A DNA stretch of 64,000 nucleotides from an uncultured Candidatus Rokubacteria bacterium (GTDB lineage: Bacteria; Methylomirabilota; Methylomirabilia; Rokubacteriales; DASRDR01). The notes under the pieces are model-generated. The model did no database searches and was not told the origin of the DNA. It worked only from the letters and a program-made list of their open reading frames with translations. Below are positions 1 through 64,000 of the stretch, piece by piece. Position 1 is the first letter of the stretch. Each line of letters opens with the position of its first letter. The stretch is from NCBI GenBank assembly GCA_963826115.1, contig CAWGVS010000002.1, positions 1-64,000 on the forward strand, written 5' to 3'. The position numbers and the translations under genes were made by a program.

Positions 1-329
1 ATCGTCCTTCCCAATGCGATCAGCGGGATTCTCACCGGCGTGATCCTACAGGGTCGAGGGCGGCAGGCGAGACGGCGCCCATTCTCTTCACGGGCGCGCT
101 GTTCTATGTGGCGGTCCCCGACTCCGGCGTGGCGTCATTCTTCCCTTACGGGCTGCGCGATCCCTTCATGGCGCTTTCGTACCACCTCTTCACGATCTCG
201 ACGCAGGTGACCGGTACGTCAGATGCCCTCGCGTACGGCACCGCCGTGGTCTTGATTGCGCTCATCCTCACCGTGAACCTGGTCTCCATCGCGTGTCGGG
301 TTCGCCTCCGCGCGCGACGGAAGTGGTAG
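1..329 (+). CDS. pstA: Phosphate ABC transporter permease PstA, 3' part (5' end outside window; apparent frameshift near 50)
   Basis: IVLPNAISGILTGVIL then RAAGETAPILFTGA in a shifted frame; hydrophobic C-terminus AYGTAVVLIALILTVNL; directly upstream of pstB/phoU. Confidence 0.85.
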   Translation, partial: RPSQCDQRDSHRRDPTGSRAAGETAPILFTGALFYVAVPDSGVASFFPYGLRDPFMALSYHLFTISTQVTGTSDALAYGTAVVLIALILTVNLVSIACRVRLRARRKW

Positions 330-335
330 CACGCC

Positions 336-1094
336 ATGGCCTCGCACGTCGTCTTTCGGAACGTCACGGTGAGGTACGGGGACCGGATCGCGCTTGACGA
401 CATCAGCCTCGAGATTCCTGGCCGCACCAGGATCTTCGGTATCATCGGCCCGGCCAACTCAGGCAAGACGACGCTCCTCAAGTGCATCAATCGGACGCTC
501 GACTTCATCCCCCACGCCCGGATCACGGGGGGAGTCACCATAAACGGCGAGGACGTGTTCCGAGTCCAGAACGTCTACGCGCTGCGGCGCCGGATCGGCG
601 TCGTCTTTCCGCTTCCGGTCGGCCTGCCGCTGTCGGTGTACGACAACGTGGCCTATGCGCCCCGAATGGCCGGGGTCCGGCGCCGCGCCCAACTGGACGA
701 AATGGTCGAGCGGTGTCTCCGGCGGGCCGCGCTGTGGGACGAGGTGAAGGACCGCCTGCGTCTCCTCGGCACGAGCTTGTCCGGGGGCCAGCAGCAGCGG
801 CTCACCCTGGCCAGAGCCTTGTCTCACCGCCCGGAGATCCTCTGTCTCAATCGGTTTTCCATCGCCGTGGACCCGGTGACGACCTCGAAGATCGAGGACG
901 TCCTCCTCGATCTCAAGCGCGAGATGACGATCGTGGTGGTCTCCAATCTCGTGCAGCAGGTTCATCGACTGGCCGATCGCGTGGCGTTCCTCAATCGTTC
1001 GCGCCTCATCGAAGTCGGGCCGACTGACGTGGTCTTCTCCGACCACCCGGGGCATCCGCTGACGTTCGATTATGTCCGAGGGCACTTTGGATGA
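336..1094 (+). CDS. pstB: Phosphate ABC transporter ATP-binding protein (PstB paralog 1, degenerate Walker B and H-switch)
   Basis: Walker A GPANSGKT, signature LSGGQQQR, ALWDEVKDRL typical of PstB; Walker B reads ILCLNR. Confidence 0.85.
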   Translation: MASHVVFRNVTVRYGDRIALDDISLEIPGRTRIFGIIGPANSGKTTLLKCINRTLDFIPHARITGGVTINGEDVFRVQNVYALRRRIGVVFPLPVGLPLSVYDNVAYAPRMAGVRRRAQLDEMVERCLRRAALWDEVKDRLRLLGTSLSGGQQQRLTLARALSHRPEILCLNRFSIAVDPVTTSKIEDVLLDLKREMTIVVVSNLVQQVHRLADRVAFLNRSRLIEVGPTDVVFSDHPGHPLTFDYVRGHFG

Positions 1095-1876
1095 CTCAGA
1101 CAGAGCCGGACGCGCCGTACAGCATCCAGACGCGAGGCCTGAACCTCTGGTACGACGGGTTTCAGGCGCTGAACGACGTCACCGTCGGCATTCGGCAGGG
1201 GTTGATCACCGCGTTGATCGGACCATCGGGCTGCGGCAAGACCACGTTGCTGCGTTGCTTCAACCGCCTCAACGAGCGCTACGGCAACGTCACCGTGACC
1301 GGTGAGGTCAAAGTCCTCGGGAAGAACATTCTCGATCCGGATGTGAGTCTCGGGGAGCTCCGGAAGGCCGTCGGCATGGTGTTTCAGCGGCCCAATCCGC
1401 TCCCCATCTCCATCTACGAGAACGTCGTGTTTGGCCTGCGCGTGCACTCCGCGGCGCGCGCCCTGAAGCGCCGCAGGCTCGATGAGCTCGTCGAGTCCGC
1501 GCTCACGGATGTCTTGCTCTGGAAGGACGTCAAGGACGAGTTGCGCAGAAAGGCCACGGAGCTCACCTTGGCGCAGCAGCAGAAGCTGTGTATCGCCCGT
1601 CTGCTTCCACTCAAGCCGCAGGTCATCCTCATGGACGAACCCTGTTCGGCACTGGACGCGGAAGGGACCGCCGCGATCGAACGGTTGATGCACGACCTGA
1701 AGAGCCGGTACACGATCGCGATCGTGACCCACAACATGGGACAAGCCCGCCGGACGAGCGACGAATGCCTGTTCATGTTCCTGGGCCAGGTCATCGAACA
1801 GGGACCGACCCTGGACATCTTTCTGACACCGAAGCGGAAGGAGACCGAGATGTACGTCGAGGGCCGGTATGGGTAG
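1091..1876 (+). CDS. pstB: Phosphate ABC transporter ATP-binding protein (PstB paralog 2)
   Basis: GPSGCGKT, GMVFQRPNP, ILMDEPCSALD, VTHN, C-terminal YVEGRYG; ATGA overlap with the previous gene. Confidence 0.92.
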   Translation: MTQTEPDAPYSIQTRGLNLWYDGFQALNDVTVGIRQGLITALIGPSGCGKTTLLRCFNRLNERYGNVTVTGEVKVLGKNILDPDVSLGELRKAVGMVFQRPNPLPISIYENVVFGLRVHSAARALKRRRLDELVESALTDVLLWKDVKDELRRKATELTLAQQQKLCIARLLPLKPQVILMDEPCSALDAEGTAAIERLMHDLKSRYTIAIVTHNMGQARRTSDECLFMFLGQVIEQGPTLDIFLTPKRKETEMYVEGRYG

Positions 1877-1886
1877 GGAGTGATCG

Positions 1887-2537
1887 ATGAAACAGTTTGA
1901 CCGGGAGCTGGCGAAACTGAAACAGCGGATTCTCGAAATGGGCGCGCTGGCGGAGTCAATGGTCACGGCCGCATCGCACGCGCTCATCACTGCCGAGCGA
2001 GTCGCCATCGAGCAGGTGCGCGCGAGCGAACCGACGCTCGATCGTTGCCAGGTCGAGATCGACCGCGAAGCGATCCGGCTGGTCACCGTCTACTCGCCGG
2101 CGGCCAAGGACCTCCGATTCCTCCTGATGATGCTGCGGATCACCTCGGAACTCGAGCGCATCGGCGATCAGGCCATGGACAACTGCAAGTACGTCGAGAT
2201 CCTCCCGTCGCATCCCGCACTGACACCGCTCCGCGAGTTGTCCCCGATGTCGGTGCAGACGCTGCGGATGGTTCACGAGGCGCTGCGGGCCTTCGAGCAG
2301 GAGGATATCGACACAGCACAGGCCGTCATCAGGCTGGACGATCAGGTCGATGCGATGAACGCTGAGACGTTCCGTCACCTCCTTGAACAAAGGGCCACGG
2401 ACCCCGATCTCGTGGCACGGGGCATTGGTCTGATTCTCGCCGCGCAATCCCTGGAGCGCATTGCGGACCATGCGACCAACATTTGTGAGGAGGTGTTTTA
2501 TCTCGTCGAAGGCGAAGACATCCGACACCGCAGCTGA
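1887..2537 (+). CDS. phoU: Phosphate signalling complex protein PhoU
   Basis: Two PhoU repeats: DLR...ELERIGD and LERIADHATNICE. Confidence 0.95.
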   Translation: MKQFDRELAKLKQRILEMGALAESMVTAASHALITAERVAIEQVRASEPTLDRCQVEIDREAIRLVTVYSPAAKDLRFLLMMLRITSELERIGDQAMDNCKYVEILPSHPALTPLRELSPMSVQTLRMVHEALRAFEQEDIDTAQAVIRLDDQVDAMNAETFRHLLEQRATDPDLVARGIGLILAAQSLERIADHATNICEEVFYLVEGEDIRHRS

Positions 2538-2573
2538 GAAGCGAGCCAACGCCGTGCAGATGTGGTCCTGAGG

Positions 2574-2945
2574 ATGAGTGCGGAGGTGGCTCTGCGGCGC
2601 CGCGCGACGGCCGCAGTCCGGCGCGCTCTCGCCCGGCTGATGGTTCTCGCCCTCGTGCTGGGGCTGGCTGCCTGCGCGGCCGATCGGCTCACCCGCGACC
2701 TCGACGCGCGCACTGGCCGGATGACGCGGGAGGAGGCGGAGCGCCGGTTCGGCCCGCCGACTCGCACCATGACGATCGCGGGCCAGGAGGTCTGGTCGTA
2801 CGAGGAGCAGGCAGTGGTGGGCGCACTCCCCCCGCCGGACTCGCCCGACGAGGCGCCCGGCCCCTTCGTCGGCCGGGCGGTCCGGCGCCAGATCCTCCTC
2901 TACTTCGACGCTCGGGGCGTGCTCACGCACTGGGACCGTTTCTGA
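2574..2945 (+). CDS. Putative lipoprotein (BamE/SmpA-like small fold)
   Basis: Hydrophobic stretch with lipobox LAAC; MTREEAERRFGPP...W.Y...LYFD..GVL pattern. Confidence 0.55.
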   Translation: MSAEVALRRRATAAVRRALARLMVLALVLGLAACAADRLTRDLDARTGRMTREEAERRFGPPTRTMTIAGQEVWSYEEQAVVGALPPPDSPDEAPGPFVGRAVRRQILLYFDARGVLTHWDRF

Positions 2946-2982
2946 CGGGCGCCGCCGCGCGGCGCCCGACACGGAGGACACC

Positions 2983-3267
2983 ATGGCGTTCAAGGACATG
3001 CTGGTCCACGTCGGCACCGATCCGGCCTGCGCCTCGCGGGTCGAGATCGCCGCCCGGCTGGCGGTCTGGCATGACGCGCACCTCACCGGGCTCCATGTCT
3101 TGGCCTCCCCGCCGATCCCCGGCTACATCGCGGCTGAGCTGCGCCGCCAGGTCCACGAGATCCAAGCGCGGCGCCTTCGCGAGCGCGCCGAACAGGCTCG
3201 ACACCTATTCGACAGCGCCGTGCGCGCCGTCGCGGCGCCGCGGGTGGAGCGGCGGGTCGCAAGCTGA
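2983..3267 (+). pseudogene. Universal stress protein, N-terminal fragment
   Basis: RBS GGAGG; MAFKDMLVHV...AARLA...AHLTGLHV; ends abruptly at an Hsp20 fragment. Confidence 0.75.
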
Positions 3268-3482
3268 CGATCAAGGGCGAGAAGAAGCAGGAGAAGGAGG
3301 AGAAGGACGAGCACGTCTACCGCGGCGAGCGTAGCTATGGCGCGTTCGCCCGCGTGATTCGGCTGCCTGTCTCGGTCGACGGCGAGAAGGCCACTGCGTC
3401 GTTCAAGAACGGCCTGTTCACCGTCACGCTAGCCAAGGCGCCCGCGGCCAAGGGCAGCGTGATCCCGATCAAGGCGGAGTAG
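3261..3482 (+). pseudogene. Hsp20/alpha-crystallin, C-terminal fragment
   Basis: Manual translation KLTIKGEKKQEKEEKDEHVYRGERSYGAFARVIRLPVSVDGEKATASFKNGLFTVTLAK...IPIKAE*; no start codon. Confidence 0.85.
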
Positions 3483-4093
3483 CCGGCAGTCGGGCGCGGG
3501 CGTCCGGGCTTGCCCCCCCGGCGCCTGCGCCCGGATCTGATCGTCGTGAGGACATGGAGCCCCGCGCGGCCGCGGATGCGCCGGTGCGTCCTCAGCAGTG
3601 TCGTCCTCACCGAAGCGATGCGGGTGCGGAGCGGCAGATCGTGGGTCGCCCGAGAGTCCTGCGGGCGATCAACCGGCTGCGGAAGCGATTCGGTCGAGCA
3701 CCTCTCGTGCTGGGCAGTAGGCGGGGAAGGTCATGACGAAGGCAAGATGGTCACGGGCGGCGTGACCTTCGTGCCTCTTGCATGTGGGGCAGGTCGTTGC
3801 CGATGGCGCAACCGGTCGCCTCAGACGAAGACCGTGGCCGCCTCGCCCGATTGCGGGGGCGTCCGCCAAGCACCAGGCATGCGAGCTCGGCAGCGCTGGC
3901 CGGAAACCGTACGCCCGGGTGGCGTCGCTCGCGGCGGCGACGACGCCTCGTCCCTCTCCCTGCTTCGGATCGGCCGCTACTACGACCGTCCGAGCGTCGT
4001 GTCGGTGCGGCCTCTCCCTGGATCCCCGGAACCGTGCCATCCTTCGATCTCGCGAGGCGAGTCGCGCAGGCCCTGAGCTGTGGAGGTACCGCC

Positions 4094-5956
4094 ATGCCGT
4101 CATCCGTCTGGAGTCCGGCCGTCCAATCCGCCATCACCGAGGCGATGACCCCATCCCCGCGCCGGGTCCGGATCGGCCGGCGCCAGGTCAGCATCCCGAC
4201 CCCCTTCCCTTCCCCGGCCGACTGGCGGGACCACTGGATCTACTTTCTTCTGATCGATCGCTTCAACAATCCGGCGGCGCCGCCCCGTCACCTCCCGTTC
4301 GATGGCGAGCATGGCATCTTCCAGGGCGGCACGTTCGCCGGCATCACCGCGCAGCTCGACTACCTGCGCGACCTCGGGGTGGGCGCGATCTGGCTCTCCC
4401 CGGTCGCGAAGAACTGCCCGTTCGAGGACACGACGTATCACGGCTACGGCTTCCAGGACTTCGTCGCGATCGAGCCGCGATTCGCCTCGGATCCGCGGGC
4501 CGCGCGCCGGGATCCCGAGCTGGCCGAGCGTGAGCTCCGCGATCTGGTGGACGCGGCGCACGCCCGCGGCCTCTACGTCATCTTCGATGTCGTCCTGAAC
4601 CACGCGGGGAACGTCTTCGCTTACGACGGGTTCGGCGCGACGGCACCCTTCCGGGAGACACCCTACGCCATCCACTGGCGCGACGAGGGCGGCGATTCGG
4701 CGTTCGCGGACTTCACCACCGCCCCCGGTCCGGTGCCGGATGACGCGGCCGTGTGGCCGGCCGAGCTGCAGCGCAACGTGCTGTTTCGCCGACAAGGTGA
4801 GGGCGGTGAGACGGCCGGGGACTTCGCCTCCCTGAAGGAGCTCGTGACCGCGTTCCAGGAGGCGCGTCCGATTGGCTCGTCGTTTCCGCTGCGCGAGACC
4901 CTGATCCGCGCGTATCAGTATCTGATCGCGAAGTTCGACGTCGACGGGTTCCGGATCGACACGCTCAAGTTCATCGAGCCCGAGTTCGCCCGCCTCTTCG
5001 GCAACGCCGTCCGCGAGTTTGCCCTGAGCATCGGCAAGCGGAACTTCCTCACGTTCGGGGAGGTGTTCGACGACGAGGAGAAGATCGCGCGGTTCATCGG
5101 GCGCCAGGCGGCCCAGCCAGACGAGCTGGTCGGGGTCGACGCCGCGCTGGACTTCCCGCTGTTCTTCCAGCTGCCCGGCGTGGTGAAGGGGTTCACGTCC
5201 CCCGAGGCCATCGAGCGAGTCTACCGGCAGCGGAAGGACGTGCAGCGGACCCTCCTGACGTCGCACGGCGAGGCCTCGAGCCACTTCGTGACCTTCCTGG
5301 ACAACCACGACATGCGCGAGCGCGTCTACTTCCGGGACCCGGCGGAGCCCGGCCGCTTCGACGACCAGCTCGTCCTCGCCCTCGCCGGCCTCTTCACGCT
5401 CCAGGGGATCCCCTGTCTCTACTACGGGACCGAGCAGGGGCTCGCCGGGAGTGGCGGCAACGACCAGGCGGTGCGGGAAGCGCTCTGGGGGCGGCCCGGC
5501 GGCTTCGACACGGCCCACCCCTTCTACCAGGCCGTGCGCCGGCTCGCGACGGTGCGTCGCGAGCAGCCCGCGGTCCGCTATGGCCGTCAGTACTTCCGGC
5601 CCCTCTCCGGGAATGGCCTCGACTTCGGGCTCTCACCGTTCCCGGCCGGGGTTCTCGCGTTCTCTCGGATCCTGAATGACCAGGAGGTGGTCGTGGTCGC
5701 CAACACCAGCCCCATGCAGGCCTTCAGCGGCGAGGTGATCGTCGACGCGGCCCTCAACCCGGATGGCGCGTCGTACACGCTCCTCTTCAGCAACAAGCCG
5801 GCGCCCCATGCGCCGGGCGTGGTGCGGACGCGGGCCGGCGGGAGCGTAACCATTCACGAGCCCGACGGGCGCGTGACGCGCGGGCCGGCGCGGACCGTGG
5901 CCCTCACGCTCCAGCCGGTCGAGGTGCAGATCCTCCGCCAGGCGCCCGGACTGTGA
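4094..5956 (+). CDS. Alpha-amylase family glycosyl hydrolase (GH13)
   Basis: RBS GGAGG at 4082; IYFLLIDRF, YHGY, DVVLNH, catalytic DGFRIDT / GEVF / FLDNHD, GIPCLYYGTEQG. Confidence 0.93.
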   Translation: MPSSVWSPAVQSAITEAMTPSPRRVRIGRRQVSIPTPFPSPADWRDHWIYFLLIDRFNNPAAPPRHLPFDGEHGIFQGGTFAGITAQLDYLRDLGVGAIWLSPVAKNCPFEDTTYHGYGFQDFVAIEPRFASDPRAARRDPELAERELRDLVDAAHARGLYVIFDVVLNHAGNVFAYDGFGATAPFRETPYAIHWRDEGGDSAFADFTTAPGPVPDDAAVWPAELQRNVLFRRQGEGGETAGDFASLKELVTAFQEARPIGSSFPLRETLIRAYQYLIAKFDVDGFRIDTLKFIEPEFARLFGNAVREFALSIGKRNFLTFGEVFDDEEKIARFIGRQAAQPDELVGVDAALDFPLFFQLPGVVKGFTSPEAIERVYRQRKDVQRTLLTSHGEASSHFVTFLDNHDMRERVYFRDPAEPGRFDDQLVLALAGLFTLQGIPCLYYGTEQGLAGSGGNDQAVREALWGRPGGFDTAHPFYQAVRRLATVRREQPAVRYGRQYFRPLSGNGLDFGLSPFPAGVLAFSRILNDQEVVVVANTSPMQAFSGEVIVDAALNPDGASYTLLFSNKPAPHAPGVVRTRAGGSVTIHEPDGRVTRGPARTVALTLQPVEVQILRQAPGL

Positions 5957-5999
5957 GGCGGAGTGGTCCGCTGGACGCGGGTCCGGGACGATCCTGACG

Positions 6000-7151
6000 A
6001 TGACCGTCGAGGCCACGGCGCGTCATCGACTCGCTCGGCACCTGATGGACGAGTTCGCCGAGGCCACGGGCCTGTCGGGCAGCCAACCGGCGCGCCGGTA
6101 CCTGTGGACGGACGCCTTCGCCGTCTGCAACTTCCTCGGCCTCCATCGCCAGAGCGGGGAGGGCCGCTACCTGGACCTCGCGCTGCGCCTCGTCGATCAG
6201 GTCCACCACGTGCTGGGGCGGCACCGTGCGGACGACGTGCGTCGAGGCTGGATCGGGGGCCGCTCCGACGACGAGGGGGAGCGCCATCCCACGCGAGGCG
6301 GACTCCGGATCGGCAAGCCGCTCCCCGAGCGCGCGCCGGGCGACCCGTACGACGCGCGCCTCGAGTGGGACCGAGACGGTCAGTACTTCCACTACTTGAC
6401 CCAGTGGCTGCATGCGCTCCACCGGGTCCATCGCGAAACCGGCCAGCCGATCTTCCACACTTGGGCGGTCGAACTGGCGCAGGTGGCGCACGCCGCCTTC
6501 GTCCGCTCGGACGCGCCGAGGGGTACGCGGCGGATGGTCTGGAAGATGAGCATCGACCTCGACCGCGTCCTGGTGCCGTCGACGGGGCAGCACGATCCGC
6601 TCGACGCCTGGATCGCCTACCTCGAGTTGCGCAGCGCGGCGGGATCCTCGGTCGCTTCGGCGACGCTCGCGCGCGAGCTCGAGGAGGCGGTGACGCTCTG
6701 CGAGGGCGCCGCCTGGGCGACCGACGATCCGCTCGGCCTCGGCGCCCTGCTCGTCAGCGCGTATCGTCTGGCGGCGATGATGGGGGAAGCCGGAGTCGAA
6801 GGCGGCACAGAGCTCCTGGGGCGAATCGTCGAAGCGGCCGAGGTCGGTCTCGACGCGTACGCGCGTGGCGAGCCGCTGGCGGAGCCGACGAGCCGTCGGC
6901 TTGCCTTTCGCGAGCTGGGGCTCGCCATTGGCCTGCACGCGCTCGAGCGGATGCTGGCGCTCACCCCGAGACCTCAGCGGGTCCCAGGGCTGGCGGACCT
7001 GGCGCGCTATCTGTCTCTGGCGGGACGGATCGACGACGTCTGGTCCGCCGCGGGCAACCGTCAAGGGGCCACCTGGCGCGCCCATGGCGACATCAACGCG
7101 GTGATGCTCGCGACGAGCGTGGCGCCGGGCGGATACCTCGGCTCGGCGTGA
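6000..7151 (+). CDS. Conserved hypothetical protein (possibly alpha/alpha-barrel fold)
   Basis: 383-aa ORF with protein-like composition; motifs RRYLWTDAFAVCNF, DGQYFHYL, LAFRELGL, HGDINAVMLA. Confidence 0.7.
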   Translation: MTVEATARHRLARHLMDEFAEATGLSGSQPARRYLWTDAFAVCNFLGLHRQSGEGRYLDLALRLVDQVHHVLGRHRADDVRRGWIGGRSDDEGERHPTRGGLRIGKPLPERAPGDPYDARLEWDRDGQYFHYLTQWLHALHRVHRETGQPIFHTWAVELAQVAHAAFVRSDAPRGTRRMVWKMSIDLDRVLVPSTGQHDPLDAWIAYLELRSAAGSSVASATLARELEEAVTLCEGAAWATDDPLGLGALLVSAYRLAAMMGEAGVEGGTELLGRIVEAAEVGLDAYARGEPLAEPTSRRLAFRELGLAIGLHALERMLALTPRPQRVPGLADLARYLSLAGRIDDVWSAAGNRQGATWRAHGDINAVMLATSVAPGGYLGSA

Positions 7152-7658
7152 TACGAAGGGCCGCGGACCGCTGGGCCTCGGCGCGTCCAGGCCGCCGCCC
7201 GCCCAGCGTCCGATCGCGACCGCGGCACGCCTCTGACAGTGGGGGCGGTGAAGCGCGGGGAAGGCGGTGCCGGCGGGTAGTGCGGGCCGCGGGCGTGCAC
7301 GTGTCGGAGTTGTTCCGGCTCAGCCGACGGCGAGCCCACGCTCCGAGCCCACGGGTGGATTGTGCAACCTGGCGCTCCACATCGAAATGGGGTTCTTCGT
7401 GGAGGCGTCCCTCACGGCGTGGGTCCGACAAGAGCATGGGCGGCTCACGATCGAGAGGGGCTCCTCCCCCTTGCAGGAGCGGGCGCACCGCATGAGGCCT
7501 CACACAGTCTGAGCGGTCGACGAGCGGCGGCGCCATCCCTTCCCAGCCGTCGTGAAGCGACGAAGCCCCTGGCTCGTGGGACGGCATCGCCTCCGCCAGG
7601 GCGCCTCCCGCGCGTCCGGTCCGTCCGGGCAAGCGGGTGCCGTGCGCCCGCGGCTGCT

Positions 7659-8237
7659 ATGGTGCTCCCCATGGACCGTGCCGGAGGGCCCCCCGCGGAG
7701 GGCGGAACTCCGCCCCGGCTCGACGAGAAGCTCTACGAGGGCCGCATCGTCCTCCTGACCGGGTGGCTCGACGACGCGGTGGCGACCCGAGCCGCCGCGG
7801 CGCTCATGAGCCTGGACGCGGCCAGCGACGCGCCGATCGAGATCCACCTGGACAGCCCGGACGGCACCCTCGAGGCCGCGTTTGTCCTCATCGACGTGCT
7901 CGGTGCGATGCGGGCTCCGGTGCGTGCGCGGTGTCGAGGGCAGGTCGGCACCCCGGCGATCGGGGTCGTGGCTGCCGCGGGTCAGCGCGCCGCCTGGCCG
8001 CACGCGCGGTTCCGGCTCGCTCAGCCCCGCGTGCACCTGTCGGGCACACCGGACCAGGTCGACGTCCGGACACGCCAGCACATGGACCTGCTCGTGAGGT
8101 TCCAGGCGCATCTCGCTCGAGCCACTGGGCGGCCGGTCGACGAGATCGCGGACGACATGCGACGGGGACGGGACCTCGATGCCGGCGAGGCGCAGGACTA
8201 CGGGTTGATCGACACGATCAGCGAAGGGACACGGTAG
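7659..8237 (+). CDS. ClpP-family protease subunit, catalytic Ser and His substituted
   Basis: RIVLLTG, IHLDSPDG, HARF..QP, EAQDYGLID; nucleophile region GQVGTPA. Confidence 0.85.
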   Translation: MVLPMDRAGGPPAEGGTPPRLDEKLYEGRIVLLTGWLDDAVATRAAAALMSLDAASDAPIEIHLDSPDGTLEAAFVLIDVLGAMRAPVRARCRGQVGTPAIGVVAAAGQRAAWPHARFRLAQPRVHLSGTPDQVDVRTRQHMDLLVRFQAHLARATGRPVDEIADDMRRGRDLDAGEAQDYGLIDTISEGTR

Positions 8238-8549
8238 CCGGCCGGTCCGCCGTTCCGGCGTGCCGTCGCCACACCGAGCATTGAACCGGGTGATCCCGAA
8301 GGTCCTTCAGCCGCGAAGCCGTGGCACTGGCGCAGTACGCGGGACCGCGCTGCCCAGGAGCCTCGGGCGCGTCCCGTCGAGGGGATCGACTTAGAACCTC
8401 CTTGGAGATCTGTATCTCCGCGTGACATTCAGCGTCTGCGGGGCCGCCCCGACAGACTCCAGGCGTCGGGCTCGCGCCACCACAACGCGTCGATGGTCTG
8501 GGGTGCGCCGCGACGGCGGCCGCGCCGAACGGGATCACCGTCGGCCTGT

Positions 8550-9218
8550 CTAGCCAGCGCTGCCGCTGTGCTCCTCGGCGGCTGCGGGTTCATGGCCGCT
8601 GTCGTCCGATCCCATACCGTGCATCCCGGGCATCTGGGACCCGCGCGGTCGACGGTGCGGCCAGCGCTCAGCCAGCAGCGTGCGAAGCTTCTCACGCTGC
8701 TCCGGAGTCAGCACCTGGCGGCTCTGCTCCATCGTGCGGATCCCTGCCATGCGCCCATCCGCGCGCAGCTTCTCGATCTCACGCACCTGCGTCTCGATCT
8801 TGGCGAGGTCGCGCGGCTTGTCGGCGTTGGCCGGGTCCGGCATCATCAGCGTCTGCAGCTCGAGCTCGGCCAGCCGACGATCGGCCTGGCGCTTGATCGC
8901 GTCACGCTGGGCGTCCGTGCCGAGTTGACGCAGGTTTTGAACCTGGGCCGGCGTCAGTGCCAGCTCCTGCTGGTGTCGAAGCACCAGCCTCGCCAGCGAG
9001 AACTGATGCGTCATGTGATGGCGCCAGCCTCCGTGGCCGTGCATCGGCCCGCGCCCCGACCCTCCCCTGCCCCATTCGGGGCGGGGCGCGTCCGGCTGCG
9101 TCTGTGCGACTTGCAGATCGTCGCCTGCCTGCGCCGCGGCAGGCGGCACCTGGGCAACCACGGTCAGGGTTATCCCCAGCACCAGTGCCAGAGCTCCGAG
9201 TGCGCTTCGTGTCTTCAT
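8550..9218 (-). CDS. Spy/CpxP family periplasmic protein
   Basis: Signal peptide, Gly/His/Met-rich segment, two LTxxQ motifs (LALTPAQ, VLTPEQ). Confidence 0.8.
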   Translation of the reverse strand: MKTRSALGALALVLGITLTVVAQVPPAAAQAGDDLQVAQTQPDAPRPEWGRGGSGRGPMHGHGGWRHHMTHQFSLARLVLRHQQELALTPAQVQNLRQLGTDAQRDAIKRQADRRLAELELQTLMMPDPANADKPRDLAKIETQVREIEKLRADGRMAGIRTMEQSRQVLTPEQREKLRTLLAERWPHRRPRGSQMPGMHGMGSDDSGHEPAAAEEHSGSAG

Positions 9219-9502
9219 GCCACCCTCCTTGCCCGGTGCGCGAGATATCGGCAACGGGGATGCCGGCGCCACCGTAGGCTCTGTCATTCTGACGAGCCAT
9301 CCGGTCTTGGTGTTCTCCGCGTTGCGGCGTCGCCCCGCGTCCCGGACCGGAAGCTGGCCACCAGGAGGCCAAGGAACCAGCGGGCTGGTCAGGCATCCGA
9401 GCAGCTCAACGAGCGGTCCGGTGGCGGTGCGCCGCCGGCCGTTCGGGCCCACCCCGGCCAGGCGCCGGCCCGCCTCGGCGCCGTGGAGCTTCGCCATTCC
9501 CT

Positions 9503-10285
9503 TCACGTGACCATCCGGGGATAGAGACGGGCCGCGATCCCGACCAAGCCGGCGAAGACGACGGCCAGCACCAGGCCATCCACGAGCAACCCGTACACGG
9601 AGACGCCCCCCTGGAGCATCAGCGCGCGCAGGGCGTCGACTTCGTAGGTGAGGGGGTTCGCCGAGGACACCGCGCGGAGCGAGTCGGGCATCAGACTCAG
9701 GGGATAGATGGCATTGCTCGCAAAGAAGATCGGCATCGTCACCACCTGCCCGATGCCCATGAACCGCTCCCGCGTCTTCACCAGGCAGGCGATGATCAGT
9801 GACAGCGTCGAGAAGACGGCCGCTCCCAACACGATGAACCCGAGGACCCCGAGGATCGCGAGCGGACGCCCATTGGTGCGGATGCCCAGGACCAGGGCCA
9901 GCCCGTAGACGATCACGGCCTGGGACAAGCCTCGGACGCCCGCCGACATCGCCTTGCCCAGGACCAGCGCCGAACGGGATGCCGGGCTCACCAGATACTT
10001 CTGGAGAATGCCCAGGTCCCGCTCCCAGATGGCGGAGATGCCGTAGAAGATGGCCACGAACAGGACGCTCTGAGCGAGGATGCCCGGGGTCATGAACTCG
10101 AGATACGAGACGTCTCCGGTGGGCATCCCCCGAACGTGCGCCATGACGCGCCCGAAGATCAACAGCCAGAGCATGGGCTGAACGGCTCGGGTCAGCAGCT
10201 CCCAGGGGTCGTGCCGGAGCTTCCGGATCTCGCCGTCGGTGACGGCCCACAGCTGCCGGCCGAAGACGACGATGGCTCGCCGCAT
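9503..10285 (-). CDS. ABC-2 type exporter permease (DrrB-like)
   Basis: QPMLWLLIFG, YLEFMTPGILAQ, FFASNAIYP, NPLTY. Confidence 0.9.
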   Translation of the reverse strand: MRRAIVVFGRQLWAVTDGEIRKLRHDPWELLTRAVQPMLWLLIFGRVMAHVRGMPTGDVSYLEFMTPGILAQSVLFVAIFYGISAIWERDLGILQKYLVSPASRSALVLGKAMSAGVRGLSQAVIVYGLALVLGIRTNGRPLAILGVLGFIVLGAAVFSTLSLIIACLVKTRERFMGIGQVVTMPIFFASNAIYPLSLMPDSLRAVSSANPLTYEVDALRALMLQGGVSVYGLLVDGLVLAVVFAGLVGIAARLYPRMVT

Positions 10286-10286
10286 G

Positions 10287-10778
10287 TCAGCCCAGACGCC
10301 GGGCGGTACGGCGGGTTTGGAGCGCGTCGCGGTAGCCCTCCCCCGTCTCGACGGCACTCCCGGTGAAGTGGGCAAAGACGTCATCGAGCGTGGCGCCGGG
10401 CTCCACTTGAGTCTTCAACGCGTCGGGCGTGCCGAGCGCGGCCAGCCGCCCATGGTGCAGGATCGCCATCCGGTCGCACTGCGCCTCGGCCTCCTCCATG
10501 TAGTGCGTGGTGACGAAGAGCGTGGTTCCGAACCGCGCTCGCACGTCCCGCACGTGACGCCACACCGTCTCCCGCGCCACCGGATCGAGCCCCACGGTCG
10601 GCTCATCCATGAACAGGACGGCCGGGCGGTGGAGCAGGCTCTGCGCGATCTCCAGCGGCCGGATCATCCCGCCCGAGTAGTGCCGCACCAACTGCGAGGC
10701 CGAGTCCCGCAGGTCCATGAGCGTCAGAGCCTCATCGATCCGCACCGTGCGGTCCGGTCGTGACATGCCATACAGCCC
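10287..10778 (-). pseudogene. ABC exporter ATP-binding protein (DrrA-like), 5' half lost at IS end
   Basis: YSGGM, LFMDEPTVGLDP, TTHYMEEA present; Walker A absent; frame runs into the IS terminal repeat. Confidence 0.85.
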
Positions 10779-12121
10779 TGTCCCGGTCACAAACCCCATC
10801 CACTTGTCCCACCAGAACTTTCCTCACCGCGTCCACTGCTGGTCCGGTAGGGTCTCGGCTCAGACGCCAATGCCTGATGCCGGGGTGCCGCGATGATGCT
10901 CGTGATGGGATTCTGGACGTTCGTTCGCGCTTTGCTCTTCGGGTCGGCGGCCATCGCCCTCGAGAACCTGGCGCTGCGCCATCAACTCCTCGTCCTCCAG
11001 CGGTCGGTGCGTCGACCGCGTCTGGCTCGGTGGGATCGCGTCTTCTGGGTCTGGCTGTCACGGGTCTGGGTGAGTTGGCGGTCCAGTCTCGTCATCGTGC
11101 AGCCCGCCACGGTTCTGACGTGGCACCGCCAAGGCTTCCGGCTCTACTGGCGGTGGAAGTCCAGGCCAAACCCGGTCGGCCGCCCGAGGCTCGACGCCGA
11201 GATCCGCCGCCTCATCCGACGCATGGCGCGGGAGAATCCGACATGGGGCCGGCGGCGCATCCAGGCAGAGCTCGCCCTCCTCGGCTACCACGTCGCCGAG
11301 CTCACCGTCGCGAAGTACATGTGCCGGACGTCGCCGCGGCCCTCCCCGACGTGGCGGGCCTTTCTGGCGGCTCACCTCCGCGAGATGGTCGCCGTCGACT
11401 TCTTCGTCGTCCCCACCCTCACCTTTCGTCTCCTCTTCGTCTTCGTCGTCCTCCGACATGACCGGCGCGAACTCCTCCATCTCAACGTCACCGACCATCC
11501 CACGGCAGTCTGGACAGCCCAGCAGCTCGTCGAGGCGCTCCCGGATGATACGGCTCCCACGTATCTGCTTCGGGATCGAGATGGGATCTACGGGGAAGCC
11601 TTCACGCGACGCGTCACGCGCATGGGGATCCACCAGATTCTGACCGCCCCCCGCGCGCCCTGGCAGAACCCGTTCGTGGAGCGAGTCATCGGGTCCATCC
11701 GTCGCGAATGCCTCGACCACTTCTTCGTGCTGAACGAGGCGCATCTTCGCCGACTCTTACGCGCTTACATCGGCTACTACAACACCGCGCGGCCACACCA
11801 ATCGCTCGACCACAATAGTCCACGGCCACGAGATGTGCAGCGGCCAGCGCTCGGGCGCGTGGTGGCGATCCCGCAGGTCGGTGGGCTCCATCACATCTAC
11901 CAGCGCGCGGCCTGATCGCGACGGTCGTTAAACGAACACGCGCTCATTCACGTCCCCACCACGCCGCGTGTGGTGGGGTGACCGTCGACCTTCTTGGCCT
12001 CGCCGGAAGTCGTGCATGGCGATTCCGGTCGCCGCCCCCCAAAGGCCGGCGCAAGTCCACGCCCCGCACCACGCGTCGGAGAATCGCGAAGGTCAGGTTG
12101 ATGAGGTTTCTAACCGGGACA
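10779..12121 (+). mobile_element. Insertion sequence, IS481-like (TGT...ACA ends)
   Basis: Imperfect terminal inverted repeats TGTCCCGGTCACAAACCCCATC (10779-10800) and GATGAGGTTTCTAACCGGGACA (12100-12121); GCCC on both flanks; single rve transposase. Confidence 0.85.
10893..11915 (+). CDS. DDE transposase (integrase core/rve domain)
   Basis: ENPTWG..RIQ.EL, VDFF, LLRDRDGIYG, PWQNPFVERVIGSIRRECLDH, YYNTARPHQSL. Confidence 0.93.
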   Translation: MMLVMGFWTFVRALLFGSAAIALENLALRHQLLVLQRSVRRPRLARWDRVFWVWLSRVWVSWRSSLVIVQPATVLTWHRQGFRLYWRWKSRPNPVGRPRLDAEIRRLIRRMARENPTWGRRRIQAELALLGYHVAELTVAKYMCRTSPRPSPTWRAFLAAHLREMVAVDFFVVPTLTFRLLFVFVVLRHDRRELLHLNVTDHPTAVWTAQQLVEALPDDTAPTYLLRDRDGIYGEAFTRRVTRMGIHQILTAPRAPWQNPFVERVIGSIRRECLDHFFVLNEAHLRRLLRAYIGYYNTARPHQSLDHNSPRPRDVQRPALGRVVAIPQVGGLHHIYQRAA

Positions 12122-12158
12122 GCCCCTCCCTCGGTGGGCCATCAAACGCCGGCGAGCG

Positions 12159-12446
12159 CTATCGCAACGGTATCGGCGACCCGGGAACCTTGCCGTCGCT
12201 TCGCTTCGCACCGGTGCGGACCCCTTCGATCGGCAGCCGTCCCGCGAACATCAGGAAGTCTGCAATGCCGAACACGTCGGTGTAGACGATACCGTTCCAG
12301 TGCAGCGACACGAAGGGTTCAGTCGTCGGCCGCTCCTCGAAATCGATGTCGTACGCTCGGAGCATGGCCCTCACCTTCTCAGTTTCGCGCGTCTCATTCA
12401 CGTAGAGAATCGGCCGGGAGGGCGCCGACGAGTATTCCATCCTCAC
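12159..12446 (-). CDS. Small hypothetical protein
   Basis: 95-aa ORF with GAGG upstream and plausible composition. Confidence 0.45.
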   Translation of the reverse strand: MRMEYSSAPSRPILYVNETRETEKVRAMLRAYDIDFEERPTTEPFVSLHWNGIVYTDVFGIADFLMFAGRLPIEGVRTGAKRSDGKVPGSPIPLR

Positions 12447-12750
12447 CTCACGCGCCTGCTCACTTCGGCGTTCTCCACGCGAAAGCCACGTTCCACTGCT
12501 GGTCCGTCACGGACCTGGGATCGCTGCCACTGACCGCGCACCTTTCCGTGGCGCGCCTGCATGCCTCAGCAACCTCCACATCCCGCCTCGCTCGGCGACG
12601 TTTGCCGGAAGGGAATCGCGACGGACCGAAGGCAGAAAGAGGATGGTCCGCGAGCGCGGCGAGTACGCGCAGCAGCTCACTCCTTCTCCGGGATACAGAT
12701 TCTCGGCCCGGTGCGCGGGCCCCATTGGGGGGGCCAAGCAAATCGTCCCC

Positions 12751-13059
12751 TCATACCTCAATCTCGACGTCCGCCCCGGTGACGCGAACCGGATAGCTCG
12801 TGACGCCTTGCCGAGCCGGTGCCCCGAGGACGGCCCCGGTCCGGATGTCGAACTTCGCCCCGTGCCAGGGACACGTCACCTCGGCCCCCTCCACCGTCCC
12901 TTCGGACAACGGCCCCCCTCGATGCGTGCAGGTATCGCTCAAGGCATAGAAGGTCCCCTCCACGCGAAGGAGGGCCATCTTCTGACCTTCCACTTCCACC
13001 AGCTTGGCTTGTTCGTCTTCCAGCTCGTCGGTCGTGGCGACCTTGATGAAGCGGGTCAT
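12751..13059 (-). CDS. Rieske [2Fe-2S] ferredoxin
   Basis: CTH...CPWH motifs; RBS AGGAGG. Confidence 0.93.
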   Translation of the reverse strand: MTRFIKVATTDELEDEQAKLVEVEGQKMALLRVEGTFYALSDTCTHRGGPLSEGTVEGAEVTCPWHGAKFDIRTGAVLGAPARQGVTSYPVRVTGADVEIEV

Positions 13060-13135
13060 CGATGCCTCCTCCTTGGACGCCCTGTCGGCCGACGACCGTT
13101 CGTCGTCTCGACGGCCTTGCCCAGGTTTCCAGCGA

Positions 13136-13310
13136 TCAGTTCCTTGTCGTGCAGGGCTTCACCCCGGGGTTGTCGACGAAGAACTGTTTGTTGAGCTCGA
13201 TGAAGGGTTTCGATGGCTCCGGAACTTCGTCCTCGGCGAAGATGGCTTTCACCGGGCAGACCGGTTCGCAGGCCCCGCAGTCGATGCACTCGTCCGGGTG
13301 GATGAAGAGC
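13136..13310 (-). pseudogene. Ferredoxin (7Fe/4Fe-4S type), C-terminal fragment
   Basis: [23 protein letters not shown]; N-terminus missing, joined in frame to a molybdopterin enzyme fragment. Confidence 0.8.
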
Positions 13311-13956
13311 AGGATGAATCGGGCGTTGGCGTGGTCCGGCGACGGGCGGTCGAGGCCGCTCCAGAACGCGTAGCCCGCGCGCGCGGAAGCCGAACGTTGG
13401 TGTGCGAATTGTGCCCGTCGATCCCCCAGGCATGCATGATGCGCTGGTGATAGACGAGCTCGTGGCCCGGGCGGCCGACGTGATACATGACCTCGTTGCG
13501 CCGGCCCTCGACGAGCGCCTTCCGGATGCGCGCGGCGATGTCGTCGAGCGCCTGGCCCCAGGTGACGCGCTCCCACTGACCCCCGCCCCGCGGCCCGACC
13601 CGCTTCAACGGATGGCGGATGCGCTCGGGATCCTCGACCTGGTTCAGGGTGGCCGGTCCCTTCGCGCAGTTGCGGCCACGGCTGCCGGGGTGCTCCGGGT
13701 TCCCCTCGAACTTCTGGATCGTGAGACGGTCCTTGTCCACATAGGCCAGCAGCCCGCAGCCAGCCTCACAGTTGAACCAGATGGTGGGGACGAGCTGATA
13801 GCGGCGCTCGACGCGGCGCGGCCAGGCCTGCGGGTCGTACTCGGCCCAGTCCTCCCAGCGCTCGACCGGCGGGTAGCTCGCGAGGCCGCCCGGCGGCGCC
13901 GTCAGGTTCTGCGCCGCCGGATGGAGCGGCTCGATCGAGGGAGATTGCGGCATCAT
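13311..13956 (-). pseudogene. Molybdopterin-dependent oxidoreductase, N-terminal fragment
   Basis: PTI(W)[49 protein letters not shown]; first Cys reads Trp, frameshift near 13395, truncated after [10 protein letters not shown]. Confidence 0.85.
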
Positions 13957-13963
13957 TCGCCCT

Positions 13964-15481
13964 TCAGCTGAGCGGGACGGCCTGTCCCGCCCGCACCCAG
14001 CAGTCTTCCCAGAGGTAGAGGCCGACGAGGGCCAGGGCGCCGGCCAGGACGCTGGTGGCGCCGGAGGCCGGGATCACGAGAAGCGCGGGGAGCAGCGTGC
14101 CAGCAGCGATCACTCCGCCCCAGAAGATGCGGCTCAGCGGGCCTCGGGTGATGATCCGCGCGGCCGCGTTCGCGTCCCTGTTCGCGTGGGGCGTGTAGCA
14201 CTCGGCGAGGACGAGCAGGAGGTTCACACCCAGCCCCAGGAGGAGGAGCCCCCGCGAGGACGCCGACGGCGGGGTCACCAGGAGGGCCGCGGCGGCGCCG
14301 GCGGTCACCACCGAGGCCAGGAGGTGCGGGAGCACGAGCGGGCTCTGCCAGAAGTCCCGCCCCTCCGCCTGGGCGAAAAGGAACGCGCTGTAACCCGCGG
14401 CCCCAAGCGCGAGGAGCAGGAGCGGCGCCGCCAGGACCGTGAGCACGGCGACGACGCCCGCGAGGGCCGCGAGGATCCAGGCGCCGAGCGCCACGCCGAA
14501 CGCGAGGAGGATCCAGGCGCCCAGGACGAGCCAGGAGCGCGGGTTCGGCCGGAGGAGAAGGTAGTGGAACCGCTCGGGACGCTTGAGGTCGACGATCAGC
14601 AAGCCCCCGGTGAGCAGCAGGAAGAGCAGCGCGATGAGCGGAAGACCCAACTCGGCGGCGCTCCCCCCGCCGAGCACGCCGGCGGCGGCGGCGAGGGCCG
14701 CGCCGGCGGCGACCGACTTTGTCCAGAGGTACGCCCCGACGCGCCACCCCCAGGGTCGGGGCTCGTGCGACACGTCGTACACGGTCCGGCCCAGGGCCTC
14801 GACGGGCTTCGGTGTCGCGCTCGTTGGCCGGGCCGGCTGCCATCCGCCGGCGAGCGCGATGAGCGACAGCGGCTCGCCCGGACTCTGTCCCCAGAGGGTC
14901 GCCGGCGACGCCTCCTGGAGCGTGGGCGCGAGTGTGGCGTGGTCGGCCCCGACGTAGAAGAGCTTCGGGCGGGTCCCCTGCTCCGGCTTCCGGACGCTCA
15001 CGTGCTCCCGGGCGATCACACGAGAGACCTCGCTCTCGGGGTCGTCGAGGTCTCCGGTGAGAATCGCCCGCACGGGGCAGACGATCACGCACGCGGGCTC
15101 GAGCCCCCGCTCCACCCGGTGGGCGCAGAAGTGACACTTGGCGGCCGTCTGCGTGTCGGGGTCGATGTAGAGCGCGTCGTACGGGCACGCCTGCATGCAC
15201 GCCTTGCAGCCGATGCAGCGGTCGCGGTCGAAGTCGACGATCCCGTCGGGCCGCCGGTAGAGCGCGACGGTCGGGCAGATCGTCACGCAGGGCGCGTTGT
15301 CGCAGTGGTTGCAGCGGAGGACCGCGAAGTGCCGGCGAGTGTTCGGGAACTCCCCCTTCTCGACGTACTTCACCCACGTCCGGGCCACGCCGAGGGGAAC
15401 GCGGTTCTCCTCCTTGCACGCCACCGTGCAGGCGTGGCAGCCGATGCACCGCGTCTGGTCGATCACGAAGCCGTAGCGCAT
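13964..15481 (-). CDS. 4Fe-4S dicluster protein fused to NrfD/PsrC membrane anchor
   Basis: CIGCHACTVAC, CNHCDNAPC, CIGCKACMQACP, KCHFC; WGW..YLWTKS, DLKRPERF and multiple TM segments. Confidence 0.92.
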   Translation of the reverse strand: MRYGFVIDQTRCIGCHACTVACKEENRVPLGVARTWVKYVEKGEFPNTRRHFAVLRCNHCDNAPCVTICPTVALYRRPDGIVDFDRDRCIGCKACMQACPYDALYIDPDTQTAAKCHFCAHRVERGLEPACVIVCPVRAILTGDLDDPESEVSRVIAREHVSVRKPEQGTRPKLFYVGADHATLAPTLQEASPATLWGQSPGEPLSLIALAGGWQPARPTSATPKPVEALGRTVYDVSHEPRPWGWRVGAYLWTKSVAAGAALAAAAGVLGGGSAAELGLPLIALLFLLLTGGLLIVDLKRPERFHYLLLRPNPRSWLVLGAWILLAFGVALGAWILAALAGVVAVLTVLAAPLLLLALGAAGYSAFLFAQAEGRDFWQSPLVLPHLLASVVTAGAAAALLVTPPSASSRGLLLLGLGVNLLLVLAECYTPHANRDANAAARIITRGPLSRIFWGGVIAAGTLLPALLVIPASGATSVLAGALALVGLYLWEDCWVRAGQAVPLS

Positions 15482-15813
15482 CAGAACTCGGGCGCCCGGG
15501 ACTTCGAGCCATTGTCGGAATCGGCAAGGATCTCGAAATAGTCCTCAGCCGCCCGTGTCAGATTGAACCGGGGTCGAAGCCCAAAAGCACGCCTCGCCTT
15601 GGAGATGTCCACGACGCAATACGTCGCCATGTCACCCATCCCGAGGTAGTCCTCCCCGCCAGCCGCCTTGCGCTTCCATGTCGGGAAGTGCTCCCACAGG
15701 AGTTCGGCTAGGTCTCGCAATCGCTGCCCCCGCCCGGTCCCAACATTGAAGTCCTCGCCTCCCAGGCCCGCCATCGTCGCAATCGACACAACCCCGGCCA
15801 CCGCATCCGTCAA
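15481..15813 (-). pseudogene. NAD-dependent epimerase/dehydratase, C-terminal fragment
   Basis: EDFNVGTG, VDISKARRAFGLRP; no Rossmann N-terminus. Confidence 0.65.
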
Positions 15814-15844
15814 AGCGCAGCTGCGAGATCGCTCCGTCCGTGCG

Positions 15845-16620
15845 TCACCAGGAAGTCGCGTACATCGGGGAGGCGCGGGATCCCCGCCGACCGCCGAGGG
15901 CGCGACACTTCATAGCGGCGACAGCGTTCGCGAAGACTAGGATCCACTCGAATGGCCAGTCGCGCAACTCTCCAAAGGCGACGGCGCCGTGGAAGACGTC
16001 CCCCGCCCCGTTCGTGTCCACCACCGGCACCGAGAATGCGGGGGCCCGGACGACACGACCCTCCACGAGCCCGATTACTCCCTGGCCCCCGAGAGTCACC
16101 GCAACCCGGGAGGGTCCCGCCTGCGCGAGGGCACGCAGGCCATCCTCGATGGCAGGACGGCCCGTAACCAGCGCGAGGAAGCGCGGGTTGCACACGACGA
16201 CGTCGACCAGTGGCCACACTCCCTCAATGCCAGGAACAACCCGCTCGCCGTCCATCGTAATCCGCATCCCTGCCTCGCGCGCCCATCGGATCGCTTGGAT
16301 GGTGGCCTCGGGATCGATGCCATCGACGTGCAGCAAGCGCCCAGCCGTGGGCAGTTCGATCCAGGTCGTCCGATCCGACGGTGTATCCGGGTGGCGGCCG
16401 GGAGAGAGGGTACGGGCTCCGGTGGTGCGGTCGACGACTTTCACGTGGCCCGGGCTTCCGGCCGCTCGCAAGACGTGCCGGATGTCGACACCCTCCCGGC
16501 GGAGCGTCCGAAGCGCCACCCGCGCCTAGAAAATCCGCGCCGGTCTTCCCCACGTGCGTGTCCGAGGCCGAGCCGGCACGGTGACGAGAGCTGTCGCCGT
16601 CACGCCCCCTGTCCTGGTCA
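15845..16620 (-). pseudogene. PfkB family carbohydrate kinase, degraded
   Basis: VTLGGQG, VVDTNGAGDVFHG, FANAVAAMKC; N-terminal GGVTATAL in another frame. Confidence 0.8.
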
Positions 16621-16956
16621 TCTCTAAGCACGTTGGCCGTGTCAAGTCCTCCAGACTCCGGTATGAAGCCTCCTCCTCGGGCCGGCGGGAGCTGCCGGCG
16701 GGGGATATCACAGGGTATAGGGTCGAGGCACGAACGCGATCCTAGGCCGCCTCCTCGGCCGGCGTGAGGAGGAGATCGACGCGATCATCGTGAGGTCGCG
16801 GCGGCGCCTCCGCGAGCGGCTCACGGGGGCGCAGCGACCATCCTCGAACTGCGCCGACATCCCGGCCCCAGACCATCACGTCACGGCCCAATACCGTCCG
16901 TGGCGGGCGCCGGTCCTGGCGAACGGGGACCGGCCCTCGTCAGTGAGGTCCTGACG

Positions 16957-18523
16957 ATGAACGAGCCCCTCCCCCTCGGCGCCGCGTCCGTCGACGACGA
17001 ATCGTGCGGTCACACGGATGGAGTCCCTGACATCAACGGGGTGGGCGAGCCGGGCGAGGTGATCCCCATCCCGATCTGGGCCTCCGGGCTCTCCGCTGAT
17101 CGGATCGGCCCGATCCAGTGGCGGCCGGTGGCCGCGCTCACGCCGTACGCGCCCCGCTTCATCGAGATCCCCTCGTTCCGGGGCGCGCCGAGCTGGGAGA
17201 TGCTGCGGCAGCTCCTGAAGGAGTCCGGCGTCAGGGATCCCCTGCTGGTCCTGCCGGACGGCCGCGTCGTGGATGGGGTGCATCGGCTCGAGCTGGCACG
17301 GATGCTGGGCCTGGCGGAGGTCCCGGTCCGGATCGTCGACGTGGCCGAGCCGTGCCCGGACAGCGATCGCATGCAGCTCGAGACCACGCGGGCGGCCCTC
17401 GATGCCGGCCGGCGGCGCATCGACCCATCGCATCTCCGGAGGCTGGTGCTCGATCTGACCCAGGCGGAGGTCCAGCTTCGCGCCGTGAACCGGCGTGCGG
17501 CCAACCTCCGGCGCGGTCGCGTCGCGGGGGCGGGCCCGAGCGTGCCCACCCAGCGTGAGCGTGGGCAGGCCGTCGGGATGAGCGCGCGAGCGGTGCGCCG
17601 CCTGGACCGGATCGTGCGAGACGCGCCGGCGGATCTCCTGGACGCCGTGCGGACCGGAACGCTGAGCGCGAAGGTGGCGGATCGCCGCCTGGCGCGAGTC
17701 CGGAGCCGCTCACGTCCCGACCGGCCCCGTGCGCGCTCGGGAAATGCGGGCCGACGGGGACGGAGAGCCTGGCAAGGACGAGCCCGTGGCTGCGGATCCG
17801 ACTCAGGGGATCGGATCGGCGCTCCGATCCGTCACGCCGCAGGCCAGCCCGGGGTCGACGACTCCGGTCGGCGATGCCGAGCCCGAGCGGCGAGTCGCCA
17901 CGTTGGCGGGACACCCGGTCGTCGGTGAACAGCCCGGCGAGAGTCCAACCGATGCCGCCGTCGCCTCCGCACCGTCGAGCTCACCGGCCGTGGAGGCCTT
18001 CATGGCCGTGTGTCGAAGCCTTCAGGAGGTGACCCGAGACTTCGTCCAGGAGACCGCGCACTGGACGGGGGAGCGCCGCGAGCAGCGGACCCTCACGATC
18101 TGGCAGGGCATCCGCCAGCTCGAGGAGCATCTGGACTGGATGGAAGCCGCCGGGGAGACCGCGGCCGGGAGAGGCCTGACCGACGGCGCAGTCGGAGGGT
18201 TCGCTGTGGTGCCGACGGATGGGCTCGGCCTACCCGCTCCCCTGCCACCGGAGACCCGGGCTCTGGCCGCGCTCGCGCTCTACGAGCCGCGCTTCGTCTG
18301 GCCTCCCGACTTCCGCGCGACGCACGAGTGGCGGGTGCTCCGTGAAGACATCGCCGCGCACGGGATCCGCACACCGCTCCGCATCCTCCGGAACGGCTGG
18401 GTGATCGACGGGACGCATCGCTGCCTCATCGCCCAGGAGCTGGGGCTGGAGCGGGCCCCGGTACAGGTGGTCCCGCTCTCGCTGGGGCGAGCGCCCGGGA
18501 AGGTGCTCTCGGCGCTCGACTGA
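16957..18523 (+). CDS. ParB/Srx-domain protein with two ParB-like domains (apparent frameshift near 17720)
   Basis: GVRDPLLV..DGRVVDGVHRL and GIRTPLRI..NGWVIDGTHRC in overlapping ORFs 16900-17928 and 17729-18523. Confidence 0.65.
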
Positions 18524-18640
18524 CGGCGGGCCGCCATCTCCGTCACCCGGTGGGGTGAAGCCCTGGCCTTCCCCACCCCACCCACCCTTCGGGGTGCTGT
18601 CCATCGACCGCTGAACTGGAGTCCATGATCCGTGAAGCCG

Positions 18641-19799
18641 ATGCTCGATCACACCGCGGGCCGGGAGTATCCACGCGCATTCGCGCCGTGGCCATACCCG
18701 CTGCTCTGCTTGGCCTGGAGGCTCGGCTGGGGCGGGCGGCGCCTCATCGCTCCGCGTAAGGCGGACCGGAGATCGACCCACGTGGAGGAACCCGCCGATG
18801 CCGGCCCCGCACTCGACGATGCCGAGGTGACGACGGCGTCTCGAGCCGACCCCGGTGCCTCGAACGGAGGCCGACGGCGACGACCCGGCGCGTGGTCGGA
18901 AGCTGGCGAGCGCGAGACGACGGCGGACCGGGTCCGGGCGACGTTACAGCACTCTCCGCTGATGTCGCCCGCACCCCACACCGTGGTCACCGGTGCCCTC
19001 ACCGCCACCGTCAGCCTGATCTGCGTGGCGCCGGGGCCGGGTCGCGATCTCGAGGTTCCCCCATTCTGGCGGGCCGCCCTCGCGCGGTGGCCCGGCTTCC
19101 ACACGCCGTGCTACGTCCCGTCCGCGCGCCCACGATGGGATCCGGCGACGTGGACCCTGGTCAGCCTGCTCGAGGGCGTCTGGGATACCACGGGGACGAC
19201 GTTCCTCGGCCGTGAGCGCCCGCTCCTGTTCCAGGTGGCCGGCACGCGGCGCATGGCGGCCCGCCACGGGTGGTCCGATCGGCGGGCGCTCGCGTGCGGG
19301 CGCACCGCCCACCGGATCTGGCGGCACTGGTTCGAGACCCGGGAGGTCCCGCGCCTGGCCACGGTCGCCCGCTGGCCCGTGCCGCCGGCGTTGCAGCGTC
19401 ATCTCCCCGACCTGGTCGCCGCCTATCGGCGCATGCGGGCCGCCCGGCGGACCGGCCAGTGGACACCGGACCTGGACGCCGTGCCGCCGTCCTGCCGGGT
19501 GATGCTCGGCCACCTCGCCGAGTCGTCCCTCCGCGAGCTTCAGCCGCCGGTGGTGGCCGATCGGCCGCTCGGGCTTCGCGAGGCGGTGGCTCGAGCGTGC
19601 CTCGCGAGTCCCCTCGGGCGCCTCGCGGCGCAGTCCGGTCTCGATGCCGGCGCCCTCCGGGCCGCTGCCGAGCAGACGGCCGCGCGCCTACTGTGGCTTC
19701 TGACGGCCCCCTGGGCGTGGACCCCGCGGCCCGTGGTGCGGGGACCTCGACGCGCGCGCCAGGAGGCCCGCGCCCGGGCACGCGGGACGATCGGCATGA
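18641..19799 (+). CDS. Hypothetical protein upstream of parM (reads through into parM as sequenced)
   Basis: Long Trp/Arg-rich ORF; ATGA junction at 19796-19799 suggests the true stop lies in another frame. Confidence 0.45.
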
Positions 19800-20846
19800 C
19801 GCGGCAGGAGGTGGCGGTGATCGTCGGCCTCGACGTGGGCTTCGGCTACACGAAGACCGTGACGGGCGCGGGGGTGGACGTCTCGCCCTCCGTCGTCGGC
19901 GAGTGGATGCCGGGCGCGTTCCGGCTCGGGGTGGAGCTGGGTGACGGACGGGACGCGCGCGAGCCGGAGGCCATCGGCCTCGGTGAGCGCACCTACGTCG
20001 TCGGCGAGCGCGCCCTCCGGATCGCGCACCGCCGGTTCGTCGGGACTCAGCCGCGAGTGGATGGAGCAGCCGACGTTCCGCGTGCTCGCCCTCGCGGCCC
20101 TCCACCGCGTGCTCGGCGAGTCCGGTCACGCGGTCACCGTCGTCACCGGTCTCCCCGTGGAGGACGTCGAGCCGCACGGCGACACGGTCCGCCGGCAGCT
20201 CGAGGGGGCCCATGAGCTGCGGCTCGAGCCGGATGCGCGGCGCTGGACGGTGACGATCGAGCGCGTCCACGTGCTGCCGCAGCCGCTCGGGACCGTCCTC
20301 GCCCAGTGCCTCGACAGCCGGGGTCACGTCACGGAGCCGGCGGGGCTCGACGTCCGTGTGGGCGTCCTCGACGTGGGCTTTCGGACGACGGACTATTTCA
20401 CGCTCGACGGCCTCGCGGTGCTGCCGGCGCGGTGCCTGACCCGGAACACGGGCATGGCCGACCTCCTCCTGGATCTCTCCCGCGAGGTCTATCGCCGCTG
20501 GGGCGTGGAGCTGGATCCCCATGCCCTCGACGAGGCCACGCTGCGCGGCGTCCTTCGGATCGGCGGTACCGAGGTCCGCCTCGGGCCGGTGCTCGACCCG
20601 TGGCTGGACCGGCACGCCGAGGCCATCGCAGCCCACGGGCGGATGCTCTGGGGTGATCAGGCCCGCGGGCTCGGGCGCCTCTGGATCACGGGCGGCGGCG
20701 GCGCGGTGCTGGGTGCTCGCCTGACGGCCCTGGCGCCCCACGCCGAGGTCGTGCGGCACGCACGGATCCAGAACGCCGTGGGGTACTTCCGCTACGGGCT
20801 CCGTCTGCTGAGGGCGGGCAAAACGGCCGCCGTGATTGACCGATGA
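19796..20846 (+). CDS. parM: ParM/StbA family actin-like plasmid segregation ATPase (frameshift near 20043)
   Basis: GLDVGFGYTK, VVTGLP, PQPLG, GVLDVGFRTTD, ITGGGG, NAVGY; removing one G from GTCGGGACTC restores the frame. Confidence 0.88.
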
Positions 20847-20851
20847 GCGCG

Positions 20852-20882
20852 TCTGTCAGACGTCTGTCAGAGATCTGTTAGA
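20852..20882. repeat. Three 11-bp-period repeats TCTGT(C/T)AGA, candidate parC centromere/operator
   Basis: TCTGTCAGA at 20852 and 20863, TCTGTTAGA at 20874, between parM and the parR-like ORF. Confidence 0.65.
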
Positions 20883-20932
20883 GAAGACTCCCGCCGCCCG
20901 GAGTCGCGGCTGTCGCTGGCCGGCCCCGCGTC

Positions 20933-21367
20933 ATGACCACGCCCAGAAGATCGCGCACCTACCTGACCCTCTACTTCAACCTCGAGCGAACCGAGGACCT
21001 TGATCTGCTGACCTTGCTCTACGCGGTGCCGGCCACGCGGCGAGGGACGGCCGTCAAGCAGGTCCTCCGCGCGGGCCTCACGGCGCATCTGCACGCGCAT
21101 CACCCGGACCGCCCGCCGCTCGACCGCCAAGCCGTGCGCGATCTCGTGGCCACGCGAGCCCGGGCCAGACGTCGGCGACGCCGGAGCCAGCCAGCGCAGG
21201 ACGGTGGCCACGACGCGCCCGCTCGTGCCCCGGTCGCGAACCGCGAGGTCGGCCCGCCCGGAACACCAGGCCAAGGTCCGGAGGAGCTCACGGACGACGC
21301 GGACCGGGCACCGTCCGGTGACGCCGAGGTCCGCCTCGACCGCCTGCTCCGGTCGTTCCTGCGATGA
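20933..21367 (+). CDS. ParR-like adaptor (putative ribbon-helix-helix N-terminus, disordered linker, C-terminal helix)
   Basis: Position after parM; YLTLYF strand, DLLTLL and TAVKQVLRAGL helices, terminal LDRLLRSF. Confidence 0.55.
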   Translation: MTTPRRSRTYLTLYFNLERTEDLDLLTLLYAVPATRRGTAVKQVLRAGLTAHLHAHHPDRPPLDRQAVRDLVATRARARRRRRRSQPAQDGGHDAPARAPVANREVGPPGTPGQGPEELTDDADRAPSGDAEVRLDRLLRSFLR

Positions 21368-22529
21368 CGATGAGCGCGACCGAGTGCACTCGGTCCTCCG
21401 TGCGACGGGATGCCCGCACCGCGAGCAGGCCCTGGAAGGGTCCGCGAATGCGCGATGTGGCCCGGATGGATCAGGGGAAGGAATCCCACGAATCGGCGCG
21501 GAGTTCCACGGCAGGCTCCGAGCGGCCCCGCCCGGCGGCGCGCCTCATGAGATTCCTGTGCTGGCGTGGCGGCACCGGATGGCGGTGCGGCCGTGGTGAC
21601 GGCCATCGTGGCACCGAAGGTGGACGGGCCCCGGTCTGAAGAGCCGCCGCGCGGCTCTCGACGGGCGGTGTGCCCGTCGACGCGCTCGTCGCGGGGAGGC
21701 TCGCGTCCTGGGGTGGCGCCTTCGGCCATCGCGCGCGCTGCCGTGAGAGGTCGGCGATGGTCTGGGACCGCGGCGGTTTGATTCGGTGTGGTGGGTCGCT
21801 GTTCGTCTGCGGTCCGGTCGGCCTTCGGGCCCCTTCGGGGCGTGGCCCACGAATCGCGGACGTCGGCTCCCGTGACCCCCGGGGAGACTCTGTCTGCGGT
21901 CCCGTCGGGTCCTCGGGCGTGTTCAGAGGGTAGAGCTGTGAGCTTCGGATCGAGGGCTGGTGAGGGGGCGGACCGTGGCGACCGACAGACGGGACACGAA
22001 GCGGCGGCACGGGTCGTGCTCGTGGCCGAAGGAGGGGATCACATGGCACCTCGGGGCGGACCATGGCGCGCGAGTGGGCCGGTCACGCTCGGTTCCGTGG
22101 CAGACCGACAGCCCGGACAGGCATCGGGCGAGCAGACGATCGCGGGGGATCGGATGCTCCGGCGCGTGGTCTACGCGTACCTCGTCAGCGTCGTGGTGGC
22201 TGGCGCGGTCGCGCTCGTCGGACTGCACGAAGGTCTCTGGTGAGCACCACGGGAGCGGGTGGCCACGGCGTGATCCGCATCCGGGAGCGCGGGCCGCGGA
22301 TGGCGCTGACGCATCGCGTGCTCATCGTGGCGGGGCCCGCGGGGGTGGAGTTCCACCTCGACCACCGGATCGCGGCCGCCCGCGGTCAGCACCGGATCGT
22401 GGGCCCGGAGGGGCTGGCCGCGTGGATGGCCGATGCCGGGGACGTCCATCCGACCTTCCACATCGCCGCGACCTGCCCGTGCCGGCGAAACCACGCTCAG
22501 AGCGGGGGACCCCGCCAAGGAGGAATGGG

Positions 22530-22922
22530 ATGTCCGACGTGAACCGCGTGACGCTGTCGGGCCGCCTCGCGGCGGACCCCGAGCTGAAGTACCTCCCGAG
22601 CGGGACCGCCGTCGCGAACCTGCGGCTCGCCTCGAACCGGACGTACACGAGCAACGGCGAGCGGCGGGAGGAGGCCCTGTTCGTCGATGTGGAGGTCTAC
22701 GGGAAGCCCGCCGAGGCGGTGGCCCAGCACAAGGCGAAGGGCGCGTTCCTGGTCATCGACGGACGCCTCCGCCAAAACACCTGGGAGCGGGACGGCCAGC
22801 GCCACTCGCGCCTCCTCGTCGTGGCCGACCACGTCAGCTTCGGCCCGAGTGTGGGCGCCGCAGGCGCCACGGAAGCCGCCGCCGTGGCCGGGGGCGACGA
22901 GAAGGATGACCTGCCGTTCTGA
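22530..22922 (+). CDS. ssb: Single-stranded DNA-binding protein
   Basis: NRVTLSGRLAADPELKY, GRLRQNTWE, acidic tail DDLPF; RBS AGGAGG. Confidence 0.96.
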   Translation: MSDVNRVTLSGRLAADPELKYLPSGTAVANLRLASNRTYTSNGERREEALFVDVEVYGKPAEAVAQHKAKGAFLVIDGRLRQNTWERDGQRHSRLLVVADHVSFGPSVGAAGATEAAAVAGGDEKDDLPF

Positions 22923-23120
22923 GTGCGGCGTCCTCAGACTGAAGTAGCCGCGCCTTCTCTCGGCTGAATGCCTCCCGGATGTCCCGGGCGGCCTCGCACG
23001 GATCGATCCAGAGTTCCTGGAACTCCCCTGGGCGCCACCGCCCTGATTCTCCCCGACACGGCACGCGGCGGTGCCCGCGTGCCCGCTCGGCCCCGAGGCC
23101 GAGGTCAACGGAGGAACGCC

Positions 23121-23600
23121 ATGCCCCGAGGCCGCTCGACTCCGCCCTGTCACCGCTACCGCCGGGTCGCGGTGACCTACACCGTGGCCCGGGAGCACGG
23201 CCCCGCGACCTGGCCCACGCTCTCGAGCCCGGAGGAGGCCGCCGAGTTCGCCCGCGAGCTCCTCGCCGCCCACGACGACGACCGCGAGCACTTCTGGGTG
23301 ATCTTCCTCAACGCCCAGAACGGGTACACGGGCCACCATCTCGTCTCCACGGGCAGCCTCTCGGCGTCGATCGTCCACCCCCGCGAGGTGTTGGGGCCGG
23401 CCCTGCGCGAGGGCGCGGCGCATCTGCTCCTGGTCCACAACCACCCGTCGGGGGACACGACCCCCTCGAAGGAGGACGTGAGCCTCACCCGGCAGCTCGT
23501 GGAGGGCGCCCGGCTCCTCGGAATCCGCCTCCACGACCACCTGATCGTCGGCAACGGCACGAACAAGTGGACCTCCCTGGCGCAGCGGGGGCTGCTGTAG
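23121..23600 (+). CDS. radC: RadC-like JAB domain protein
   Basis: REHF, VHPREV, HNHPSGD..PS.ED, LHDHLIVG; RBS GGAGG. Confidence 0.93.
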   Translation: MPRGRSTPPCHRYRRVAVTYTVAREHGPATWPTLSSPEEAAEFARELLAAHDDDREHFWVIFLNAQNGYTGHHLVSTGSLSASIVHPREVLGPALREGAAHLLLVHNHPSGDTTPSKEDVSLTRQLVEGARLLGIRLHDHLIVGNGTNKWTSLAQRGLL

Positions 23601-23602
23601 CC

Positions 23603-24349
23603 GTGCTGCTGGTGCTCGATCCGGTGCCGGCGCTGGCCCGGGACCTCCGCACCTTGCCCCACGCCCTGGCGCAGCCGCTGTTCGTGGAGGCGATCCGGCC
23701 GCTGCGAGGGCTCACGCACACGGCGGACGGCGCGTGGGAGGCGTACCGCGAGGGACGCTGCTTCCCCAGCGAGGTCCGGGCGATCGAGCGCGCGCTCACG
23801 CAGCGCTTCGCCGGGGAGGCCGAGTACGGGCGCCTGGTGAGTCTGGGACTGGCCCATACCGGGCGGCCGGCGTTGTCGACCGTCGTTCTCACGGCCGCGG
23901 ACGCCGGCGAGGAGGCCGGGGTGCTCCAGGCCTTCTGGCAGATCCTCGCGCGGAGCCAGAAGTCGGACCTGCGGCTCGTCACCTACGGCGGCGCGCGGTG
24001 GGGGCTGCCCTTCCTCGCGCGGCGGAGTCTGCTCCTCGGGCTCGCCCCGTCCGTGCCGCTCCCGCTCGGCCGTTCGAAGCTCGAGATCCACTTCGATGTC
24101 GACGCCGTGCTCGCCAACTGGGACGTACGGCGGTCCCGGCCCCTCGAGCTCGCCGCGCTCCAGTACGACCTCCCCGGGCCCTGGGCGGCCTCCGAGGATC
24201 CCGACGGTGCGGACACGACCGCGGCGATCCGGGCGGCCCTCGACGCGGGCGACCGGGAGGCCGCGCGCACGCTGGCCGAGGCCCGCCTCCAGGCGCTCGT
24301 CGGTCTGCACGCACGCCTGGCGCCGAGCTACCTCGGCGCCGTGGCGTGA
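23603..24349 (+). CDS. PolB-type 3'-5' exonuclease-like (RNase H fold) protein, catalytic residues apparently lost
   Basis: GRLVSLG, EAGVLQAFW, LVTYGGARWGLPFLARRS, HFDV resemble DNA_pol_B_exo2 motifs. Confidence 0.6.
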   Translation: MLLVLDPVPALARDLRTLPHALAQPLFVEAIRPLRGLTHTADGAWEAYREGRCFPSEVRAIERALTQRFAGEAEYGRLVSLGLAHTGRPALSTVVLTAADAGEEAGVLQAFWQILARSQKSDLRLVTYGGARWGLPFLARRSLLLGLAPSVPLPLGRSKLEIHFDVDAVLANWDVRRSRPLELAALQYDLPGPWAASEDPDGADTTAAIRAALDAGDREAARTLAEARLQALVGLHARLAPSYLGAVA

Positions 24350-24441
24350 CCGCCTGGTGCGATGGCGGCCCCTTCCACAAGACGTGTCTGGAACGCAACC
24401 AGGCCACCGCGGTCTGCATCGGGCCCGAGGAGAGCGGAGCC

Positions 24442-24636
24442 ATGCCGAAGATGACGGTCACCACGAATGACGGCCGGTTCATCGCGGACTTCGAGATCGG
24501 CGACGTGGACCCGATCGACTACCAACCCGAGATCGACGAGGTCCTGCGCGAAGCCTTCGAGTTGGAGGGCACCGCGGTCCCAGACTGGCTCCAGCGGGAC
24601 GACGTCGGCCCGGGATCTCCTCGACCTCAACGATAG
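24442..24636 (+). CDS. Small acidic hypothetical protein
   Basis: RBS GGAG; 64 aa, D/E-rich. Confidence 0.5.
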   Translation: MPKMTVTTNDGRFIADFEIGDVDPIDYQPEIDEVLREAFELEGTAVPDWLQRDDVGPGSPRPQR

Positions 24637-24658
24637 CGCGACGCGAAGGTCCACACCC

Positions 24659-25126
24659 ATGGGAGAGCGCAGTTGGGCACGTTTGACGATCGGGGGCCCA
24701 GTCCCGCGCCGGTTGCTCACCGACGCCCTCGAGACGCTGGCCGGCTGTCGGCTGGACGAGTGTCTGGAGGATGGCCGGGTCGTCGTCGAAGACCCCGAGG
24801 CGTCCTGGGGTGGATTCTCCGAGCTGGAGGCGTGGCTCGAGGGTCGAGGGATTCCCTTCGACCTCGAAAGCGCGGCGTGCCCCGGCGCGTGGCCCGACAT
24901 GCTCGTCCACTTCCGCCCCGGCCGGGGGCGCGTGGAGTTTGTCGCCGACGATAGTCATGCGGAGCCGGTGATCCCGCGGTCGACACTTCGGACGGCGCTG
25001 ACCCGCTACCGGACCCTGAAGAGTCTGCGCGTGTGGCTCGCGCGGACGTACCCGGAGGTCCCGGCCCTCGAACCGATCACATGGACGCGGGCTGACCCGG
25101 TCGGGTCTGGGCGATGCGAACACTGA
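24659..25126 (+). CDS. Hypothetical protein
   Basis: MGERSWARLTIGG...GGFSELEAWL..GIPFD; co-oriented with neighbours. Confidence 0.6.
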   Translation: MGERSWARLTIGGPVPRRLLTDALETLAGCRLDECLEDGRVVVEDPEASWGGFSELEAWLEGRGIPFDLESAACPGAWPDMLVHFRPGRGRVEFVADDSHAEPVIPRSTLRTALTRYRTLKSLRVWLARTYPEVPALEPITWTRADPVGSGRCEH

Positions 25127-25266
25127 GCGACACCGAGGCGCTGAATCGCATCTACGCCTGCCTGAACGGACTCGAATGGTCCGCGGACACACTGGAGGCG
25201 ATTGCCGCCCTCATCGAAGCGACCGGCCGGCCGATCGCCCCACCGCCCGTGAAGGATCGGCGATGA
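25114..25266 (+). CDS. Small hypothetical protein (50 aa)
   Basis: Manual translation MRTLSDTEALNRIYACLNGLEWSADTLEAIAALIEATGRPI...; overlaps the upstream stop. Confidence 0.5.
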   Translation: MRTLSDTEALNRIYACLNGLEWSADTLEAIAALIEATGRPIAPPPVKDRR

Positions 25267-25335
25267 GTCGGAGGCCGGTCGGCGCCCAGGGGACGCGAGG
25301 CGCGACGTGACGACGCGTCCGGGCGAGGACGGAGG

Positions 25336-25644
25336 GTGGTCGCCGCGTGGGCCACGGCCTCGACCCACGGCGCCGCGCTGTACGAGACCGTGCTGTACGC
25401 CGACGGGAGCCTCTCGTGTAACTGTCCCGGCTGGGTGTACCCGCGGAATGGGCGGACGCGCGCCTGCCGGCACACGAGGACCTACGAGCCCCTGGCCCCG
25501 GGGCTGCTCGCGGCGGCCGCGGCGACGGGTCCGTCGAGGGCCGGAACGAGGCCCACGGGAGGCGGCAGCGGAGCGAGTCCCCAACCGCCTGTGGTCCGGG
25601 CCATGGGGTCCGGGGGACCGCGTCGCCGGTTCGACCTGTCCTAA
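25336..25644 (+). CDS. SWIM zinc-finger protein
   Basis: SCNCPGW...ACRH (CxC...CxH); GGAGG upstream. Confidence 0.65.
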   Translation: MVAAWATASTHGAALYETVLYADGSLSCNCPGWVYPRNGRTRACRHTRTYEPLAPGLLAAAAATGPSRAGTRPTGGGSGASPQPPVVRAMGSGGPRRRFDLS

Positions 25645-25806
25645 GCGGGGGCCCGCGCCACAGGCGCCGGCCGAGACCCAGGTCAGCGATTCCGATGGCT
25701 CGCGGGTTCCGCGTCGTGCGGCCACTCCGATCCCCGCCCCGAGCCTGGCTGAGCCAAGACTGCATCCGGGAGCCTCGTGGGCTCCCGCGCCACAGGAGCG
25801 ACACGC

Positions 25807-26781
25807 ATGGCTGACCCGCAGACCCTCATCCGCGACGCTCAGGAGAAGGCCGAACGCCTGTGCCGGCTCGCCGTCGCGCAGACGCCGGCCGACTACCAGA
25901 GCTTCATCACCCTCATCGAGCAGCGCAAGAAGGTGGGCGGGACGCGGGCGGCGCCCATCTGGGCCACCGTCCGGCAGCCGTATCTCTCTGCCGACGGCCG
26001 GGTCAAGATGGCCCGCGACCAGCACCGCGAGGCCAGCAAGCGCTTCGACATCCAGAGCGAGTTCCTGGTCGAGCCGACCAGCGGCCAACTCCTCGCCCGC
26101 GCCACGCTCACGAGCGAGATCTACGGCACGGCCGTGGCGCATGCGCGCGTCTTCCTCGGTGGCGAGGGGGTCAACGAGTCGAACCCCATCGAGAACGGCG
26201 AGACGAGCGCCGTGGCGCGCGCCTTGGGCATGTGGGGCTTCGGCTGCTTCGGGACCGGGATCGCCTCGGCTGACGAGGTGCTGCGCGTGAACGAGCGGCC
26301 CGACTCGCGCGGGCACGGGGGCGCCGCGCCTGGGTCGGCCAACGGCGTGCCCGACCCCTCGGCGGCCGCCACCGTCGCGCCGGACGTCCCGCACGACGCC
26401 ACCGAGGCCGAGCTGGCACGACTCGGCCAGGCGCTCGGCCTCCGGCCCGGCGAGCTGGCCCTGCGGCGGGCGCAGGCGACCTCCGACGCGGACGCCGTGA
26501 TCGCGCTCCGCGGCGAGGTGACCGCTCGCGTCCTGAGCGACGGGATGCCGCGGGAGGCGCTCCCGTCGCACGCCGCCTGCCTTGGGGTCGAGACCGGCGC
26601 GTATCGCCGCTACCTGGTGGCCCGGTACCAGGTCGCGGACGGTGAGGCCCCGGAGCTCGCGCTGAGCGAGGCCCACGTCCGCGAGGAGCGCGAGCGGTTC
26701 GTCCGACGGTACCAGGACGCCGGGGTGGCGCTGGGCTTCCGGGACCAGTGCGCGCGTCTCGCGGGCACCACCGCGGCGTGA
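25807..26781 (+). CDS. Putative single-strand annealing protein (Rad52-like N-terminal domain)
   Basis: PYLSADGR and ENGETSAVARALG..GFG...IASADEV resemble phage Rad52-type SSAP motifs; RBS AGGAG. Confidence 0.5.
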   Translation: MADPQTLIRDAQEKAERLCRLAVAQTPADYQSFITLIEQRKKVGGTRAAPIWATVRQPYLSADGRVKMARDQHREASKRFDIQSEFLVEPTSGQLLARATLTSEIYGTAVAHARVFLGGEGVNESNPIENGETSAVARALGMWGFGCFGTGIASADEVLRVNERPDSRGHGGAAPGSANGVPDPSAAATVAPDVPHDATEAELARLGQALGLRPGELALRRAQATSDADAVIALRGEVTARVLSDGMPREALPSHAACLGVETGAYRRYLVARYQVADGEAPELALSEAHVREERERFVRRYQDAGVALGFRDQCARLAGTTAA

Positions 26782-26843
26782 CCGGGACGCAGGAACACGA
26801 GGATGACCCCCGCCTGCCGCGCAGGCACAAGGAGGCGCAACGG

Positions 26844-27197
26844 ATGAGTCACGTGGCGACGATGACGCTCGAGTTCCGAGACCCGGTGGCACTGGCCGAC
26901 GCGGCCGCCGCCTGCGGGTTCGGACTCACGCACGATACCGTCCGCTTCTTCGACGGGACCCGGGTGACCGGCACCGCGGTGCGCTTGCCGGGCTGGCAGT
27001 ACCCGGTCGTGGTCGACGACCACGGCCGGCTGTTCTACGACCACTACGAGGGGCAGTGGGGCGACCTGGCTCACCTCCACCGCTTCCGGCAAGCCTACGC
27101 GGAAGCCGCCACGCGGCGGTTCGCCCACGCCCAGGGCTTCCGGATCACGCGCACCGTCCAGACCGACGGCACCGTCCGTCTGGCGCTCGGCCAGTAG
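26844..27197 (+). CDS. DUF1257 (Ycf35-like) protein
   Basis: MSHV...D..AL..A start, LPGWQYPVV, YDHYEGQWG, QAYA; RBS AGGAGG. Confidence 0.8.
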   Translation: MSHVATMTLEFRDPVALADAAAACGFGLTHDTVRFFDGTRVTGTAVRLPGWQYPVVVDDHGRLFYDHYEGQWGDLAHLHRFRQAYAEAATRRFAHAQGFRITRTVQTDGTVRLALGQ

Positions 27198-27201
27198 CCC
27201 C

Positions 27202-27405
27202 ATGAGTGCCCAGACGATCGTGGTGACGATCGGCCCGACGGGCGAGGTCACCGTCAGCGTGGAGGGCGTGGCGGGCCCCGCCTGCCACGCCCTCACGCGG
27301 CCGTTGGAGGCGGCCCTGGGTGTCACGCGCGAGGACACCCGGACCGCGGAGTACTACCGGACGGCGGCGCCGAGCACCCGGCATGTTCGTCTGGATTCGG
27401 CCTGA
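27202..27405 (+). CDS. DUF2997 protein
   Basis: IGPTGEV.V.VEGVAGPAC..LT..LEAALG...TAEYY. Confidence 0.85.
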   Translation: MSAQTIVVTIGPTGEVTVSVEGVAGPACHALTRPLEAALGVTREDTRTAEYYRTAAPSTRHVRLDSA

Positions 27406-27634
27406 CGGGACCGTCCATCTCGTCTACGACGACGCGTTGCGGGGTCTGCTCGCGCTCGGGCCGGCCGCGATTCGCCGAGCGTCCCACGTCGAGCCCACGC
27501 CCGACGGGCGGTGGACGGCCGACCTCGGACCGATGGAGGGACCCGTGCTCGGGCCGTTCACGACCCGGGCGGCCGCGCTCGAAGCCGAGCAGGTGTGGCT
27601 GGTGCACCACTTCGCGTCCGGACACCCCCAGTGA
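27383..27634 (+). CDS. Conserved hypothetical protein
   Basis: IRRASHVEP...WTADL...GPVLGPF..R..AL.AE..WL; overlaps the DUF2997 stop. Confidence 0.7.
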   Translation: MFVWIRPDGTVHLVYDDALRGLLALGPAAIRRASHVEPTPDGRWTADLGPMEGPVLGPFTTRAAALEAEQVWLVHHFASGHPQ

Positions 27635-28371
27635 GGAGAGTGATTGTGCGATCCGAGTCGCTGGCTTCCGCCACCGCCATCCCCCCGGACCCGCCCGAGG
27701 CCCGCGCGCCCGTGCGGGTGCATGCGTACCTCACGGCCCTGCCCGGACTTCTGGCGGAGGCGGATCTCGCCGAAGCGCACGTCGAGGGCCGCGACCGACG
27801 CACCGGGACGCTCGTCGCGTACAGCTTCGTCACGATCCACCGGGCGCTGGCCCTGCACGTCGCGGAAGCCGTCCGCGCGGCGCTCGCACGGCTCGAGATC
27901 GAGGTCAGACCCGACGGATCCCGCCAGGACGCGCGCGAGGCGTCCGACCGCGAGGGTTCGCACGCCGACGGCGCCGCCGCGGGCCATGTGGCCCCACAGG
28001 AGCGCGATGATGTCCCGGGCCAGTATCTCTGAGGTGACCGGCGGCGTGCGGCGACGCCGCATCGCCGGCTCACGACGGCGCGGTCGAAGAGCACGCCACG
28101 CCGGCGGCCGGGGGCCGGCGATCCCGTCGCTGGCCATCGTCGTCCAAGGCGGGACCGTCCAGGGCGTCTATGCGGGGCGGCGCGGTCGATTCACGGTGCA
28201 CCTCCTCGACGACGACGACCTCCGCGCCGACGACGACCTCGCCGAGGGCGTCGCGACGACCGGCATGCTGCCCGAGCTGGCCGTCGAACCCGGGCTCGCG
28301 ACCGCCGTGGCCGAGTACCGCGCGGTGGCCGCCCATCAGGCGCGACATCGGCCGGCCGTGGAGATCGGGTC

Positions 28372-28725
28372 GTGACGACGGGGCGTGCGTCCGTCTCCCG
28401 CTGCGTCGTGTGTCAGCCTCCGGGGCGGCCGGCGGCCCGGCGCTGTGCGGACTGCCGGGAGCCGGTGCACCAGCGTTGCCAGGCCGCGCACGCCTGCGCC
28501 CCGAAGCGGGCACGCATGGCGGCCCTGGAGGCGGCGGCCCGCGCACGGCTCCTGACCTATCGCGTGATCCTCACCCTCCACGTGGACCAGACCCTCGACT
28601 CGCCGGCCTCATGGGACTGGCCGAGCCGTCTCGGGCTGCGTCCGCCTGAGCGCGTGGTCGCCCACGTGGAGCGGCTCCGCGAGGAGACCGGTGAGACTGG
28701 CGCACCCGTGAGGCCGCCATCGTGA
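28372..28725 (+). CDS. Hypothetical protein with Cys/His zinc-finger-like N-terminus
   Basis: CVVC...CADC...HQRC...HAC; GTGA overlaps at both ends. Confidence 0.5.
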   Translation: MTTGRASVSRCVVCQPPGRPAARRCADCREPVHQRCQAAHACAPKRARMAALEAAARARLLTYRVILTLHVDQTLDSPASWDWPSRLGLRPPERVVAHVERLREETGETGAPVRPPS

Positions 28726-28988
28726 CCCGCCTCAGCGGCGACGAGCTGCGCGACGGCTACGTCTGGAACGGCTTCGACTACGCGCTCCAGGTCTGGGTCG
28801 TCGATGGGGTCGCGCAGTCCTGCGGGCACCCGGTGGCGATGCGCCGCGCGGGCCCCTGCTGTCCGGCGTTCCGCCTGGCCGGCCGACGCATCGAGACGAT
28901 TCCCGGTGCGCAGCGCCGCCCTCCCACGGCGGACGGCGGCGCGGGATCGAGCCGAACGGATCACCCCGGGCCTCGCACCGAGGCCTGA
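28722..28988 (+). CDS. Small hypothetical protein
   Basis: NGFDYALQVWV.DG...CGHP...CC; coupled start. Confidence 0.55.
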   Translation: MTRLSGDELRDGYVWNGFDYALQVWVVDGVAQSCGHPVAMRRAGPCCPAFRLAGRRIETIPGAQRRPPTADGGAGSSRTDHPGPRTEA

Positions 28989-29061
28989 GCCACCTCGACC
29001 CCCCCGCGTGCGTGGCGCACACCCGCACGCGTCTTCTCTTCCGCTGCCCAGGGAGAACGAC

Positions 29062-30621
29062 ATGCTGAGTCCATTTGCCGAACGGCTTCGCGACTACCTG
29101 CGCGCGGGATACCCCGCGCTCGCCGTCGTCACGCACGAGGAGGAACGCCTGCTCGGCGACCTCCGGACGCTCAATACCGCCGGGTGGGCGGTGGTGACGT
29201 GGACCATGGCCCGCGGCTGGGTCGACGCCGACGGCCGGGTCTTGAACCAGGGGCAGGGCGACCCCCTCCGGGCGGTGCAGGCCCTGGCGACGCTCCCCGA
29301 GAAGACGGTGGCGGTCTTCTTCGACCTCCATCCCTACCTCGCCCAGCTCCCGGAACTGGTCCGCGCCGTGCGGGACGCGTTCCCGGCCGCGAAGGCCACG
29401 CAGCGCCCCCTGCTCTTCTGCTCGCCCGAGCCGACGTGGCCCGTGGAGTGGGAGAAGGACGTCGCGCCGCTCGACTATCCCTTGCCGTCGAGGGAGGCCC
29501 TCCGCGGCGTCCTCGACGAACTGCTGGCCCCCGCGAAGGTCACCCTGCCGCCCGCCGTGCGCGACGCCATGCTCGAAGCCGCCCGCGGCCTCACGTGGAA
29601 CGAGGCCGAGAACGCGTTCGCCCTGGCCCTGATGCGCGACCGGGCGCGGATCGCGGCGATGCCGGCGACCGTCCAGGCCGAGAAGACCGCGCTGGTCCGG
29701 AAATCCGGACTCCTGGACCTCCTCACGCCGGCCGAGACGCTCGACGGGGTGGGCGGGCTCGCGCCGCTCAAGGCCTGGATCGCCGGGCAGGGCGCGCTCC
29801 TCGCCCGCGCCGCCGAGGCCCTCGCGTGGGGGTTCGCCGCGCGCGATCTGCCGAAAGGCGTGCTGCTCCTCGGGGTCCCGGGCACCGGCAAGAGCCTCCT
29901 CGCGCGCGCGATCGCCGGCAGCTGGGGCCTCCCGCTCCTCCGGCTCGAGATGGCCCGGATCCTCGGGAGCCTCGTCGGCCAGTCCGAGGCGCGGACGCAG
30001 AGCGCCCTCCGCCTCGCGGAGGCGATGGCCCCGTGTGTCCTCCACGTCGACGAGATCGAGAAGACCCTGGCGGGCGCGGGCGCGGGGCATCTCGATTCCG
30101 GCGTCAGCAGCCGGGTCGTGGGGAGTCTGCTCACCTGGCTCCAGGAGCGCGGACTCGGCCGGGACGGGACCCCCGCGCCGGTGTTCGTCGTGGCGACGGC
30201 GAACCGGGTCGAGGCGCTGCCGCCGGAGCTGTTCCGCCCCGGCCGGTTCGACCAGGTGTTCTTCCTCGACCTCCCCGAGCCGACGGAGCGCGCCGCCGTC
30301 CTCGAGATTCACCTCCGGGCCCGGCGGCAGGCCGTGCCGCGCGACGCGATCGAGGCGCTCGCCGCGCGCACGGAGGGGTACAGCGCGGCCGAGCTCGAGC
30401 AGGTCGTCAAGGCGGCGTGCCTGCGCGCGTTCCAGGACGGCGGCCGCCGCCTGCATCCCGCGGACCTCGAGGCCGCGCGCCCGAGCGTCACGCCGCTGGC
30501 GGAGAGCCGCGCCGAGGAGATCGCCGTGATCCGTGGCTGGGCGCGGACGCGCGCCCAGCGCGCCAACGGTCCCGCCGGGCTCGCCGACGGCCACACCGGG
30601 CGTCGCCGGCTCGACGAGTAG
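29062..30621 (+). CDS. AAA+ ATPase (Ycf46/SpoVK-like)
   Basis: THEEER N-terminus, VGGLAPLKAW, Walker A GVPGTGKS, Walker B LHVDEIEK, ATAN..LPPELFRPGRFD. Confidence 0.92.
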   Translation: MLSPFAERLRDYLRAGYPALAVVTHEEERLLGDLRTLNTAGWAVVTWTMARGWVDADGRVLNQGQGDPLRAVQALATLPEKTVAVFFDLHPYLAQLPELVRAVRDAFPAAKATQRPLLFCSPEPTWPVEWEKDVAPLDYPLPSREALRGVLDELLAPAKVTLPPAVRDAMLEAARGLTWNEAENAFALALMRDRARIAAMPATVQAEKTALVRKSGLLDLLTPAETLDGVGGLAPLKAWIAGQGALLARAAEALAWGFAARDLPKGVLLLGVPGTGKSLLARAIAGSWGLPLLRLEMARILGSLVGQSEARTQSALRLAEAMAPCVLHVDEIEKTLAGAGAGHLDSGVSSRVVGSLLTWLQERGLGRDGTPAPVFVVATANRVEALPPELFRPGRFDQVFFLDLPEPTERAAVLEIHLRARRQAVPRDAIEALAARTEGYSAAELEQVVKAACLRAFQDGGRRLHPADLEAARPSVTPLAESRAEEIAVIRGWARTRAQRANGPAGLADGHTGRRRLDE

Positions 30622-30657
30622 CGGGTCACGCTCACTGCACCAGGAGGAACCGCACCC

Positions 30658-31706
30658 ATGTCTGACCCCCTGGCCACCGGCATCCTCCTGAAGCTCGACG
30701 TGACGGTCTGGACCGGGACCGCCGCCCTGAGCGCGCCTGACCTCGGCCTCGATCCGGGCACCGTGGCCGCCCACTACACCCTGGGCCGGAAGCGGCTGGT
30801 GCCGAAGGCCGCCCTGGACCCGATCGCCACGATCGTCCGCCAGGCTCGCTACGCGCCTCGAGGGGCTGAGCCACGCGTTGCCCGACGGAAGCCGCTTCGT
30901 CCTCGCCGCGGCCACCCCCGAGGTCGAGGCGCAGCTCACCCGCACGCGGGCGCGGTTCGGCCAGGCCGTCGAGACGTTCCTCGCCGCGTATCCACGGTGG
31001 CGCGCCGACATGGCGCCCCAGTGGGACGGCGGCGGCCCGCGCGGCCTGGCACACCGCGGGACGCCCAGGGGACGCCACCCCCTTCGTCACGGCGTTCCTC
31101 GCCCGGGTCGCGGCCGCGTACCCCATGGCCGACGCGCTCCGGCGGCGCTTCGACTTCTTCTGGTGGACCTACTCACTCCGGGTCGCGGGCACGGAGCGGG
31201 TGGAACTCATCGGCCTCGCCGACGCCGAGCGGGCCCGCCGCACGGCGGACGCCACCTACCGCGCGGAGGTCGAGGCGCGCGTCGCGGCGGCGCTGGAGCA
31301 GAGCCTCGCGGGCTTCCGGGCCCAGCTCGCCGAGGCGTGCCAGGCCGTGCTCGCACACCTCCGGTCCGGGCGGCCCCTCCGCGAGGGCGCGGTCGCCCGC
31401 TTGCGGCGAACCATCCAGCGCTTCCGCGCCCTCAACCTCGTCGAGGACGACGCGGTCGAGTCCCAGCTCGCCACGTTCGAGCAGACGTGCCTGGACGGCC
31501 TCGATCCGGCGGCGGTGCACCACGCCCCCGACCTGCGCGCGACGCTCACGGCGGGGCTCCAGGCGGTCGTCGAGGCCGCCACGGCGGAGTGGCCGCAGAG
31601 TGCGCTGACCGGCCGCGCACTGCGTCGCTTCGATGTCGAGACCGAGGGCGAACCCGGCGTCCCGGCGACCGCCGGGGCGACCCCCGAATCTCCCGTCGCC
31701 GCGTGA
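30658..31706 (+). CDS. DUF3150-like protein (two apparent frameshifts near 30856 and 31030)
   Basis: LLKLDVTVWTG..L...DLGL...LGRKRLVP N-terminus; continues across three frames to FRALNLVED; RBS AGGAGG. Confidence 0.7.
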
Positions 31707-33683
31707 CCGGCGCACGGGTCAGCCGATGGTCCGCGATCGCCGCCTCTCACCACGAGAGCCGCACGGTGGTCAGGCCCCTCGACGAGACGCTGGCGGCCCT
31801 GCACCCGGGCCAGCGCGCTGGCCGTCACGCACCCGGCCCGGCCCCTGCTGCTCGCCTGCGGGCCCGGCAGCGGCAAGACCCGGATCCTGACCCACCGCAT
31901 CGAGTGGTTGATCGAGCACGAGCAGGTCGAGCCGGCCGCGATCCTCGCCCTCACCTTCTCCCGAGCGGCCGCGGACGAGCTGCGCGGGCGCGTCGCCCAC
32001 GCGCTGGGACCACGCGCGCGGACCCTCTGGGCGGGCACCTTCCACGGCTTCGGGGCCTGGCTCCTGCGGCGCCACGCGACGGCGGTGGGTCGGACGCCCG
32101 CCTTCACGATCCTGGATCGCGACGACACCCGCCGCCTCGTCGCCCGCCTCGCGAAGGACCTGCGCCTCGAGGGCGACCTGCCCACGCTCGTCGAGGCCCT
32201 GGAGCGGGCGAGGACCCCCGAGGTCCCTGGCACCCCAGGCCCGGCGGCCCCGGCGCGGTCCCCGATCGCGGCGCTCCGGGTCGCCTATGAGACGCGGTGC
32301 CGCCAGGCGAACGCGTTCGACTTCCTGGACCTGCTGACGGAGCCGCTCACGTTGCTCGCCCGTGAGCCGACCGTGCGGGTGGCGCTGCGGGCCCGCTTCC
32401 GGGCGGTGCTGGTCGACGAGGCGCAGGACCTGTGCGCCCTGCAGCACGCGCTCATCGAGGCGCTCGCCGCCCCGGACGGGGCGCTGACCCTCGCCGGCGA
32501 CGATGATCAGGCCATCTACGGCTGGCGGGGGGCGGACCTGACGCGCCTCCACGCCTTCGAGCGCACGTACCCCGGCGGCACGGTGCTGGCCGTCGGCCGG
32601 AACTACCGGTCGACCCCGCAGATCGTGACGACGGCCGCGCGGCTCATCGCCCACAACCGGGCCCGGCGGCCCAAGCCCCTCACCGCCGTGCGGCGCACGG
32701 GGCCCGATCCCACCGTCCTGACCTGGCCGGACGACCGGGCGGAGGCCCAGGGGCTGGCCGCCGCCTGCGCCGACTGGCTCCGCGCGAGTGCCCCGCCGAT
32801 CGCGGTCCTCGCACGGGTGACCGCCTGCCTGACGCCGATCGCCCGCGCGTGCGCCGCGGGCGGGCTCAGCGTGCGGATCCTGGCGGAGCGGCCCCTCGCC
32901 GAGCGCGCGGCCGTGCGCGACGTCCTGGCCGTGTGCCGCGTCCTCGTGAATCCGGCCGACTGGCCCGCGTGGGAGCGCGTGCTGCCTGCGCACCGCTGCG
33001 GGATCGGCGCGAAGACCGTGGCCACCCTGCGCGGTCGCGTCGCCGTGGTCGGGGTGACCGAATCGTTGGCGGAGGTCGCGCGGACCCGCCCCCGGCTGGC
33101 GGCGCTCCTCCAGCAGCTCGCGGACTGGCGGGCCGCGCGGCTCCCGGTGAGCCAGCTCCTCGAGACACTGGCGCGGGACGTCAGCGGCCAGCCGTCGAGC
33201 ACGGGCCGATCGACCACCGCGGAGGCCGAGGCACGCCGAACCGAGGACGTCGCCGCGCTGGTGGCCGTCGCGCGGCGATGGGACGCGGACGGCGGCGGCA
33301 GCCTGGGCGAGTTCCTCGACACCCTCGTGCTGAGCGACGACGACCCGGGCGCCCCCGCGGCGACCCAGGTGCTCGGTCTCACGCTCCACGCGGCGAAGGG
33401 GCTCGAGTTCGACACCGTGGTCATCGTGGGCGCCGAGGAAGGGCTCCTGCCCCACTACCGACACACCGTGCCCGAGGCGCTCGCCGAGGAGCGACGCCTC
33501 TGCTACGTGGGGATGACCCGGGCGCGGGAGCGGCTCGTGCTCTCCGTGGCCCGCATGCGACGCCTGTGGGGCGAGGTCGTCTTCCGACCGCCCTCGCGCT
33601 TCCTCCGCGAGGCGGGGCTCGACGTCCAGCCGGCCTCCCCGAGCGCCATCACCCCCACACCACAGGAGGTCAGTCCGTCATGA
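31703..33683 (+). CDS. UvrD/PcrA superfamily 1 helicase (frameshift near 31820)
   Basis: GPGSGKT, LTFS, GTFH, VDEAQD, GDDDQAIYGWRGA, NYRST, TLHAAKGLEF, EERRLCYVGMTRA. Confidence 0.92.
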
Positions 33684-34942
33684 GCCTGACCGCCGCCGAG
33701 ACCACGGCCGAGCGGCTGCCGCGGGTGAGCCCGTCCCGCCTCGAGGCCTGGGACCGGTGCCCGGCCGCGTACCGGTTTGCGTATGTCCTGGGGCTGCCGC
33801 AGCCGGTGGCCGACCAGGCGCCACGGCTCCTCGGGTCGGTGGCCCACGCGCTCGTCGAGACGTACGTCCGCGAGGCGCAGACGACGGGGACTCCACCGCC
33901 ACTCGATCGGCTCCCGGCCCTGGCGCGGGCACTCCTGAGTGGAAAGGCACTGCCGGAGGCGACGACGGCGGGGCTCGCTCGTGAGGCCACCGAGCTCGTC
34001 CGCGCGTGGCTGAGCCGTTGGGCCGTGCCCCTGGCCCACACCGTGGGCGTCGAGCACGCCCTCGCGATCGATGTCAGGGGTGCGCGCGTCGCGTGGGAGG
34101 CTCCGGACGCCTTCCTCCGCGGCCGGCTCGACCTCGTGGCCGTGGAGGGTCGGCAGGCCACCGTCTACGACTGGAAGAGCGGCTGGCTGACCGAGGACGA
34201 CGAGGGCCTGCGGCGCGCGTGGGCGCCGGGCTGCTACGCCGCCCTCCTGTGGGCGTGGGCGCCGCGGCTCGAGACGGTCGCCGTCGAGTACCACTACCTG
34301 CGCACCGGCCGCGTCGCCCGGACGACCTTCGCCCGGGCGGACGCCATCGAGACGCTCGCCTGGGCCCGGACGATCGCGGCCCGCATCGCCGAGGCCCTGG
34401 CCCGCCCGGACGATCCCGCCGCCTTCCCGCCCCGGCCCTCGACCGCCTGCGCCACGTGCCCCTGGGTGAACCGGTGTCCGGCCGGCCAGGCCGCCCTCGA
34501 GGCCATGGACGAGGCACCGATCCCCGACGACACCGAGGCTCGCCGGCTCGGGACGCTCCTCCTGGCCGGCGAGGCGCGCGTGGCGCGTCTCCGCGAGCGC
34601 CTCCGGCAGTACCTCCAGGACCGCGAGCCCCTGGCGCTCGACGGGATGGAGCTCGGCTTCTTCCCCACGAAGGGCCGGTACGACGCGGCGGCCGTCTTCC
34701 GCGCGGCCACCGAGGCCGGGGCCGATCCCTGGCCCCTCCTCGCCGCCGACGGCCGCGCCCTCGCGGCCTTCCTCAAGCGCCGGCCCGACACGGAGCGGAC
34801 CCTGAGCCCCGCATGGACCGCGACGCCGCCGTGGTTCGGTCACCGGAAGGTCGCCGCTTCGCCAGGCAATCGGCGAGCGAGGACGTCCTCGGGAAAGGGG
34901 ATGCCCGCAGAAGCACCAGATCGAGAGCAGCCCGTCCCCTGA
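33680..34942 (+). CDS. PD-(D/E)XK (RecB/AddB-like) nuclease with four Cys
   Basis: SPSRL...CP, GSVAH, GRLD, DWKSG, CATCPWVNRC; ATGA-coupled to the helicase. Confidence 0.9.
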   Translation: MSLTAAETTAERLPRVSPSRLEAWDRCPAAYRFAYVLGLPQPVADQAPRLLGSVAHALVETYVREAQTTGTPPPLDRLPALARALLSGKALPEATTAGLAREATELVRAWLSRWAVPLAHTVGVEHALAIDVRGARVAWEAPDAFLRGRLDLVAVEGRQATVYDWKSGWLTEDDEGLRRAWAPGCYAALLWAWAPRLETVAVEYHYLRTGRVARTTFARADAIETLAWARTIAARIAEALARPDDPAAFPPRPSTACATCPWVNRCPAGQAALEAMDEAPIPDDTEARRLGTLLLAGEARVARLRERLRQYLQDREPLALDGMELGFFPTKGRYDAAAVFRAATEAGADPWPLLAADGRALAAFLKRRPDTERTLSPAWTATPPWFGHRKVAASPGNRRARTSSGKGMPAEAPDREQPVP

Positions 34943-35067
34943 TCCTCCCCGGCCACGTCAAGTGCAACCCGATCGCGCCTGGTTCGGGACGCGGGGACTC
35001 CCAATCCCCCAGGGTGACGGCTTCGTGCACGAGCTTGGAGACCCCGCCGACGACGCAAGGAGAACGC

Positions 35068-35283
35068 ATGCCCACCCTCGGCATCCGACAGGAGCCCACA
35101 GCCCCGGCAACTCCCGTTGCGGAGATTCCGGACCGGCACCAGCGACCCGGAGTCATCATCACCGGGTCGTGCTCGGACTCCGCGTTCGTGGCGGCCAAGG
35201 TCCTCATCTGCGCCGACACGCTCAGCGCCGAGGAAGCGATCCGGGTCTGGCTCGAAGCACACGGCATCCGGGTGGGCGGCTGA
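35068..35283 (+). CDS. Small hypothetical protein
   Basis: RBS AAGGAG; 71 aa. Confidence 0.45.
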   Translation: MPTLGIRQEPTAPATPVAEIPDRHQRPGVIITGSCSDSAFVAAKVLICADTLSAEEAIRVWLEAHGIRVGG

Positions 35284-35448
35284 CTCCGGCTTCGCCGACC
35301 GGTCGAGGACACGCGTGAGCCAGCCGTCGACCAACTCAGTGGAGCCGCCCTCCGCCAGCACTCCGACCGCGCTCCGGGGCCATCGGGGCAACCGAAGCAG
35401 TCAATCCGATGAGCGCCAGAACCTGTCGACGGTGCCGAAAGAGGACAG

Positions 35449-35827
35449 ATGAGCACGTCGCCTTCCTCTCAGTGACGCGAGCCAACGGCTCAGAGCAAAT
35501 CCGCCTTCACCGAGTTTCCCTGGTCGCCGCGGGCGGCCGAGGAAGGCTTCCACCGATGGCGGGGCCACCGCCGGTGGCCGCGGACCGGCAAGCGGGACAC
35601 GGGGCGCGTCAGAGGGACGGCCGCGGGTCGGACAGGTCAGCATCGCGACCCTGTCACCCCGCCTCCTACCCGCTCGGGAAGCCGCGAAATACCTGGGGGT
35701 CAGCTACGACAAGCTACTCGATCTTCGCTCGGCCGGAACCGTTCGACCGCTGTCCATCCCGGGTCTGCGGAAACTCGTGTTCGACGTCCGGGAGTTGGAC
35801 GACCTGGTTGAGCGGTGGCGAGCCTGA
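35449..35827 (+). CDS. Excisionase-like HTH protein (start uncertain or frameshifted)
   Basis: Manual translation ...GRRGRPRK...PRLLPAREAAKYLGVSYDKLLDL...LVFDVRELDDLVERWRA*; immediately upstream of the integrase. Confidence 0.7.
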
Positions 35828-35922
35828 CCTGACCCGGCCTCGTCCAGCTTCCCTCAAGTGACCCGTCGTGGAAGCACCAGAGATGGCAAGGCCCGTGTGG
35901 GCATGAACACGGGGGAGGAGCG

Positions 35923-36978
35923 ATGGGATCGTTGTTCAGGCGGACGAACTCCCGGAACTGGTGGATCAAGTACTGGGCGAACGGGCGTCAGCACCGGGAG
36001 AGCACGCGGACCGAAAAGGAGAGTGAGGCACGACGGGTCCTCAAGGAGCGGGAGGGGCGCGTGGCGGCGGGACAGCCCGTGCTCAACCGCGCAGACCGCG
36101 TCCGGTACGACGAAGTCGCCCAGGATCTTCGGACGCACTACCGAACCACGGGATCGAGGAATGTCGAAGAGGCCGGGTACCGGCTCGATCATCTGGACGC
36201 TTTCTTTTCCGGGTATCGCGTCGCGCAGATCACCCCTCGGCATGTCGAGAAGTACGTGGAGAAGCGCCAGGCCGGGGGGACCTCGAACGGAACGATCAAC
36301 CGCGAGGTGGCCGTCTTGATTCGCATGCTCCGGTTGGCCTACGAATCGGGAAAGCTTCTGCGCGTCCCGGTGATCCACAAGTTGAAAGAAGGCGCGCCAC
36401 GCCGGGGATTCTTCGAGCGCGAGCAGTACGAGGCCGTGCGGCGGTACCTTTCCCCCGACCTGCAGGTCGCCGTGGCACTCGAGTACGCGTTCGGCTGGCG
36501 ATGTCAGAGCGAGGTGCTCACCCTGCAACGGCGCCAGCTCGATGTCGAGGCCGGCACCCTGCGCCTCGAACCGGGCACCACGAAGAACGACGAGGGGCGG
36601 GTCGTGTATCTCCCGGCGGACCTCAAGAGCCAGCTGGTGGAGCAACTCGAACGCGTGCGGGCACTGGAACGGAAGACCGGGAGGATCGTTCCGCATCTGT
36701 TTCCGCACCTTCGAGGACGACACCAAGGCCAGCGGATTCGGGACTTCAGACGGGCGTGGGTGACGGCCTGCCGAAGGGCAGGCGTGCCCGAGATGCTACG
36801 TCACGACTTCCGGCGCACCGCCGTTCGGAACCTGGTCAACGCCGGAGTGCCGGAGCGGGTCGCCATGACCGTGACGGGCCATCGCACTCGGAGCGTGTTC
36901 GACCGGTACCACATCGTGAGTCCGGCAGACTTGCGGGACGTTGCCCGGCGGCTCACCCCGCCCGAGGACCCACGCTGA
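35923..36978 (+). CDS. int: Tyrosine recombinase/integrase
   Basis: GWRCQSE (R), TKN (K), HDFRR, TGH, DRY catalytic set; N-terminal arm-binding WWIKYW segment. Confidence 0.95.
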   Translation: MGSLFRRTNSRNWWIKYWANGRQHRESTRTEKESEARRVLKEREGRVAAGQPVLNRADRVRYDEVAQDLRTHYRTTGSRNVEEAGYRLDHLDAFFSGYRVAQITPRHVEKYVEKRQAGGTSNGTINREVAVLIRMLRLAYESGKLLRVPVIHKLKEGAPRRGFFEREQYEAVRRYLSPDLQVAVALEYAFGWRCQSEVLTLQRRQLDVEAGTLRLEPGTTKNDEGRVVYLPADLKSQLVEQLERVRALERKTGRIVPHLFPHLRGRHQGQRIRDFRRAWVTACRRAGVPEMLRHDFRRTAVRNLVNAGVPERVAMTVTGHRTRSVFDRYHIVSPADLRDVARRLTPPEDPR

Positions 36979-37032
36979 ACCGGCTACATTTCCGGGTCCA
37001 GCCAGGGGCGGGCACTCGCACAGCCCCCTGGC
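36809..37032 (+). repeat. Direct repeat copy 1: integrase 3' end plus downstream arm/hairpin
   Basis: Aligns by eye with 47341-47559. Confidence 0.92.
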
Positions 37033-37347
37033 CAGGCGGAGGTGTGCGTACCCACGCACAGTTGCTGAGGTACAGATGCTGCGTCTGCGCTCAGCGGTCG
37101 TCGGGCGACTCACGAGCCACTTCCCTACTATCCATATTCCGCTGAGTGCGCTAGCCGGGGCCACGCGTGGGCATCTCAAGCGCACCAGCGCACACGCGGT
37201 CCCAGCCGAATAGAATGCAGCAGGCAATTCTGCAGACGGCGGCGAGCCGATTGACCACTTTCTCGCCTGGCTGAGTCCACACGCGTCCGCCTCAGTGCAG
37301 AACGTGCACTGGCTTCGTTTGACGGCTAGCAAGACCAGTGTACGCGC

Positions 37348-39643
37348 TCAGCACTTCCACCACGACGGCGCTCCGACCACCGTCGCTCGATGTTGCCGCG
37401 TTTCGACCACGAGACCTTGCGGGGCCGACAACACCCGCCGGATCGGGTCCTTCGTACGAACTCCGCCGACGCGTCGGCCGGTGGGGCCGAACCACGAGAA
37501 CGCCTTGGACTCGAGTAAGCCGAACCCAGTATCACCAACCATCAGGTCGCCTTGGCCGAACACGTCAACAAGGGCCTCCAGACGATCCTCCGATAAGACG
37601 TACAGGCGCGTGTCGGTCAGCAAGTAGAGATGCGAGTCCGTCTGAATGATGTGGCGCGGGACCGCGCCGAGGTCGTACACACGGACCGGGACGCCTCGGT
37701 CGGACACTTCAACCACCTTTCCGGAATAGCCGGCCAGAAAGACGCGGTTGTCGCTGGAACCGAAGTTCGTGGCGTAGATCCAGTCGGAGGCATGCTTCTC
37801 GGAAACGCCCATGCTAAGGGTGATTTCCAGGCCGAGCGCCCCGCCAGGCGTGCCGCCTACAGGAACCTCCATTCGTTTGCGGCTCAGAATCTTCTCGTAG
37901 GTGACCCGCTCGACCTCGTCGGCGCCGATCCCGCGGAGATCCGCCCCGGTAAGTAGCTCCATTGCGGCCGCGAGCTCCTGGAACCGCCGGGTGGCGTCCG
38001 GATCGTTGGGATTCCTGTCCGGATGCCACCGCATGGCGAGCCGCCGGTACTGGCGGGTGATGTCCGCCGGCGCCACCGGCAGTTCGAGTTCCATCAGTTG
38101 GAGGGCTGTTTCGACGTCGCGGCTAGTGCCCAAGCGCTCCACGCGAGGAGTGGCGACCTTTGTCCACCCCTCCTGCGCCGGCAGTCGGATGCCCCACAGC
38201 ACCTCCCCAGTTGCGGTGGACATGCACCAGGCCTCGTCGACGACGGTCACCAGGTACCTGGACCGATCGGCCGAGATGGCGACGGACCTGACGTGGGTCC
38301 GTAGTTCCCGCGGGTCGATCCCGAGCCGCTCGGCTTGGGCTCGGTACTCAGGAAGGTCTTCGACGCGCTCCGTCAGGATCTGCTCGATTCGGTCCGAATA
38401 GCCGTGGAGCACCCCCTCGCGGGACATGAAAAGGATCGCCGAGCCGTCTGTATTGACGTCCGCGCGGTATACGCCGTGGGCGAGACCACGCTCGGCCACG
38501 ACTGACCCCGCCCGATCGGTCACCCGAAGTACCGCCGCCGCGTCGTCGAAGCCTTCACGGCGCCCATGGGGATCGAGCCAAAACGTCGAGCCACTGGTCG
38601 GGAAGGTGTCTTTGTAAGCGGGGTCCGGGCGCTGTTCCGGTGCGAGCTTGTGCTCAGAGAGGATCCGCCACCCTTCGCCGTCGGCCGCGAAGCGCTGCGC
38701 CGCTTGCGGAGCCGACGCGCGCCTGAGACTCGCCTCGGCAACGCGCACGGTCTCCGCCCAGACCCGGTCGGCGTGGTCCTCCGTCTCCTGCTGTTGCCGC
38801 CTCTCCCAATGCGCCGGTGCCTTTGGGAGCCGGACATACGGGAGTGCGGCGAGGTCGATTTCCCGTGCGCCCAACGGCGAACGCCGTGGGCGCGACCGCA
38901 GCACCGGCGCGATGGTACGCGTGGACGGCTGCGGCGGCGGACCCGTGCTCGTCAACGCCGTGGACACACTCACTGCCGATACGTCGGTGGCGACCGTCGG
39001 GTAGAGCTGGAGGCTCGATCCCTTCTTCACTCGTCGGATCCGACCAGCTTTTTCGAGCCACGCCGCGAGCTGAGAGACGCGGCGGCCATCCGCGACACCA
39101 AGGTGGGCTTTGAGCCCGGACTGCGCGAGTCCCGGTTCCCGGCGCACCACACCCATGATGCCAACCACGAGTTCAATATCCGCTTCCGCCTGCTCAGCCG
39201 ACGGCAACCAGTCGCGGAGCTCACGCACGCCTTCCAGCGCGGCGCGAAGTTCCCGAATACCCTCGCGATCCTCCAGGACCGCCATGAGCGTCGGCGCCGT
39301 GTGCACGGCATGTGACGTCCTGATGTCGAATCTGCCGTACTCACGCTGACACTCCCGGACGAACTGCGACATGATCGCGTAGGTCTCGCGCGCGGCGGCG
39401 ATCGCCGATCGATAGTCCTGATCTGCCTTTCCCCGCTCGATCACCGCCGAGAGCTCGAAGTAGCGGTCCGATCACCCGGCCTTCGACTTGGCCGCCTCGA
39501 GTGCCGTGCGCACTCGCTGGTTCCGAGGCGGATGCGATTGATGGCTTCGCCGGCTCGTCGACCGCTGCGGTGCTAGGGTGTGCAGACGTCGGCTTCGCCG
39601 CGGAGATGTCACCGCCGAACAGTCGCTTCAAGAAGGTGACCAT
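37348..39643 (-). CDS. Large J-domain-containing protein with beta-propeller-like repeats (apparent frameshift near 39468)
   Basis: ITRQYRRLAMRWHPDRNPND...RFQELAAA J-domain; flanking strand-rich repeats; HTH-like segment; start MVTFLKRLFGG. Confidence 0.75.
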
Positions 39644-39888
39644 CGCATCGCCTCGAGGCAGGAGCGCCGAAAGAGAACAGAAGGAATCAAGCGACTTGCG
39701 AAGCGCAGAGTCGGCGAATTGGCTGCCAGTCTCCGGTGGCCTTCCGGCTCATGAACTACCCGGGCCCCCTGCCCGCCGGGTCCGATCCTTAACCCGGTCG
39801 CGACGTCGGCGATGTCCGAGGAAGTGCCAACGTGGCTCGCGCGGCATCCTCGCACGTCGCACCGAGGTGCTCCCGACCGCCGAGGCGT

Positions 39889-42800
39889 TCATCGTCGGCG
39901 CACAGCCCGTTCGAGAGCGACCGCGCGGACGAAACCGTCTTCCGTATCAGCATGAACGGGTCCGCTATCCGGCACCATGGCAGCCGCCGCCAAGTAGTCA
40001 TGGGGCCTGCACGTGAACACAACGATCTGAAAGGAGCGAGCCTTGTCTATGAGCAACGCGCGGAACCAGTCCATACGGTCGCCGTCGCTCTGGACCAGCT
40101 GATCATCCAGGACGATGGTCGTACAGAGGTACTCCCCAAGGGAGATGCGGTACAACGTCGAGAGCTGCTCTCGCGTTCCGACCGAGATCCGGTCGATCTC
40201 CCGAGCCGCCCCGGCTGCTAGTACGCCCTCTGTGGCGAGGTGGGCGGTCAGCTGCACGCCCTGGTAACGCTGTTTCGTCAACTCTTGGAAGCGACCCGCG
40301 ATGGCTGGGGCAAGGGCCTGGCCCAGATTGTTGGCTTGAGCGGCGTCGGCCTCCTTCATCTGCTCGAGCAGGAGCCGCCATGCCTCATAGTCCTCTTCGA
40401 TCTCTCGCTCCTGGCGCTCGGCGAGGTCGAATGCCTCCAAGGCGTCGCGTAGCCGCTCGCGTGCTACGGCGCCACCGACCTGCTCGAGCGCACCGTGTGC
40501 CCGTTGCATCTCACGATCGATATCATCGAGGACCCGTTCGGCGGTCGCCAGGGTATCCCGAGATGCGGACAGCTCGCCCGCGCTGATGTCCCGCGCTGGA
40601 ACCGGAAGAGCGGTGTGCCGCGCCGATGCCGTGGAGAGCATCGCCTCCGCGGCATCGAGATCGTGCGCGGCGCGCAGTTCCTGCAGATCCGCAAGGTGGC
40701 GCATCTCGGAGGCGTGTTCGGCGGTCGCCTGTGTGACAGCCTCTTGAGCAGTGTTGGTGGCCGTGCGCGCCGCATCCGCCTTGGCGCGCGCACCGGCTAC
40801 GGCTTCCTCCATCTTCCGCGTGCGTGTCTCGATCGAACGCTCCAAGGCGCCGAGCTCCGCCGCGATCCTCTCCCGATCCGAGAAGGCGGCACGGAGGGAC
40901 TCTTCGGCCGCGCTCGCCGACTCGGCGATGCCAGATGGAAACTGCCGAACGGCGGCGTCCCGCGTCTGCTTGGCGGCGTCGAGAGTCGCCCGTGCCGCCC
41001 GAACACGCTCCTCCGCGACGCTGTGCGTCGTGGCCGCCTCTCTCGCCGCGCTCCTCGACTTTTCCGCCTCCTGCGACGCTTGTTGGCGACGAGCCCCGAG
41101 GGCGGTGCCCGGATCCTTGCCCAACCGGTCGAGCTCAGCGCTCAGACTCTCGAGGGACACGTCGCCGAGGGCCGCATGGCAGGCCTCGGCACGGGAGAGA
41201 GCCGCGGTCAGCGCGTCTTTCGCGCCGGCGAGAGCCGAGATGTCCCGGCGAACGACATCCAAGGCCCGGTCCATTTCTTTGAGGCTCGCATCCAGCTCCC
41301 GCGCCTCCGCCACCCGCGTTTCGAGCACATCCAGATCAGACGCGCCGGCCGCGGCGAGGTGCGGCGCCACCTCACCCGCCCAGCGGGCTTCCAGGCGGCG
41401 GACAGTGTCCTGCGCCTCACGGCGCCCCCCTCGGACACGAACGGTGGCGAGGTCGGCTATGCCGACTTCGACATCACTGTTCGCTTCGATCTCGAACGGC
41501 TGCGCGATGACTCCCGGATCGTCGTGGGCCCCGTCCTTGCGGACGTGGAGGTCGAGGGGGGCCCGCGGAGTCACGGTCACGACGAGGCCGACATTCAACG
41601 CCCCGCGGGCACCCGCCAGGTTCGCCGCGAGGGCTCGCATCGGCGCCAGGGCTTCGGGAGCGGGGACAATGATGGCGGCACGGCGCTTCGCCGCCTCCAC
41701 GCGTTCGGCAACCGTCTTAAGCAGTTGCGCCTGAAGGCCGGCCTCCTTGTCCACGCTGGAGCGGCTGTTCACGACCTGGCCGTCGGCCGCTTGCGCTGCC
41801 AGGGCGCGTTCCAGCAGGTCATACCTTCGCAGTTGCTCACCGACCGCCCTCTCCCCTTCGTCCGCCCGGGACCACTCCTCCCGCACCTGGGCGGCCATCG
41901 CTTCCAATCTGCCGTGTTCCTCCTCGGCGCGCAGCACTTCATCGACGCACTTCTGCGCGGCGGCGACTGCATCGATCGCCTTTTGGGCCTCCATCGCCAC
42001 CTGCTCCGTTGCGGACCTGCGAAGTTCAAGGCCTTGACGCGCCACGGTGTCGGCCATGGCCGGATCCAATCCCGCTGCGCGCGCGGTCTCCTCGGCGGCC
42101 TTCAGACCATCATCCGCTGTAGCCTGGACGTCCCGAGCGATCTTCAGAGCCTGTCTAGCGTTGTCCCGCTTCCCAACAAGCAACTCGACGTTCTGACCGG
42201 CGACGACAACCTCCTCATCCATCTTCCGAATCTGGCCGACCGCCTCCCGCGCGACACGGACGCACTCTGCACCCGCCGCAAGCTCCTCGGTCTGCCTGGT
42301 GAGCAGCTCCACCGCGGCGAGCCCTTCCGTGGCGACCCTTAGGTCCTCCTGATACTGGACGCGCTTCGACACCAGGTCCCGAAGCTGACTCTCCACGCCC
42401 TCGGAATCGTGGACCACCTTCTGCCAACGCTCCTTCTCCTCTCGCGCCGCGTTCAGGCGGTCGGCGGCGGCCTTGAAGACACTCCCCCGCGCCGTCTTCT
42501 TGGCACCCTTGTCCGTGTAGGCTGCGTCTCGTCTGGACTGCACTTCCCGAAGCAAGCCGACGAACAGCGGATCCTGCGCAAGCGCCTGCAACGCCGCGGC
42601 GATCCGTTCCTTGCCCGTTGGCGCGGTGTCGCGTTCCAGGCTTCCCTCAAGGATCGCGCTGACGTCGGCCTGTGTGGACAGCAACGCGGTGGCCAGAAAG
42701 CTGGTCGGAAGACCCTTGGCGGCCCCCGAGCCGCCCGGCTCGGGGATTCCCCAGCGCAGGATCTCCCGCAGTCTGGCATCGACCCTCCGGGCACGTTCCA

Positions 42801-43122
42801 CTTCATCGAACTGCTGACCATCCCGGGACTCCTGCAGCACGGACGAACCGCCCTTCCCGAACTGCTTTCGCACGCGCCAGAAGCGCTGCGCATCCGTTTG
42901 GAACGTCAGCTCGACCATGGGGTCCTGGCCACCGGTCCAGGGCACGAACGATTCGCAATGGGTTGACGTATGGGGTAGAAGGAGCACCAACCGGATCGCG
43001 TCCGCCAGCGTCGACTTGCCGAGATCGTTCGGACCATAGAGCACGTTCAGTCCTGGGCCGAAGACAACCTCCCCCGCCCCAATGCCGGCAACATTCTCGA
43101 CGCGGAGTCGATGAATCCTCAT
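39889..43122 (-). CDS. Rad50/SbcC/YhaN-like ABC-ATPase with long coiled coil
   Basis: Walker A GPNDLGKS, long Ala/Glu/Arg coiled coil, signature ISVGTREQ, Walker B IVLDD..VQSD, FTC. Confidence 0.9.
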   Translation of the reverse strand: MRIHRLRVENVAGIGAGEVVFGPGLNVLYGPNDLGKSTLADAIRLVLLLPHTSTHCESFVPWTGGQDPMVELTFQTDAQRFWRVRKQFGKGGSSVLQESRDGQQFDEVERARRVDARLREILRWGIPEPGGSGAAKGLPTSFLATALLSTQADVSAILEGSLERDTAPTGKERIAAALQALAQDPLFVGLLREVQSRRDAAYTDKGAKKTARGSVFKAAADRLNAAREEKERWQKVVHDSEGVESQLRDLVSKRVQYQEDLRVATEGLAAVELLTRQTEELAAGAECVRVAREAVGQIRKMDEEVVVAGQNVELLVGKRDNARQALKIARDVQATADDGLKAAEETARAAGLDPAMADTVARQGLELRRSATEQVAMEAQKAIDAVAAAQKCVDEVLRAEEEHGRLEAMAAQVREEWSRADEGERAVGEQLRRYDLLERALAAQAADGQVVNSRSSVDKEAGLQAQLLKTVAERVEAAKRRAAIIVPAPEALAPMRALAANLAGARGALNVGLVVTVTPRAPLDLHVRKDGAHDDPGVIAQPFEIEANSDVEVGIADLATVRVRGGRREAQDTVRRLEARWAGEVAPHLAAAGASDLDVLETRVAEARELDASLKEMDRALDVVRRDISALAGAKDALTAALSRAEACHAALGDVSLESLSAELDRLGKDPGTALGARRQQASQEAEKSRSAAREAATTHSVAEERVRAARATLDAAKQTRDAAVRQFPSGIAESASAAEESLRAAFSDRERIAAELGALERSIETRTRKMEEAVAGARAKADAARTATNTAQEAVTQATAEHASEMRHLADLQELRAAHDLDAAEAMLSTASARHTALPVPARDISAGELSASRDTLATAERVLDDIDREMQRAHGALEQVGGAVARERLRDALEAFDLAERQEREIEEDYEAWRLLLEQMKEADAAQANNLGQALAPAIAGRFQELTKQRYQGVQLTAHLATEGVLAAGAAREIDRISVGTREQLSTLYRISLGEYLCTTIVLDDQLVQSDGDRMDWFRALLIDKARSFQIVVFTCRPHDYLAAAAMVPDSGPVHADTEDGFVRAVALERAVRRR

Positions 43123-44282
43123 GGCGCGCGCTCGATCAGGGCATCGTGACTCTGGAGAAGCTTGTACAGGTGGGCCAACGCGCGAGTCGCTTTCGTCTTC
43201 TCGGCTTCGTCGACTGAATCGCCAACGATTCGGTCGAGGCGTGCCACCGTGTCTTTGAGGACAGCAGGAAGGTCGTCTGGAAAGGCACCCGAAGACCCCG
43301 CCTGCAAGCGCAGGTTCGTGCGGTCCACGAGCAGCACGCCCGCGCGTCCGTGAGTCGCGTCGGTTCCCTGGAGATCCTGCACAATCCGCTCGAGTTCGCT
43401 CTCCTCGGACAGAGAGACGATCATGTCGAGGTGGAGCCTCACCACGTGCCGCTCGAGGTGTTGGGTGGTCAGCACTCTGCGCAACTCATTCATGTCACGG
43501 CAATGAACGTCCATCCAACGCCAAAACGCTACGGGCTCCGCATCGACCCGAGGACGGCGACCGTGCCGGAACAAGGCGACGAGCGCCACGTTGCCGGCCG
43601 TCGCCTCGTCGAAGGACGTGGCTTCTGGAGCGCCGGGATACACGGTCGGGACCGGCAGCGCCTCTGTGACGTCGCGGAACGAGTGGGTATCGCCGATGGC
43701 CAAATAGTCGAGTCCGCGCTGAACGCCGGCGTCCCGACGGATTGGGAAATTCGTCTGGTGTCCCTCGATGTCGAACGTTTGGCCGTGAACACAGCCGATC
43801 CGGAGCCGCATATCACCGGGCTGGCGCGCAGGCAGCGCCATCGCAAGGTCGTTCTCGCCCGCCTTCGAATGACACGGCCGCGCGTAAAGGACTGCATCGG
43901 GCGTGATCTCGTACTCAAAGTCGTCTCGATCGACCACATGCACCCACTGCGGAAGACGCGACCGAAAGGGATGCCCTGGAGCCCACACCGATTCCGGAGT
44001 CAGGGGGTCATGGTTGCCGGGGACAAGGAACATGGGAGCATGCGGAGGGGGCTGATCCCTCAACACCTTGACGAGCCCCTCCCAAAAGTCCGCACTCGGT
44101 GCCGGATCGTCAAACAGATCGCCCGCGCACAGAACAGCGTTGACGCTGTTCCGTCGCGCCACATCGAGGATCCTCGAGATCACCTCCATCCGCGCCCGCG
44201 ACAGCTTCTTCTGCGCCTCCTCGGGAAATGACGGGAACCGGCGCCCGAGGTGCCAGTCCGCGGTGTGCAGCAGCCTCAGCAC
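43119..44282 (-). CDS. Mre11/SbcD/YhaO-like metallophosphoesterase nuclease
   Basis: HTADWHLG, AGDLFD, PGNHD, HG, LAIGDTH, YPGAPE; GTG start overlaps the helicase stop. Confidence 0.92.
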   Translation of the reverse strand: MLRLLHTADWHLGRRFPSFPEEAQKKLSRARMEVISRILDVARRNSVNAVLCAGDLFDDPAPSADFWEGLVKVLRDQPPPHAPMFLVPGNHDPLTPESVWAPGHPFRSRLPQWVHVVDRDDFEYEITPDAVLYARPCHSKAGENDLAMALPARQPGDMRLRIGCVHGQTFDIEGHQTNFPIRRDAGVQRGLDYLAIGDTHSFRDVTEALPVPTVYPGAPEATSFDEATAGNVALVALFRHGRRPRVDAEPVAFWRWMDVHCRDMNELRRVLTTQHLERHVVRLHLDMIVSLSEESELERIVQDLQGTDATHGRAGVLLVDRTNLRLQAGSSGAFPDDLPAVLKDTVARLDRIVGDSVDEAEKTKATRALAHLYKLLQSHDALIERAP

Positions 44283-47221
44283 GACGTCTTCGGGTCCGGG
44301 GGGTTTATCCGGAATGCCGCTCGGAACAGCCGCGTCACTTTGGGCGCCCGATATCGAAGCTCGTGGTATTGGTCCCGCCATTTTCGGTAGACCTCATCTT
44401 GCCTGGAGTCCAGAGCGTTGATCCGGCGCTCCAGCGCCTCGTCCCTCGTTGCGAGCCGCTCGATCTCCTCCTCGACCCTCTCGCGAGCGCTCGACCCGAC
44501 GATCTGATCGCGGCGATCTCGCGCTGAGCGTAACTGTTCGGCGATCCTGGCCCGTTCGCGGCGGCTGACGAGTACCTTGTCGTCGACGAACCGCTCGAGC
44601 TGCCCGATAGCCTGGTCGAAATGCTCCTGCTCCCTCTTTTCGACTTGCCGCTGGTCGACGAATACCGCCTCGTCTACGGCGTCATCGAGCCAGGGGGGAT
44701 CGACGATGGCCTCGATCGCGGGTCCGTCCACCGCCCGCAGGCGACAGATCTCAGCGGCCAGCGTCGGCTCGATGGGAACGCCCTCCACGACGGCCGCGGC
44801 GATCACTCGGTGCACCGGCTCGAAGCCGGCGTAGTCCACGAGAGCCACTCCGAGCACACCGGTCTTTCCCGCCAGAGCCCACAGATCGGCCGACGCGTCG
44901 TGCGGCAGCAAGAATCCGACCGAGCCCCCGGCCCACGTTCGGGCGTCTGCGATCGCCGCGTGGACCAATGGATGCGACAGGTTCAGCGCCTCGGCGTCCC
45001 GAAGACCTCGCGCATCTCCGGTCGCAAACAGATGGCCACTCCCGTGTCTGGGAGTGAGAGGTCCCGGCGTCGCAACATCAAAGATGACCCGACCACGCTC
45101 GTCGGAATGCCGGTACTCCACCCCACGCGCGTCGAGGTAGCCATCCACCAGTTCGGCGAGGTCTCGGTCGAGCTGCGCGAGCGCACCGGGCAATTCCGCG
45201 CGAAGCCGCCGAAAGACCTTTCGCACGTCGTCGTCGAACCGGGATTCGATGACCTGCGAGGTGCGCTCGTACTCCTTCTCGTACGCGTCCCGCCGATCCG
45301 AGATCCTGTCGCGGAGCGCAGCGATCTCTCGGGTCATCTCGTCAATGGTGCGCGACCGGCTGTAGATGCTCCGGAGGTCGCTCTCGAGCTCGACGGATAG
45401 AGCCGACACGACGATCTCCGGGGCGTCAGTGCGGGGCTCGTGCAGTACGTGGTCCGAGGCGTCCAGGACCTTGCCGAACAGGTCGAGCTTCTGGCTCAGG
45501 ATCTCGAAGGTCAGTCGATGGGCCTCATTGTCGCGCGCGATGAAGTTGACCACCGTGACGTCATGCTGCTGGCTGTAACGATGGCAGCGGCCAATGCGCT
45601 GCTCGATGCGCTGGGGGTTCCATGGCAGGTCGTAGTTGATGACCGTCTCGCAGAACTGGAGGTTCAGCCCCTTCGCGCCGGCCTCGGTGCACACCAGAAC
45701 CTTCGACCGAGTTCTGAACTCATGGACAAGAGCCAGCCTTACCGCTACCGTGCGACTGGGTCTTGACCCGGGCGCAAGGCGGACTCCTTCCTCCTGCTGC
45801 CAGCGAGTGTAGGCCTCGGTGGCGCGCTCGTGGTCGTTGGCGCCGCGGAACAACGTGATCTCGTCGTCCTGCAGACCCATGTCAAGTAGGAGAATTCGGA
45901 TGTACTCCTGCGTCCGTATGGATTCGGTGAACACAACGGCCTTCCCGCTACCGCGCCCCTCTCGTCCCAGCTCGAGCACAAGGCCGATCGCCTCCTTGAA
46001 CGAGCGCGCCTTCGCATCGTTTGGAAGAGCGCGAGCACGAGCGACGAAGGCTTCGACGCGGGCCAGCTCCGCAGCAAGGGCCAGCCGGTCCGTTGGAGGC
46101 CGCGTCTCCTCGGGTTGCGCCTCGTCATCGTCCTCCTCTTCCAGATCGAGCTGGTTCTCGATCGCCATGTCATCGACGGGCTGACCGGATTCGAGTCCCC
46201 GAAGACGCCGCGCGACGTTCTCGAGGCTCGCGGCCAGCGCGGAAATCGATGACGCCATGCGCCGATGGAACCCGATCAGCAGCAGCCGGCGCTGCCGACC
46301 AGAGAACGCGTAGATCGAAGGCTCAAGGAGATACTGCGTCACGTCATCGTAGAGCGACCGCTCGTCGTCACTCATCGAGTACTCGTAGAGCCGGCATCGG
46401 CGCTGCGTGAAGGGCCGATCCAGGAACTCCTGGGCCTGCCGGCGAAGCGTCCGCTGCAGCACAGTCGCGAGGCGTCGCTGGAGCTCGTGCTCCTGGCCGG
46501 GCACCAGCGTCCGGTCATCCTCGGCACAAAAGACCTGGCGGAAAGTAGTGATGTCGCCGAGCAGCGTGCCCGTGGGTTCCACGTATTGGACCAGCCCCCA
46601 CAGCTCCGCGAGCGAGTTTTGTATCGGCGTCGCGGTGAGCAGAAGGACGGGGGAGGACCGAAGAAACCCGCGAACCCGATGCGCCATCATCGCCTCTTCC
46701 GAGGCGTCGTCGTAGATGCCGTCGCGTCCGTAGCGCTTGTGCAGGCCCGCGAATATCTCGTGCGCCTCGTCGATGACCACCAGGTCAAAAGGAGGCACGG
46801 CGCCCAGGGGCGTCGCCCCACGCTCGCTGCCCGCGAACTCACGGCCCACCAAGTACACCCCAGGCGCGAGGAACGTTTGGTCCTCTCGCGCCTGGACGCC
46901 GAAGAGGTTGAACAGCTCGTTCTGCCACTGGCCGATGAGCGACTTGGGGACGATCAGCAGGATGCGCTGAGCGCCTTCCGCACGTGTTTGTGCGATCACC
47001 AACCCGGCCTCGATGGTCTTGCCGAGACCGACCTCGTCCGCGAGGATGCAGCCGCCTTCCCTTAGCCGTCGCAGCGCAAAGATGACCGCGTCGATCTGGT
47101 GGGGGTTCGGGTCGATCCGTGCTTGGCGTTGGGACGCCGCATAGCGCTCCCGGTCATCTGGCCGGCGGATCCGCACAAGCTCTTCGGCGAGAAGGCGACG
47201 ATTGAATGGATGGAGGTTCAT
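44276..47221 (-). CDS. SNF2-family (RapA/HepA-like) helicase
   Basis: PHQ, LADEVGLGKT, DEAH, LTATP, EAGAKGLNLQ, YDLPWNPQRIEQRIGRCHR; C-terminal coiled coil. Confidence 0.95.
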   Translation of the reverse strand: MNLHPFNRRLLAEELVRIRRPDDRERYAASQRQARIDPNPHQIDAVIFALRRLREGGCILADEVGLGKTIEAGLVIAQTRAEGAQRILLIVPKSLIGQWQNELFNLFGVQAREDQTFLAPGVYLVGREFAGSERGATPLGAVPPFDLVVIDEAHEIFAGLHKRYGRDGIYDDASEEAMMAHRVRGFLRSSPVLLLTATPIQNSLAELWGLVQYVEPTGTLLGDITTFRQVFCAEDDRTLVPGQEHELQRRLATVLQRTLRRQAQEFLDRPFTQRRCRLYEYSMSDDERSLYDDVTQYLLEPSIYAFSGRQRRLLLIGFHRRMASSISALAASLENVARRLRGLESGQPVDDMAIENQLDLEEEDDDEAQPEETRPPTDRLALAAELARVEAFVARARALPNDAKARSFKEAIGLVLELGREGRGSGKAVVFTESIRTQEYIRILLLDMGLQDDEITLFRGANDHERATEAYTRWQQEEGVRLAPGSRPSRTVAVRLALVHEFRTRSKVLVCTEAGAKGLNLQFCETVINYDLPWNPQRIEQRIGRCHRYSQQHDVTVVNFIARDNEAHRLTFEILSQKLDLFGKVLDASDHVLHEPRTDAPEIVVSALSVELESDLRSIYSRSRTIDEMTREIAALRDRISDRRDAYEKEYERTSQVIESRFDDDVRKVFRRLRAELPGALAQLDRDLAELVDGYLDARGVEYRHSDERGRVIFDVATPGPLTPRHGSGHLFATGDARGLRDAEALNLSHPLVHAAIADARTWAGGSVGFLLPHDASADLWALAGKTGVLGVALVDYAGFEPVHRVIAAAVVEGVPIEPTLAAEICRLRAVDGPAIEAIVDPPWLDDAVDEAVFVDQRQVEKREQEHFDQAIGQLERFVDDKVLVSRRERARIAEQLRSARDRRDQIVGSSARERVEEEIERLATRDEALERRINALDSRQDEVYRKWRDQYHELRYRAPKVTRLFRAAFRINPPDPKTSC

Positions 47222-47340
47222 CAGACGGCCCTTGGACGTGCAGAGGCGAAACGCGACGGCCGTCGATCGCTGCCCTCAGTAGCGGCGTTTGCCCTCTTCT
47301 GGGCCAGCATCATGGGATCATGGGCCGGTGGTGTCGTTCA

Positions 47341-47559
47341 TCCGGCGTACTCCCGTTCGGAACCTGGTCAACGCCGGAGTGCCGGAGCGGGTCGCCTGAC
47401 GGGCCACCGCACTCGAAGCGTGTTCGACAGGTACCACATCCGTGAGTCCGGCAGACTTGCGGGAGGTTGCCAGGCGGCTCACCTCGTCCGAGGAACCACG
47501 CTAAACCGGGTACATTTCCGGGTACAGCCAGGGGGCTGGCACTCGCCCAGCCCCCTGGC
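47341..47559 (+). repeat. Direct repeat copy 2: pseudogenised integrase 3' end with intact arm repeats and hairpin
   Basis: 7-bp deletion and +1 insertion versus int; CCGGGTACA at 47506 and 47518; perfect 12-bp stem at 47528-47558. Confidence 0.92.
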
Positions 47560-47575
47560 AACTACCCGTCAGATA

Positions 47576-47653
47576 TGGCGGGGTCGACGGGACTTGAACC
47601 CGCGGCCTCTGGCTTGACAGGCCAGTGTGCTAACCAGGCTGCACCACGACCCC
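47576..47653 (-). tRNA. tRNA-Asp (GTC)
   Basis: GGGGTCG/CGACCCC acceptor stem, D arm, CTGGC-CTGTCAA-GCCAG anticodon arm, TTCAAGT loop, G discriminator, encoded CCA. Confidence 0.97.
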
Positions 47654-47672
47654 GATGCGGAAGAACGCAGTC

Positions 47673-47701
47673 AGACTAGCGACTTACCGCACACCTGTCA
47701 A
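47673..47701 (-). promoter_or_regulatory. Sigma70 promoter for the intact tRNA-Asp, located inside the island end
   Basis: TTGACA-17 bp-TAGTCT, -10 box ending 19 bp before the tRNA 5' end. Confidence 0.8.
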
Positions 47702-47820
47702 CTCGCGACGTCGGTCACGCGCGACATCGGTAGCAACCGGACCAAACTATGCCCACACCTATGCTTGAGAGACCACTGGCCTTTGGGGCCAGTGGCTCAG
47801 GGGAGTGCGTTGGGTGGGAT

Positions 47821-48060
47821 TCAGGCACTCCGCGCTCGTCGGACGTGTTCGGCGAGGAGGTCGTTGATGAGGGACTGATAGCCAAGCCCACGCCGCTTGG
47901 CCTCGCGCCGCACGGCATCGAGAACCTGGGGATCGATCCGAATCGCAATGAGTCGGCGGGCCGCCGCCCCCAGGGGGGGCCGCCCGACGCGCCGCATCGC
48001 CCGGAGCTGCGCGGGGGACGCCTCCGGGATATCGGAGAAGTCAATCCCGGGACGCCGCAT
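47821..48060 (-). CDS. brnA: BrnA antitoxin family protein
   Basis: IDFSDIPE, IAIRIDPQVL, GYQSLINDLL. Confidence 0.9.
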   Translation of the reverse strand: MRRPGIDFSDIPEASPAQLRAMRRVGRPPLGAAARRLIAIRIDPQVLDAVRREAKRRGLGYQSLINDLLAEHVRRARSA

Positions 48061-48328
48061 AGCCCGCCCGCTCCTTGCGGCTCGCCCGGCGCGCGCTGAT
48101 GATGCGGATGCTCTCGCCATCGCCTTCCCTCCTCACGGTATACGCCACGATGAGCACACGGCCGGTCGCCGCTCGGCCCAGTCGGAGGAATCGCGCCTCC
48201 TCCGCGGAGTGACCCAGATCCGGGCCATCGAGGGCGTCCGGATCACCGAACACGGTCGCCGCCTCCTCGAACGAGACCCTGTGCTTGGCGCGGTTGACCG
48301 CGGCCTTCCGCGCGTCCCATTCGAACAT
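48041..48328 (-). CDS. brnT: BrnT family toxin
   Basis: FEWD..K...N..KH.VSFEEA..VF, IRIISARRA..KER. Confidence 0.93.
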   Translation of the reverse strand: MFEWDARKAAVNRAKHRVSFEEAATVFGDPDALDGPDLGHSAEEARFLRLGRAATGRVLIVAYTVRREGDGESIRIISARRASRKERAGYAASRD

Positions 48329-48372
48329 GGTTCAGTATATACGAAACTCGGTCGGCTACCGCGACGTGCTCG

Positions 48373-48402
48373 CTATGCCAGAAACTATGCCCGCGACCGC
48401 CC
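48373..48402. repeat. 30-bp direct repeat (arm-type site), copy of 60007-60036
   Basis: CTATGCCAGAAACTATGCCCGCGACCGCCC versus CTATGCCCGAAACTATGCCCGCGACCGCCC, 1 mismatch. Confidence 0.85.
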
Positions 48403-48677
48403 TCCCCGGCGTCAGCAGGGGGAGTCAAGGATTCCCCGATCCAGCGCATTGGGAAAGACGACGCCTATGGGCCGAGCGACGCGAGCCGGGGGAGCCCCAG
48501 GAGCAGGTTCACGCCGAAGAACATCGCGCCCAGGACCAGCCCATACACCCAGAAATCGCAGCCCCGACGCGATCGTATGCAGGTCCCCGATGACGGCAGG
48601 CCGCTCGATCCAGCGATATCGAGCCGCTCCCGAACCCCTGGCGACCCGTTTCGCTGGTCGTCGCATGAGGTCACTTC

Positions 48678-50015
48678 TCACGCGACGCGGCGGTCCCGAG
48701 CGCGAAGTCGTTCGAGCCGCCGCGCCACTGCGTCGACATCGCGCACCGGGACCATCTGCTCGATCTCCCTGCCGAACAACAGATCCAGCGTCCAGGCGAC
48801 TAACACCCGGAGTTTCTTCGGCAGCCGCGGCAGCTTCAGCCAATACACGGTTCGCCAGAGCCCCCAGGCGACGAAGCCGGAGAACTTCAATCCGAACACC
48901 ATCGCCACGCCGGTGTGGCGTCCGATGGTAGCCAGCTGCCCTTGCGTGGTATAGGCGAATGGTCTGAGAGGACGACCCAGAATCGTTGCTTCGATGTTCC
49001 TGGCCGCCGTGCGTCCCTCGCGCAGCGCGTGTTGCGCCGTCGGCGGATGCACATCGCCCGTCGTGCCATGGGGCACCGCCGCGGAGTCGCCCGCCGCCCA
49101 CAGCCCCGGCAATCCGCGGATCCTGAGGAATTCATCGACCATGAGCCGCCCTTTCACCTTCTGACACGGCAACCGATCGATGACTGGACTGGGCTTCACG
49201 CCGGCAGTCCACAGCAGCGTTTCGGCGGGAATGGCGGCACCGTTGCTCAATTCGACCACCGAACCGTCGTACCGCTCGACGCGCGCGCCCGTCATGACTT
49301 CCACCTTGCGCTCGGCCAACTTGCGCTGGGCATACGCGCCGAGTTCTTCGCCCAGTTCTGGTAGCAGCGATCTCCCCGGATGCACGATGACGACGCGGAT
49401 CAAGGCCTCGTCCAGCTCAGGATAGTGTCGCACTGCCTCGCGCACGAAGTCGTTCAACGCGCCGATGGCTTCAACACCGGCGAACCCGCCACCAGCGGCG
49501 ACAAACGTGAGCAGCCGCCGCCGAGTAGACGGGTCGTTCTGGATCGTCGCTTCTTCCAGAAGGCCCAGCACGCGCTCGCGCAACAGCGCCGCGTCGGTCA
49601 GGCTCTTGATCGTCACGGCCCAGTCCCCCACCCCGGGAAGGTCGAAGAAGTTCGTCTCGGACCCCAGCGTGAGGACCAGATGGTCGAACTCGAAATCGAG
49701 CTCGCGTCCCGCCAGGCCGCCGATGCAATGCACGACGCGGGCCTCCACATCGATGCGCTGCACATCGGCTTCGACGAATCTGACGTGACGAAGAATGCGT
49801 CGGATCGGATTGATGATGTCGCCGGGGTAGAGATCACCCGCCGCGACTTCGTGCAACATCGGGGTAAACAGCACGAAGTTCTCGCGGCTGATGAGTGTCA
49901 CCTCCATGTCGGCCCGGCGCGCGAGTCGTTTCTCGAAATACACGGCCGCGCTGAGTCCCGCGAAGCCGCCGCCAGCAATCACGATCTTCGTCTTCTTCAT
50001 GGTCATCGTCCTCAT
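48678..50015 (-). CDS. ndh: Type II NADH dehydrogenase-like FAD-dependent oxidoreductase
   Basis: IVIAGGGFAG, FTPMLHEVAAG, GGGFAGVE, WTAGV, AGD, PPTAQHA, GQLATIG. Confidence 0.9.
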   Translation of the reverse strand: MRTMTMKKTKIVIAGGGFAGLSAAVYFEKRLARRADMEVTLISRENFVLFTPMLHEVAAGDLYPGDIINPIRRILRHVRFVEADVQRIDVEARVVHCIGGLAGRELDFEFDHLVLTLGSETNFFDLPGVGDWAVTIKSLTDAALLRERVLGLLEEATIQNDPSTRRRLLTFVAAGGGFAGVEAIGALNDFVREAVRHYPELDEALIRVVIVHPGRSLLPELGEELGAYAQRKLAERKVEVMTGARVERYDGSVVELSNGAAIPAETLLWTAGVKPSPVIDRLPCQKVKGRLMVDEFLRIRGLPGLWAAGDSAAVPHGTTGDVHPPTAQHALREGRTAARNIEATILGRPLRPFAYTTQGQLATIGRHTGVAMVFGLKFSGFVAWGLWRTVYWLKLPRLPKKLRVLVAWTLDLLFGREIEQMVPVRDVDAVARRLERLRARDRRVA

Positions 50016-50017
50016 GC

Positions 50018-50250
50018 TCACGACCCTGACGGGCCGCTCCACTCGGTGTCGCTGAGGCTCCAACCGCCGCCGAGCGCCTTGTACAGGCGCACGTACGTGA
50101 GGAGCCGACCGTGCCGGATCTGCGCCAACGTGGTCTGCGCCGGACAAAGCCGGGCCTGGCTCAGCTGCGACTCCGCCAGCCGGAGCTTCGCGTCGGCCTG
50201 GTCGACGGCCGTCTGGAAGGGGCGCGAATCGACCAGGAACAGGAGCAGCG
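50018..50250 (-). pseudogene. Fused remnants of efflux periplasmic adaptor and outer-membrane factor genes
   Basis: LLFLVDSRPFQTAVDQA (HlyD-like) joined to VRLYKALGGGW (OMF C-terminus). Confidence 0.65.
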
Positions 50251-50636
50251 AGCGGCGATCCGTCACCATGAATTCGTCCTCCGTCCCCGGTGCCTCGGGC
50301 TCCTGTTCAATCTCCGACCGCTGCCGTCGGCAGCTTCGAACGCGGGGTACCGGGTGCACGGCGCGGGCCAAGCGCACGTGCACGTCGCAGGGCCGGCCGA
50401 GAGCGCGAAAGAGTCGCCGACGCACGCCGCGGTGTGCGGATTCACACATCTCATGTGCGGACCTGCACCAAAGTGCCTTCCACCCGGACCCTCAGCTTGG
50501 TGTGATCCTTGCCTCGCCCAAGGCAGCCGCGCGCCGGCCTTGCCAGCGTGCTGTGTGGGGCTTGGCGCCAGATCTCGTGCGTCCGCCGGCCAATGGGTTG
50601 GATGTCGGCGGAGCACGCGCGGACCGAGGAGGACCT

Positions 50637-50876
50637 ATGAGTCAGACGGATGTGGAACGCACGCTGGGTCGCTTGCTGACGGACGCCGCGTTCCGGCAGG
50701 GTTTCTTTCAGGACCCGGACCGGGCGTGTCTCCTTCTTGGAGTCCGGTTGGCGCCGCACGAGCTCGAGGCGCTGCTTCGCGTGCCACGCCGACGATTGGG
50801 GAACTTATCGGAAAAGCTCGACGACCGGATCTGTCGGCTCCATATCGAGCACGCCGACGATCGCCGAGCCCGGTGA
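50637..50876 (+). CDS. NHLP-clan (Os1348-like) small protein
   Basis: MSQ.DVERTLGRLLTDAAFR..F..DP...L...EL.AL; RBS GAGGA. Confidence 0.75.
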   Translation: MSQTDVERTLGRLLTDAAFRQGFFQDPDRACLLLGVRLAPHELEALLRVPRRRLGNLSEKLDDRICRLHIEHADDRRAR

Positions 50877-51003
50877 CCCCCCGCGGCGGTCGAAAGGCAT
50901 CAGCAAGACGCTCGGAACGATCTCAGTGCCCAATCCACGCCCGCTGATCCCACGGGGGTCGTGAACATGGTTGAGAACGCCCCGCGAACGCTCGCCGCAC
51001 CGG

Positions 51004-51020
51004 TTGGCACGGCCCACGCA
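51004..51020 (+). promoter_or_regulatory. Putative sigma54 -24/-12 promoter
   Basis: TTGGCACGGCCCACGCA: GG-N10-GC upstream of the cNMP-binding gene. Confidence 0.55.
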
Positions 51021-51073
51021 TCCACGTCGTCAGACTGCCTGCGGGCAAGGACCCGCGGGCTGGGGGGTCATCA

Positions 51074-51682
51074 GTGAAGACGAACTTGACGCTCGCTGGC
51101 CTGAAGGAACTCCTGCTGCCGCGACGGCCGAACAGCGGCTCAGCAGCTATGACGGCGGTCCGGGCACGCGCGCTGGTCCTACCGCCGGAAAGCGCCATGA
51201 CAGGACGCGGCCCGAGCCTCGTGGAGTTCCTGCGGCAGGTCAGCCTCTTCGAGGACCTCGGTCGCCGGGATCTCGGGCGCCTCGCCCGGATCCTCCACGA
51301 GCGTCACTACGCCGATGGCGAGTACATCTGCGAGGAAGGCCGGCCCGGCGCGGCGCTGTTCGTCGTGCGGCGAGGGGTGGTCGAGGTCGTGCGGCGTGCC
51401 GGCGCCCCGGAGGTTCCCCTCGCCTTGCTCGAGCCGCCGGCCTCCTTCGAGGAATCCGCGGCGCTCGGGACCGGGGTGATTCGCTGGTTCTCCGTCCGGG
51501 CGCGTGGCCCGGTCTCGTTGCTGGCCCTCGGCAAGGCCGACCTCGATGCGTTGACCGCGAATTACCCGGTGCTCGCGAACAAGGTCCTCATCAGGCTGGC
51601 CGGCATCATGGCCATGCGACTGCAGATACTCATCGATGCTGAGACTGTCAAGACCGATGAGCCTGACGAGGGCAAGCCGTGA
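51074..51682 (+). CDS. Cyclic nucleotide-binding domain protein
   Basis: SLFEDL, YICEEGRPG.ALFVVRRGVVEV, R..SVRA. Confidence 0.8.
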   Translation: MKTNLTLAGLKELLLPRRPNSGSAAMTAVRARALVLPPESAMTGRGPSLVEFLRQVSLFEDLGRRDLGRLARILHERHYADGEYICEEGRPGAALFVVRRGVVEVVRRAGAPEVPLALLEPPASFEESAALGTGVIRWFSVRARGPVSLLALGKADLDALTANYPVLANKVLIRLAGIMAMRLQILIDAETVKTDEPDEGKP

Positions 51683-52975
51683 CTCGCAGCGCACGCCCAA
51701 AGCCGGTGGGCGTCGTCATCAAGTGCGTCTTCATGGCGGCGGCGTTCGTGCTGACGGCCTATCTGGTCTGGGGACTGCGCAGCTTGATCGTGCCGGCAGC
51801 CGTGGGCGGTCTCCTCGCGTACATTTGTCGGCCCGTCGTCGCTCGCCTCGAGCGCGGGTGGATACCCCGCGGCCTGGCGGTCGGGCTACTGCTCGTCATG
51901 TTGGCCGTGGCCGGGCTCGTCGCCGCCAATAGCCTCCGCGCCGCCATGCCGAGCGAGACCGATGCGCTGGACCTGCGGGTTCGCGCGCTGCACGCCCTGC
52001 ACGATCGCTACCGGGCGCTGATGGGACGCGGGCCCTCGGGGACGGGAGGCAATTCCCTCTACCGGCTGGCGCACCGCGATCTCGACCCGTTGGTGGATCG
52101 CGTCAGTGAACTTCCTGGCCTTGACAGCCGAGGAACGGGCGCTGTTCCTCGCGTCACACGCGCGGGACGCCGACGCGACACCAGGTCGATCGACGCGCCT
52201 GCTCGAGTACGAGCGAGCCAATGCACTGGGGCTCGAGATGCCCGGCCGCCGAACGGGGCAGGGTGACCCGGGCCCGACGGCGTCCGCCGACGCCCGGCAG
52301 AGCCCCCCGCCGACCGCCGGGGCGCCGGGCGGGGCGGCCGAGCTCGGCCACATCCTGTCGAGCTGGATGATCATGCCCCTGATCTTTCTGTTCCTCCTGC
52401 GCGATACTGGGGACATCAAACGCGGCCTGCTCAGCGCCGTGCCGAATCGGCTCTTCGAGCCCGCGCTCGCCGTGCTGGCCGATGTCGACGAGATGCTGGG
52501 CGGGTACGTGCGCGGCATCTTCCTCGAATGCTGTGCGCTGGGACTGACCGTCATGGTGCTGCTCACCCTCGTCGGCGTCCCGCTCAGGTGGGCGATCGGG
52601 ATCGGGATCTTTACGGGCGCCACCAACGTGATTCCGTACATGGGCTTCGCCGCGGCATTGCTGGGTGGCCTCGGCTATGCGCTGCTGACCGAGGAGCGCC
52701 ATCCGCTGCTGCCGTTCGTGACGGCGGATACCTTCGTCCTCTGGGTCGTCGTGGCCGTGGCCGTCGCGGAGTTGCTGAAGAACATCGTCTACGAGCCCAT
52801 CGTGCTTGGCGGAGCCGTCCACCTTCATCCGCTCGTGGTAGTGATCGGGGTCGTGGGTGGCGGCATCCTGTTCGGCCCCGCCGGGATGTTCCTGGCGATT
52901 CCGACGATCACGGTCGTCAAGGTCGTCGTCGCCAGCACGGCCAGAAACCTCAAAGCGTACGGGGTGATCTCCTGA
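51679..52975 (+). CDS. AI-2E (PerM) family transporter (frameshift near 52110)
   Basis: LAYICRPVV..LER, FLFLLRD, GGYVRG, NVIPYMG, P.VLG.AVHLHPL, GMFLAIP. Confidence 0.85.
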
Positions 52976-53222
52976 CGCAAACCCCCGCCTCGCGCGGATC
53001 CGGCAGCACCGTCTGAGCGCCAGGGCGACACCTATCCAAGGTCTTCCCGTGTCGGTCGTCGCCGACGACCGAGGGATGCTCGGCGGCCTCACCCGATCGA
53101 CCCAGGCGACACTCGTGCCGACCACGGAAGCTCGACGGGTCGGGGTGACGCGGCAACACGGTGGGACAGCTCTTCCCGGACGAACACCACGGCACACGCG
53201 AGTGCGTGGTGCCCAGTCGCGG

Positions 53223-55343
53223 CTAACCGCGGGGCACTTCGATGCCGTGACGTCTCAGGCGGCTGTAGAGCTGAAAGCGGGTGAGTCCGAGGAGCGCGGC
53301 CGCGCGCGACTTGTGGCCTTGCGTGCGCTCCAGCGCATCGATGATGGCCTTGCGTTCGAGCTCCTCCAGGGCCCCGGAGCCAGCGGCTGGCGGCGCCGGT
53401 TCGGGGTGCTGCGGCAGGGTCATCCGTTCCGCGGGGGAGTGAATGGCGAGGTGGGCGGCGGTGACAAGGGTCCCCTCGCACGTGATCAGGCCGCGCTCGA
53501 TGGCGTTCTGCAGCTCGCGGATGTTGCCGGGCCACGGGTGCCGCTGCAGCACCTCGCGGGCGTCGCGACTCAGGGCGACGTCTCCTTTCCCCATCCGGGT
53601 CGCCAGGGTCCGGACGAAATAGTCGGCGACGAGGAGTACGTCGTCCCCGCGGTCCCGCAGCGGGGGCAGGTGCACGTTGAAGACGGCCAGGCGGTAGAAG
53701 AGGTCGCTGCGGAACCGCCCGGCGGCCATCTCGGCCATCAGATCGCGATTGGTCGCCGCGATCAGGCGGACATCGGCCTTGAGCGTCGCCGTGCCGCCGA
53801 CCCGCTGGTACTCCCGCTCCTGGAGGACGCGGAGGAGCTTCACCTGCACGGCGGCCGAGAGCTCGCCGATCTCGTCGAGGAAGAGCGTCCCGCCCGCCGC
53901 CAGCTCGAAGCGCCCGGGCTTCTGGCGGTCCGCGCCGGTGAAGGCGCCCCGCTCGTGACCGAACAGCTCGGACTCGAGGAGGGTGTCGGGAAGGGCCGCG
54001 CAGTTGACCGCGACGAAGGCGCCGTCGGCGCGGGGGCTGGCATGGTGGATGGCCCGGGCGACCAGCTCCTTCCCCGTCCCGCTCTCCCCGGTGAGCAGCA
54101 CGGTGGCCTCGGTCCGCGCCACCTGGGCGGCCCGGGTGAGCGTGTCGCGCAGAATGGCGGACCGGCCCATGATCTGGTTGAACCCGTACCGCTGGTGCAG
54201 CTCGCTCTGGGCGCTCTTGAGACTCCGCTCGAGCCCCCGGGCGCGGCGCTCGACGGAGGCCAGCCGGCGCTGCTCCTCGGCCAGCCGCTGGTGCTGGATA
54301 CCGATGACCACCCGGTCGGCGACGACCGTGGCCACCTCGATGTCCACGTCGTCGTACCAGTGAGGCTTGCGCTTGCCGAAGAAGAGCGCGCCCCCGACCT
54401 CGTCGCCGAAGTGCATCGACACCCAGAGGCACGAATGCAGGCCCACGGCCAGCAGGGCGCGATCGCCCGCGTAGCGTGGATCGAGTTCGGTCGCGGTCTC
54501 GCCGACGAGGACCGGGCGGCCCGCCCGGACCCTGTCGGAGACAGAGTAGTCCTTGGTGGAGAGCCGGTCGACGCTGGGATCGGGCGGCTCGCCCACGGTT
54601 CCGAACAGCTCGAATTCCGGGCTGTCGGGCTTAAAGAGGATCACTCCCATGGCATCGAAGTCGAGCGCAGGCCGGATGGCCTCCCCGAGGGACGCGAGGA
54701 TCTCGCGAACGTGCAGCGTGGTCCCCAGGATCTGTGTGATGCTCTTCAGCAGCTCGACGCGGTGCCGGCGCCGCCGCTCCCGGTAGAGCAGGGCGATGGT
54801 CTCGATGAAGGGGCCGATCAGGCGCCCGACGCCGCGCAACCGCTCGACGGGAACGGGGCCGTAGACCTCCACGACGCGACTCGCCGCGCTCAGCGCGCCA
54901 ATCACTCGGTCGCCACTGAGAAGCGGCACGCAGACCGCCGACGGCAGTCCAGCCGCCCGCAAATCGTCCCGGTGGCGAGCGAAACGCGGATCGGCCAAGA
55001 GGGCCGAGGGGGGGACCATATCGCCGTCGAACACGGCGGCGAGAGCCGAGTCGGCGACGGGGAAACACGCCGGGCGGTCCAGGTCCGTGGTGTAGCGGTC
55101 CGTCGGCGGCAAGAACCCCGAGCCGCCGTGTTCGGCGAACACCGAGAACGTCCGGCCGTCGGCGGCAAGGTACCCGATGCCCAGACGATCGTGGGGGACG
55201 AGCGGGCGGAGGGCGGTCGAAAGGTCGTCCAGGAAGGCCCGCGGCTGAAACTCCGCTTGAAGCGCCCGCGCGACGGCCGCGAGGCAGACGAGAAGATCTG
55301 ACTCCAGTGGCGGCGGTCCGGTGCCTGGCATGGCGGCATCCAT
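53223..55343 (-). CDS. Sigma54-dependent transcriptional activator (GAF-GAF-AAA-Fis HTH)
   Basis: [59 protein letters not shown]. Confidence 0.95.
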
Positions 55344-56075
55344 GCGGCTGCTCTGGCGCCATTCTACTCGACGCTCCTGCTGCTCTACGACCCCCGAACT
55401 TACTCGGTTCGACCGCTATCAGCATCACAGGCCGCCGCGCATCTCGCGGCTCGGACCGTGCGTGACCACCGAGTGGACGGAACGTCCGTTCCCCAACTGG
55501 ACTCCGAGCGCGAGACAGGCCCCGGCCGGGTTCAGAAAGACATCCCGCCGGAACCCCGCGTCCGTCGGAGGCGACCGAGCGTCCGTTCCACGTCCCGCTG
55601 ACTCCTGCGTCCCCTCAGCCTTTGCAGCAGGCAAGGATAACGCCCGCCTTGGCGGGGCCGAGGCCGTGAGTTCGGATGCCATTCCGTGCGTCAATGTGTG
55701 AGTCCACACGGCGGTCTGTGCGGAATCGCACAGAGGACCTGTCGCTCGCATCGCCATTCGGGCAGCCAGCTACGGATTTCCTTTTTGCCGTCGCGCGCCT
55801 CTGCCACCATCCGGCGTGCCGTTTGCCTCCGGGTGCCAGTCAGAATCGCGGAGGACGGAGAAGCGATGATGCGAGAGAGTTCATGATCCGAGACGTGAAC
55901 GTAGCGACAGGTGACGTATCCGACAGCGCCACAGAGGCGATCGAGACGGCAGCCCGGTGGGGCGACGGCGCCTCAGCTGGGTCAACGCCGTCCCAAGGAG
56001 ATCCGAGCGGTGCGTCGTCGCCGGGGGATGGGCGTCCGAGTCGAGCACTTGGCCGACGTCGGAGCCCGCATGACG

Positions 56076-56091
56076 TGGCATCCGTCCTGCA
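56076..56091 (+). promoter_or_regulatory. Putative sigma54 -24/-12 promoter
   Basis: TGGCATCCGTCCTGCA: GG-N10-GC, divergent from the sigma54 activator. Confidence 0.6.
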
Positions 56092-56323
56092 CTCACCAGA
56101 AGACTGGAGGATAGATGCCGAGCCCAATCGTGGAAAGGGCGCGCCCTGACGTCCGGCATCTTGGCCGCGGACGTTCCGTGGTCGGAGCAGGGCTTCGACG
56201 AGCGGCACGCCGAGGCCGGTCGCGGCCGAGGGGCTGCAGGGATGACGCGGCCCGGGGACGGGACCCTCCGCTCGACCGGCATGTGCTGCCCGTGACCAAC
56301 GACGACCTTGAAGGGGGAGAGCC

Positions 56324-57124
56324 ATGAACAAGATGATCGTGACCGTGTTCAACGACGAGAGCAGCGCCTACAAGGGCGTCAACGCTCTCAAACAACTTCA
56401 CGCGGAGGGTAGCCTGACACTGTATGCCACCGCGGTCATCGCGAAAGACGCGAAGGGCGTGGTCGGTATCAAGCAAGCGGCTGATCAAGGGCCGCTCGGG
56501 ACTCTTCTCGGATGGGCGACCGGGAGCCTCATCGGGCTGCTCGGCGGCCCGGTCGGTCTGGCCGTTGGAGCCGTGACCGGCACGGCCGCGGGCTCGCTGT
56601 ACGACCTGGCGCAGCTCGGCGTCAGCGAGGATTTCGTGGCTGAAGTCTCGCGGTACCTCTCGCCCGGCAAAGCGGCCGTCATCGCCGAGGTTGACGAGGA
56701 GTGGATCACGCCGCTCGATGCTCGCATGGAGCCGCTGGGCGGGGTCGTGTTCCGCCGGTCGCGCGGGGAGTTCATCGACGCGCAGATCGAGCGAGAGATC
56801 GCAGCCTCCAAGGCGGAGCTCGCCAAGCTGGAGACGGAGTACAGGGAGGCGGGGGCGGAGGCCAAAGCCAAGCTCAAGGCGAAACTCGATGCCGCTCAGA
56901 ACCGTCTCCGGGCGCGGCGCGATCTGCTGAAGGAGAAGGTCGAAGCCATCCAGCGCCAAAACGAAGCCAAGGTCAAGGCGCTGCAGGAGCAAGCAACGCA
57001 GGCGAAGGGTGAGATGAAGGCGCGGCTGGACAAGCGTATCGCTGAGGAGCGAGGCGATCACCAACTGCGGATGGAGAAGCTGAGCAAGGCTTGGCAGCTC
57101 ATCAAAGAGGCGGCGGCACTCTGA
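56324..57124 (+). CDS. DUF1269-like membrane protein with coiled-coil C-terminus
   Basis: AVIAKD..G, glycine zipper GSLIGLLGGPVGLAVGA, EEWITPLD. Confidence 0.8.
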   Translation: MNKMIVTVFNDESSAYKGVNALKQLHAEGSLTLYATAVIAKDAKGVVGIKQAADQGPLGTLLGWATGSLIGLLGGPVGLAVGAVTGTAAGSLYDLAQLGVSEDFVAEVSRYLSPGKAAVIAEVDEEWITPLDARMEPLGGVVFRRSRGEFIDAQIEREIAASKAELAKLETEYREAGAEAKAKLKAKLDAAQNRLRARRDLLKEKVEAIQRQNEAKVKALQEQATQAKGEMKARLDKRIAEERGDHQLRMEKLSKAWQLIKEAAAL

Positions 57125-57231
57125 ACCCACACTCACGACTCTCGACGGTACTCATCCGCTGATTCCATTGGTGTGCTGAGCCAGTGTGCGGTGAGCGGAT
57201 GAGCGCCGCCGAGTCAATGGGAGACACAACC

Positions 57232-57525
57232 ATGAGAGACGGAATACTCGACAAAGTACCGGAGGTCGGTGTCGCGGCGGCTCAGCTTGGAGCGGGGGTC
57301 GAGCGCGTGAAGGACGCGGTCGCGGATGCGCTCGATGACCGAATCAACGCGACGAAACGCGCGGTCAAACAGGGCCGCCGCGCGGTCGAAGACTTGGTCG
57401 ATGACGGCGCGTATCAGGTCAAACGGCATCCCGTGGGCGCGCTCGGCATCTCGTTTGCTATCGGCTTGGGATTGGGAGCGGTGATCGGCACTCTGCTGGC
57501 CCACGACAGAAACGGCGGCAAGTGA
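57232..57525 (+). CDS. DUF883/ElaB-like tail-anchored protein
   Basis: VKRHPVGALGISFAIGLGLG C-terminal anchor. Confidence 0.7.
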   Translation: MRDGILDKVPEVGVAAAQLGAGVERVKDAVADALDDRINATKRAVKQGRRAVEDLVDDGAYQVKRHPVGALGISFAIGLGLGAVIGTLLAHDRNGGK

Positions 57526-57688
57526 GACGACCCAGCGGAGGCAGGCGACGATCGTCTGCCTCCGCGCGTGAACGTAGATCGGATGAAGTGGCTGACCCCC
57601 ACTCAACGTGGTGGCAGATGCTGCCCCACAGCGTAGGACCTGGCGCCGAACGACATTGAGGAACGGCCTGAACGAGAAGGAGAACTCG

Positions 57689-58246
57689 ATGCTCCAGACG
57701 CTGGCACAGAACTGGTGGGCGATCGCGCTGCGGGGACTGTGCTCCGTGCTCTTCGGCGTCAGCGCGTTCGTCTGGCCCGGGATCACGCTGACGGTCCTCG
57801 TCCTCTTCTACGGCGCCTATGCGCTCGCCGACGGAGTGCTTGCGGTGGCATGGGCCGTGATGGGACGGCAACGTGGCGAGTTTCCCTGGGGAGCCTTGCT
57901 GGCTGGGCTGGCGGGCATCGCCATCGGGGTCATCACCTTCGTCTACCCGGGACTCACCACACTGGTGCTCGTGTACCTGATCGCGGCCTGGGCCCTCCTC
58001 CGGGGAGTGTTCGAGATCATCGCGGCCGTCCAGCTCCGGCACGAGCTCGAGAACGAGTGGTTGCTCGGCCTAAGCGGCCTCCTGTCCATGGTCCTCGGGT
58101 TCTTGCTGTTCGTGGCCCCGGGCGCCGGAGCCATGGCGGCGCTGTGGTGGATCGGCGCCTTCGCCATCCTGTTCGGCGTCTTGACGATGATCCTCGGCTT
58201 CCGGTTGAAGGGGCTGCAGGACCGGGTCGCCCGTCGGACAGCATAG
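57689..58246 (+). CDS. HdeD family acid-resistance membrane protein
   Basis: NWW..ALRG, WPGITL, GAYALADG, EWLL.LSG; RBS AAGGAG. Confidence 0.9.
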   Translation: MLQTLAQNWWAIALRGLCSVLFGVSAFVWPGITLTVLVLFYGAYALADGVLAVAWAVMGRQRGEFPWGALLAGLAGIAIGVITFVYPGLTTLVLVYLIAAWALLRGVFEIIAAVQLRHELENEWLLGLSGLLSMVLGFLLFVAPGAGAMAALWWIGAFAILFGVLTMILGFRLKGLQDRVARRTA

Positions 58247-58314
58247 ACAGTAAGCGCCTAACACTTTACTTAGGATTCACCGTCTTTCCCCTCGGCCGCG
58301 CCGACAATTTCCCC

Positions 58315-59268
58315 ATGCATGGCACGCATCCGGCATTGCTCGAACCGAAGCGATCGGCCGTCGTGACGTGCATCCTGAACGACGCGGCGGGATCCGGTCA
58401 CCCGGAACCGGTGCGCCAGCGGCGCCGGGAGGCGGCCGTGGAGCAGCTGACCCGCATCGCCGGCGAGCACGGCGTGCGGACGAAGATCCTCCGGGCCCGC
58501 GACGGCACCGAGCTGCTCTCGTTCGCCACGCAGGCCGTGAGCGACAAGAGCAATCCCGTGGTTGCCGGGGGCGGCGACGGCACGGTGAACGCGGTCGCCT
58601 CCAAGCTCATCGGCACCGGCACGGCGCTGGGCGTGCTCCCGCTCGGCTCGCTGAACCATTTCTCCAAGGACGCCGGCATTCCGCAAGACGTCGAGCAGGC
58701 GGTGACCAATATCTTCACCGGACGCGTGACCGCCGTGGATGTCGGCGAGGTGAACGACCGGATCTTCCTGAATAACTCGAGCCTGGGCACCTATCCCGAG
58801 GTCGTCCGGATGCGCGAAGAGGACCAGCGCCACGGCCACAGCAAATGGGCGGCGCTCGTGCACGCCTGGGTCTCCGCCTTGCGCCACGACGCGCAGCTGC
58901 ACATCCGGCTGCGGGACGGGGGAGAGGAAGCGGTGACCCCGCTGCTCTTCGTGGGCAACAATCGCTACGAGATCGTCGGCCTGAAGGTCGGCTCGCGGTT
59001 GGCGCTCGACGCCGGCCATCTTTGGGTGTGCGCCGCGCCACGCGCGAGCAGGATCGAGCGGGTGCGCATGGGCCTCCGCGCGCTCTTCGGCCGGATCACC
59101 TATCGCGATCTGAACGCCCGCGATGCAACGGAGTTCACAGTCTACGCCCGGGAGCGCAGCCTCGACGTCGCGACCGACGGTGAAGTGACCGCGATGACGC
59201 CACCGCTGTACTATCGCTGCCGGCCCCGCGCCCTTCTGGTCATCGTGCCGAGGGCGAAAGGCGCATGA
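58315..59268 (+). CDS. Diacylglycerol kinase family lipid kinase
   Basis: GGDGTV, PLGSLNHF, FLNNSSLG, TDGE; start uncertain. Confidence 0.9.
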   Translation: MHGTHPALLEPKRSAVVTCILNDAAGSGHPEPVRQRRREAAVEQLTRIAGEHGVRTKILRARDGTELLSFATQAVSDKSNPVVAGGGDGTVNAVASKLIGTGTALGVLPLGSLNHFSKDAGIPQDVEQAVTNIFTGRVTAVDVGEVNDRIFLNNSSLGTYPEVVRMREEDQRHGHSKWAALVHAWVSALRHDAQLHIRLRDGGEEAVTPLLFVGNNRYEIVGLKVGSRLALDAGHLWVCAAPRASRIERVRMGLRALFGRITYRDLNARDATEFTVYARERSLDVATDGEVTAMTPPLYYRCRPRALLVIVPRAKGA

Positions 59269-59891
59269 GCATGGAGCACTGCGGGCGCATCGCCGTCATC
59301 GTTCTCACGTCGATCGCCGCAGCACTCTTCGGCTGGTTGGCGGTCGCGAGACGGTCCGGCGCCACGCTGGAGTTCGATCTTGGGGTCCGCGCTCGCGTCC
59401 ATGACTGGGCCTCGCCGCCGATGACGGTGATCGCGCGCAGCCTCACCGTCCTGGGTTCACCGATCTTCCTCTCGGTGCTCTTCGGGATCGCGATGCTGGT
59501 GTTCTACCGCCTCGAATGGACGCGGCCGGCGATCATCGTGGCAGAGGTGATGGCGGGGGCCATCGTGTGCAACATCGGCCTCAAGTCCCTCATCCAGCGC
59601 GCGCGCCCCGAACCGTTCTTCGGTCTGAATCCGTCGAGCTACAGCTTCCCGAGCGGTCACGCGTTGTACTCACTCTGCTTCTATGGCGTGCTCGCGAGCG
59701 TGCTCGCGACGCACGCGCCGGAGCGGGCCGCGAGGATCGGGATCTGGGGCGCGGCGGCGCTGCTGATCGTGGGGATCGGGCTGTCACGCGTGTATCTCGG
59801 CGTCCACTATCCCTCGGACGTGATCGCCGCCTATCTCAGCGCCGCGTTCGTGATCGGCGCGGTGCTCGCGTTCTCGCCCGGCTGGTCGTAG
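59265..59891 (+). CDS. PAP2 family phosphatase
   Basis: K...R.RP, SFPSGH, SRVYLGVHYPSDV. Confidence 0.93.
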   Translation: MSMEHCGRIAVIVLTSIAAALFGWLAVARRSGATLEFDLGVRARVHDWASPPMTVIARSLTVLGSPIFLSVLFGIAMLVFYRLEWTRPAIIVAEVMAGAIVCNIGLKSLIQRARPEPFFGLNPSSYSFPSGHALYSLCFYGVLASVLATHAPERAARIGIWGAAALLIVGIGLSRVYLGVHYPSDVIAAYLSAAFVIGAVLAFSPGWS

Positions 59892-60074
59892 TCGACCGAC
59901 GGGGCTCCCAGCATCGAGGCACATCGCCATCGGGGCGCGGGCGCCGTTGCGTCGCTCACCGGCCAAGGTTCCATCTCGCGAACGCGTCGGGGATGGCCGA
60001 TTTCCACTATGCCCGAAACTATGCCCGCGACCGCCCCTCACAGGCCCAAACCCAGCCCCCGCCAGCCAAGGGCC

Positions 60075-60116
60075 AAAAGAAAAACCCCTCGGTAAGTCCG
60101 CGACTTACCGAGGGGT
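60075..60116 (-). terminator. Intrinsic terminator downstream of the orphan tRNA 5' fragment
   Basis: Perfect 15-bp stem ACCCCTCGGTAAGTC/GACTTACCGAGGGGT followed by TTTTCTTTT on the minus strand. Confidence 0.8.
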
Positions 60117-60132
60117 GTCAATCTACCCGCCT

Positions 60133-60175
60133 GCTTGACAGGCCAGTGTGCTAACCAGGCTGCACCACGACCCCG
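60133..60175 (-). repeat. tRNA-Asp 5' fragment (att core)
   Basis: Identical to 47612-47654; covers the acceptor 5' strand, D arm and anticodon loop, lacks the T arm and CCA. Confidence 0.93.
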
Positions 60176-60181
60176 CATTGC

Positions 60182-60210
60182 AGATTAGCTACTTAGCGAG
60201 CATCGGTCAA
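60182..60210 (-). promoter_or_regulatory. Sigma70 promoter upstream of the tRNA fragment (probable native tRNA promoter)
   Basis: TTGACC-17 bp-TAATCT, 7 bp before the tRNA 5' end. Confidence 0.8.
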
Positions 60211-61018
60211 GGCCGAAGGGACGTCGAAAACAACGTCCGCTCTGCTCTTGATGCACACTGTCCTTTCGGCCAGCGATTTTCTCAACCGGCTCCGCAGAGG
60301 CGCCGGTGCAACTCTGGCTAGGGTGGATCGCCTACGCCAGCTCGGTGATGTAAAACGTGATCGCGATTCAAGGGTGGATTCGGGTCGCGCCCACTCCCGA
60401 CTTCCTGCTCGCAAGGGATCTGCAGAGTGGCCTGACGTCGTGGAGACGCCTACGCCTCGCGCACCTGTCCCCGGATCAGGACGGTCACAACCTACAGTGG
60501 TTGTGGCTCCAAACCGGATTCGAACCCGGCTTGAATCGCGATCACGCTTTCGCCAATGATCTCGTCACGTTGCAGGCGGTGCAGCCCGAGAAATGGTACG
60601 GGACTCAAACCTCAGCATGCTAGGAGGTCGGACAAAGTACGGGCAAACTCACACACGAACACCCTACATTCCAATGGTTTACTGGCGCTCCCGGCATCTG
60701 AAATCCCGGGCGCGGCGCTCAGACCAGGATTGGCCGCGCCCGCATGAATCAGCAGCCGCGACTGAAGGAGGCACGAGCCATGAGGGACATCCTGACCTGC
60801 ATCACCGCCATCGTCCCTGGGCGCATCGGGGCTGCCCATTCGCAGACTCCATCCTCAAAGACGCACACGACCGTCGGACACGCGCGCGTACCAGGAAGGT
60901 CGCTGGACAGCCATGCCCGAGACATCCCACCGTTTCGTGCGGTCCGCGGAGACGGGCTACCGTCTCACCATCCGAAAGCGGCACGGACTGGGCGGTTGGC
61001 TCGGAGTGTGACCCCAGC

Positions 61019-62650
61019 GTGAAGGCGTTCCGCGACGAGCTCATACCCGGGCTTCGGTTCGCACTCGCCCTGCCCAGATTCCTCCGATGCCCGGTAACCT
61101 CGGTGGAGGCGCGAGTGGAACTGGCCCGGCGCTTCAGAGACCGAGAGACGGTTTTCATTGAGACTGTGCGCACGACCATCTACGGGCGGCCCCGCAGCCC
61201 GTACAGGTGGCTCCTCGCCCAGGCCGGCTGCGAACCCGGAGACCTCGAGGGCCTCGTGCGTCAGGATGGCGTGGAGGGCGCTCTCAAGACGCTCTACCGC
61301 CAAGGCGTCTACCTGAGCGTCGAGGAGTTCAAAGGGCGACGCCCCGCAATAAGAGGAAGCGCGAGCCTAAAGGTCGCCCTCGGCGAGCTCCGGAATCCCC
61401 TCTCGAGCGCACAGATCGTCCGCTCGACCGGTGGCAGCGGCGGGTCCGCGGTCCCGGTGGCGGCCGATCTGGCCTTCATCCGCGACCGGGCCATCAACAC
61501 GGTGCTCAATCTCGAGGCCCGAGGGGGCCTCCGGTGGCGCCACGGCATTTGGACCGTCCCGGGCGGCAACAGCCTCGTCCCGCTCCTGCGCCTCGCCGCC
61601 GCTGGCGCGCGGCCGTCGGCGTGGTTCACCCTCGTGAACCAGGCCGCGCCGGGGCTCCACTGGCGATACCGCGCCAGTGGAGCGGTGCTCCGGCTCGCGG
61701 GCCGGCTCGCGGGCCGTCCAATCCCCGCCCCCATCCACGTTCCGCTTCAGCGGCCGCAACCCATTCTTCGTTGGATGGACGCGGTCCGGATCGCGGGGGG
61801 CGTACCGCACCTGTTCACCTTCGTCAGTTCAGCCACCCGGCTCTGCCAGGAGGCGCTGGCGACAGGCCAGGACCTGCGTGGTGTCCAGTTCTCCATCGCG
61901 GGCGAGCCCGTGACCACGGCGCGCCTGGCCACCATCCACCGCTCCGGCGCCGAGGCTCAGGCCAACTACGCGGCGTCCGAGGTTGGCGCGATCGGCGAAG
62001 GGTGCCTCCAGCCCACCACCCCCGACGACGTCCATCTGCTCCACGATCGGGTGACGATCGTTCAGCCTGGCGCCGACGCCGGGGCTGGCCTGCCACCCCG
62101 GGCCCTTCTCGTCTCGGCGCTGCGACCCTACGGGCCCCTCACGCTGCTGAACGTGTCCCTCGGCGACGAAGCCGACCTGGTCGACGGGCAGACGTGCTGT
62201 CCCCTGGCGGCGCTGGGCTGGACGAGCCGGCTTCGTCGAATCCGAAGCTTCGAAAAGGTCTCGGCAGGCGGTATGACGTTCCTGGACGTCGACATCACCC
62301 GCGTGTTGGAGCAGGTGCTGCCCGCCCGCTTCGGGGGCGGCCCCACCCACTACCAGTTGGTCGAAGAAGAGGATGCCAATGGAACCCCGCGGCTGACCCT
62401 GCTGGTCGATCCCGCCGTCGGCGCCGTGACGCCTGGCGAGGTAGTGGCCACGTTCCTGGCGGCGATCGGCCAGGGCGGCGGCGCCGAGCGAGTCATGGCC
62501 CTTGCGTGGCGAGACGCGGGGATCCTCCGGATCGAGCGTCGCCCCCCGCTCGCCACACCCTCCGGAAAGATCCTGCACCTGCACGTCGCTCGCGGAGCGT
62601 CAGGGCCCGCGACTCGGTCGGATCGGCCGCCGAGCCCGCGCATATCCTGA
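61019..62650 (+). CDS. Hypothetical protein, PaaK/adenylate-forming-like
   Basis: STGGSGG loop, AGEP, YAASE, LNVSLGD, YQLVEE, TPSGKI. Confidence 0.65.
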   Translation: MKAFRDELIPGLRFALALPRFLRCPVTSVEARVELARRFRDRETVFIETVRTTIYGRPRSPYRWLLAQAGCEPGDLEGLVRQDGVEGALKTLYRQGVYLSVEEFKGRRPAIRGSASLKVALGELRNPLSSAQIVRSTGGSGGSAVPVAADLAFIRDRAINTVLNLEARGGLRWRHGIWTVPGGNSLVPLLRLAAAGARPSAWFTLVNQAAPGLHWRYRASGAVLRLAGRLAGRPIPAPIHVPLQRPQPILRWMDAVRIAGGVPHLFTFVSSATRLCQEALATGQDLRGVQFSIAGEPVTTARLATIHRSGAEAQANYAASEVGAIGEGCLQPTTPDDVHLLHDRVTIVQPGADAGAGLPPRALLVSALRPYGPLTLLNVSLGDEADLVDGQTCCPLAALGWTSRLRRIRSFEKVSAGGMTFLDVDITRVLEQVLPARFGGGPTHYQLVEEEDANGTPRLTLLVDPAVGAVTPGEVVATFLAAIGQGGGAERVMALAWRDAGILRIERRPPLATPSGKILHLHVARGASGPATRSDRPPSPRIS

Positions 62651-62826
62651 ACGTCGTGTTCCTGACTTTTCTCGGAGGCGGAGCGTTCGGAAACGAAGAA
62701 GCCTGGATCCATGCGGCCATACGGCGTGCCTTGAAGATCATGGCGAACTTCGATCTCGACGTGAGGCTCGTCAGCTACGGCAAGCCGACACCAACGATGT
62801 TGCGGATAGTCGAGGACTTTCAGTGA
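62650..62826 (+). pseudogene. C-terminal gene fragment with a macrodomain/PARG-like GGGAFGN motif
   Basis: VFLTFLGGGAFGNEEAWIHAAIRRAL; no upstream body. Confidence 0.45.
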
Positions 62827-63118
62827 ATGTCCCACTCGCCCCATCCATGACGACTGGGTCTCCGGAGTGCGACCGCGACTTCTGTGCCCCTCGTTGCCCG
62901 GCGAGTGAGTGGGGCGTTCAACAGCCAGCGTCAGAACGTCAACGCGATGGCGATGGTCGTTCAGGTGGCGCCGGGCCGGGTTCTGTCGTACAGGGCATGC
63001 GGGACCTCTCCACATGCATGCTCGACGACGCGCCGTTCGAGCCGTTGTTTCACGCCCAAGCGAAGGTATTGGCGCAGGCGGCCCACCACGGGCCGCCTGC
63101 GCGAATCCCTTCGCGTGC

Positions 63119-64000
63119 TTACTTGCCCACTCCCGCCCGGGCCGCCTCGATCTTCGCCTTCACGGCGTCGAGGTTGAAGCTCGCGCCCTTCTGCATCGGC
63201 GGGAACTCGATGGCGGTCGTGGCAAGCTTCACGACCTCCTCCTGGACGAACACGAAGCGCCAGAACTCGTACTTGAACCAATCGAAGTACTGCTGCGCCC
63301 CCTCTCGAGTGCCGCTGTTCGGCCACCCGGTGCGCTCGAAGGGGTCCAGGCGCAGGTTCGTGATGTACGGGACGTCTGGCCGCGTCTTGTCACCCACCCA
63401 GCCGCCGGGCTGATCGATGAATCGGAACTTGTAGTCGCCGATCCGCACGGCGCCCAGCTCGCTCTCGCCGAAGTACCAGATCTCGTTCCGGTTCGACGGC
63501 CCCTTGCCGGTGATCATGGCCGTCTGGTCGTAGCCGTCCAGATGCACCTTGTAGGTCGTGCCCTCGAGCTGCTTGCCGGCCTTCAGCTCTGCCGCGATGT
63601 TCGGGTTGCCGGCGGCGGCCACCAGGGTCGGGAACCAGTCGAGCCCGGAGATGAGCCCGCTCTCGACCTTGCCCGCCGGCACTTTGCCCGGCCACCGGAT
63701 CATCGCCGGGACGCGGAAGCCCCCCTCCATGACCGTGCCCTTGCTCTGCGCGAACGGCGTCTGCCCGCCATCCGGCCAGGTGAAGACCTCGGTGCCGTTG
63801 TCGGTGGTGAAGATGACGATGGTGTTGTCGTCGACTCCCATGTCCTTCAGCTTCTGCATCACGATGCCGATGTCGTCGTCCATCTGCGCCATGCCGGCTT
63901 CGTGGATCGACCAGCCGTTCTTGGAATTGCGCATCGCCTGGTACTTCGGCGACAGGTGCGTGACGATGTGCATGCGGGTCGGGTTGAGCCACAGGAAGAA
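63119..64000 (-). CDS. Arylsulfatase, 3' part (5' end beyond window)
   Basis: NPTRMH, NTIVIFTTDNG, KGTVMEGGFRVP, DWFPT, HLDGY, NLRLDPFE. Confidence 0.93.
   Translation of the reverse strand, partial: FFLWLNPTRMHIVTHLSPKYQAMRNSKNGWSIHEAGMAQMDDDIGIVMQKLKDMGVDDNTIVIFTTDNGTEVFTWPDGGQTPFAQSKGTVMEGGFRVPAMIRWPGKVPAGKVESGLISGLDWFPTLVAAAGNPNIAAELKAGKQLEGTTYKVHLDGYDQTAMITGKGPSNRNEIWYFGESELGAVRIGDYKFRFIDQPGGWVGDKTRPDVPYITNLRLDPFERTGWPNSGTREGAQQYFDWFKYEFWRFVFVQEEVVKLATTAIEFPPMQKGASFNLDAVKAKIEAARAGVGK

Follow-up and report, generated by a model that had tools for sequence, protein, structure and literature searches.

Two integrative elements probably stand in tandem on the 3' side of a single tRNA-Asp gene in a Candidatus Rokubacteria genome, and a direct repeat found there would represent their homologous right-hand ends. 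The window (the whole 64,000-nucleotide stretch that was analyzed, positions 1-64000 of contig C2 of the 6.24-Mb genome G000) holds both copies of the repeat and the tRNA gene. Each element would end in the 3' tail of an integrase gene followed by two arm-type repeats and a hairpin. The element next to the tRNA (E1) extends over about 37034-47575 and contains a cassette of four genes; it would have integrated at tRNA-Asp with an integrase of its own and then lost the body of that gene, leaving copy 2 of the repeat. The element further out (E2) would be plasmid-like and end in an intact integrase gene (int351), with copy 1 of the repeat as its end. Either order of arrival yields the same map, so the arrival of E1 before E2 and that of E2 before E1 are indistinguishable. 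The structure is of a known kind, namely tandem accretion with decay. The features at and around the repeat are the following:

35923..36978, plus strand: int351, an intact 351-aa tyrosine integrase (Pfam Phage_integrase, PF00589, E=1.6e-12)
36809..37033, plus strand: copy 1, the int351 3' tail and the putative P arm of E2; its arm repeats are degenerate and its hairpin (37002-37031) is weakened
37039..37063, plus strand: P' box, a candidate core-proximal piece of the distal arm of E1, five bases after the copy 1 hairpin
47341..47559, plus strand: copy 2, the putative orphan tail of E1's own integrase and an intact P arm (arm repeats, 47506-47526; hairpin, 47529-47559)
47569..47623, no strand assigned: att core, the last spacer bases and the tRNA-Asp 3' half up to the anticodon stem
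47576-47653, minus strand: tRNA-Asp(GTC) (ARAGORN), 16 nt past copy 2 and the one complete tRNA-Asp gene of the genome

The Direct Repeat and Its Two Copies

A sequence-only reading of the window had described a direct repeat flanking a 10-kb cassette, and alignment of the copies upholds this description: 36809-37033 and 47341-47559 form a repeat of about 225 bp with 89% identity (E=1.3e-78), and they are its sole occurrences in the genome. The anatomy given for the copies also stands, with the frame kept and the arms degenerate in copy 1, and with a broken frame, perfect repeats, and a perfect stem in copy 2. The coding part of copy 1 is the in-frame 3' end of the intact integrase gene. Copy 2 starts at the codon equivalent to int351 residue 296, and its frame is broken: 7 bp are deleted, one base is inserted, and a TGA stands in frame. 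The remnant of the E1 integrase consists of the last ~56 codons only, and the rest of the gene is deleted. Local alignments that looked for more integrase sequence upstream of copy 2 (p=0.99) and for a decayed tRNA behind copy 1 (p=0.53) score no higher than shuffled sequences.

The arm repeats of copy 2 are exact copies of CCGGGTACA at 47506-47514 and 47518-47526, 12 bp apart, and these two are the only exact matches to that motif in the window (0.21 expected). Those of copy 1, CCGGCTACA (36980-36988) and CCGGGTCCA (36992-37000), are each mismatched. The 13-bp stem of the copy 2 hairpin gives a folding energy of -32.4 kcal/mol (z=-5.4 against shuffled sequence); the copy 1 hairpin, at -20.5 kcal/mol (z=-0.8), folds no better than shuffled sequence. 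The suggestion, made in the sequence-only reading, that the two copies might recombine and so lose the cassette is reasonable for 225 bp at 89% identity in direct orientation. Public runs, searched as short Logan contigs, each contain at most 0.34 of the sampled words. In one X1 contig, 36977 is connected with 47505; its shorter side comprises only 22 letters and it could derive from a related strain.

Reciprocal Decay

Copies 1 and 2 were aligned with the counterpart of copy 2 in genome G004 and with two related orphan tails, one from genome G019 and one from metagenome contig L058. The latter two served as outgroups for polarizing the changes, and columns were counted only where both agree. 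In the coding part (172 columns), copy 1 has a single derived change and the copy 2 lineage has 13 events, made up of 10 substitutions and the 7-bp deletion that are common to G004 and two events unique to G000. In the noncoding part (56 columns), five derived changes fall in copy 1 and none in copy 2; G004 alone has one change there. The pattern of reciprocal decay is real, as the sequence-only reading had held (Fisher p=5.2e-4 for coding versus noncoding changes in copy 1 versus copy 2, with the two outgroups). At the rate seen in the pseudogene part of copy 2, the probability of zero changes in the 56 noncoding sites is 0.012; taken by themselves, the 21 nt of the arm repeats are too few to make their conservation significant. 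The relaxed constraint on the arm and hairpin of copy 1 would follow from the loss of the core at the internal junction. Quartet sites (3:1:1) weakly pair copy 1 with copy 2 and do not divide the two tails into different lineages, so that the two integrases would be close kin.

Attachment Sites and the Far Junction

The proximal att site at the tRNA is intact, and a second tRNA-Asp 3' half lies on a separate contig, C4. There the att core is repeated at G000:C4:7630-7684, which is the only isolated tRNA-Asp 3' half in the genome. Read in the orientation of the window, the C4 locus consists of a native GC-rich hairpin (within C4:7685-7730), a spacer, the tRNA 3' half, 13 nt, the box GAGGTGTGCGTTCCCACCCACACTTGC, and, about 100 nt further inward, CCGGGTACAcgaCCGGGTACA. 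By this order of parts the locus is the far junction of an island, in which displaced chromosomal DNA is followed by the core and then by the P' arm. The starts of contigs C4 and C2 are both unique in the genome, and neither they nor synteny with G008:C99 revealed a connection between the two contigs. Paired motifs of the form CCGGGTACA-N3-CCGGGTACA (at most one mismatch) occur at two places in the 6.24 Mb, one in copy 2 and the other some 100 nt inward of the far junction, at C4:7506-7526. These pairs are putative arm-type integrase binding sites. Repeated motifs on both arms around a core, which is the lambda-type layout, are thus present at the sequence level, and the island of G019 has them as well. 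Together these parts give, in silico, a full attP layout for one integrase lineage, with arm repeats, hairpin, core, and P' box.

The hairpin of copy 2 may have a role apart from recombination. On C4 and in G019, the tRNA 3' half of the far junction is succeeded by a native GC-rich hairpin, and the hairpin of the copy 2 type has undergone paired changes between G000 and G019 (GGGGG/CCCCC versus GGAGG/CCTCC). The P-arm hairpin probably stands in for the native downstream hairpin of the tRNA, which integration would have displaced to the far junction. As the downstream hairpin of the tRNA, it would be conserved next to the tRNA without any need to invoke mobility. The earlier claim that reciprocal decay implies selection for continued mobility was not borne out; the hairpin by the tRNA may simply serve the tRNA.

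The Probable Junction between the Elements

The tandem arrangement is argued for above all by what follows copy 1. Positions 37039-37065 are 89% identical to G000:C4:7616-7590, a stretch that lies 13 nt from the 55-nt tRNA-Asp 3' half of the C4 locus. In local alignment of the P' box with the C4 arm, none of 2000 shuffles reaches the observed score (p<0.0005), and the box also aligns, in the same register, with the distal arm of G019 (p=0.003 against shuffles). A search of 61 genomes for the box motif (at most one mismatch) yields five matches, and reversed-pattern controls yield none. In four of the five (G019:C18, G001:C7, G004:C15, and G000:C4), the distance to a displaced tRNA-Asp 3' half, at the distal end of an island, is 13 nt; the fifth is that of the window. 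Since the P' box comes directly after it, copy 1 is taken to mark an attP-like junction of two elements. The E2|E1 junction would then have the order of an attP (P arm, P' arm), as is expected within a tandem array.

The alignment indicates that about 75 bp are missing between 37033 and 37039, namely the spacer, the core formed by the tRNA-Asp 3' half, and the initial bases of P'. No crossover core is present at the internal junction between these positions, where just the P and P' pieces are left. Beyond the box of ~27 nt, the P' side of E1 has no homology to the canonical P' arm and no recognizable arm repeats; degenerate repeats at 37155-37175 were considered and dropped, with 11 of the 18 specified positions matching. 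Two elements are found at one target, each with a recombination-module end, as tandem accretion calls for; an internal attI with a crossover core, which it likewise calls for, is not found.

With the core absent at the internal junction, a tandem origin has to assume either a later deletion or an aberrant join. The internal core would have been lost after the array had formed, or the join would have been aberrant from the outset, and the arm and hairpin of copy 1 would then have drifted. The missing core means that neither element can excise alone at this junction. It is possible that int351 could still use the outer sites, of which one is copy 2 with the tRNA and the other lies on C4, in which case the fused array would move as a unit.

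The Left-Hand Element and Its Integrase

Against PF00589, int351 scores 48 bits (cut-off, 27.1), which identifies it as a tyrosine recombinase. Its translation contains the catalytic set R-K-H-R-H/W-Y; the motifs WRCQSE, TKNDEG, HDFRRT, GH, and DRYHIV were picked out there by eye rather than by structural alignment. To the left of int351 lies the body of E2:

21512..35284, plus strand: E2 body (M), with ParM (actin-like), SSB, RadC, an AAA+ ATPase, a UvrD helicase, and a PD-(D/E)XK nuclease (Pfam)

With this predicted gene content, M appears to be a plasmid-like element. It has close relatives in genome G008, where 21512-34850 matches contig C39 (G008:C39) at 98% identity and 22563-35284 matches G008:C40 at 96%. 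A further stretch, 10800-18520, matches G008:C99 at 98-99%. Identity over a syntenic backbone stretch of G000 and G008 is just 87%. The block of E2 common to G008 may begin further left than M, at ~10800, where synteny with G008:C99 ends at an insertion sequence.

In both G008 copies of M, homology ends at the equivalent of ~35284 and a recombination module directly follows. The module on G008:C39 consists of an HTH_17 protein and a 439-aa tyrosine integrase, after which the chromosome resumes; that on G008:C40 is a 576-aa serine recombinase abutting tRNA-Glu. In the window, int351 fills the recombinase slot of M and by this position is assigned to the left-hand element. From int351 being in this slot it follows that E2 should end right after the integrase, which is exactly where the repeat ends. 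The ORF at 35409-35861 was dropped as a gene, its translation being of low complexity with no family above threshold. No tRNA-Asp 3' fragment that could mark the left end of E2 is found anywhere in the 64 kb.

The Right-Hand Element, Its Cargo, and Its Relatives

All four genes between the copies are on the minus strand:

37348..39444, minus strand: J-domain protein, 698 aa (Pfam DnaJ, E=1.3e-12)
39889..43122, minus strand: Rad50/SbcC-like ATPase, 1077 aa (Pfam AAA_23; NCBIfam Rad50 N-terminus; PADLOC LmuB N-terminus)
43119..44381, minus strand: SbcD/Mre11-like phosphoesterase, 420 aa (Pfam Metallophos, E=7.7e-12)
44276..47221, minus strand: SNF2 helicase, DrmD-like, 981 aa (Pfam SNF2-rel_dom and Helicase_C; PADLOC DrmD, E=1.3e-129)

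The SbcD/Mre11-like protein scores 61.7 bits against the NCBIfam model sbcd, under its cut-off of 77.65. The SNF2 helicase scores 434 bits against NCBIfam DISARM_DrmD_b, under the cut-off of 950, and no Drm model of PADLOC matches the other three cargo proteins. A DISARM system was defined by a DrmD score over the curated cut-off and the additional presence of DrmA, DrmB, and either a methylase or DrmC. The SNF2 gene was rejected as part of such a system, with DrmD below the cut-off and other Drm matches absent. For the J-domain protein, the sole homologue found is a distant one in G113 (29%), which is unlinked to the other cargo genes.

E1 has a near-identical counterpart in G004. The E1 block, including the truncated integrase, extends over 8.7 kb at 97.3% identity between G000 and G004, whereas a syntenic 8.7 kb of their backbones shows 86% identity. 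In G004, copy 2 lies next to tRNA-Asp with an identical left boundary and 7-bp deletion. Loss of the E1 integrase is therefore older than the transfer, the boundary and the deletion being part of the 97.3% block, and E1 was already integrase-less when it crossed species. The common block stops exactly at the 5' end of the tRNA (47654). The best match of G004 to int351 is at 67%. G004 was dropped as a comparator for the left junction, as both breakpoints (37236 and 38973) abut what is apparently the same insertion-sequence end.

Other relatives are more distant. Only fragments of the cassette occur in G008. Orphan tails of the int351 lineage adjoin tRNA-Asp in G019, which belongs to a different genus, and on metagenome contig L058 as well. 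The island of G019 spans ~16.5 kb between the tRNA and the 3'-half repeat and has the same arm-repeat layout at both ends. Pattern scans returned two loci on genome contigs (G019 and G004) and 13 on metagenome contigs, one of which (L058) is related. Neither these scans nor the 61 genomes yielded a full-length integrase of the int351 lineage lying directly at tRNA-Asp.

Alternative Origins of the Repeat

In the sequence-only reading, the 10-kb cargo entered a single element between int and the att arm, the tail was duplicated in the process, and each copy kept the function needed at its position. The repeat edges are indeed clean, with neither the integrase remnant before copy 2 nor the tRNA remnant after copy 1 that was searched for; the reciprocal decay is significant, and the quartet sites slightly favor copies 1 and 2 as sisters. 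Such a capture does not, however, predict a P' box directly after copy 1, and int351 sits in the slot of the element on the left. Moreover, the cassette and copy 2 occur together in G004, where nothing closer to int351 than the 67% match is seen, and a Campbell-type insertion via the tail would put the full integrase beside the tRNA, which is the opposite of the map. Capture within one element is accordingly regarded as quite unlikely. The same reading had allowed that it would fail if copy 2 were the remnant of an independent tandem island with an integrase of a different lineage. The independent island is what was found in substance, but the tails are not clearly of different lineages (3:1:1).

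An unlikely, though slightly less strained, history is that the E1 block (cassette, orphan tail, and tRNA) was imported from another species as linear DNA, by homologous exchange within the conserved tRNA on its right and an illegitimate join on its left, immediately behind the E2 hairpin, E2 having formerly lain directly at the tRNA. The end of the 97% block at 47654, the absence of a core at the left junction, and the backbone identity of only 86% are all consistent with such an import. The illegitimate join would nevertheless have to chance on the edge of the core and keep the P' box in register, and elements inserted on the 5' side of the tRNA explain the end of identity equally well. It is highly improbable that the join after copy 1 is a chimera of assembly. 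The genome is metagenome assembled, with 5.3% contamination, and the copy 1 junction is known from one assembly, none of the public-run contigs listed bridging 37033. A misjoin induced by the repeat would, however, switch within the repeat and skip the cassette rather than place a P' box at the repeat's end, and G004 independently confirms the order of cassette, copy 2, and tRNA. Two elements in tandem, with subsequent decay, remain the probable origin of the repeat.

Consequences of the Proposed Tandem Arrangement

A further reading, which is tentative and on balance doubtful, is that loss of the core welded the two islands into one mobile unit, driven by int351 and the two outer att sites, and so locked in the integrase-less helicase/nuclease cassette. 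The reciprocal conservation would then reflect selection on the parts in use, namely an intact int351 at copy 1 and perfect arm sites at copy 2 and C4. If the islands were welded in this way, the 97% identity of E1 against 86% for the backbone would show that helper-dependent islands still travel. Whether or not the two islands move together, the movement between species of an integrase-less SNF2/SbcD/SbcC island makes helper-dependent mobilization testable. For the little-studied Candidatus Rokubacteria, the locus illustrates in detail how islands linked to tRNA genes may accrete, lose an integrase, and fuse. It also calls for caution, since two neighboring islands may simply give the appearance of a cassette between duplicated integrase tails.

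Comparison with Known Systems

In a lambda-type attP, the core is flanked by arm-type integrase sites. Integration into tRNA genes at the anticodon-loop sublocation was reportedly described by Williams in 2002. As in these systems, the core here extends from the anticodon stem as far as the tRNA 3' end, the integrase gene adjoins the core, and paired direct repeats stand on both arms, although integrase binding to these repeats is putative. Unlike in lambda-type sites, the first arm repeat begins 2 nt past the integrase stop codon, and the element provides a GC-rich hairpin downstream of the rebuilt tRNA.

Magrini and coworkers are said to have shown in 1999 that the myxophage Mx8 targets tRNA-Asp and has its attP within the int coding sequence. 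The present locus resembles that of Mx8 in its tRNA-Asp target and in having 3' pieces of the integrase detached from the gene. An attP of the Mx8 type inside int was rejected, as no tRNA-Asp-like stretch occurs in 35923-36978. Splitting of the tail in the manner of Mx8 was likewise rejected, as it is the 3' end of the orphan tail, and not an intragenic crossover point, that adjoins the tRNA.

Pavlovic in 2004 and Bellanger in 2011 reportedly treated the accretion of ICESt1/ICESt3. ICESt1/ICESt3 of Streptococcus thermophilus are a case of tandem accretion with decay into cis-mobilizable elements (CIMEs), and a CIME is an element whose integration genes have been lost and which has kept both attL and attR (PMC5704250). 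Composite islands at Asn tRNA genes that carry related but distinct integrases have been described as well (PMC4891358). E1 has lost its integration genes, as a CIME has; unlike in a CIME, its far site in G000 is without a core, so that both att sites are not kept. Because the core of the internal att site was lost, E1 is by definition no longer a CIME. The locus differs from ICESt1/ICESt3 in its host, which is a Candidatus Rokubacteria metagenome-assembled genome and not a Firmicute, and in that no conjugation genes were identified. It resembles their accretion in that two adjacent elements, whose integrases are related and share a site specificity, occupy a single tRNA gene, that one of the elements has decayed and lost its integrase, that the junction between the elements has the order of an attP, and that the composite may move as a unit.

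Elements on both sides of tRNA-Asp

The tRNA-Asp gene is a hotspot for elements on two sides. Integrases that are 67-68% identical to int351, the intact tyrosine integrase of the plasmid-like element in the window, point toward the 5' end of tRNA-Asp and have arm repeats of their own (CGGGCATAGtttCGGGCATAG), and the elements on this side are delimited by the repeated 5' half of the tRNA gene. The loci concerned are L006 (G004:C30), L007/L083 (G008:C78) and L082 and, in the window, 47612-47654, 48373-48393 and 60006-60175. The 3'-side and 5'-side cores overlap by 12 nt in the anticodon stem-loop and therefore the sister integrases seem to share the same crossover with their arms swapped.

The window carries a far junction of the 5'-side type, consisting of arm repeats, a hairpin and the 5' half of tRNA-Asp, and no integrase matching this junction was found in the 64-kb window. 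A gene for a BrnT-family toxin (Pfam E=4.9e-25) and a small ORF downstream of it lie between the 5' end of tRNA-Asp and a truncated arm, and copies with 78-93% identity are present in several relatives.

Features on the 5' side of tRNA-Asp in the window
47715-48328, BrnT gene with the small downstream ORF
48041-48328, BrnT-family toxin gene
48373-48393, truncated arm
60006-60026, arm repeats of the 5'-side far junction
60133-60175, 5' half of tRNA-Asp (43 nt, 100% identical)

Orphan integrase tails

C-terminal orphan pieces are very common in the int351 family. Among the matches listed, about 60 begin at residue 219 or beyond, by a hand count that takes in some parts of frame-shifted full genes. 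Orphan tails are joined to all four tRNA-proximal P arms (integrase-side att arms) found for the int351 lineage (G000, G004, G019 and L058).

Loci of orphan integrase pieces
G019:C18:100270-100531
L058, a metagenome contig
G000:C1:103278-103553

In the 1135-bp contig L058 (region 484-1135), another integrase 3' end is present approximately 300 bp upstream of the orphan tail. The two are the same over 43 nt, diverge past ...GACGTTCGCCGGG and differ in their C-termini. L058 is possibly a tandem array whose internal deletion is larger.

Insertion sequences and cargo genes

In window 10800-16520, an insertion sequence with an rve_3 transposase (10893-11915) truncates an ABC ATPase gene, beyond which lie molybdopterin oxidoreductase and pfkB fragments. 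The stretch 10800-18520 is 98-99% identical throughout to G008:C99, so it probably moves along with element M, the body of the plasmid-like element. In G004, one sequence of about 45 nt, ...CCAAACCC(C)TCCCAACTGGCCCCATAGGA..., adjoins each of two cassette breakpoints (L037 ~7100-7262 and L048 ~1380-1460). It is probably the end of an insertion sequence that split the J-domain gene across two contigs.

PADLOC reported no complete known defence system for the SNF2 helicase, SbcD-like and SbcC-like genes of the cassette (window 39889-47221), and the J-domain protein is absent beside this trio at L078 (G179:C103:6-7982), in a genome of another family. The order and orientation of the trio are kept at L078, with amino acid identities of 49% (SNF2 helicase), 52% (SbcD-like) and 40% (SbcC-like). 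The trio is a candidate helicase-nuclease module.

What the first reader, a model, noticed from the sequence alone, without database searches (positions are those of the whole stretch)
37348..47221. Candidate undescribed defence system: SNF2 helicase + Mre11-like nuclease + Rad50/SMC-like ATPase + J-domain protein
Seen: three genes with overlapping stop/start junctions (44276-44282, 43119-43122) and intact catalytic motifs, followed 245 bp later by a co-oriented J-domain protein. The block is antisense to the element backbone and lies between the integrase and the tRNA. Known: integrase-adjacent cargo sites are defence hotspots; SNF2 helicases occur in DISARM, BREX and Zorya type I; SMC-like sensors occur in Lamassu and Wadjet; Mre11-Rad50/SbcCD acts on DNA ends. 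I do not recognise this combination as a named system, and no methylase is present. Inference: a DNA-end or replication-intermediate sensing nuclease coupled to a dsDNA translocase, acting against phage or plasmids.
Basis: partly seen in the sequence, partly recalled or inferred. Interest (0 to 1): 0.85.

Follow-up and report, generated by a model that had tools for sequence, protein, structure and literature searches.

The report
Mobile SNF2–Mre11–Rad50-like three-gene cassette
Three tightly linked genes for a DNA translocase, an Mre11-type nuclease and a Rad50-type ATPase form a cassette that moves between distant soil bacteria and often sits beside known anti-phage genes, so it is a good but untested candidate for a new defence system; the neighbouring J-domain gene is not part of it.

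Summary
The four ORFs are real. Both overlapping junctions (GTGCTGA, ATGA) and the DEAH, GNHD and Walker A motifs are confirmed.

Only three genes form a unit: a RapA/DrmD-like SNF2 helicase, an Mre11/SbcD-like phosphoesterase, and a Rad50-like ATPase with no CxxC hook.
- Across 53 related loci, SNF2 lies directly upstream in 46 of 46 testable loci.
- The Rad50-like gene lies directly downstream in 35 of 40; four of the five misses are divergent copies.
- The J-domain protein is found in 0 of 53.

The cassette is accessory and mobile.
- It occurs in 1 of 14 other same-genus genomes and 9 of 151 Bryobacteraceae-family genomes.
- Its GC is 6 points below the genome mean.
- Here it sits between an integrase-3' remnant next to tRNA-Asp and an intact integrase.
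- Elsewhere, two divergent alleles occupy the same slot of one conjugative-element backbone.
- Neighbours include Hhe/PDC-S37-like, Zorya, Gabija and Avs2 genes.

No PADLOC v2 system model matched the Mre11-like gene. Nine literature searches found no description of this trio.

The nuclease–ATPase pair most resembles B. subtilis SbcF/SbcE repair proteins, so a mobile repair role remains a serious rival. Function is untested.

The parts
44276..47221 (-). SNF2-family dsDNA translocase (981 aa), RapA/DrmD-like, with no N-terminal RNAP-binding domain. First gene of the cassette.
   Evidence: Pfam SNF2-rel_dom, Helicase_C and ResIII. PADLOC DrmD PDLC02619 1.3e-129. NCBIfam DISARM_DrmD_b 434 bits, below its 950 cut-off. 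Best PDB sequence match is RapA. C-terminal 382 aa modelled at pLDDT 83.8; it matches the RapA C-terminal part by Foldseek, E 3.4e-05. Motifs I, II (DEAH), III and VI are invariant in 11 orthologues.
43119..44282 (-). Mre11/SbcD/SbcF-like metallophosphoesterase nuclease (387 aa from GTG 44282). Second gene.
   Evidence: Pfam Metallophos 7.7e-12. TIGR00619 sbcd 61.7 bits, below its 77.65 cut-off. PDB profile hits to SbcD/Mre11 cover the N-terminal ~90 residues only. D9, H11, D55, N90, H91, H166, D198 and H200 are invariant in 21 sequences. The start overlaps the SNF2 stop.
39889..43122 (-). Rad50/SbcC/SbcE-like ABC ATPase (1077 aa). Split head, ~650-residue coiled coil and a small beta-domain at the apex in place of a zinc hook. 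Third gene.
   Evidence: AAA_23 and SMC_N match the N-terminus only. Pfu Rad50 N and C lobes match by profile. Walker A, Q151, signature S980-x-G982, Walker B D1006-D1007 and D1013 are invariant in 7 orthologues. No CxxC in 7 of 7. Apex model pLDDT 87.3 with six strands at residues ~513-564; no PDB fold match at E<=0.001. ATGA overlap with the Mre11-like stop.
37348..39643 (-). Neighbouring gene, not part of the conserved cassette. J-domain (HPD) protein with beta-rich flanks. Main ORF 37348-39444; a possible frameshifted N-terminal extension runs from ATG 39643.
   Evidence: DnaJ domain at residues 457-504. Found in 0 of 53 related loci. No full-length relative in 251 phylum genomes. Frames are fused in G004 but shifted here. 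Atlas best score is only 0.78.
47341..47570 (+). Decayed 3' end of a tyrosine integrase gene plus hairpin, immediately beside tRNA-Asp. Right-hand copy of the direct repeat that brackets the segment.
   Evidence: 91-95% identical to 36809-37043, with a 7-bp deletion and a 1-bp insertion. Also present in G004.
36809..37043 (+). Left-hand copy of the direct repeat: the 3' end of the intact integrase gene plus hairpin.
35923..36978 (+). Intact tyrosine integrase at the end of the plus-strand element to the left.
   Evidence: Pfam Phage_integrase 1.6e-12 and Phage_int_SAM_2. The element to the left carries ParM/ALP-like, SSB, RadC, AAA ATPase and UvrD genes.
47576..47653 (-). tRNA-Asp (GTC), the chromosomal anchor of the island.
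   Evidence: ARAGORN. The same junction is present in G004.

Best explanation
The feature is a horizontally mobile three-gene cassette. It probably encodes one machine.

Proposed complex: an SbcCD/SbcEF-type complex made of an Mre11-like nuclease dimer held by a Rad50-like ATPase. The ATPase has long coiled coils that end in a small beta-domain instead of a zinc hook. This complex is coupled to a RapA/DrmD-like SNF2 dsDNA translocase.

Most likely role: defence against invading DNA.
1. The Rad50-like ATPase clamps DNA ends, hairpins or replication intermediates. Linear phage genomes, concatemers and incoming plasmids expose these; the circular chromosome mostly does not.
2. The Mre11-like subunit cuts them.
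3. The SNF2 motor either strips end-protecting proteins or reels DNA into the nuclease, making cleavage processive.
4. There is no methylase, so self is spared by DNA topology or structure, not by modification.

What is shown: gene content, intact motifs, strict three-gene linkage, mobility, and the defence-island and conjugative-element neighbourhoods.

What is inferred: complex formation, the DNA substrate and the defence role.

The J-domain gene is an unrelated neighbour.
For: Linkage:
- SNF2 lies directly upstream in 46 of 46 loci with at least 600 bp of upstream sequence.
- The Rad50-like gene lies directly downstream in 35 of 40 with enough downstream sequence. Four of the five misses still show a Rad50-like C-terminal match 2-3.5 kb downstream. 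L019 truly lacks it.
- No other gene is conserved across the first 12 loci.
- Start and stop codons overlap.
- More distant two-gene relatives (L020, L021) have no SNF2.

Accessory and mobile character:
- Found in 1 of 14 other same-genus genomes and 9 of 151 genomes of the family of L009's genome, in two score classes.
- Orthologues occur in records labelled Acidobacteriota, Myxococcota and Gammaproteobacteria.
- Segment GC is 65.8% against 71.9% for the genome.
- It lies in a tRNA-Asp island bracketed by integrase-end repeats.
- In G004 the copy carries 1-bp indels that break all three genes.

Defence and mobile-element context:
- L010 and L144 share a conjugative-element backbone: 91% nt identity upstream through an Hhe/PDC-S37-like helicase-REase, and 86% in TrwC. 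They carry divergent cassette alleles (65-72% in patches) in the same slot.
- A large SF1 helicase with a C-terminal region like that of the L010/L135 helicase-REase sits directly upstream in 5 loci: L010, L135, L136, L144 and L159. The L136 and L159 matches are weak (26-29% identity over about 400 C-terminal residues).
- Among 86 flanking ORFs from 25 metagenome loci, PADLOC gives strong hits: PDC-S37/Hhe in 4 ORFs, ZorD E=0, ZorC 1.8e-209, Avs2 2.2e-259, GajA 6.1e-200, GajB 8.1e-204 and DpdE 1.8e-242.
- The helicase's best family match is DISARM DrmD.

Allele pattern:
- Between this window and G004, synonymous/non-synonymous codon differences are 14/4 of 979 codons for SNF2 and 6/2 of 387 for Mre11-like, but 76/76 of 1077 for Rad50-like. 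This fits allele exchange or diversification of the putative sensor.

Complex prediction (weak):
- Mre11-like plus the SNF2 C-terminal 382 aa scored 0.59 (runs 0.59, 0.68, 0.49). The best of 3 controls scored 0.00.
- That mark was reached by 58 of 80 solved complexes and 2 of 110 mismatched pairs. At 0.60 or under it was reached by only 7 of those 80, and by both mismatches that passed.
- Runs agree in at least 91% of contacts; partner pLDDT is at least 69.

Precedent:
- Lamassu is reported to have evolved from SbcCD and to sense dsDNA ends (PMC12663957; passages read).
Against: - No experiment exists.
- Many neighbourhoods are ordinary: radical SAM, aminotransferase, transporters, VWA proteins. 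No formal enrichment test against a background was run.
- The aggregate family scans do not say which loci hold the Zorya, Gabija or Avs2 hits.
- The nuclease-ATPase pair resembles B. subtilis SbcF/SbcE, which act in double-strand-break repair and competence (PMC2811018).
- The window's genome has no other SbcD-family match at E<=0.001, so the cassette could supply a repair function there.
- SNF2 and Mre11-like are highly conserved. The 120 best database hits are 76-98% identical, which looks like purifying selection rather than an arms race.
- The co-fold pass is only 'weak support'.
- No close orthologue was found in the viral collection (identity at most 34%). This says nothing either way about defence.
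Confidence: 0.5

Rival explanations
1. It is an accessory DNA-repair or end-resection module: an SbcEF/SbcCD-like hairpin and end nuclease with its own motor. It would be functionally analogous to the archaeal Mre11-Rad50-HerA-NurA operon, or to remodeller-assisted MRX resection. Mobile elements carry it because it helps hosts survive DNA breaks (desiccation, oxidative stress in soil) or helps process incoming DNA.
For: - Gene order (nuclease then ATPase), the absent CxxC and a unique central domain match the published description of B. subtilis SbcF/SbcE, which act in double-strand-break repair and transformation (PMC2811018).
- Look-alike Atlas clusters carry PF13514 AAA_27 in 31-85% of members; that this Pfam family is the YhaN type is my recollection.
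- No other SbcD-family gene in the genome at E<=0.001.
- Strong sequence conservation of SNF2 and Mre11-like.
- All catalytic motifs are intact.
Against: - Present in only 1 of 14 congeners and 9 of 151 genomes of another family, with apparent decay in G004. It is therefore dispensable.
- It is never at a fixed locus.
- It recurs beside known defence genes and in a conjugative-element cargo slot with allele replacement.
- The SNF2 partner is closest to a defence-system helicase family.
- P0003 itself does not reach Pfam AAA_27 at E<=0.01.
Confidence: 0.33
2. It serves the mobile elements that carry it rather than the host. For example, it could process or protect the element's own transfer or replication intermediates, or attack competing elements (inter-element warfare).
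For: - Location between relaxase/coupling-protein genes and other cargo in L010 and L144.
- Location in an integrase-linked island here.
Against: - Most loci show no conjugation genes within 10 kb.
- No integrase homologue of the window's type in 0 of 53 loci.
- Attack on competing elements would in practice be a defence function, so this rival overlaps the best explanation.
Confidence: 0.1
3. One reading: a four-gene system in which the J-domain protein is a functional component, for example recruiting Hsp70 to the nuclease complex.
For: - Same strand, adjacent, and inside the same repeat-bracketed segment.
- Its first 157 residues are co-inherited with the cassette in G004.
- The HPD motif is present.
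Against: - Found in 0 of 53 related loci.
- No full-length homologue in 251 phylum genomes.
- Separated by 444 bp from the in-frame start, with a frameshifted N-terminus here.
- In G004 the matching pieces lie on two different contigs, with internal stops.
Confidence: 0.03

Closest known systems
Bacillus subtilis SbcF-SbcE (YhaO-YhaN)
   Same: An Mre11/SbcD-like nuclease gene immediately upstream of an SMC/SbcC-like ATPase gene. The ATPase lacks the CxxC hook and has a unique central domain between long coiled coils, preceded by a conserved proline (paper passages; here P487 invariant).
   Different: - No SNF2 helicase is described with SbcEF in the passages read.
- SbcEF is described as conserved in Gram-positive genomes, whereas this cassette is sporadic and mobile.
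- Pfam AAA_27 is not reached by P0003.
SbcCD / Mre11-Rad50
   Same: Calcineurin-type phosphoesterase motifs. An ABC ATPase with a split head and long coiled coil. Adjacent, co-oriented genes. Best PDB sequence matches.
   Different: - All SbcD/Mre11/Rad50 NCBIfam models score far below cut-off.
- No zinc hook.
- Walker B is D-D, not D-E, and the motif V position reads G-D-x-H.
- A dedicated SNF2 partner is present.
DISARM helicase DrmD
   Same: Best family match of the SNF2 protein: PADLOC 1.3e-129; NCBIfam DrmD_b 434 bits over profile positions 21-621 of 868.
   Different: - The score is below the equivalog cut-off of 950.
- No DrmA, DrmB, DrmC or methylase adjacent. The only DUF1998/MZB gene lies on another contig.
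- The C-terminal 330 residues are not matched by the DrmD profile.
E. coli RapA (HepA)
   Same: Best solved-structure relative of both the ATPase core and the modelled C-terminal region (Foldseek E 3.4e-05, prob 1.00).
   Different: - It lacks the N-terminal region: the alignment starts at RapA residue ~143.
- TM-scores are low (0.25-0.29).
- RapA is a housekeeping RNA-polymerase recycling factor and is not linked to a nuclease.
Lamassu (LmuA-LmuB-LmuC)
   Same: A Rad50/SbcC-derived sensor reported to detect dsDNA ends (PMC12663957). There are weak N-terminal LmuB hits, 3.8e-12.
   Different: - Lamassu lost the Mre11 nuclease domain and uses swappable effectors, while this cassette keeps an intact Mre11-like nuclease.
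- Lamassu has no helicase.
- The LmuB hit covers only residues 1-131.
Archaeal mre11-rad50-herA-nurA operon (recalled, not tested here)
   Same: Mre11-Rad50 genetically coupled to a DNA motor for end processing.
   Different: The motor there is a HerA hexameric ATPase with the NurA nuclease, not an SNF2 translocase. It is a core repair operon, not mobile cargo.

Membership tests
DISARM (class 1) | SNF2 helicase scoring as a DrmD equivalog | tested here: not met
   NF038318 434 bits against a cut-off of 950. NF038317 204.6 against 610.
DISARM (class 1) | Adjacent DrmA/DrmB (DUF1998/MZB) genes and a DNA methylase | tested here: not met
   The segment holds only four ORFs with coding signal, none with these domains. 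The single PF09369 match in the genome is on contig C12.
SbcCD / Mre11-Rad50 | Nuclease reaches the SbcD or Mre11 family cut-off | tested here: not met
   TIGR00619 61.7 against 77.65. NF008206 58.2 against 450. Mre11 models score 18-36 bits against 434-600.
SbcCD / Mre11-Rad50 | Phosphoesterase metal-binding motifs intact | tested here: met
   D9, H11, D55, N90, H91, H166, D198 and H200 are invariant in 21 sequences. Assignment of these residues to motifs I-V is recalled knowledge.
SbcCD / Mre11-Rad50 | CxxC zinc hook at the coiled-coil apex | tested here: not met
   No CxxC in 7 of 7 orthologues. The apex is modelled as a small beta-domain.
SbcEF (YhaO/YhaN) | Nuclease gene directly upstream of an SMC-like ATPase that lacks CxxC and has a unique central domain | tested here: met
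   Family description taken from PMC2811018 passages.
SbcEF (YhaO/YhaN) | Sequence membership (Pfam AAA_27 / direct similarity to B. subtilis YhaN and YhaO) | tested here: inconclusive
   P0003 has no AAA_27 hit at E<=0.01. Feature-similar Atlas clusters carry AAA_27 in 31-85% of members.
Lamassu | LmuB-type ATPase with LmuA effector and LmuC | tested here: not met
   LmuB hits are confined to residues 1-131. No LmuA or LmuC model hit for any of the four proteins.
Any system in PADLOC-DB v2.0.0 (2023) | All components match models of one system | tested here: not met
   The Mre11-like protein's only hit is a generic endonuclease effector at E 0.0046. The J-domain protein has none. Newer DefenseFinder/PADLOC releases could not be run.

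The most novel reading that the evidence does not exclude
An undescribed anti-phage/anti-plasmid system of soil bacteria. An SbcEF/SbcCD-type DNA-end sensor keeps its own Mre11 nuclease and has recruited a DrmD/RapA-like SNF2 motor. It would be a living intermediate between housekeeping Mre11-Rad50 repair and effector-swapping SMC immunity such as Lamassu, and it would discriminate self by DNA ends or structure without methylation. The Rad50-like coiled coil and apex would be the fast-evolving sensor, exchanged as alleles at cargo hotspots of conjugative elements.
Probability: 0.4. Interest if true: 0.75.

Novelty: new variant of a known kind. Interest (0 to 1): 0.62.

Why it matters
If the cassette is a defence system, it would show that a complete Mre11-Rad50-type nuclease, not just its sensor half, is used directly for immunity. 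It would also give SNF2 helicases, whose role in DISARM, BREX and Zorya is still unclear, a defined nuclease partner to study.

It is compact at 7.3 kb and three genes, and it has intact motifs. It occurs in several phyla, and near-identical sequence is held by soil, rhizosphere, groundwater and bog runs. Testing in a laboratory host is straightforward.

If it turns out to be a mobile repair module instead, it is still the first SbcEF-like pair with a dedicated translocase. It would also be an example of repair genes travelling as conjugative-element cargo.

Tried and rejected
**J-domain protein as a component.** Rejected: 0 of 53 loci. In 251 phylum genomes, 26 match at E<=1e-8, but all except G000, G004, G008 and G113 match only the J domain. 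The Atlas best score is 0.78.

**DISARM, Lamassu and canonical SbcCD membership.** Rejected; see the membership rows.

**Phage-borne origin.** The IMG/VR scan gave 31 relatives, all at 40% identity or less (the longer matches at 34% or less), and no orthologue.

**Second att copy.** A 29-nt piece of the tRNA-Asp 3' part has no other match within 3 mismatches. How the integrase-end repeat arose is unresolved.

**Fold of the Rad50-like apex.** Foldseek against PDB gave no match at E<=0.001. There are only ~60-residue usher-plug-like similarities at E~0.01. pdb_via_wide was not run.

**Promoter/terminator scan of 37000-47700.** Counts were at shuffle level: 1 promoter-like site against 0.9 expected, and 4 terminator-like sites against 4.8.

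**Expression.** Two metatranscriptome runs from one study hold short, near-identical contigs over all three genes and the J-domain gene. The tool states that this does not show transcription, because DNA can be present in such libraries. I draw no conclusion from it.

**Literature.** Nine searches and passages of four further papers gave no SNF2 + SbcD/Mre11 + SbcC/Rad50 system. Subscription papers and all supplementary tables were not visible. Candidate-system lists in supplements could name it.

**The search of earlier findings.** It was closed.

**Taxon of the window.** Not determined. That it differs in phylum from the Acidobacteriota carriers is inferred: its phylum held only 251 genomes, while one Bryobacteraceae-labelled family held more than 151.
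Full report
**What is there**

The window is GC-rich (genome 71.9%). On the minus strand between 37348 and 47221 lie four ORFs.
- The first (44276-47221, 981 aa) is an SNF2-family ATPase. Pfam gives SNF2-rel_dom 1.5e-26 and Helicase_C 3.3e-17.
- The second is a calcineurin-type phosphoesterase with SbcD/Mre11-like N-terminal motifs (TIGR00619 at 61.7 bits, below the 77.65 cut-off). Its conserved start is GTG 44282, giving the MLRLLHTADWH N-terminus shared by all relatives.
- The third (39889-43122, 1077 aa) is a Rad50/SMC-like ABC ATPase. Its head halves match P. furiosus Rad50 by profile.
- The fourth (37348-39444) carries a J domain with HPD.

The '245 bp' gap is measured to ATG 39643. In this window that ATG is one base out of frame with the J-domain ORF. 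The in-frame GTG 39444 is 444 bp from the Rad50-like stop. A same-genus genome (G004) has the two frames fused.

**The unit is three genes, not four**

I fetched relatives of the nuclease from species-representative genomes and metagenome contigs. I located all four proteins in them with tblastn. Fifty-three loci carry a nuclease orthologue at 39-81% identity.
- SNF2 lies immediately upstream in 46 of 46 loci with at least 600 bp of upstream sequence.
- A Rad50-like N-terminus lies immediately downstream in 35 of 40 loci with enough downstream sequence.
- In four of the five misses (L015, L154, L157, L169) a Rad50-like C-terminal match lies 2-3.5 kb downstream, so the gene is present but divergent. 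L019 has a truncated nuclease and no ATPase.
- The J-domain protein is found in 0 of 53 loci, and so is any homologue of the window's integrase.

An all-against-all comparison of ORFs in the first 12 loci found no fourth conserved gene. More distant nuclease-ATPase pairs (L020 and L021, about 31-35% identity) have no SNF2. The helicase association therefore defines this clade.

In 251 genomes of the window's phylum, the J-domain protein has no full-length relative. There are only fragments in two congeners and one 29% match.

**Anatomy of the three proteins**

*SNF2.* Motifs I, II (DEAH), III and VI are invariant in 11 orthologues, and the whole length including the C-terminal third is conserved.
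- Its best family is DISARM DrmD (PADLOC 1.3e-129; NCBIfam DrmD_b 434 bits), but this is far under the equivalog cut-off of 950 and covers only the motor.
- Its best solved relative is RapA.
- An AlphaFold model of the last 382 residues (pLDDT 83.8) matches the RapA C-terminal region by Foldseek (E 3.4e-05, TM 0.25-0.29).
- The RapA N-terminal region is not covered.

*Nuclease.* D9, H11, D55, N90, H91, H166, D198 and H200 are invariant in 21 sequences. I read these as the phosphoesterase metal and catalytic motifs, with G-D-x-H where Mre11 has G-H-x-H. That assignment is recalled, not computed.

*ATPase.* Walker A, a Q-loop glutamine, an S-x-G signature, a D-D Walker B and a D-loop aspartate are invariant.
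- There is no CxxC in 7 of 7 orthologues.
- The coiled-coil apex is modelled (pLDDT 87.3) as a six-stranded ~55-residue beta-domain. It has no PDB fold match at E<=0.001.

This combination matches the published description of B. subtilis SbcF/SbcE (YhaO/YhaN): nuclease gene first, an SMC-like ATPase without a hook, and a unique central domain after a conserved proline (PMC2811018, passages read). Feature-similar clusters in the ESM Atlas carry Pfam AAA_27 in 31-85% of members, although P0003 itself does not reach it.

**Do the proteins touch?**

A co-fold of the nuclease with the SNF2 C-terminal region gave 'weak support'.
- The score was 0.59 (runs 0.59, 0.68, 0.49), and the best of three controls was 0.00.
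- The mark was reached by 58 of 80 solved complexes and 2 of 110 mismatched pairs. At 0.60 or under, it was reached by only 7 of those 80 and by both passing mismatches.
- Runs agree in at least 91% of contacts, and partner pLDDT is at least 69.

This modestly favours a single machine, given that translational coupling made binding plausible beforehand.

**Mobility and setting here**

The 10.3-kb segment (65.8% GC) lies between an intact integrase and tRNA-Asp. It is bracketed by a ~235-bp direct repeat. One copy is the integrase 3' end plus hairpin (36809-37043). The other is a decayed copy abutting the tRNA (47341-47570).

To the left is a plus-strand element with ParM/ALP-like, SSB, RadC, an IetA-like AAA ATPase, a GajB-like UvrD helicase and the integrase.

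G004 shares 38973-47654 at 97.3% identity, with the same remnant-tRNA junction but different DNA on both sides. There, six 1-bp indels outside homopolymers break all three cassette genes. This is either decay or assembly error.

Divergence between the two copies is uneven. Synonymous/non-synonymous codon differences are 14/4 of 979 codons (SNF2), 6/2 of 387 (nuclease) and 76/76 of 1077 (ATPase). The ATPase allele therefore has a different history or evolves much faster.

**Distribution**
- The cassette is in 1 of 14 other same-genus genomes.
- It is in 9 of 151 sampled genomes of the family of L009's genome (record labelled Bryobacteraceae), in two score classes.
- It occurs in records labelled Terriglobales, Vicinamibacterales, Polyangiaceae, Myxococcales and Gammaproteobacteria.
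- The protein database holds 2477 relatives at E<=1e-5 among the 8000 candidates scored, the best 120 at 76-98% identity.
- At 50% clustering, 280 representatives reach E<=1e-30.
- Near-identical 31-mers occur in 20 runs from 13 studies of soil, rhizosphere, groundwater and bog.
- No orthologue was found in IMG/VR.
- The window's genome has no other SbcD-family match.

**Neighbourhoods**

Flanks differ from locus to locus. Some are ordinary metabolism genes. Others are telling.
- In L010 the cassette sits between an Hhe/PDC-S37-like SF1 helicase-REase and TrwC/TrwB conjugation genes.
- L144 has the same backbone: 91% nt identity over 6 kb upstream and 86% in TrwC. It carries a divergent cassette allele, only 65-72% identical in patches.
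- A large SF1 helicase with a similar C-terminal region lies directly upstream in five loci (L010, L135, L136, L144, L159), though the L136 and L159 matches are weak (26-29% identity over about 400 residues).
- Among 86 flanking ORFs from 25 metagenome loci, PADLOC reports ZorD (E=0), ZorC (1.8e-209), Avs2 (2.2e-259), GajA (6.1e-200), GajB (8.1e-204), DpdE (1.8e-242) and four PDC-S37/Hhe proteins. The aggregate output does not say which loci hold them.
- In L009 a second SNF2 gene and a methylase-like ORF follow the cassette.

This is the pattern expected of defence-island cargo, but I ran no background-controlled enrichment test.

**Interpretation**

I am confident (about 0.9) that this is a conserved, horizontally mobile, accessory three-gene cassette encoding an SbcEF/SbcCD-type nuclease-ATPase pair with a dedicated SNF2 translocase.

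Its function is inferred. I favour defence against invading DNA (about 0.5). The grounds are the sporadic distribution, allele replacement in a conjugative-element cargo slot, recurrent defence-gene neighbours, a DrmD-like helicase, and the precedent that Lamassu derives from SbcCD and senses DNA ends (PMC12663957).

The main rival (about 0.33) is a mobile repair or end-resection module, in line with SbcEF biology and the absence of any other SbcD-type gene in this genome.

No match to a named system was found in PADLOC v2. Nine literature searches also found none. Supplementary tables and subscription papers were not visible, and newer defence databases could not be run.

**Verdict**

The J-domain gene should be dropped. 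I rate it a new variant of a known kind (an Mre11-Rad50-type machine with an SNF2 motor, probably immune), with interest 0.62.

Noticed in passing
window 47655-60132 (repeats 47612-47654 and 60133-60175): A 12.5-kb segment is flanked by an exact 43-nt repeat of the 5' half of tRNA-Asp. It is absent from G004, where the tRNA is followed directly by the sequence at 60133 onward. It carries a BrnT toxin gene (48041-48328), an NDH-2-like gene, a sigma-54 activator (PADLOC RtcR_PspF2 7.6e-118), membrane proteins and a PAP2 gene, but no integrase. It may be an insertion here or a deletion between tRNA copies in G004.
   Followed up: partly
window 48373-48402 and 60007-60036; also ~47745-47770: A 30-nt motif containing tandem CTATGCC words recurs near both ends of that segment (97% identical copies). 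These could be arm-type or iteron-like sites.
   Followed up: no
window ~17000-36978: The plus-strand element left of the cassette has ParM/ALP-like (19941-20846), SSB (21960-22922), RadC (22968-23600), an AAA ATPase matching PADLOC IetA at 1.1e-19 (28804-30621), a UvrD helicase matching GajB at 1.2e-71 (31908-33683) and the integrase. No GajA or IetS partner was looked for.
   Followed up: partly
window 39463-39472 versus L089 (G004): A 1-bp difference puts the ATG-39643 leader out of frame with the J-domain ORF in the window, while G004 has one continuous frame. In G004 the match to residues 1-163 lies beside the cassette on contig C4. The matches to residues 501-698 lie on contig C5, with a stop codon.
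   Followed up: partly
L089 (G004) 8262-16943: Ten 1-bp indels relative to the window, none in a homopolymer run. Six of them break the three cassette genes. This is either pseudogenisation or assembly error.
   Followed up: partly
window 39889-43122 versus G004: The Rad50-like gene is about five times more diverged than the adjacent SNF2 and nuclease genes, at synonymous sites too (76 of 1077 codons against 14 of 979 and 6 of 387). This suggests a mosaic origin of the cassette.
   Followed up: partly
L144 versus L010: The same conjugative-element backbone (Hhe-like helicase-REase upstream, TrwC/TrwB downstream) carries two divergent alleles of the cassette. L144 has about 2.6 kb of extra ORFs after the cassette.
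   Followed up: yes
P0138: A 1338-aa database protein matches the nuclease profile over its first 270 residues (E 9.1e-106). It may be a nuclease-ATPase fusion form of the family.
   Followed up: no
window 49380-50876 (+), antisense to the NDH-2-like gene 48678-50147: An ORF with a sub-threshold Frankia_peptide match (34.3 bits against a cut-off of 48) overlaps the NDH-2-like gene on the opposite strand. It is probably a spurious high-GC antisense frame.
   Followed up: no
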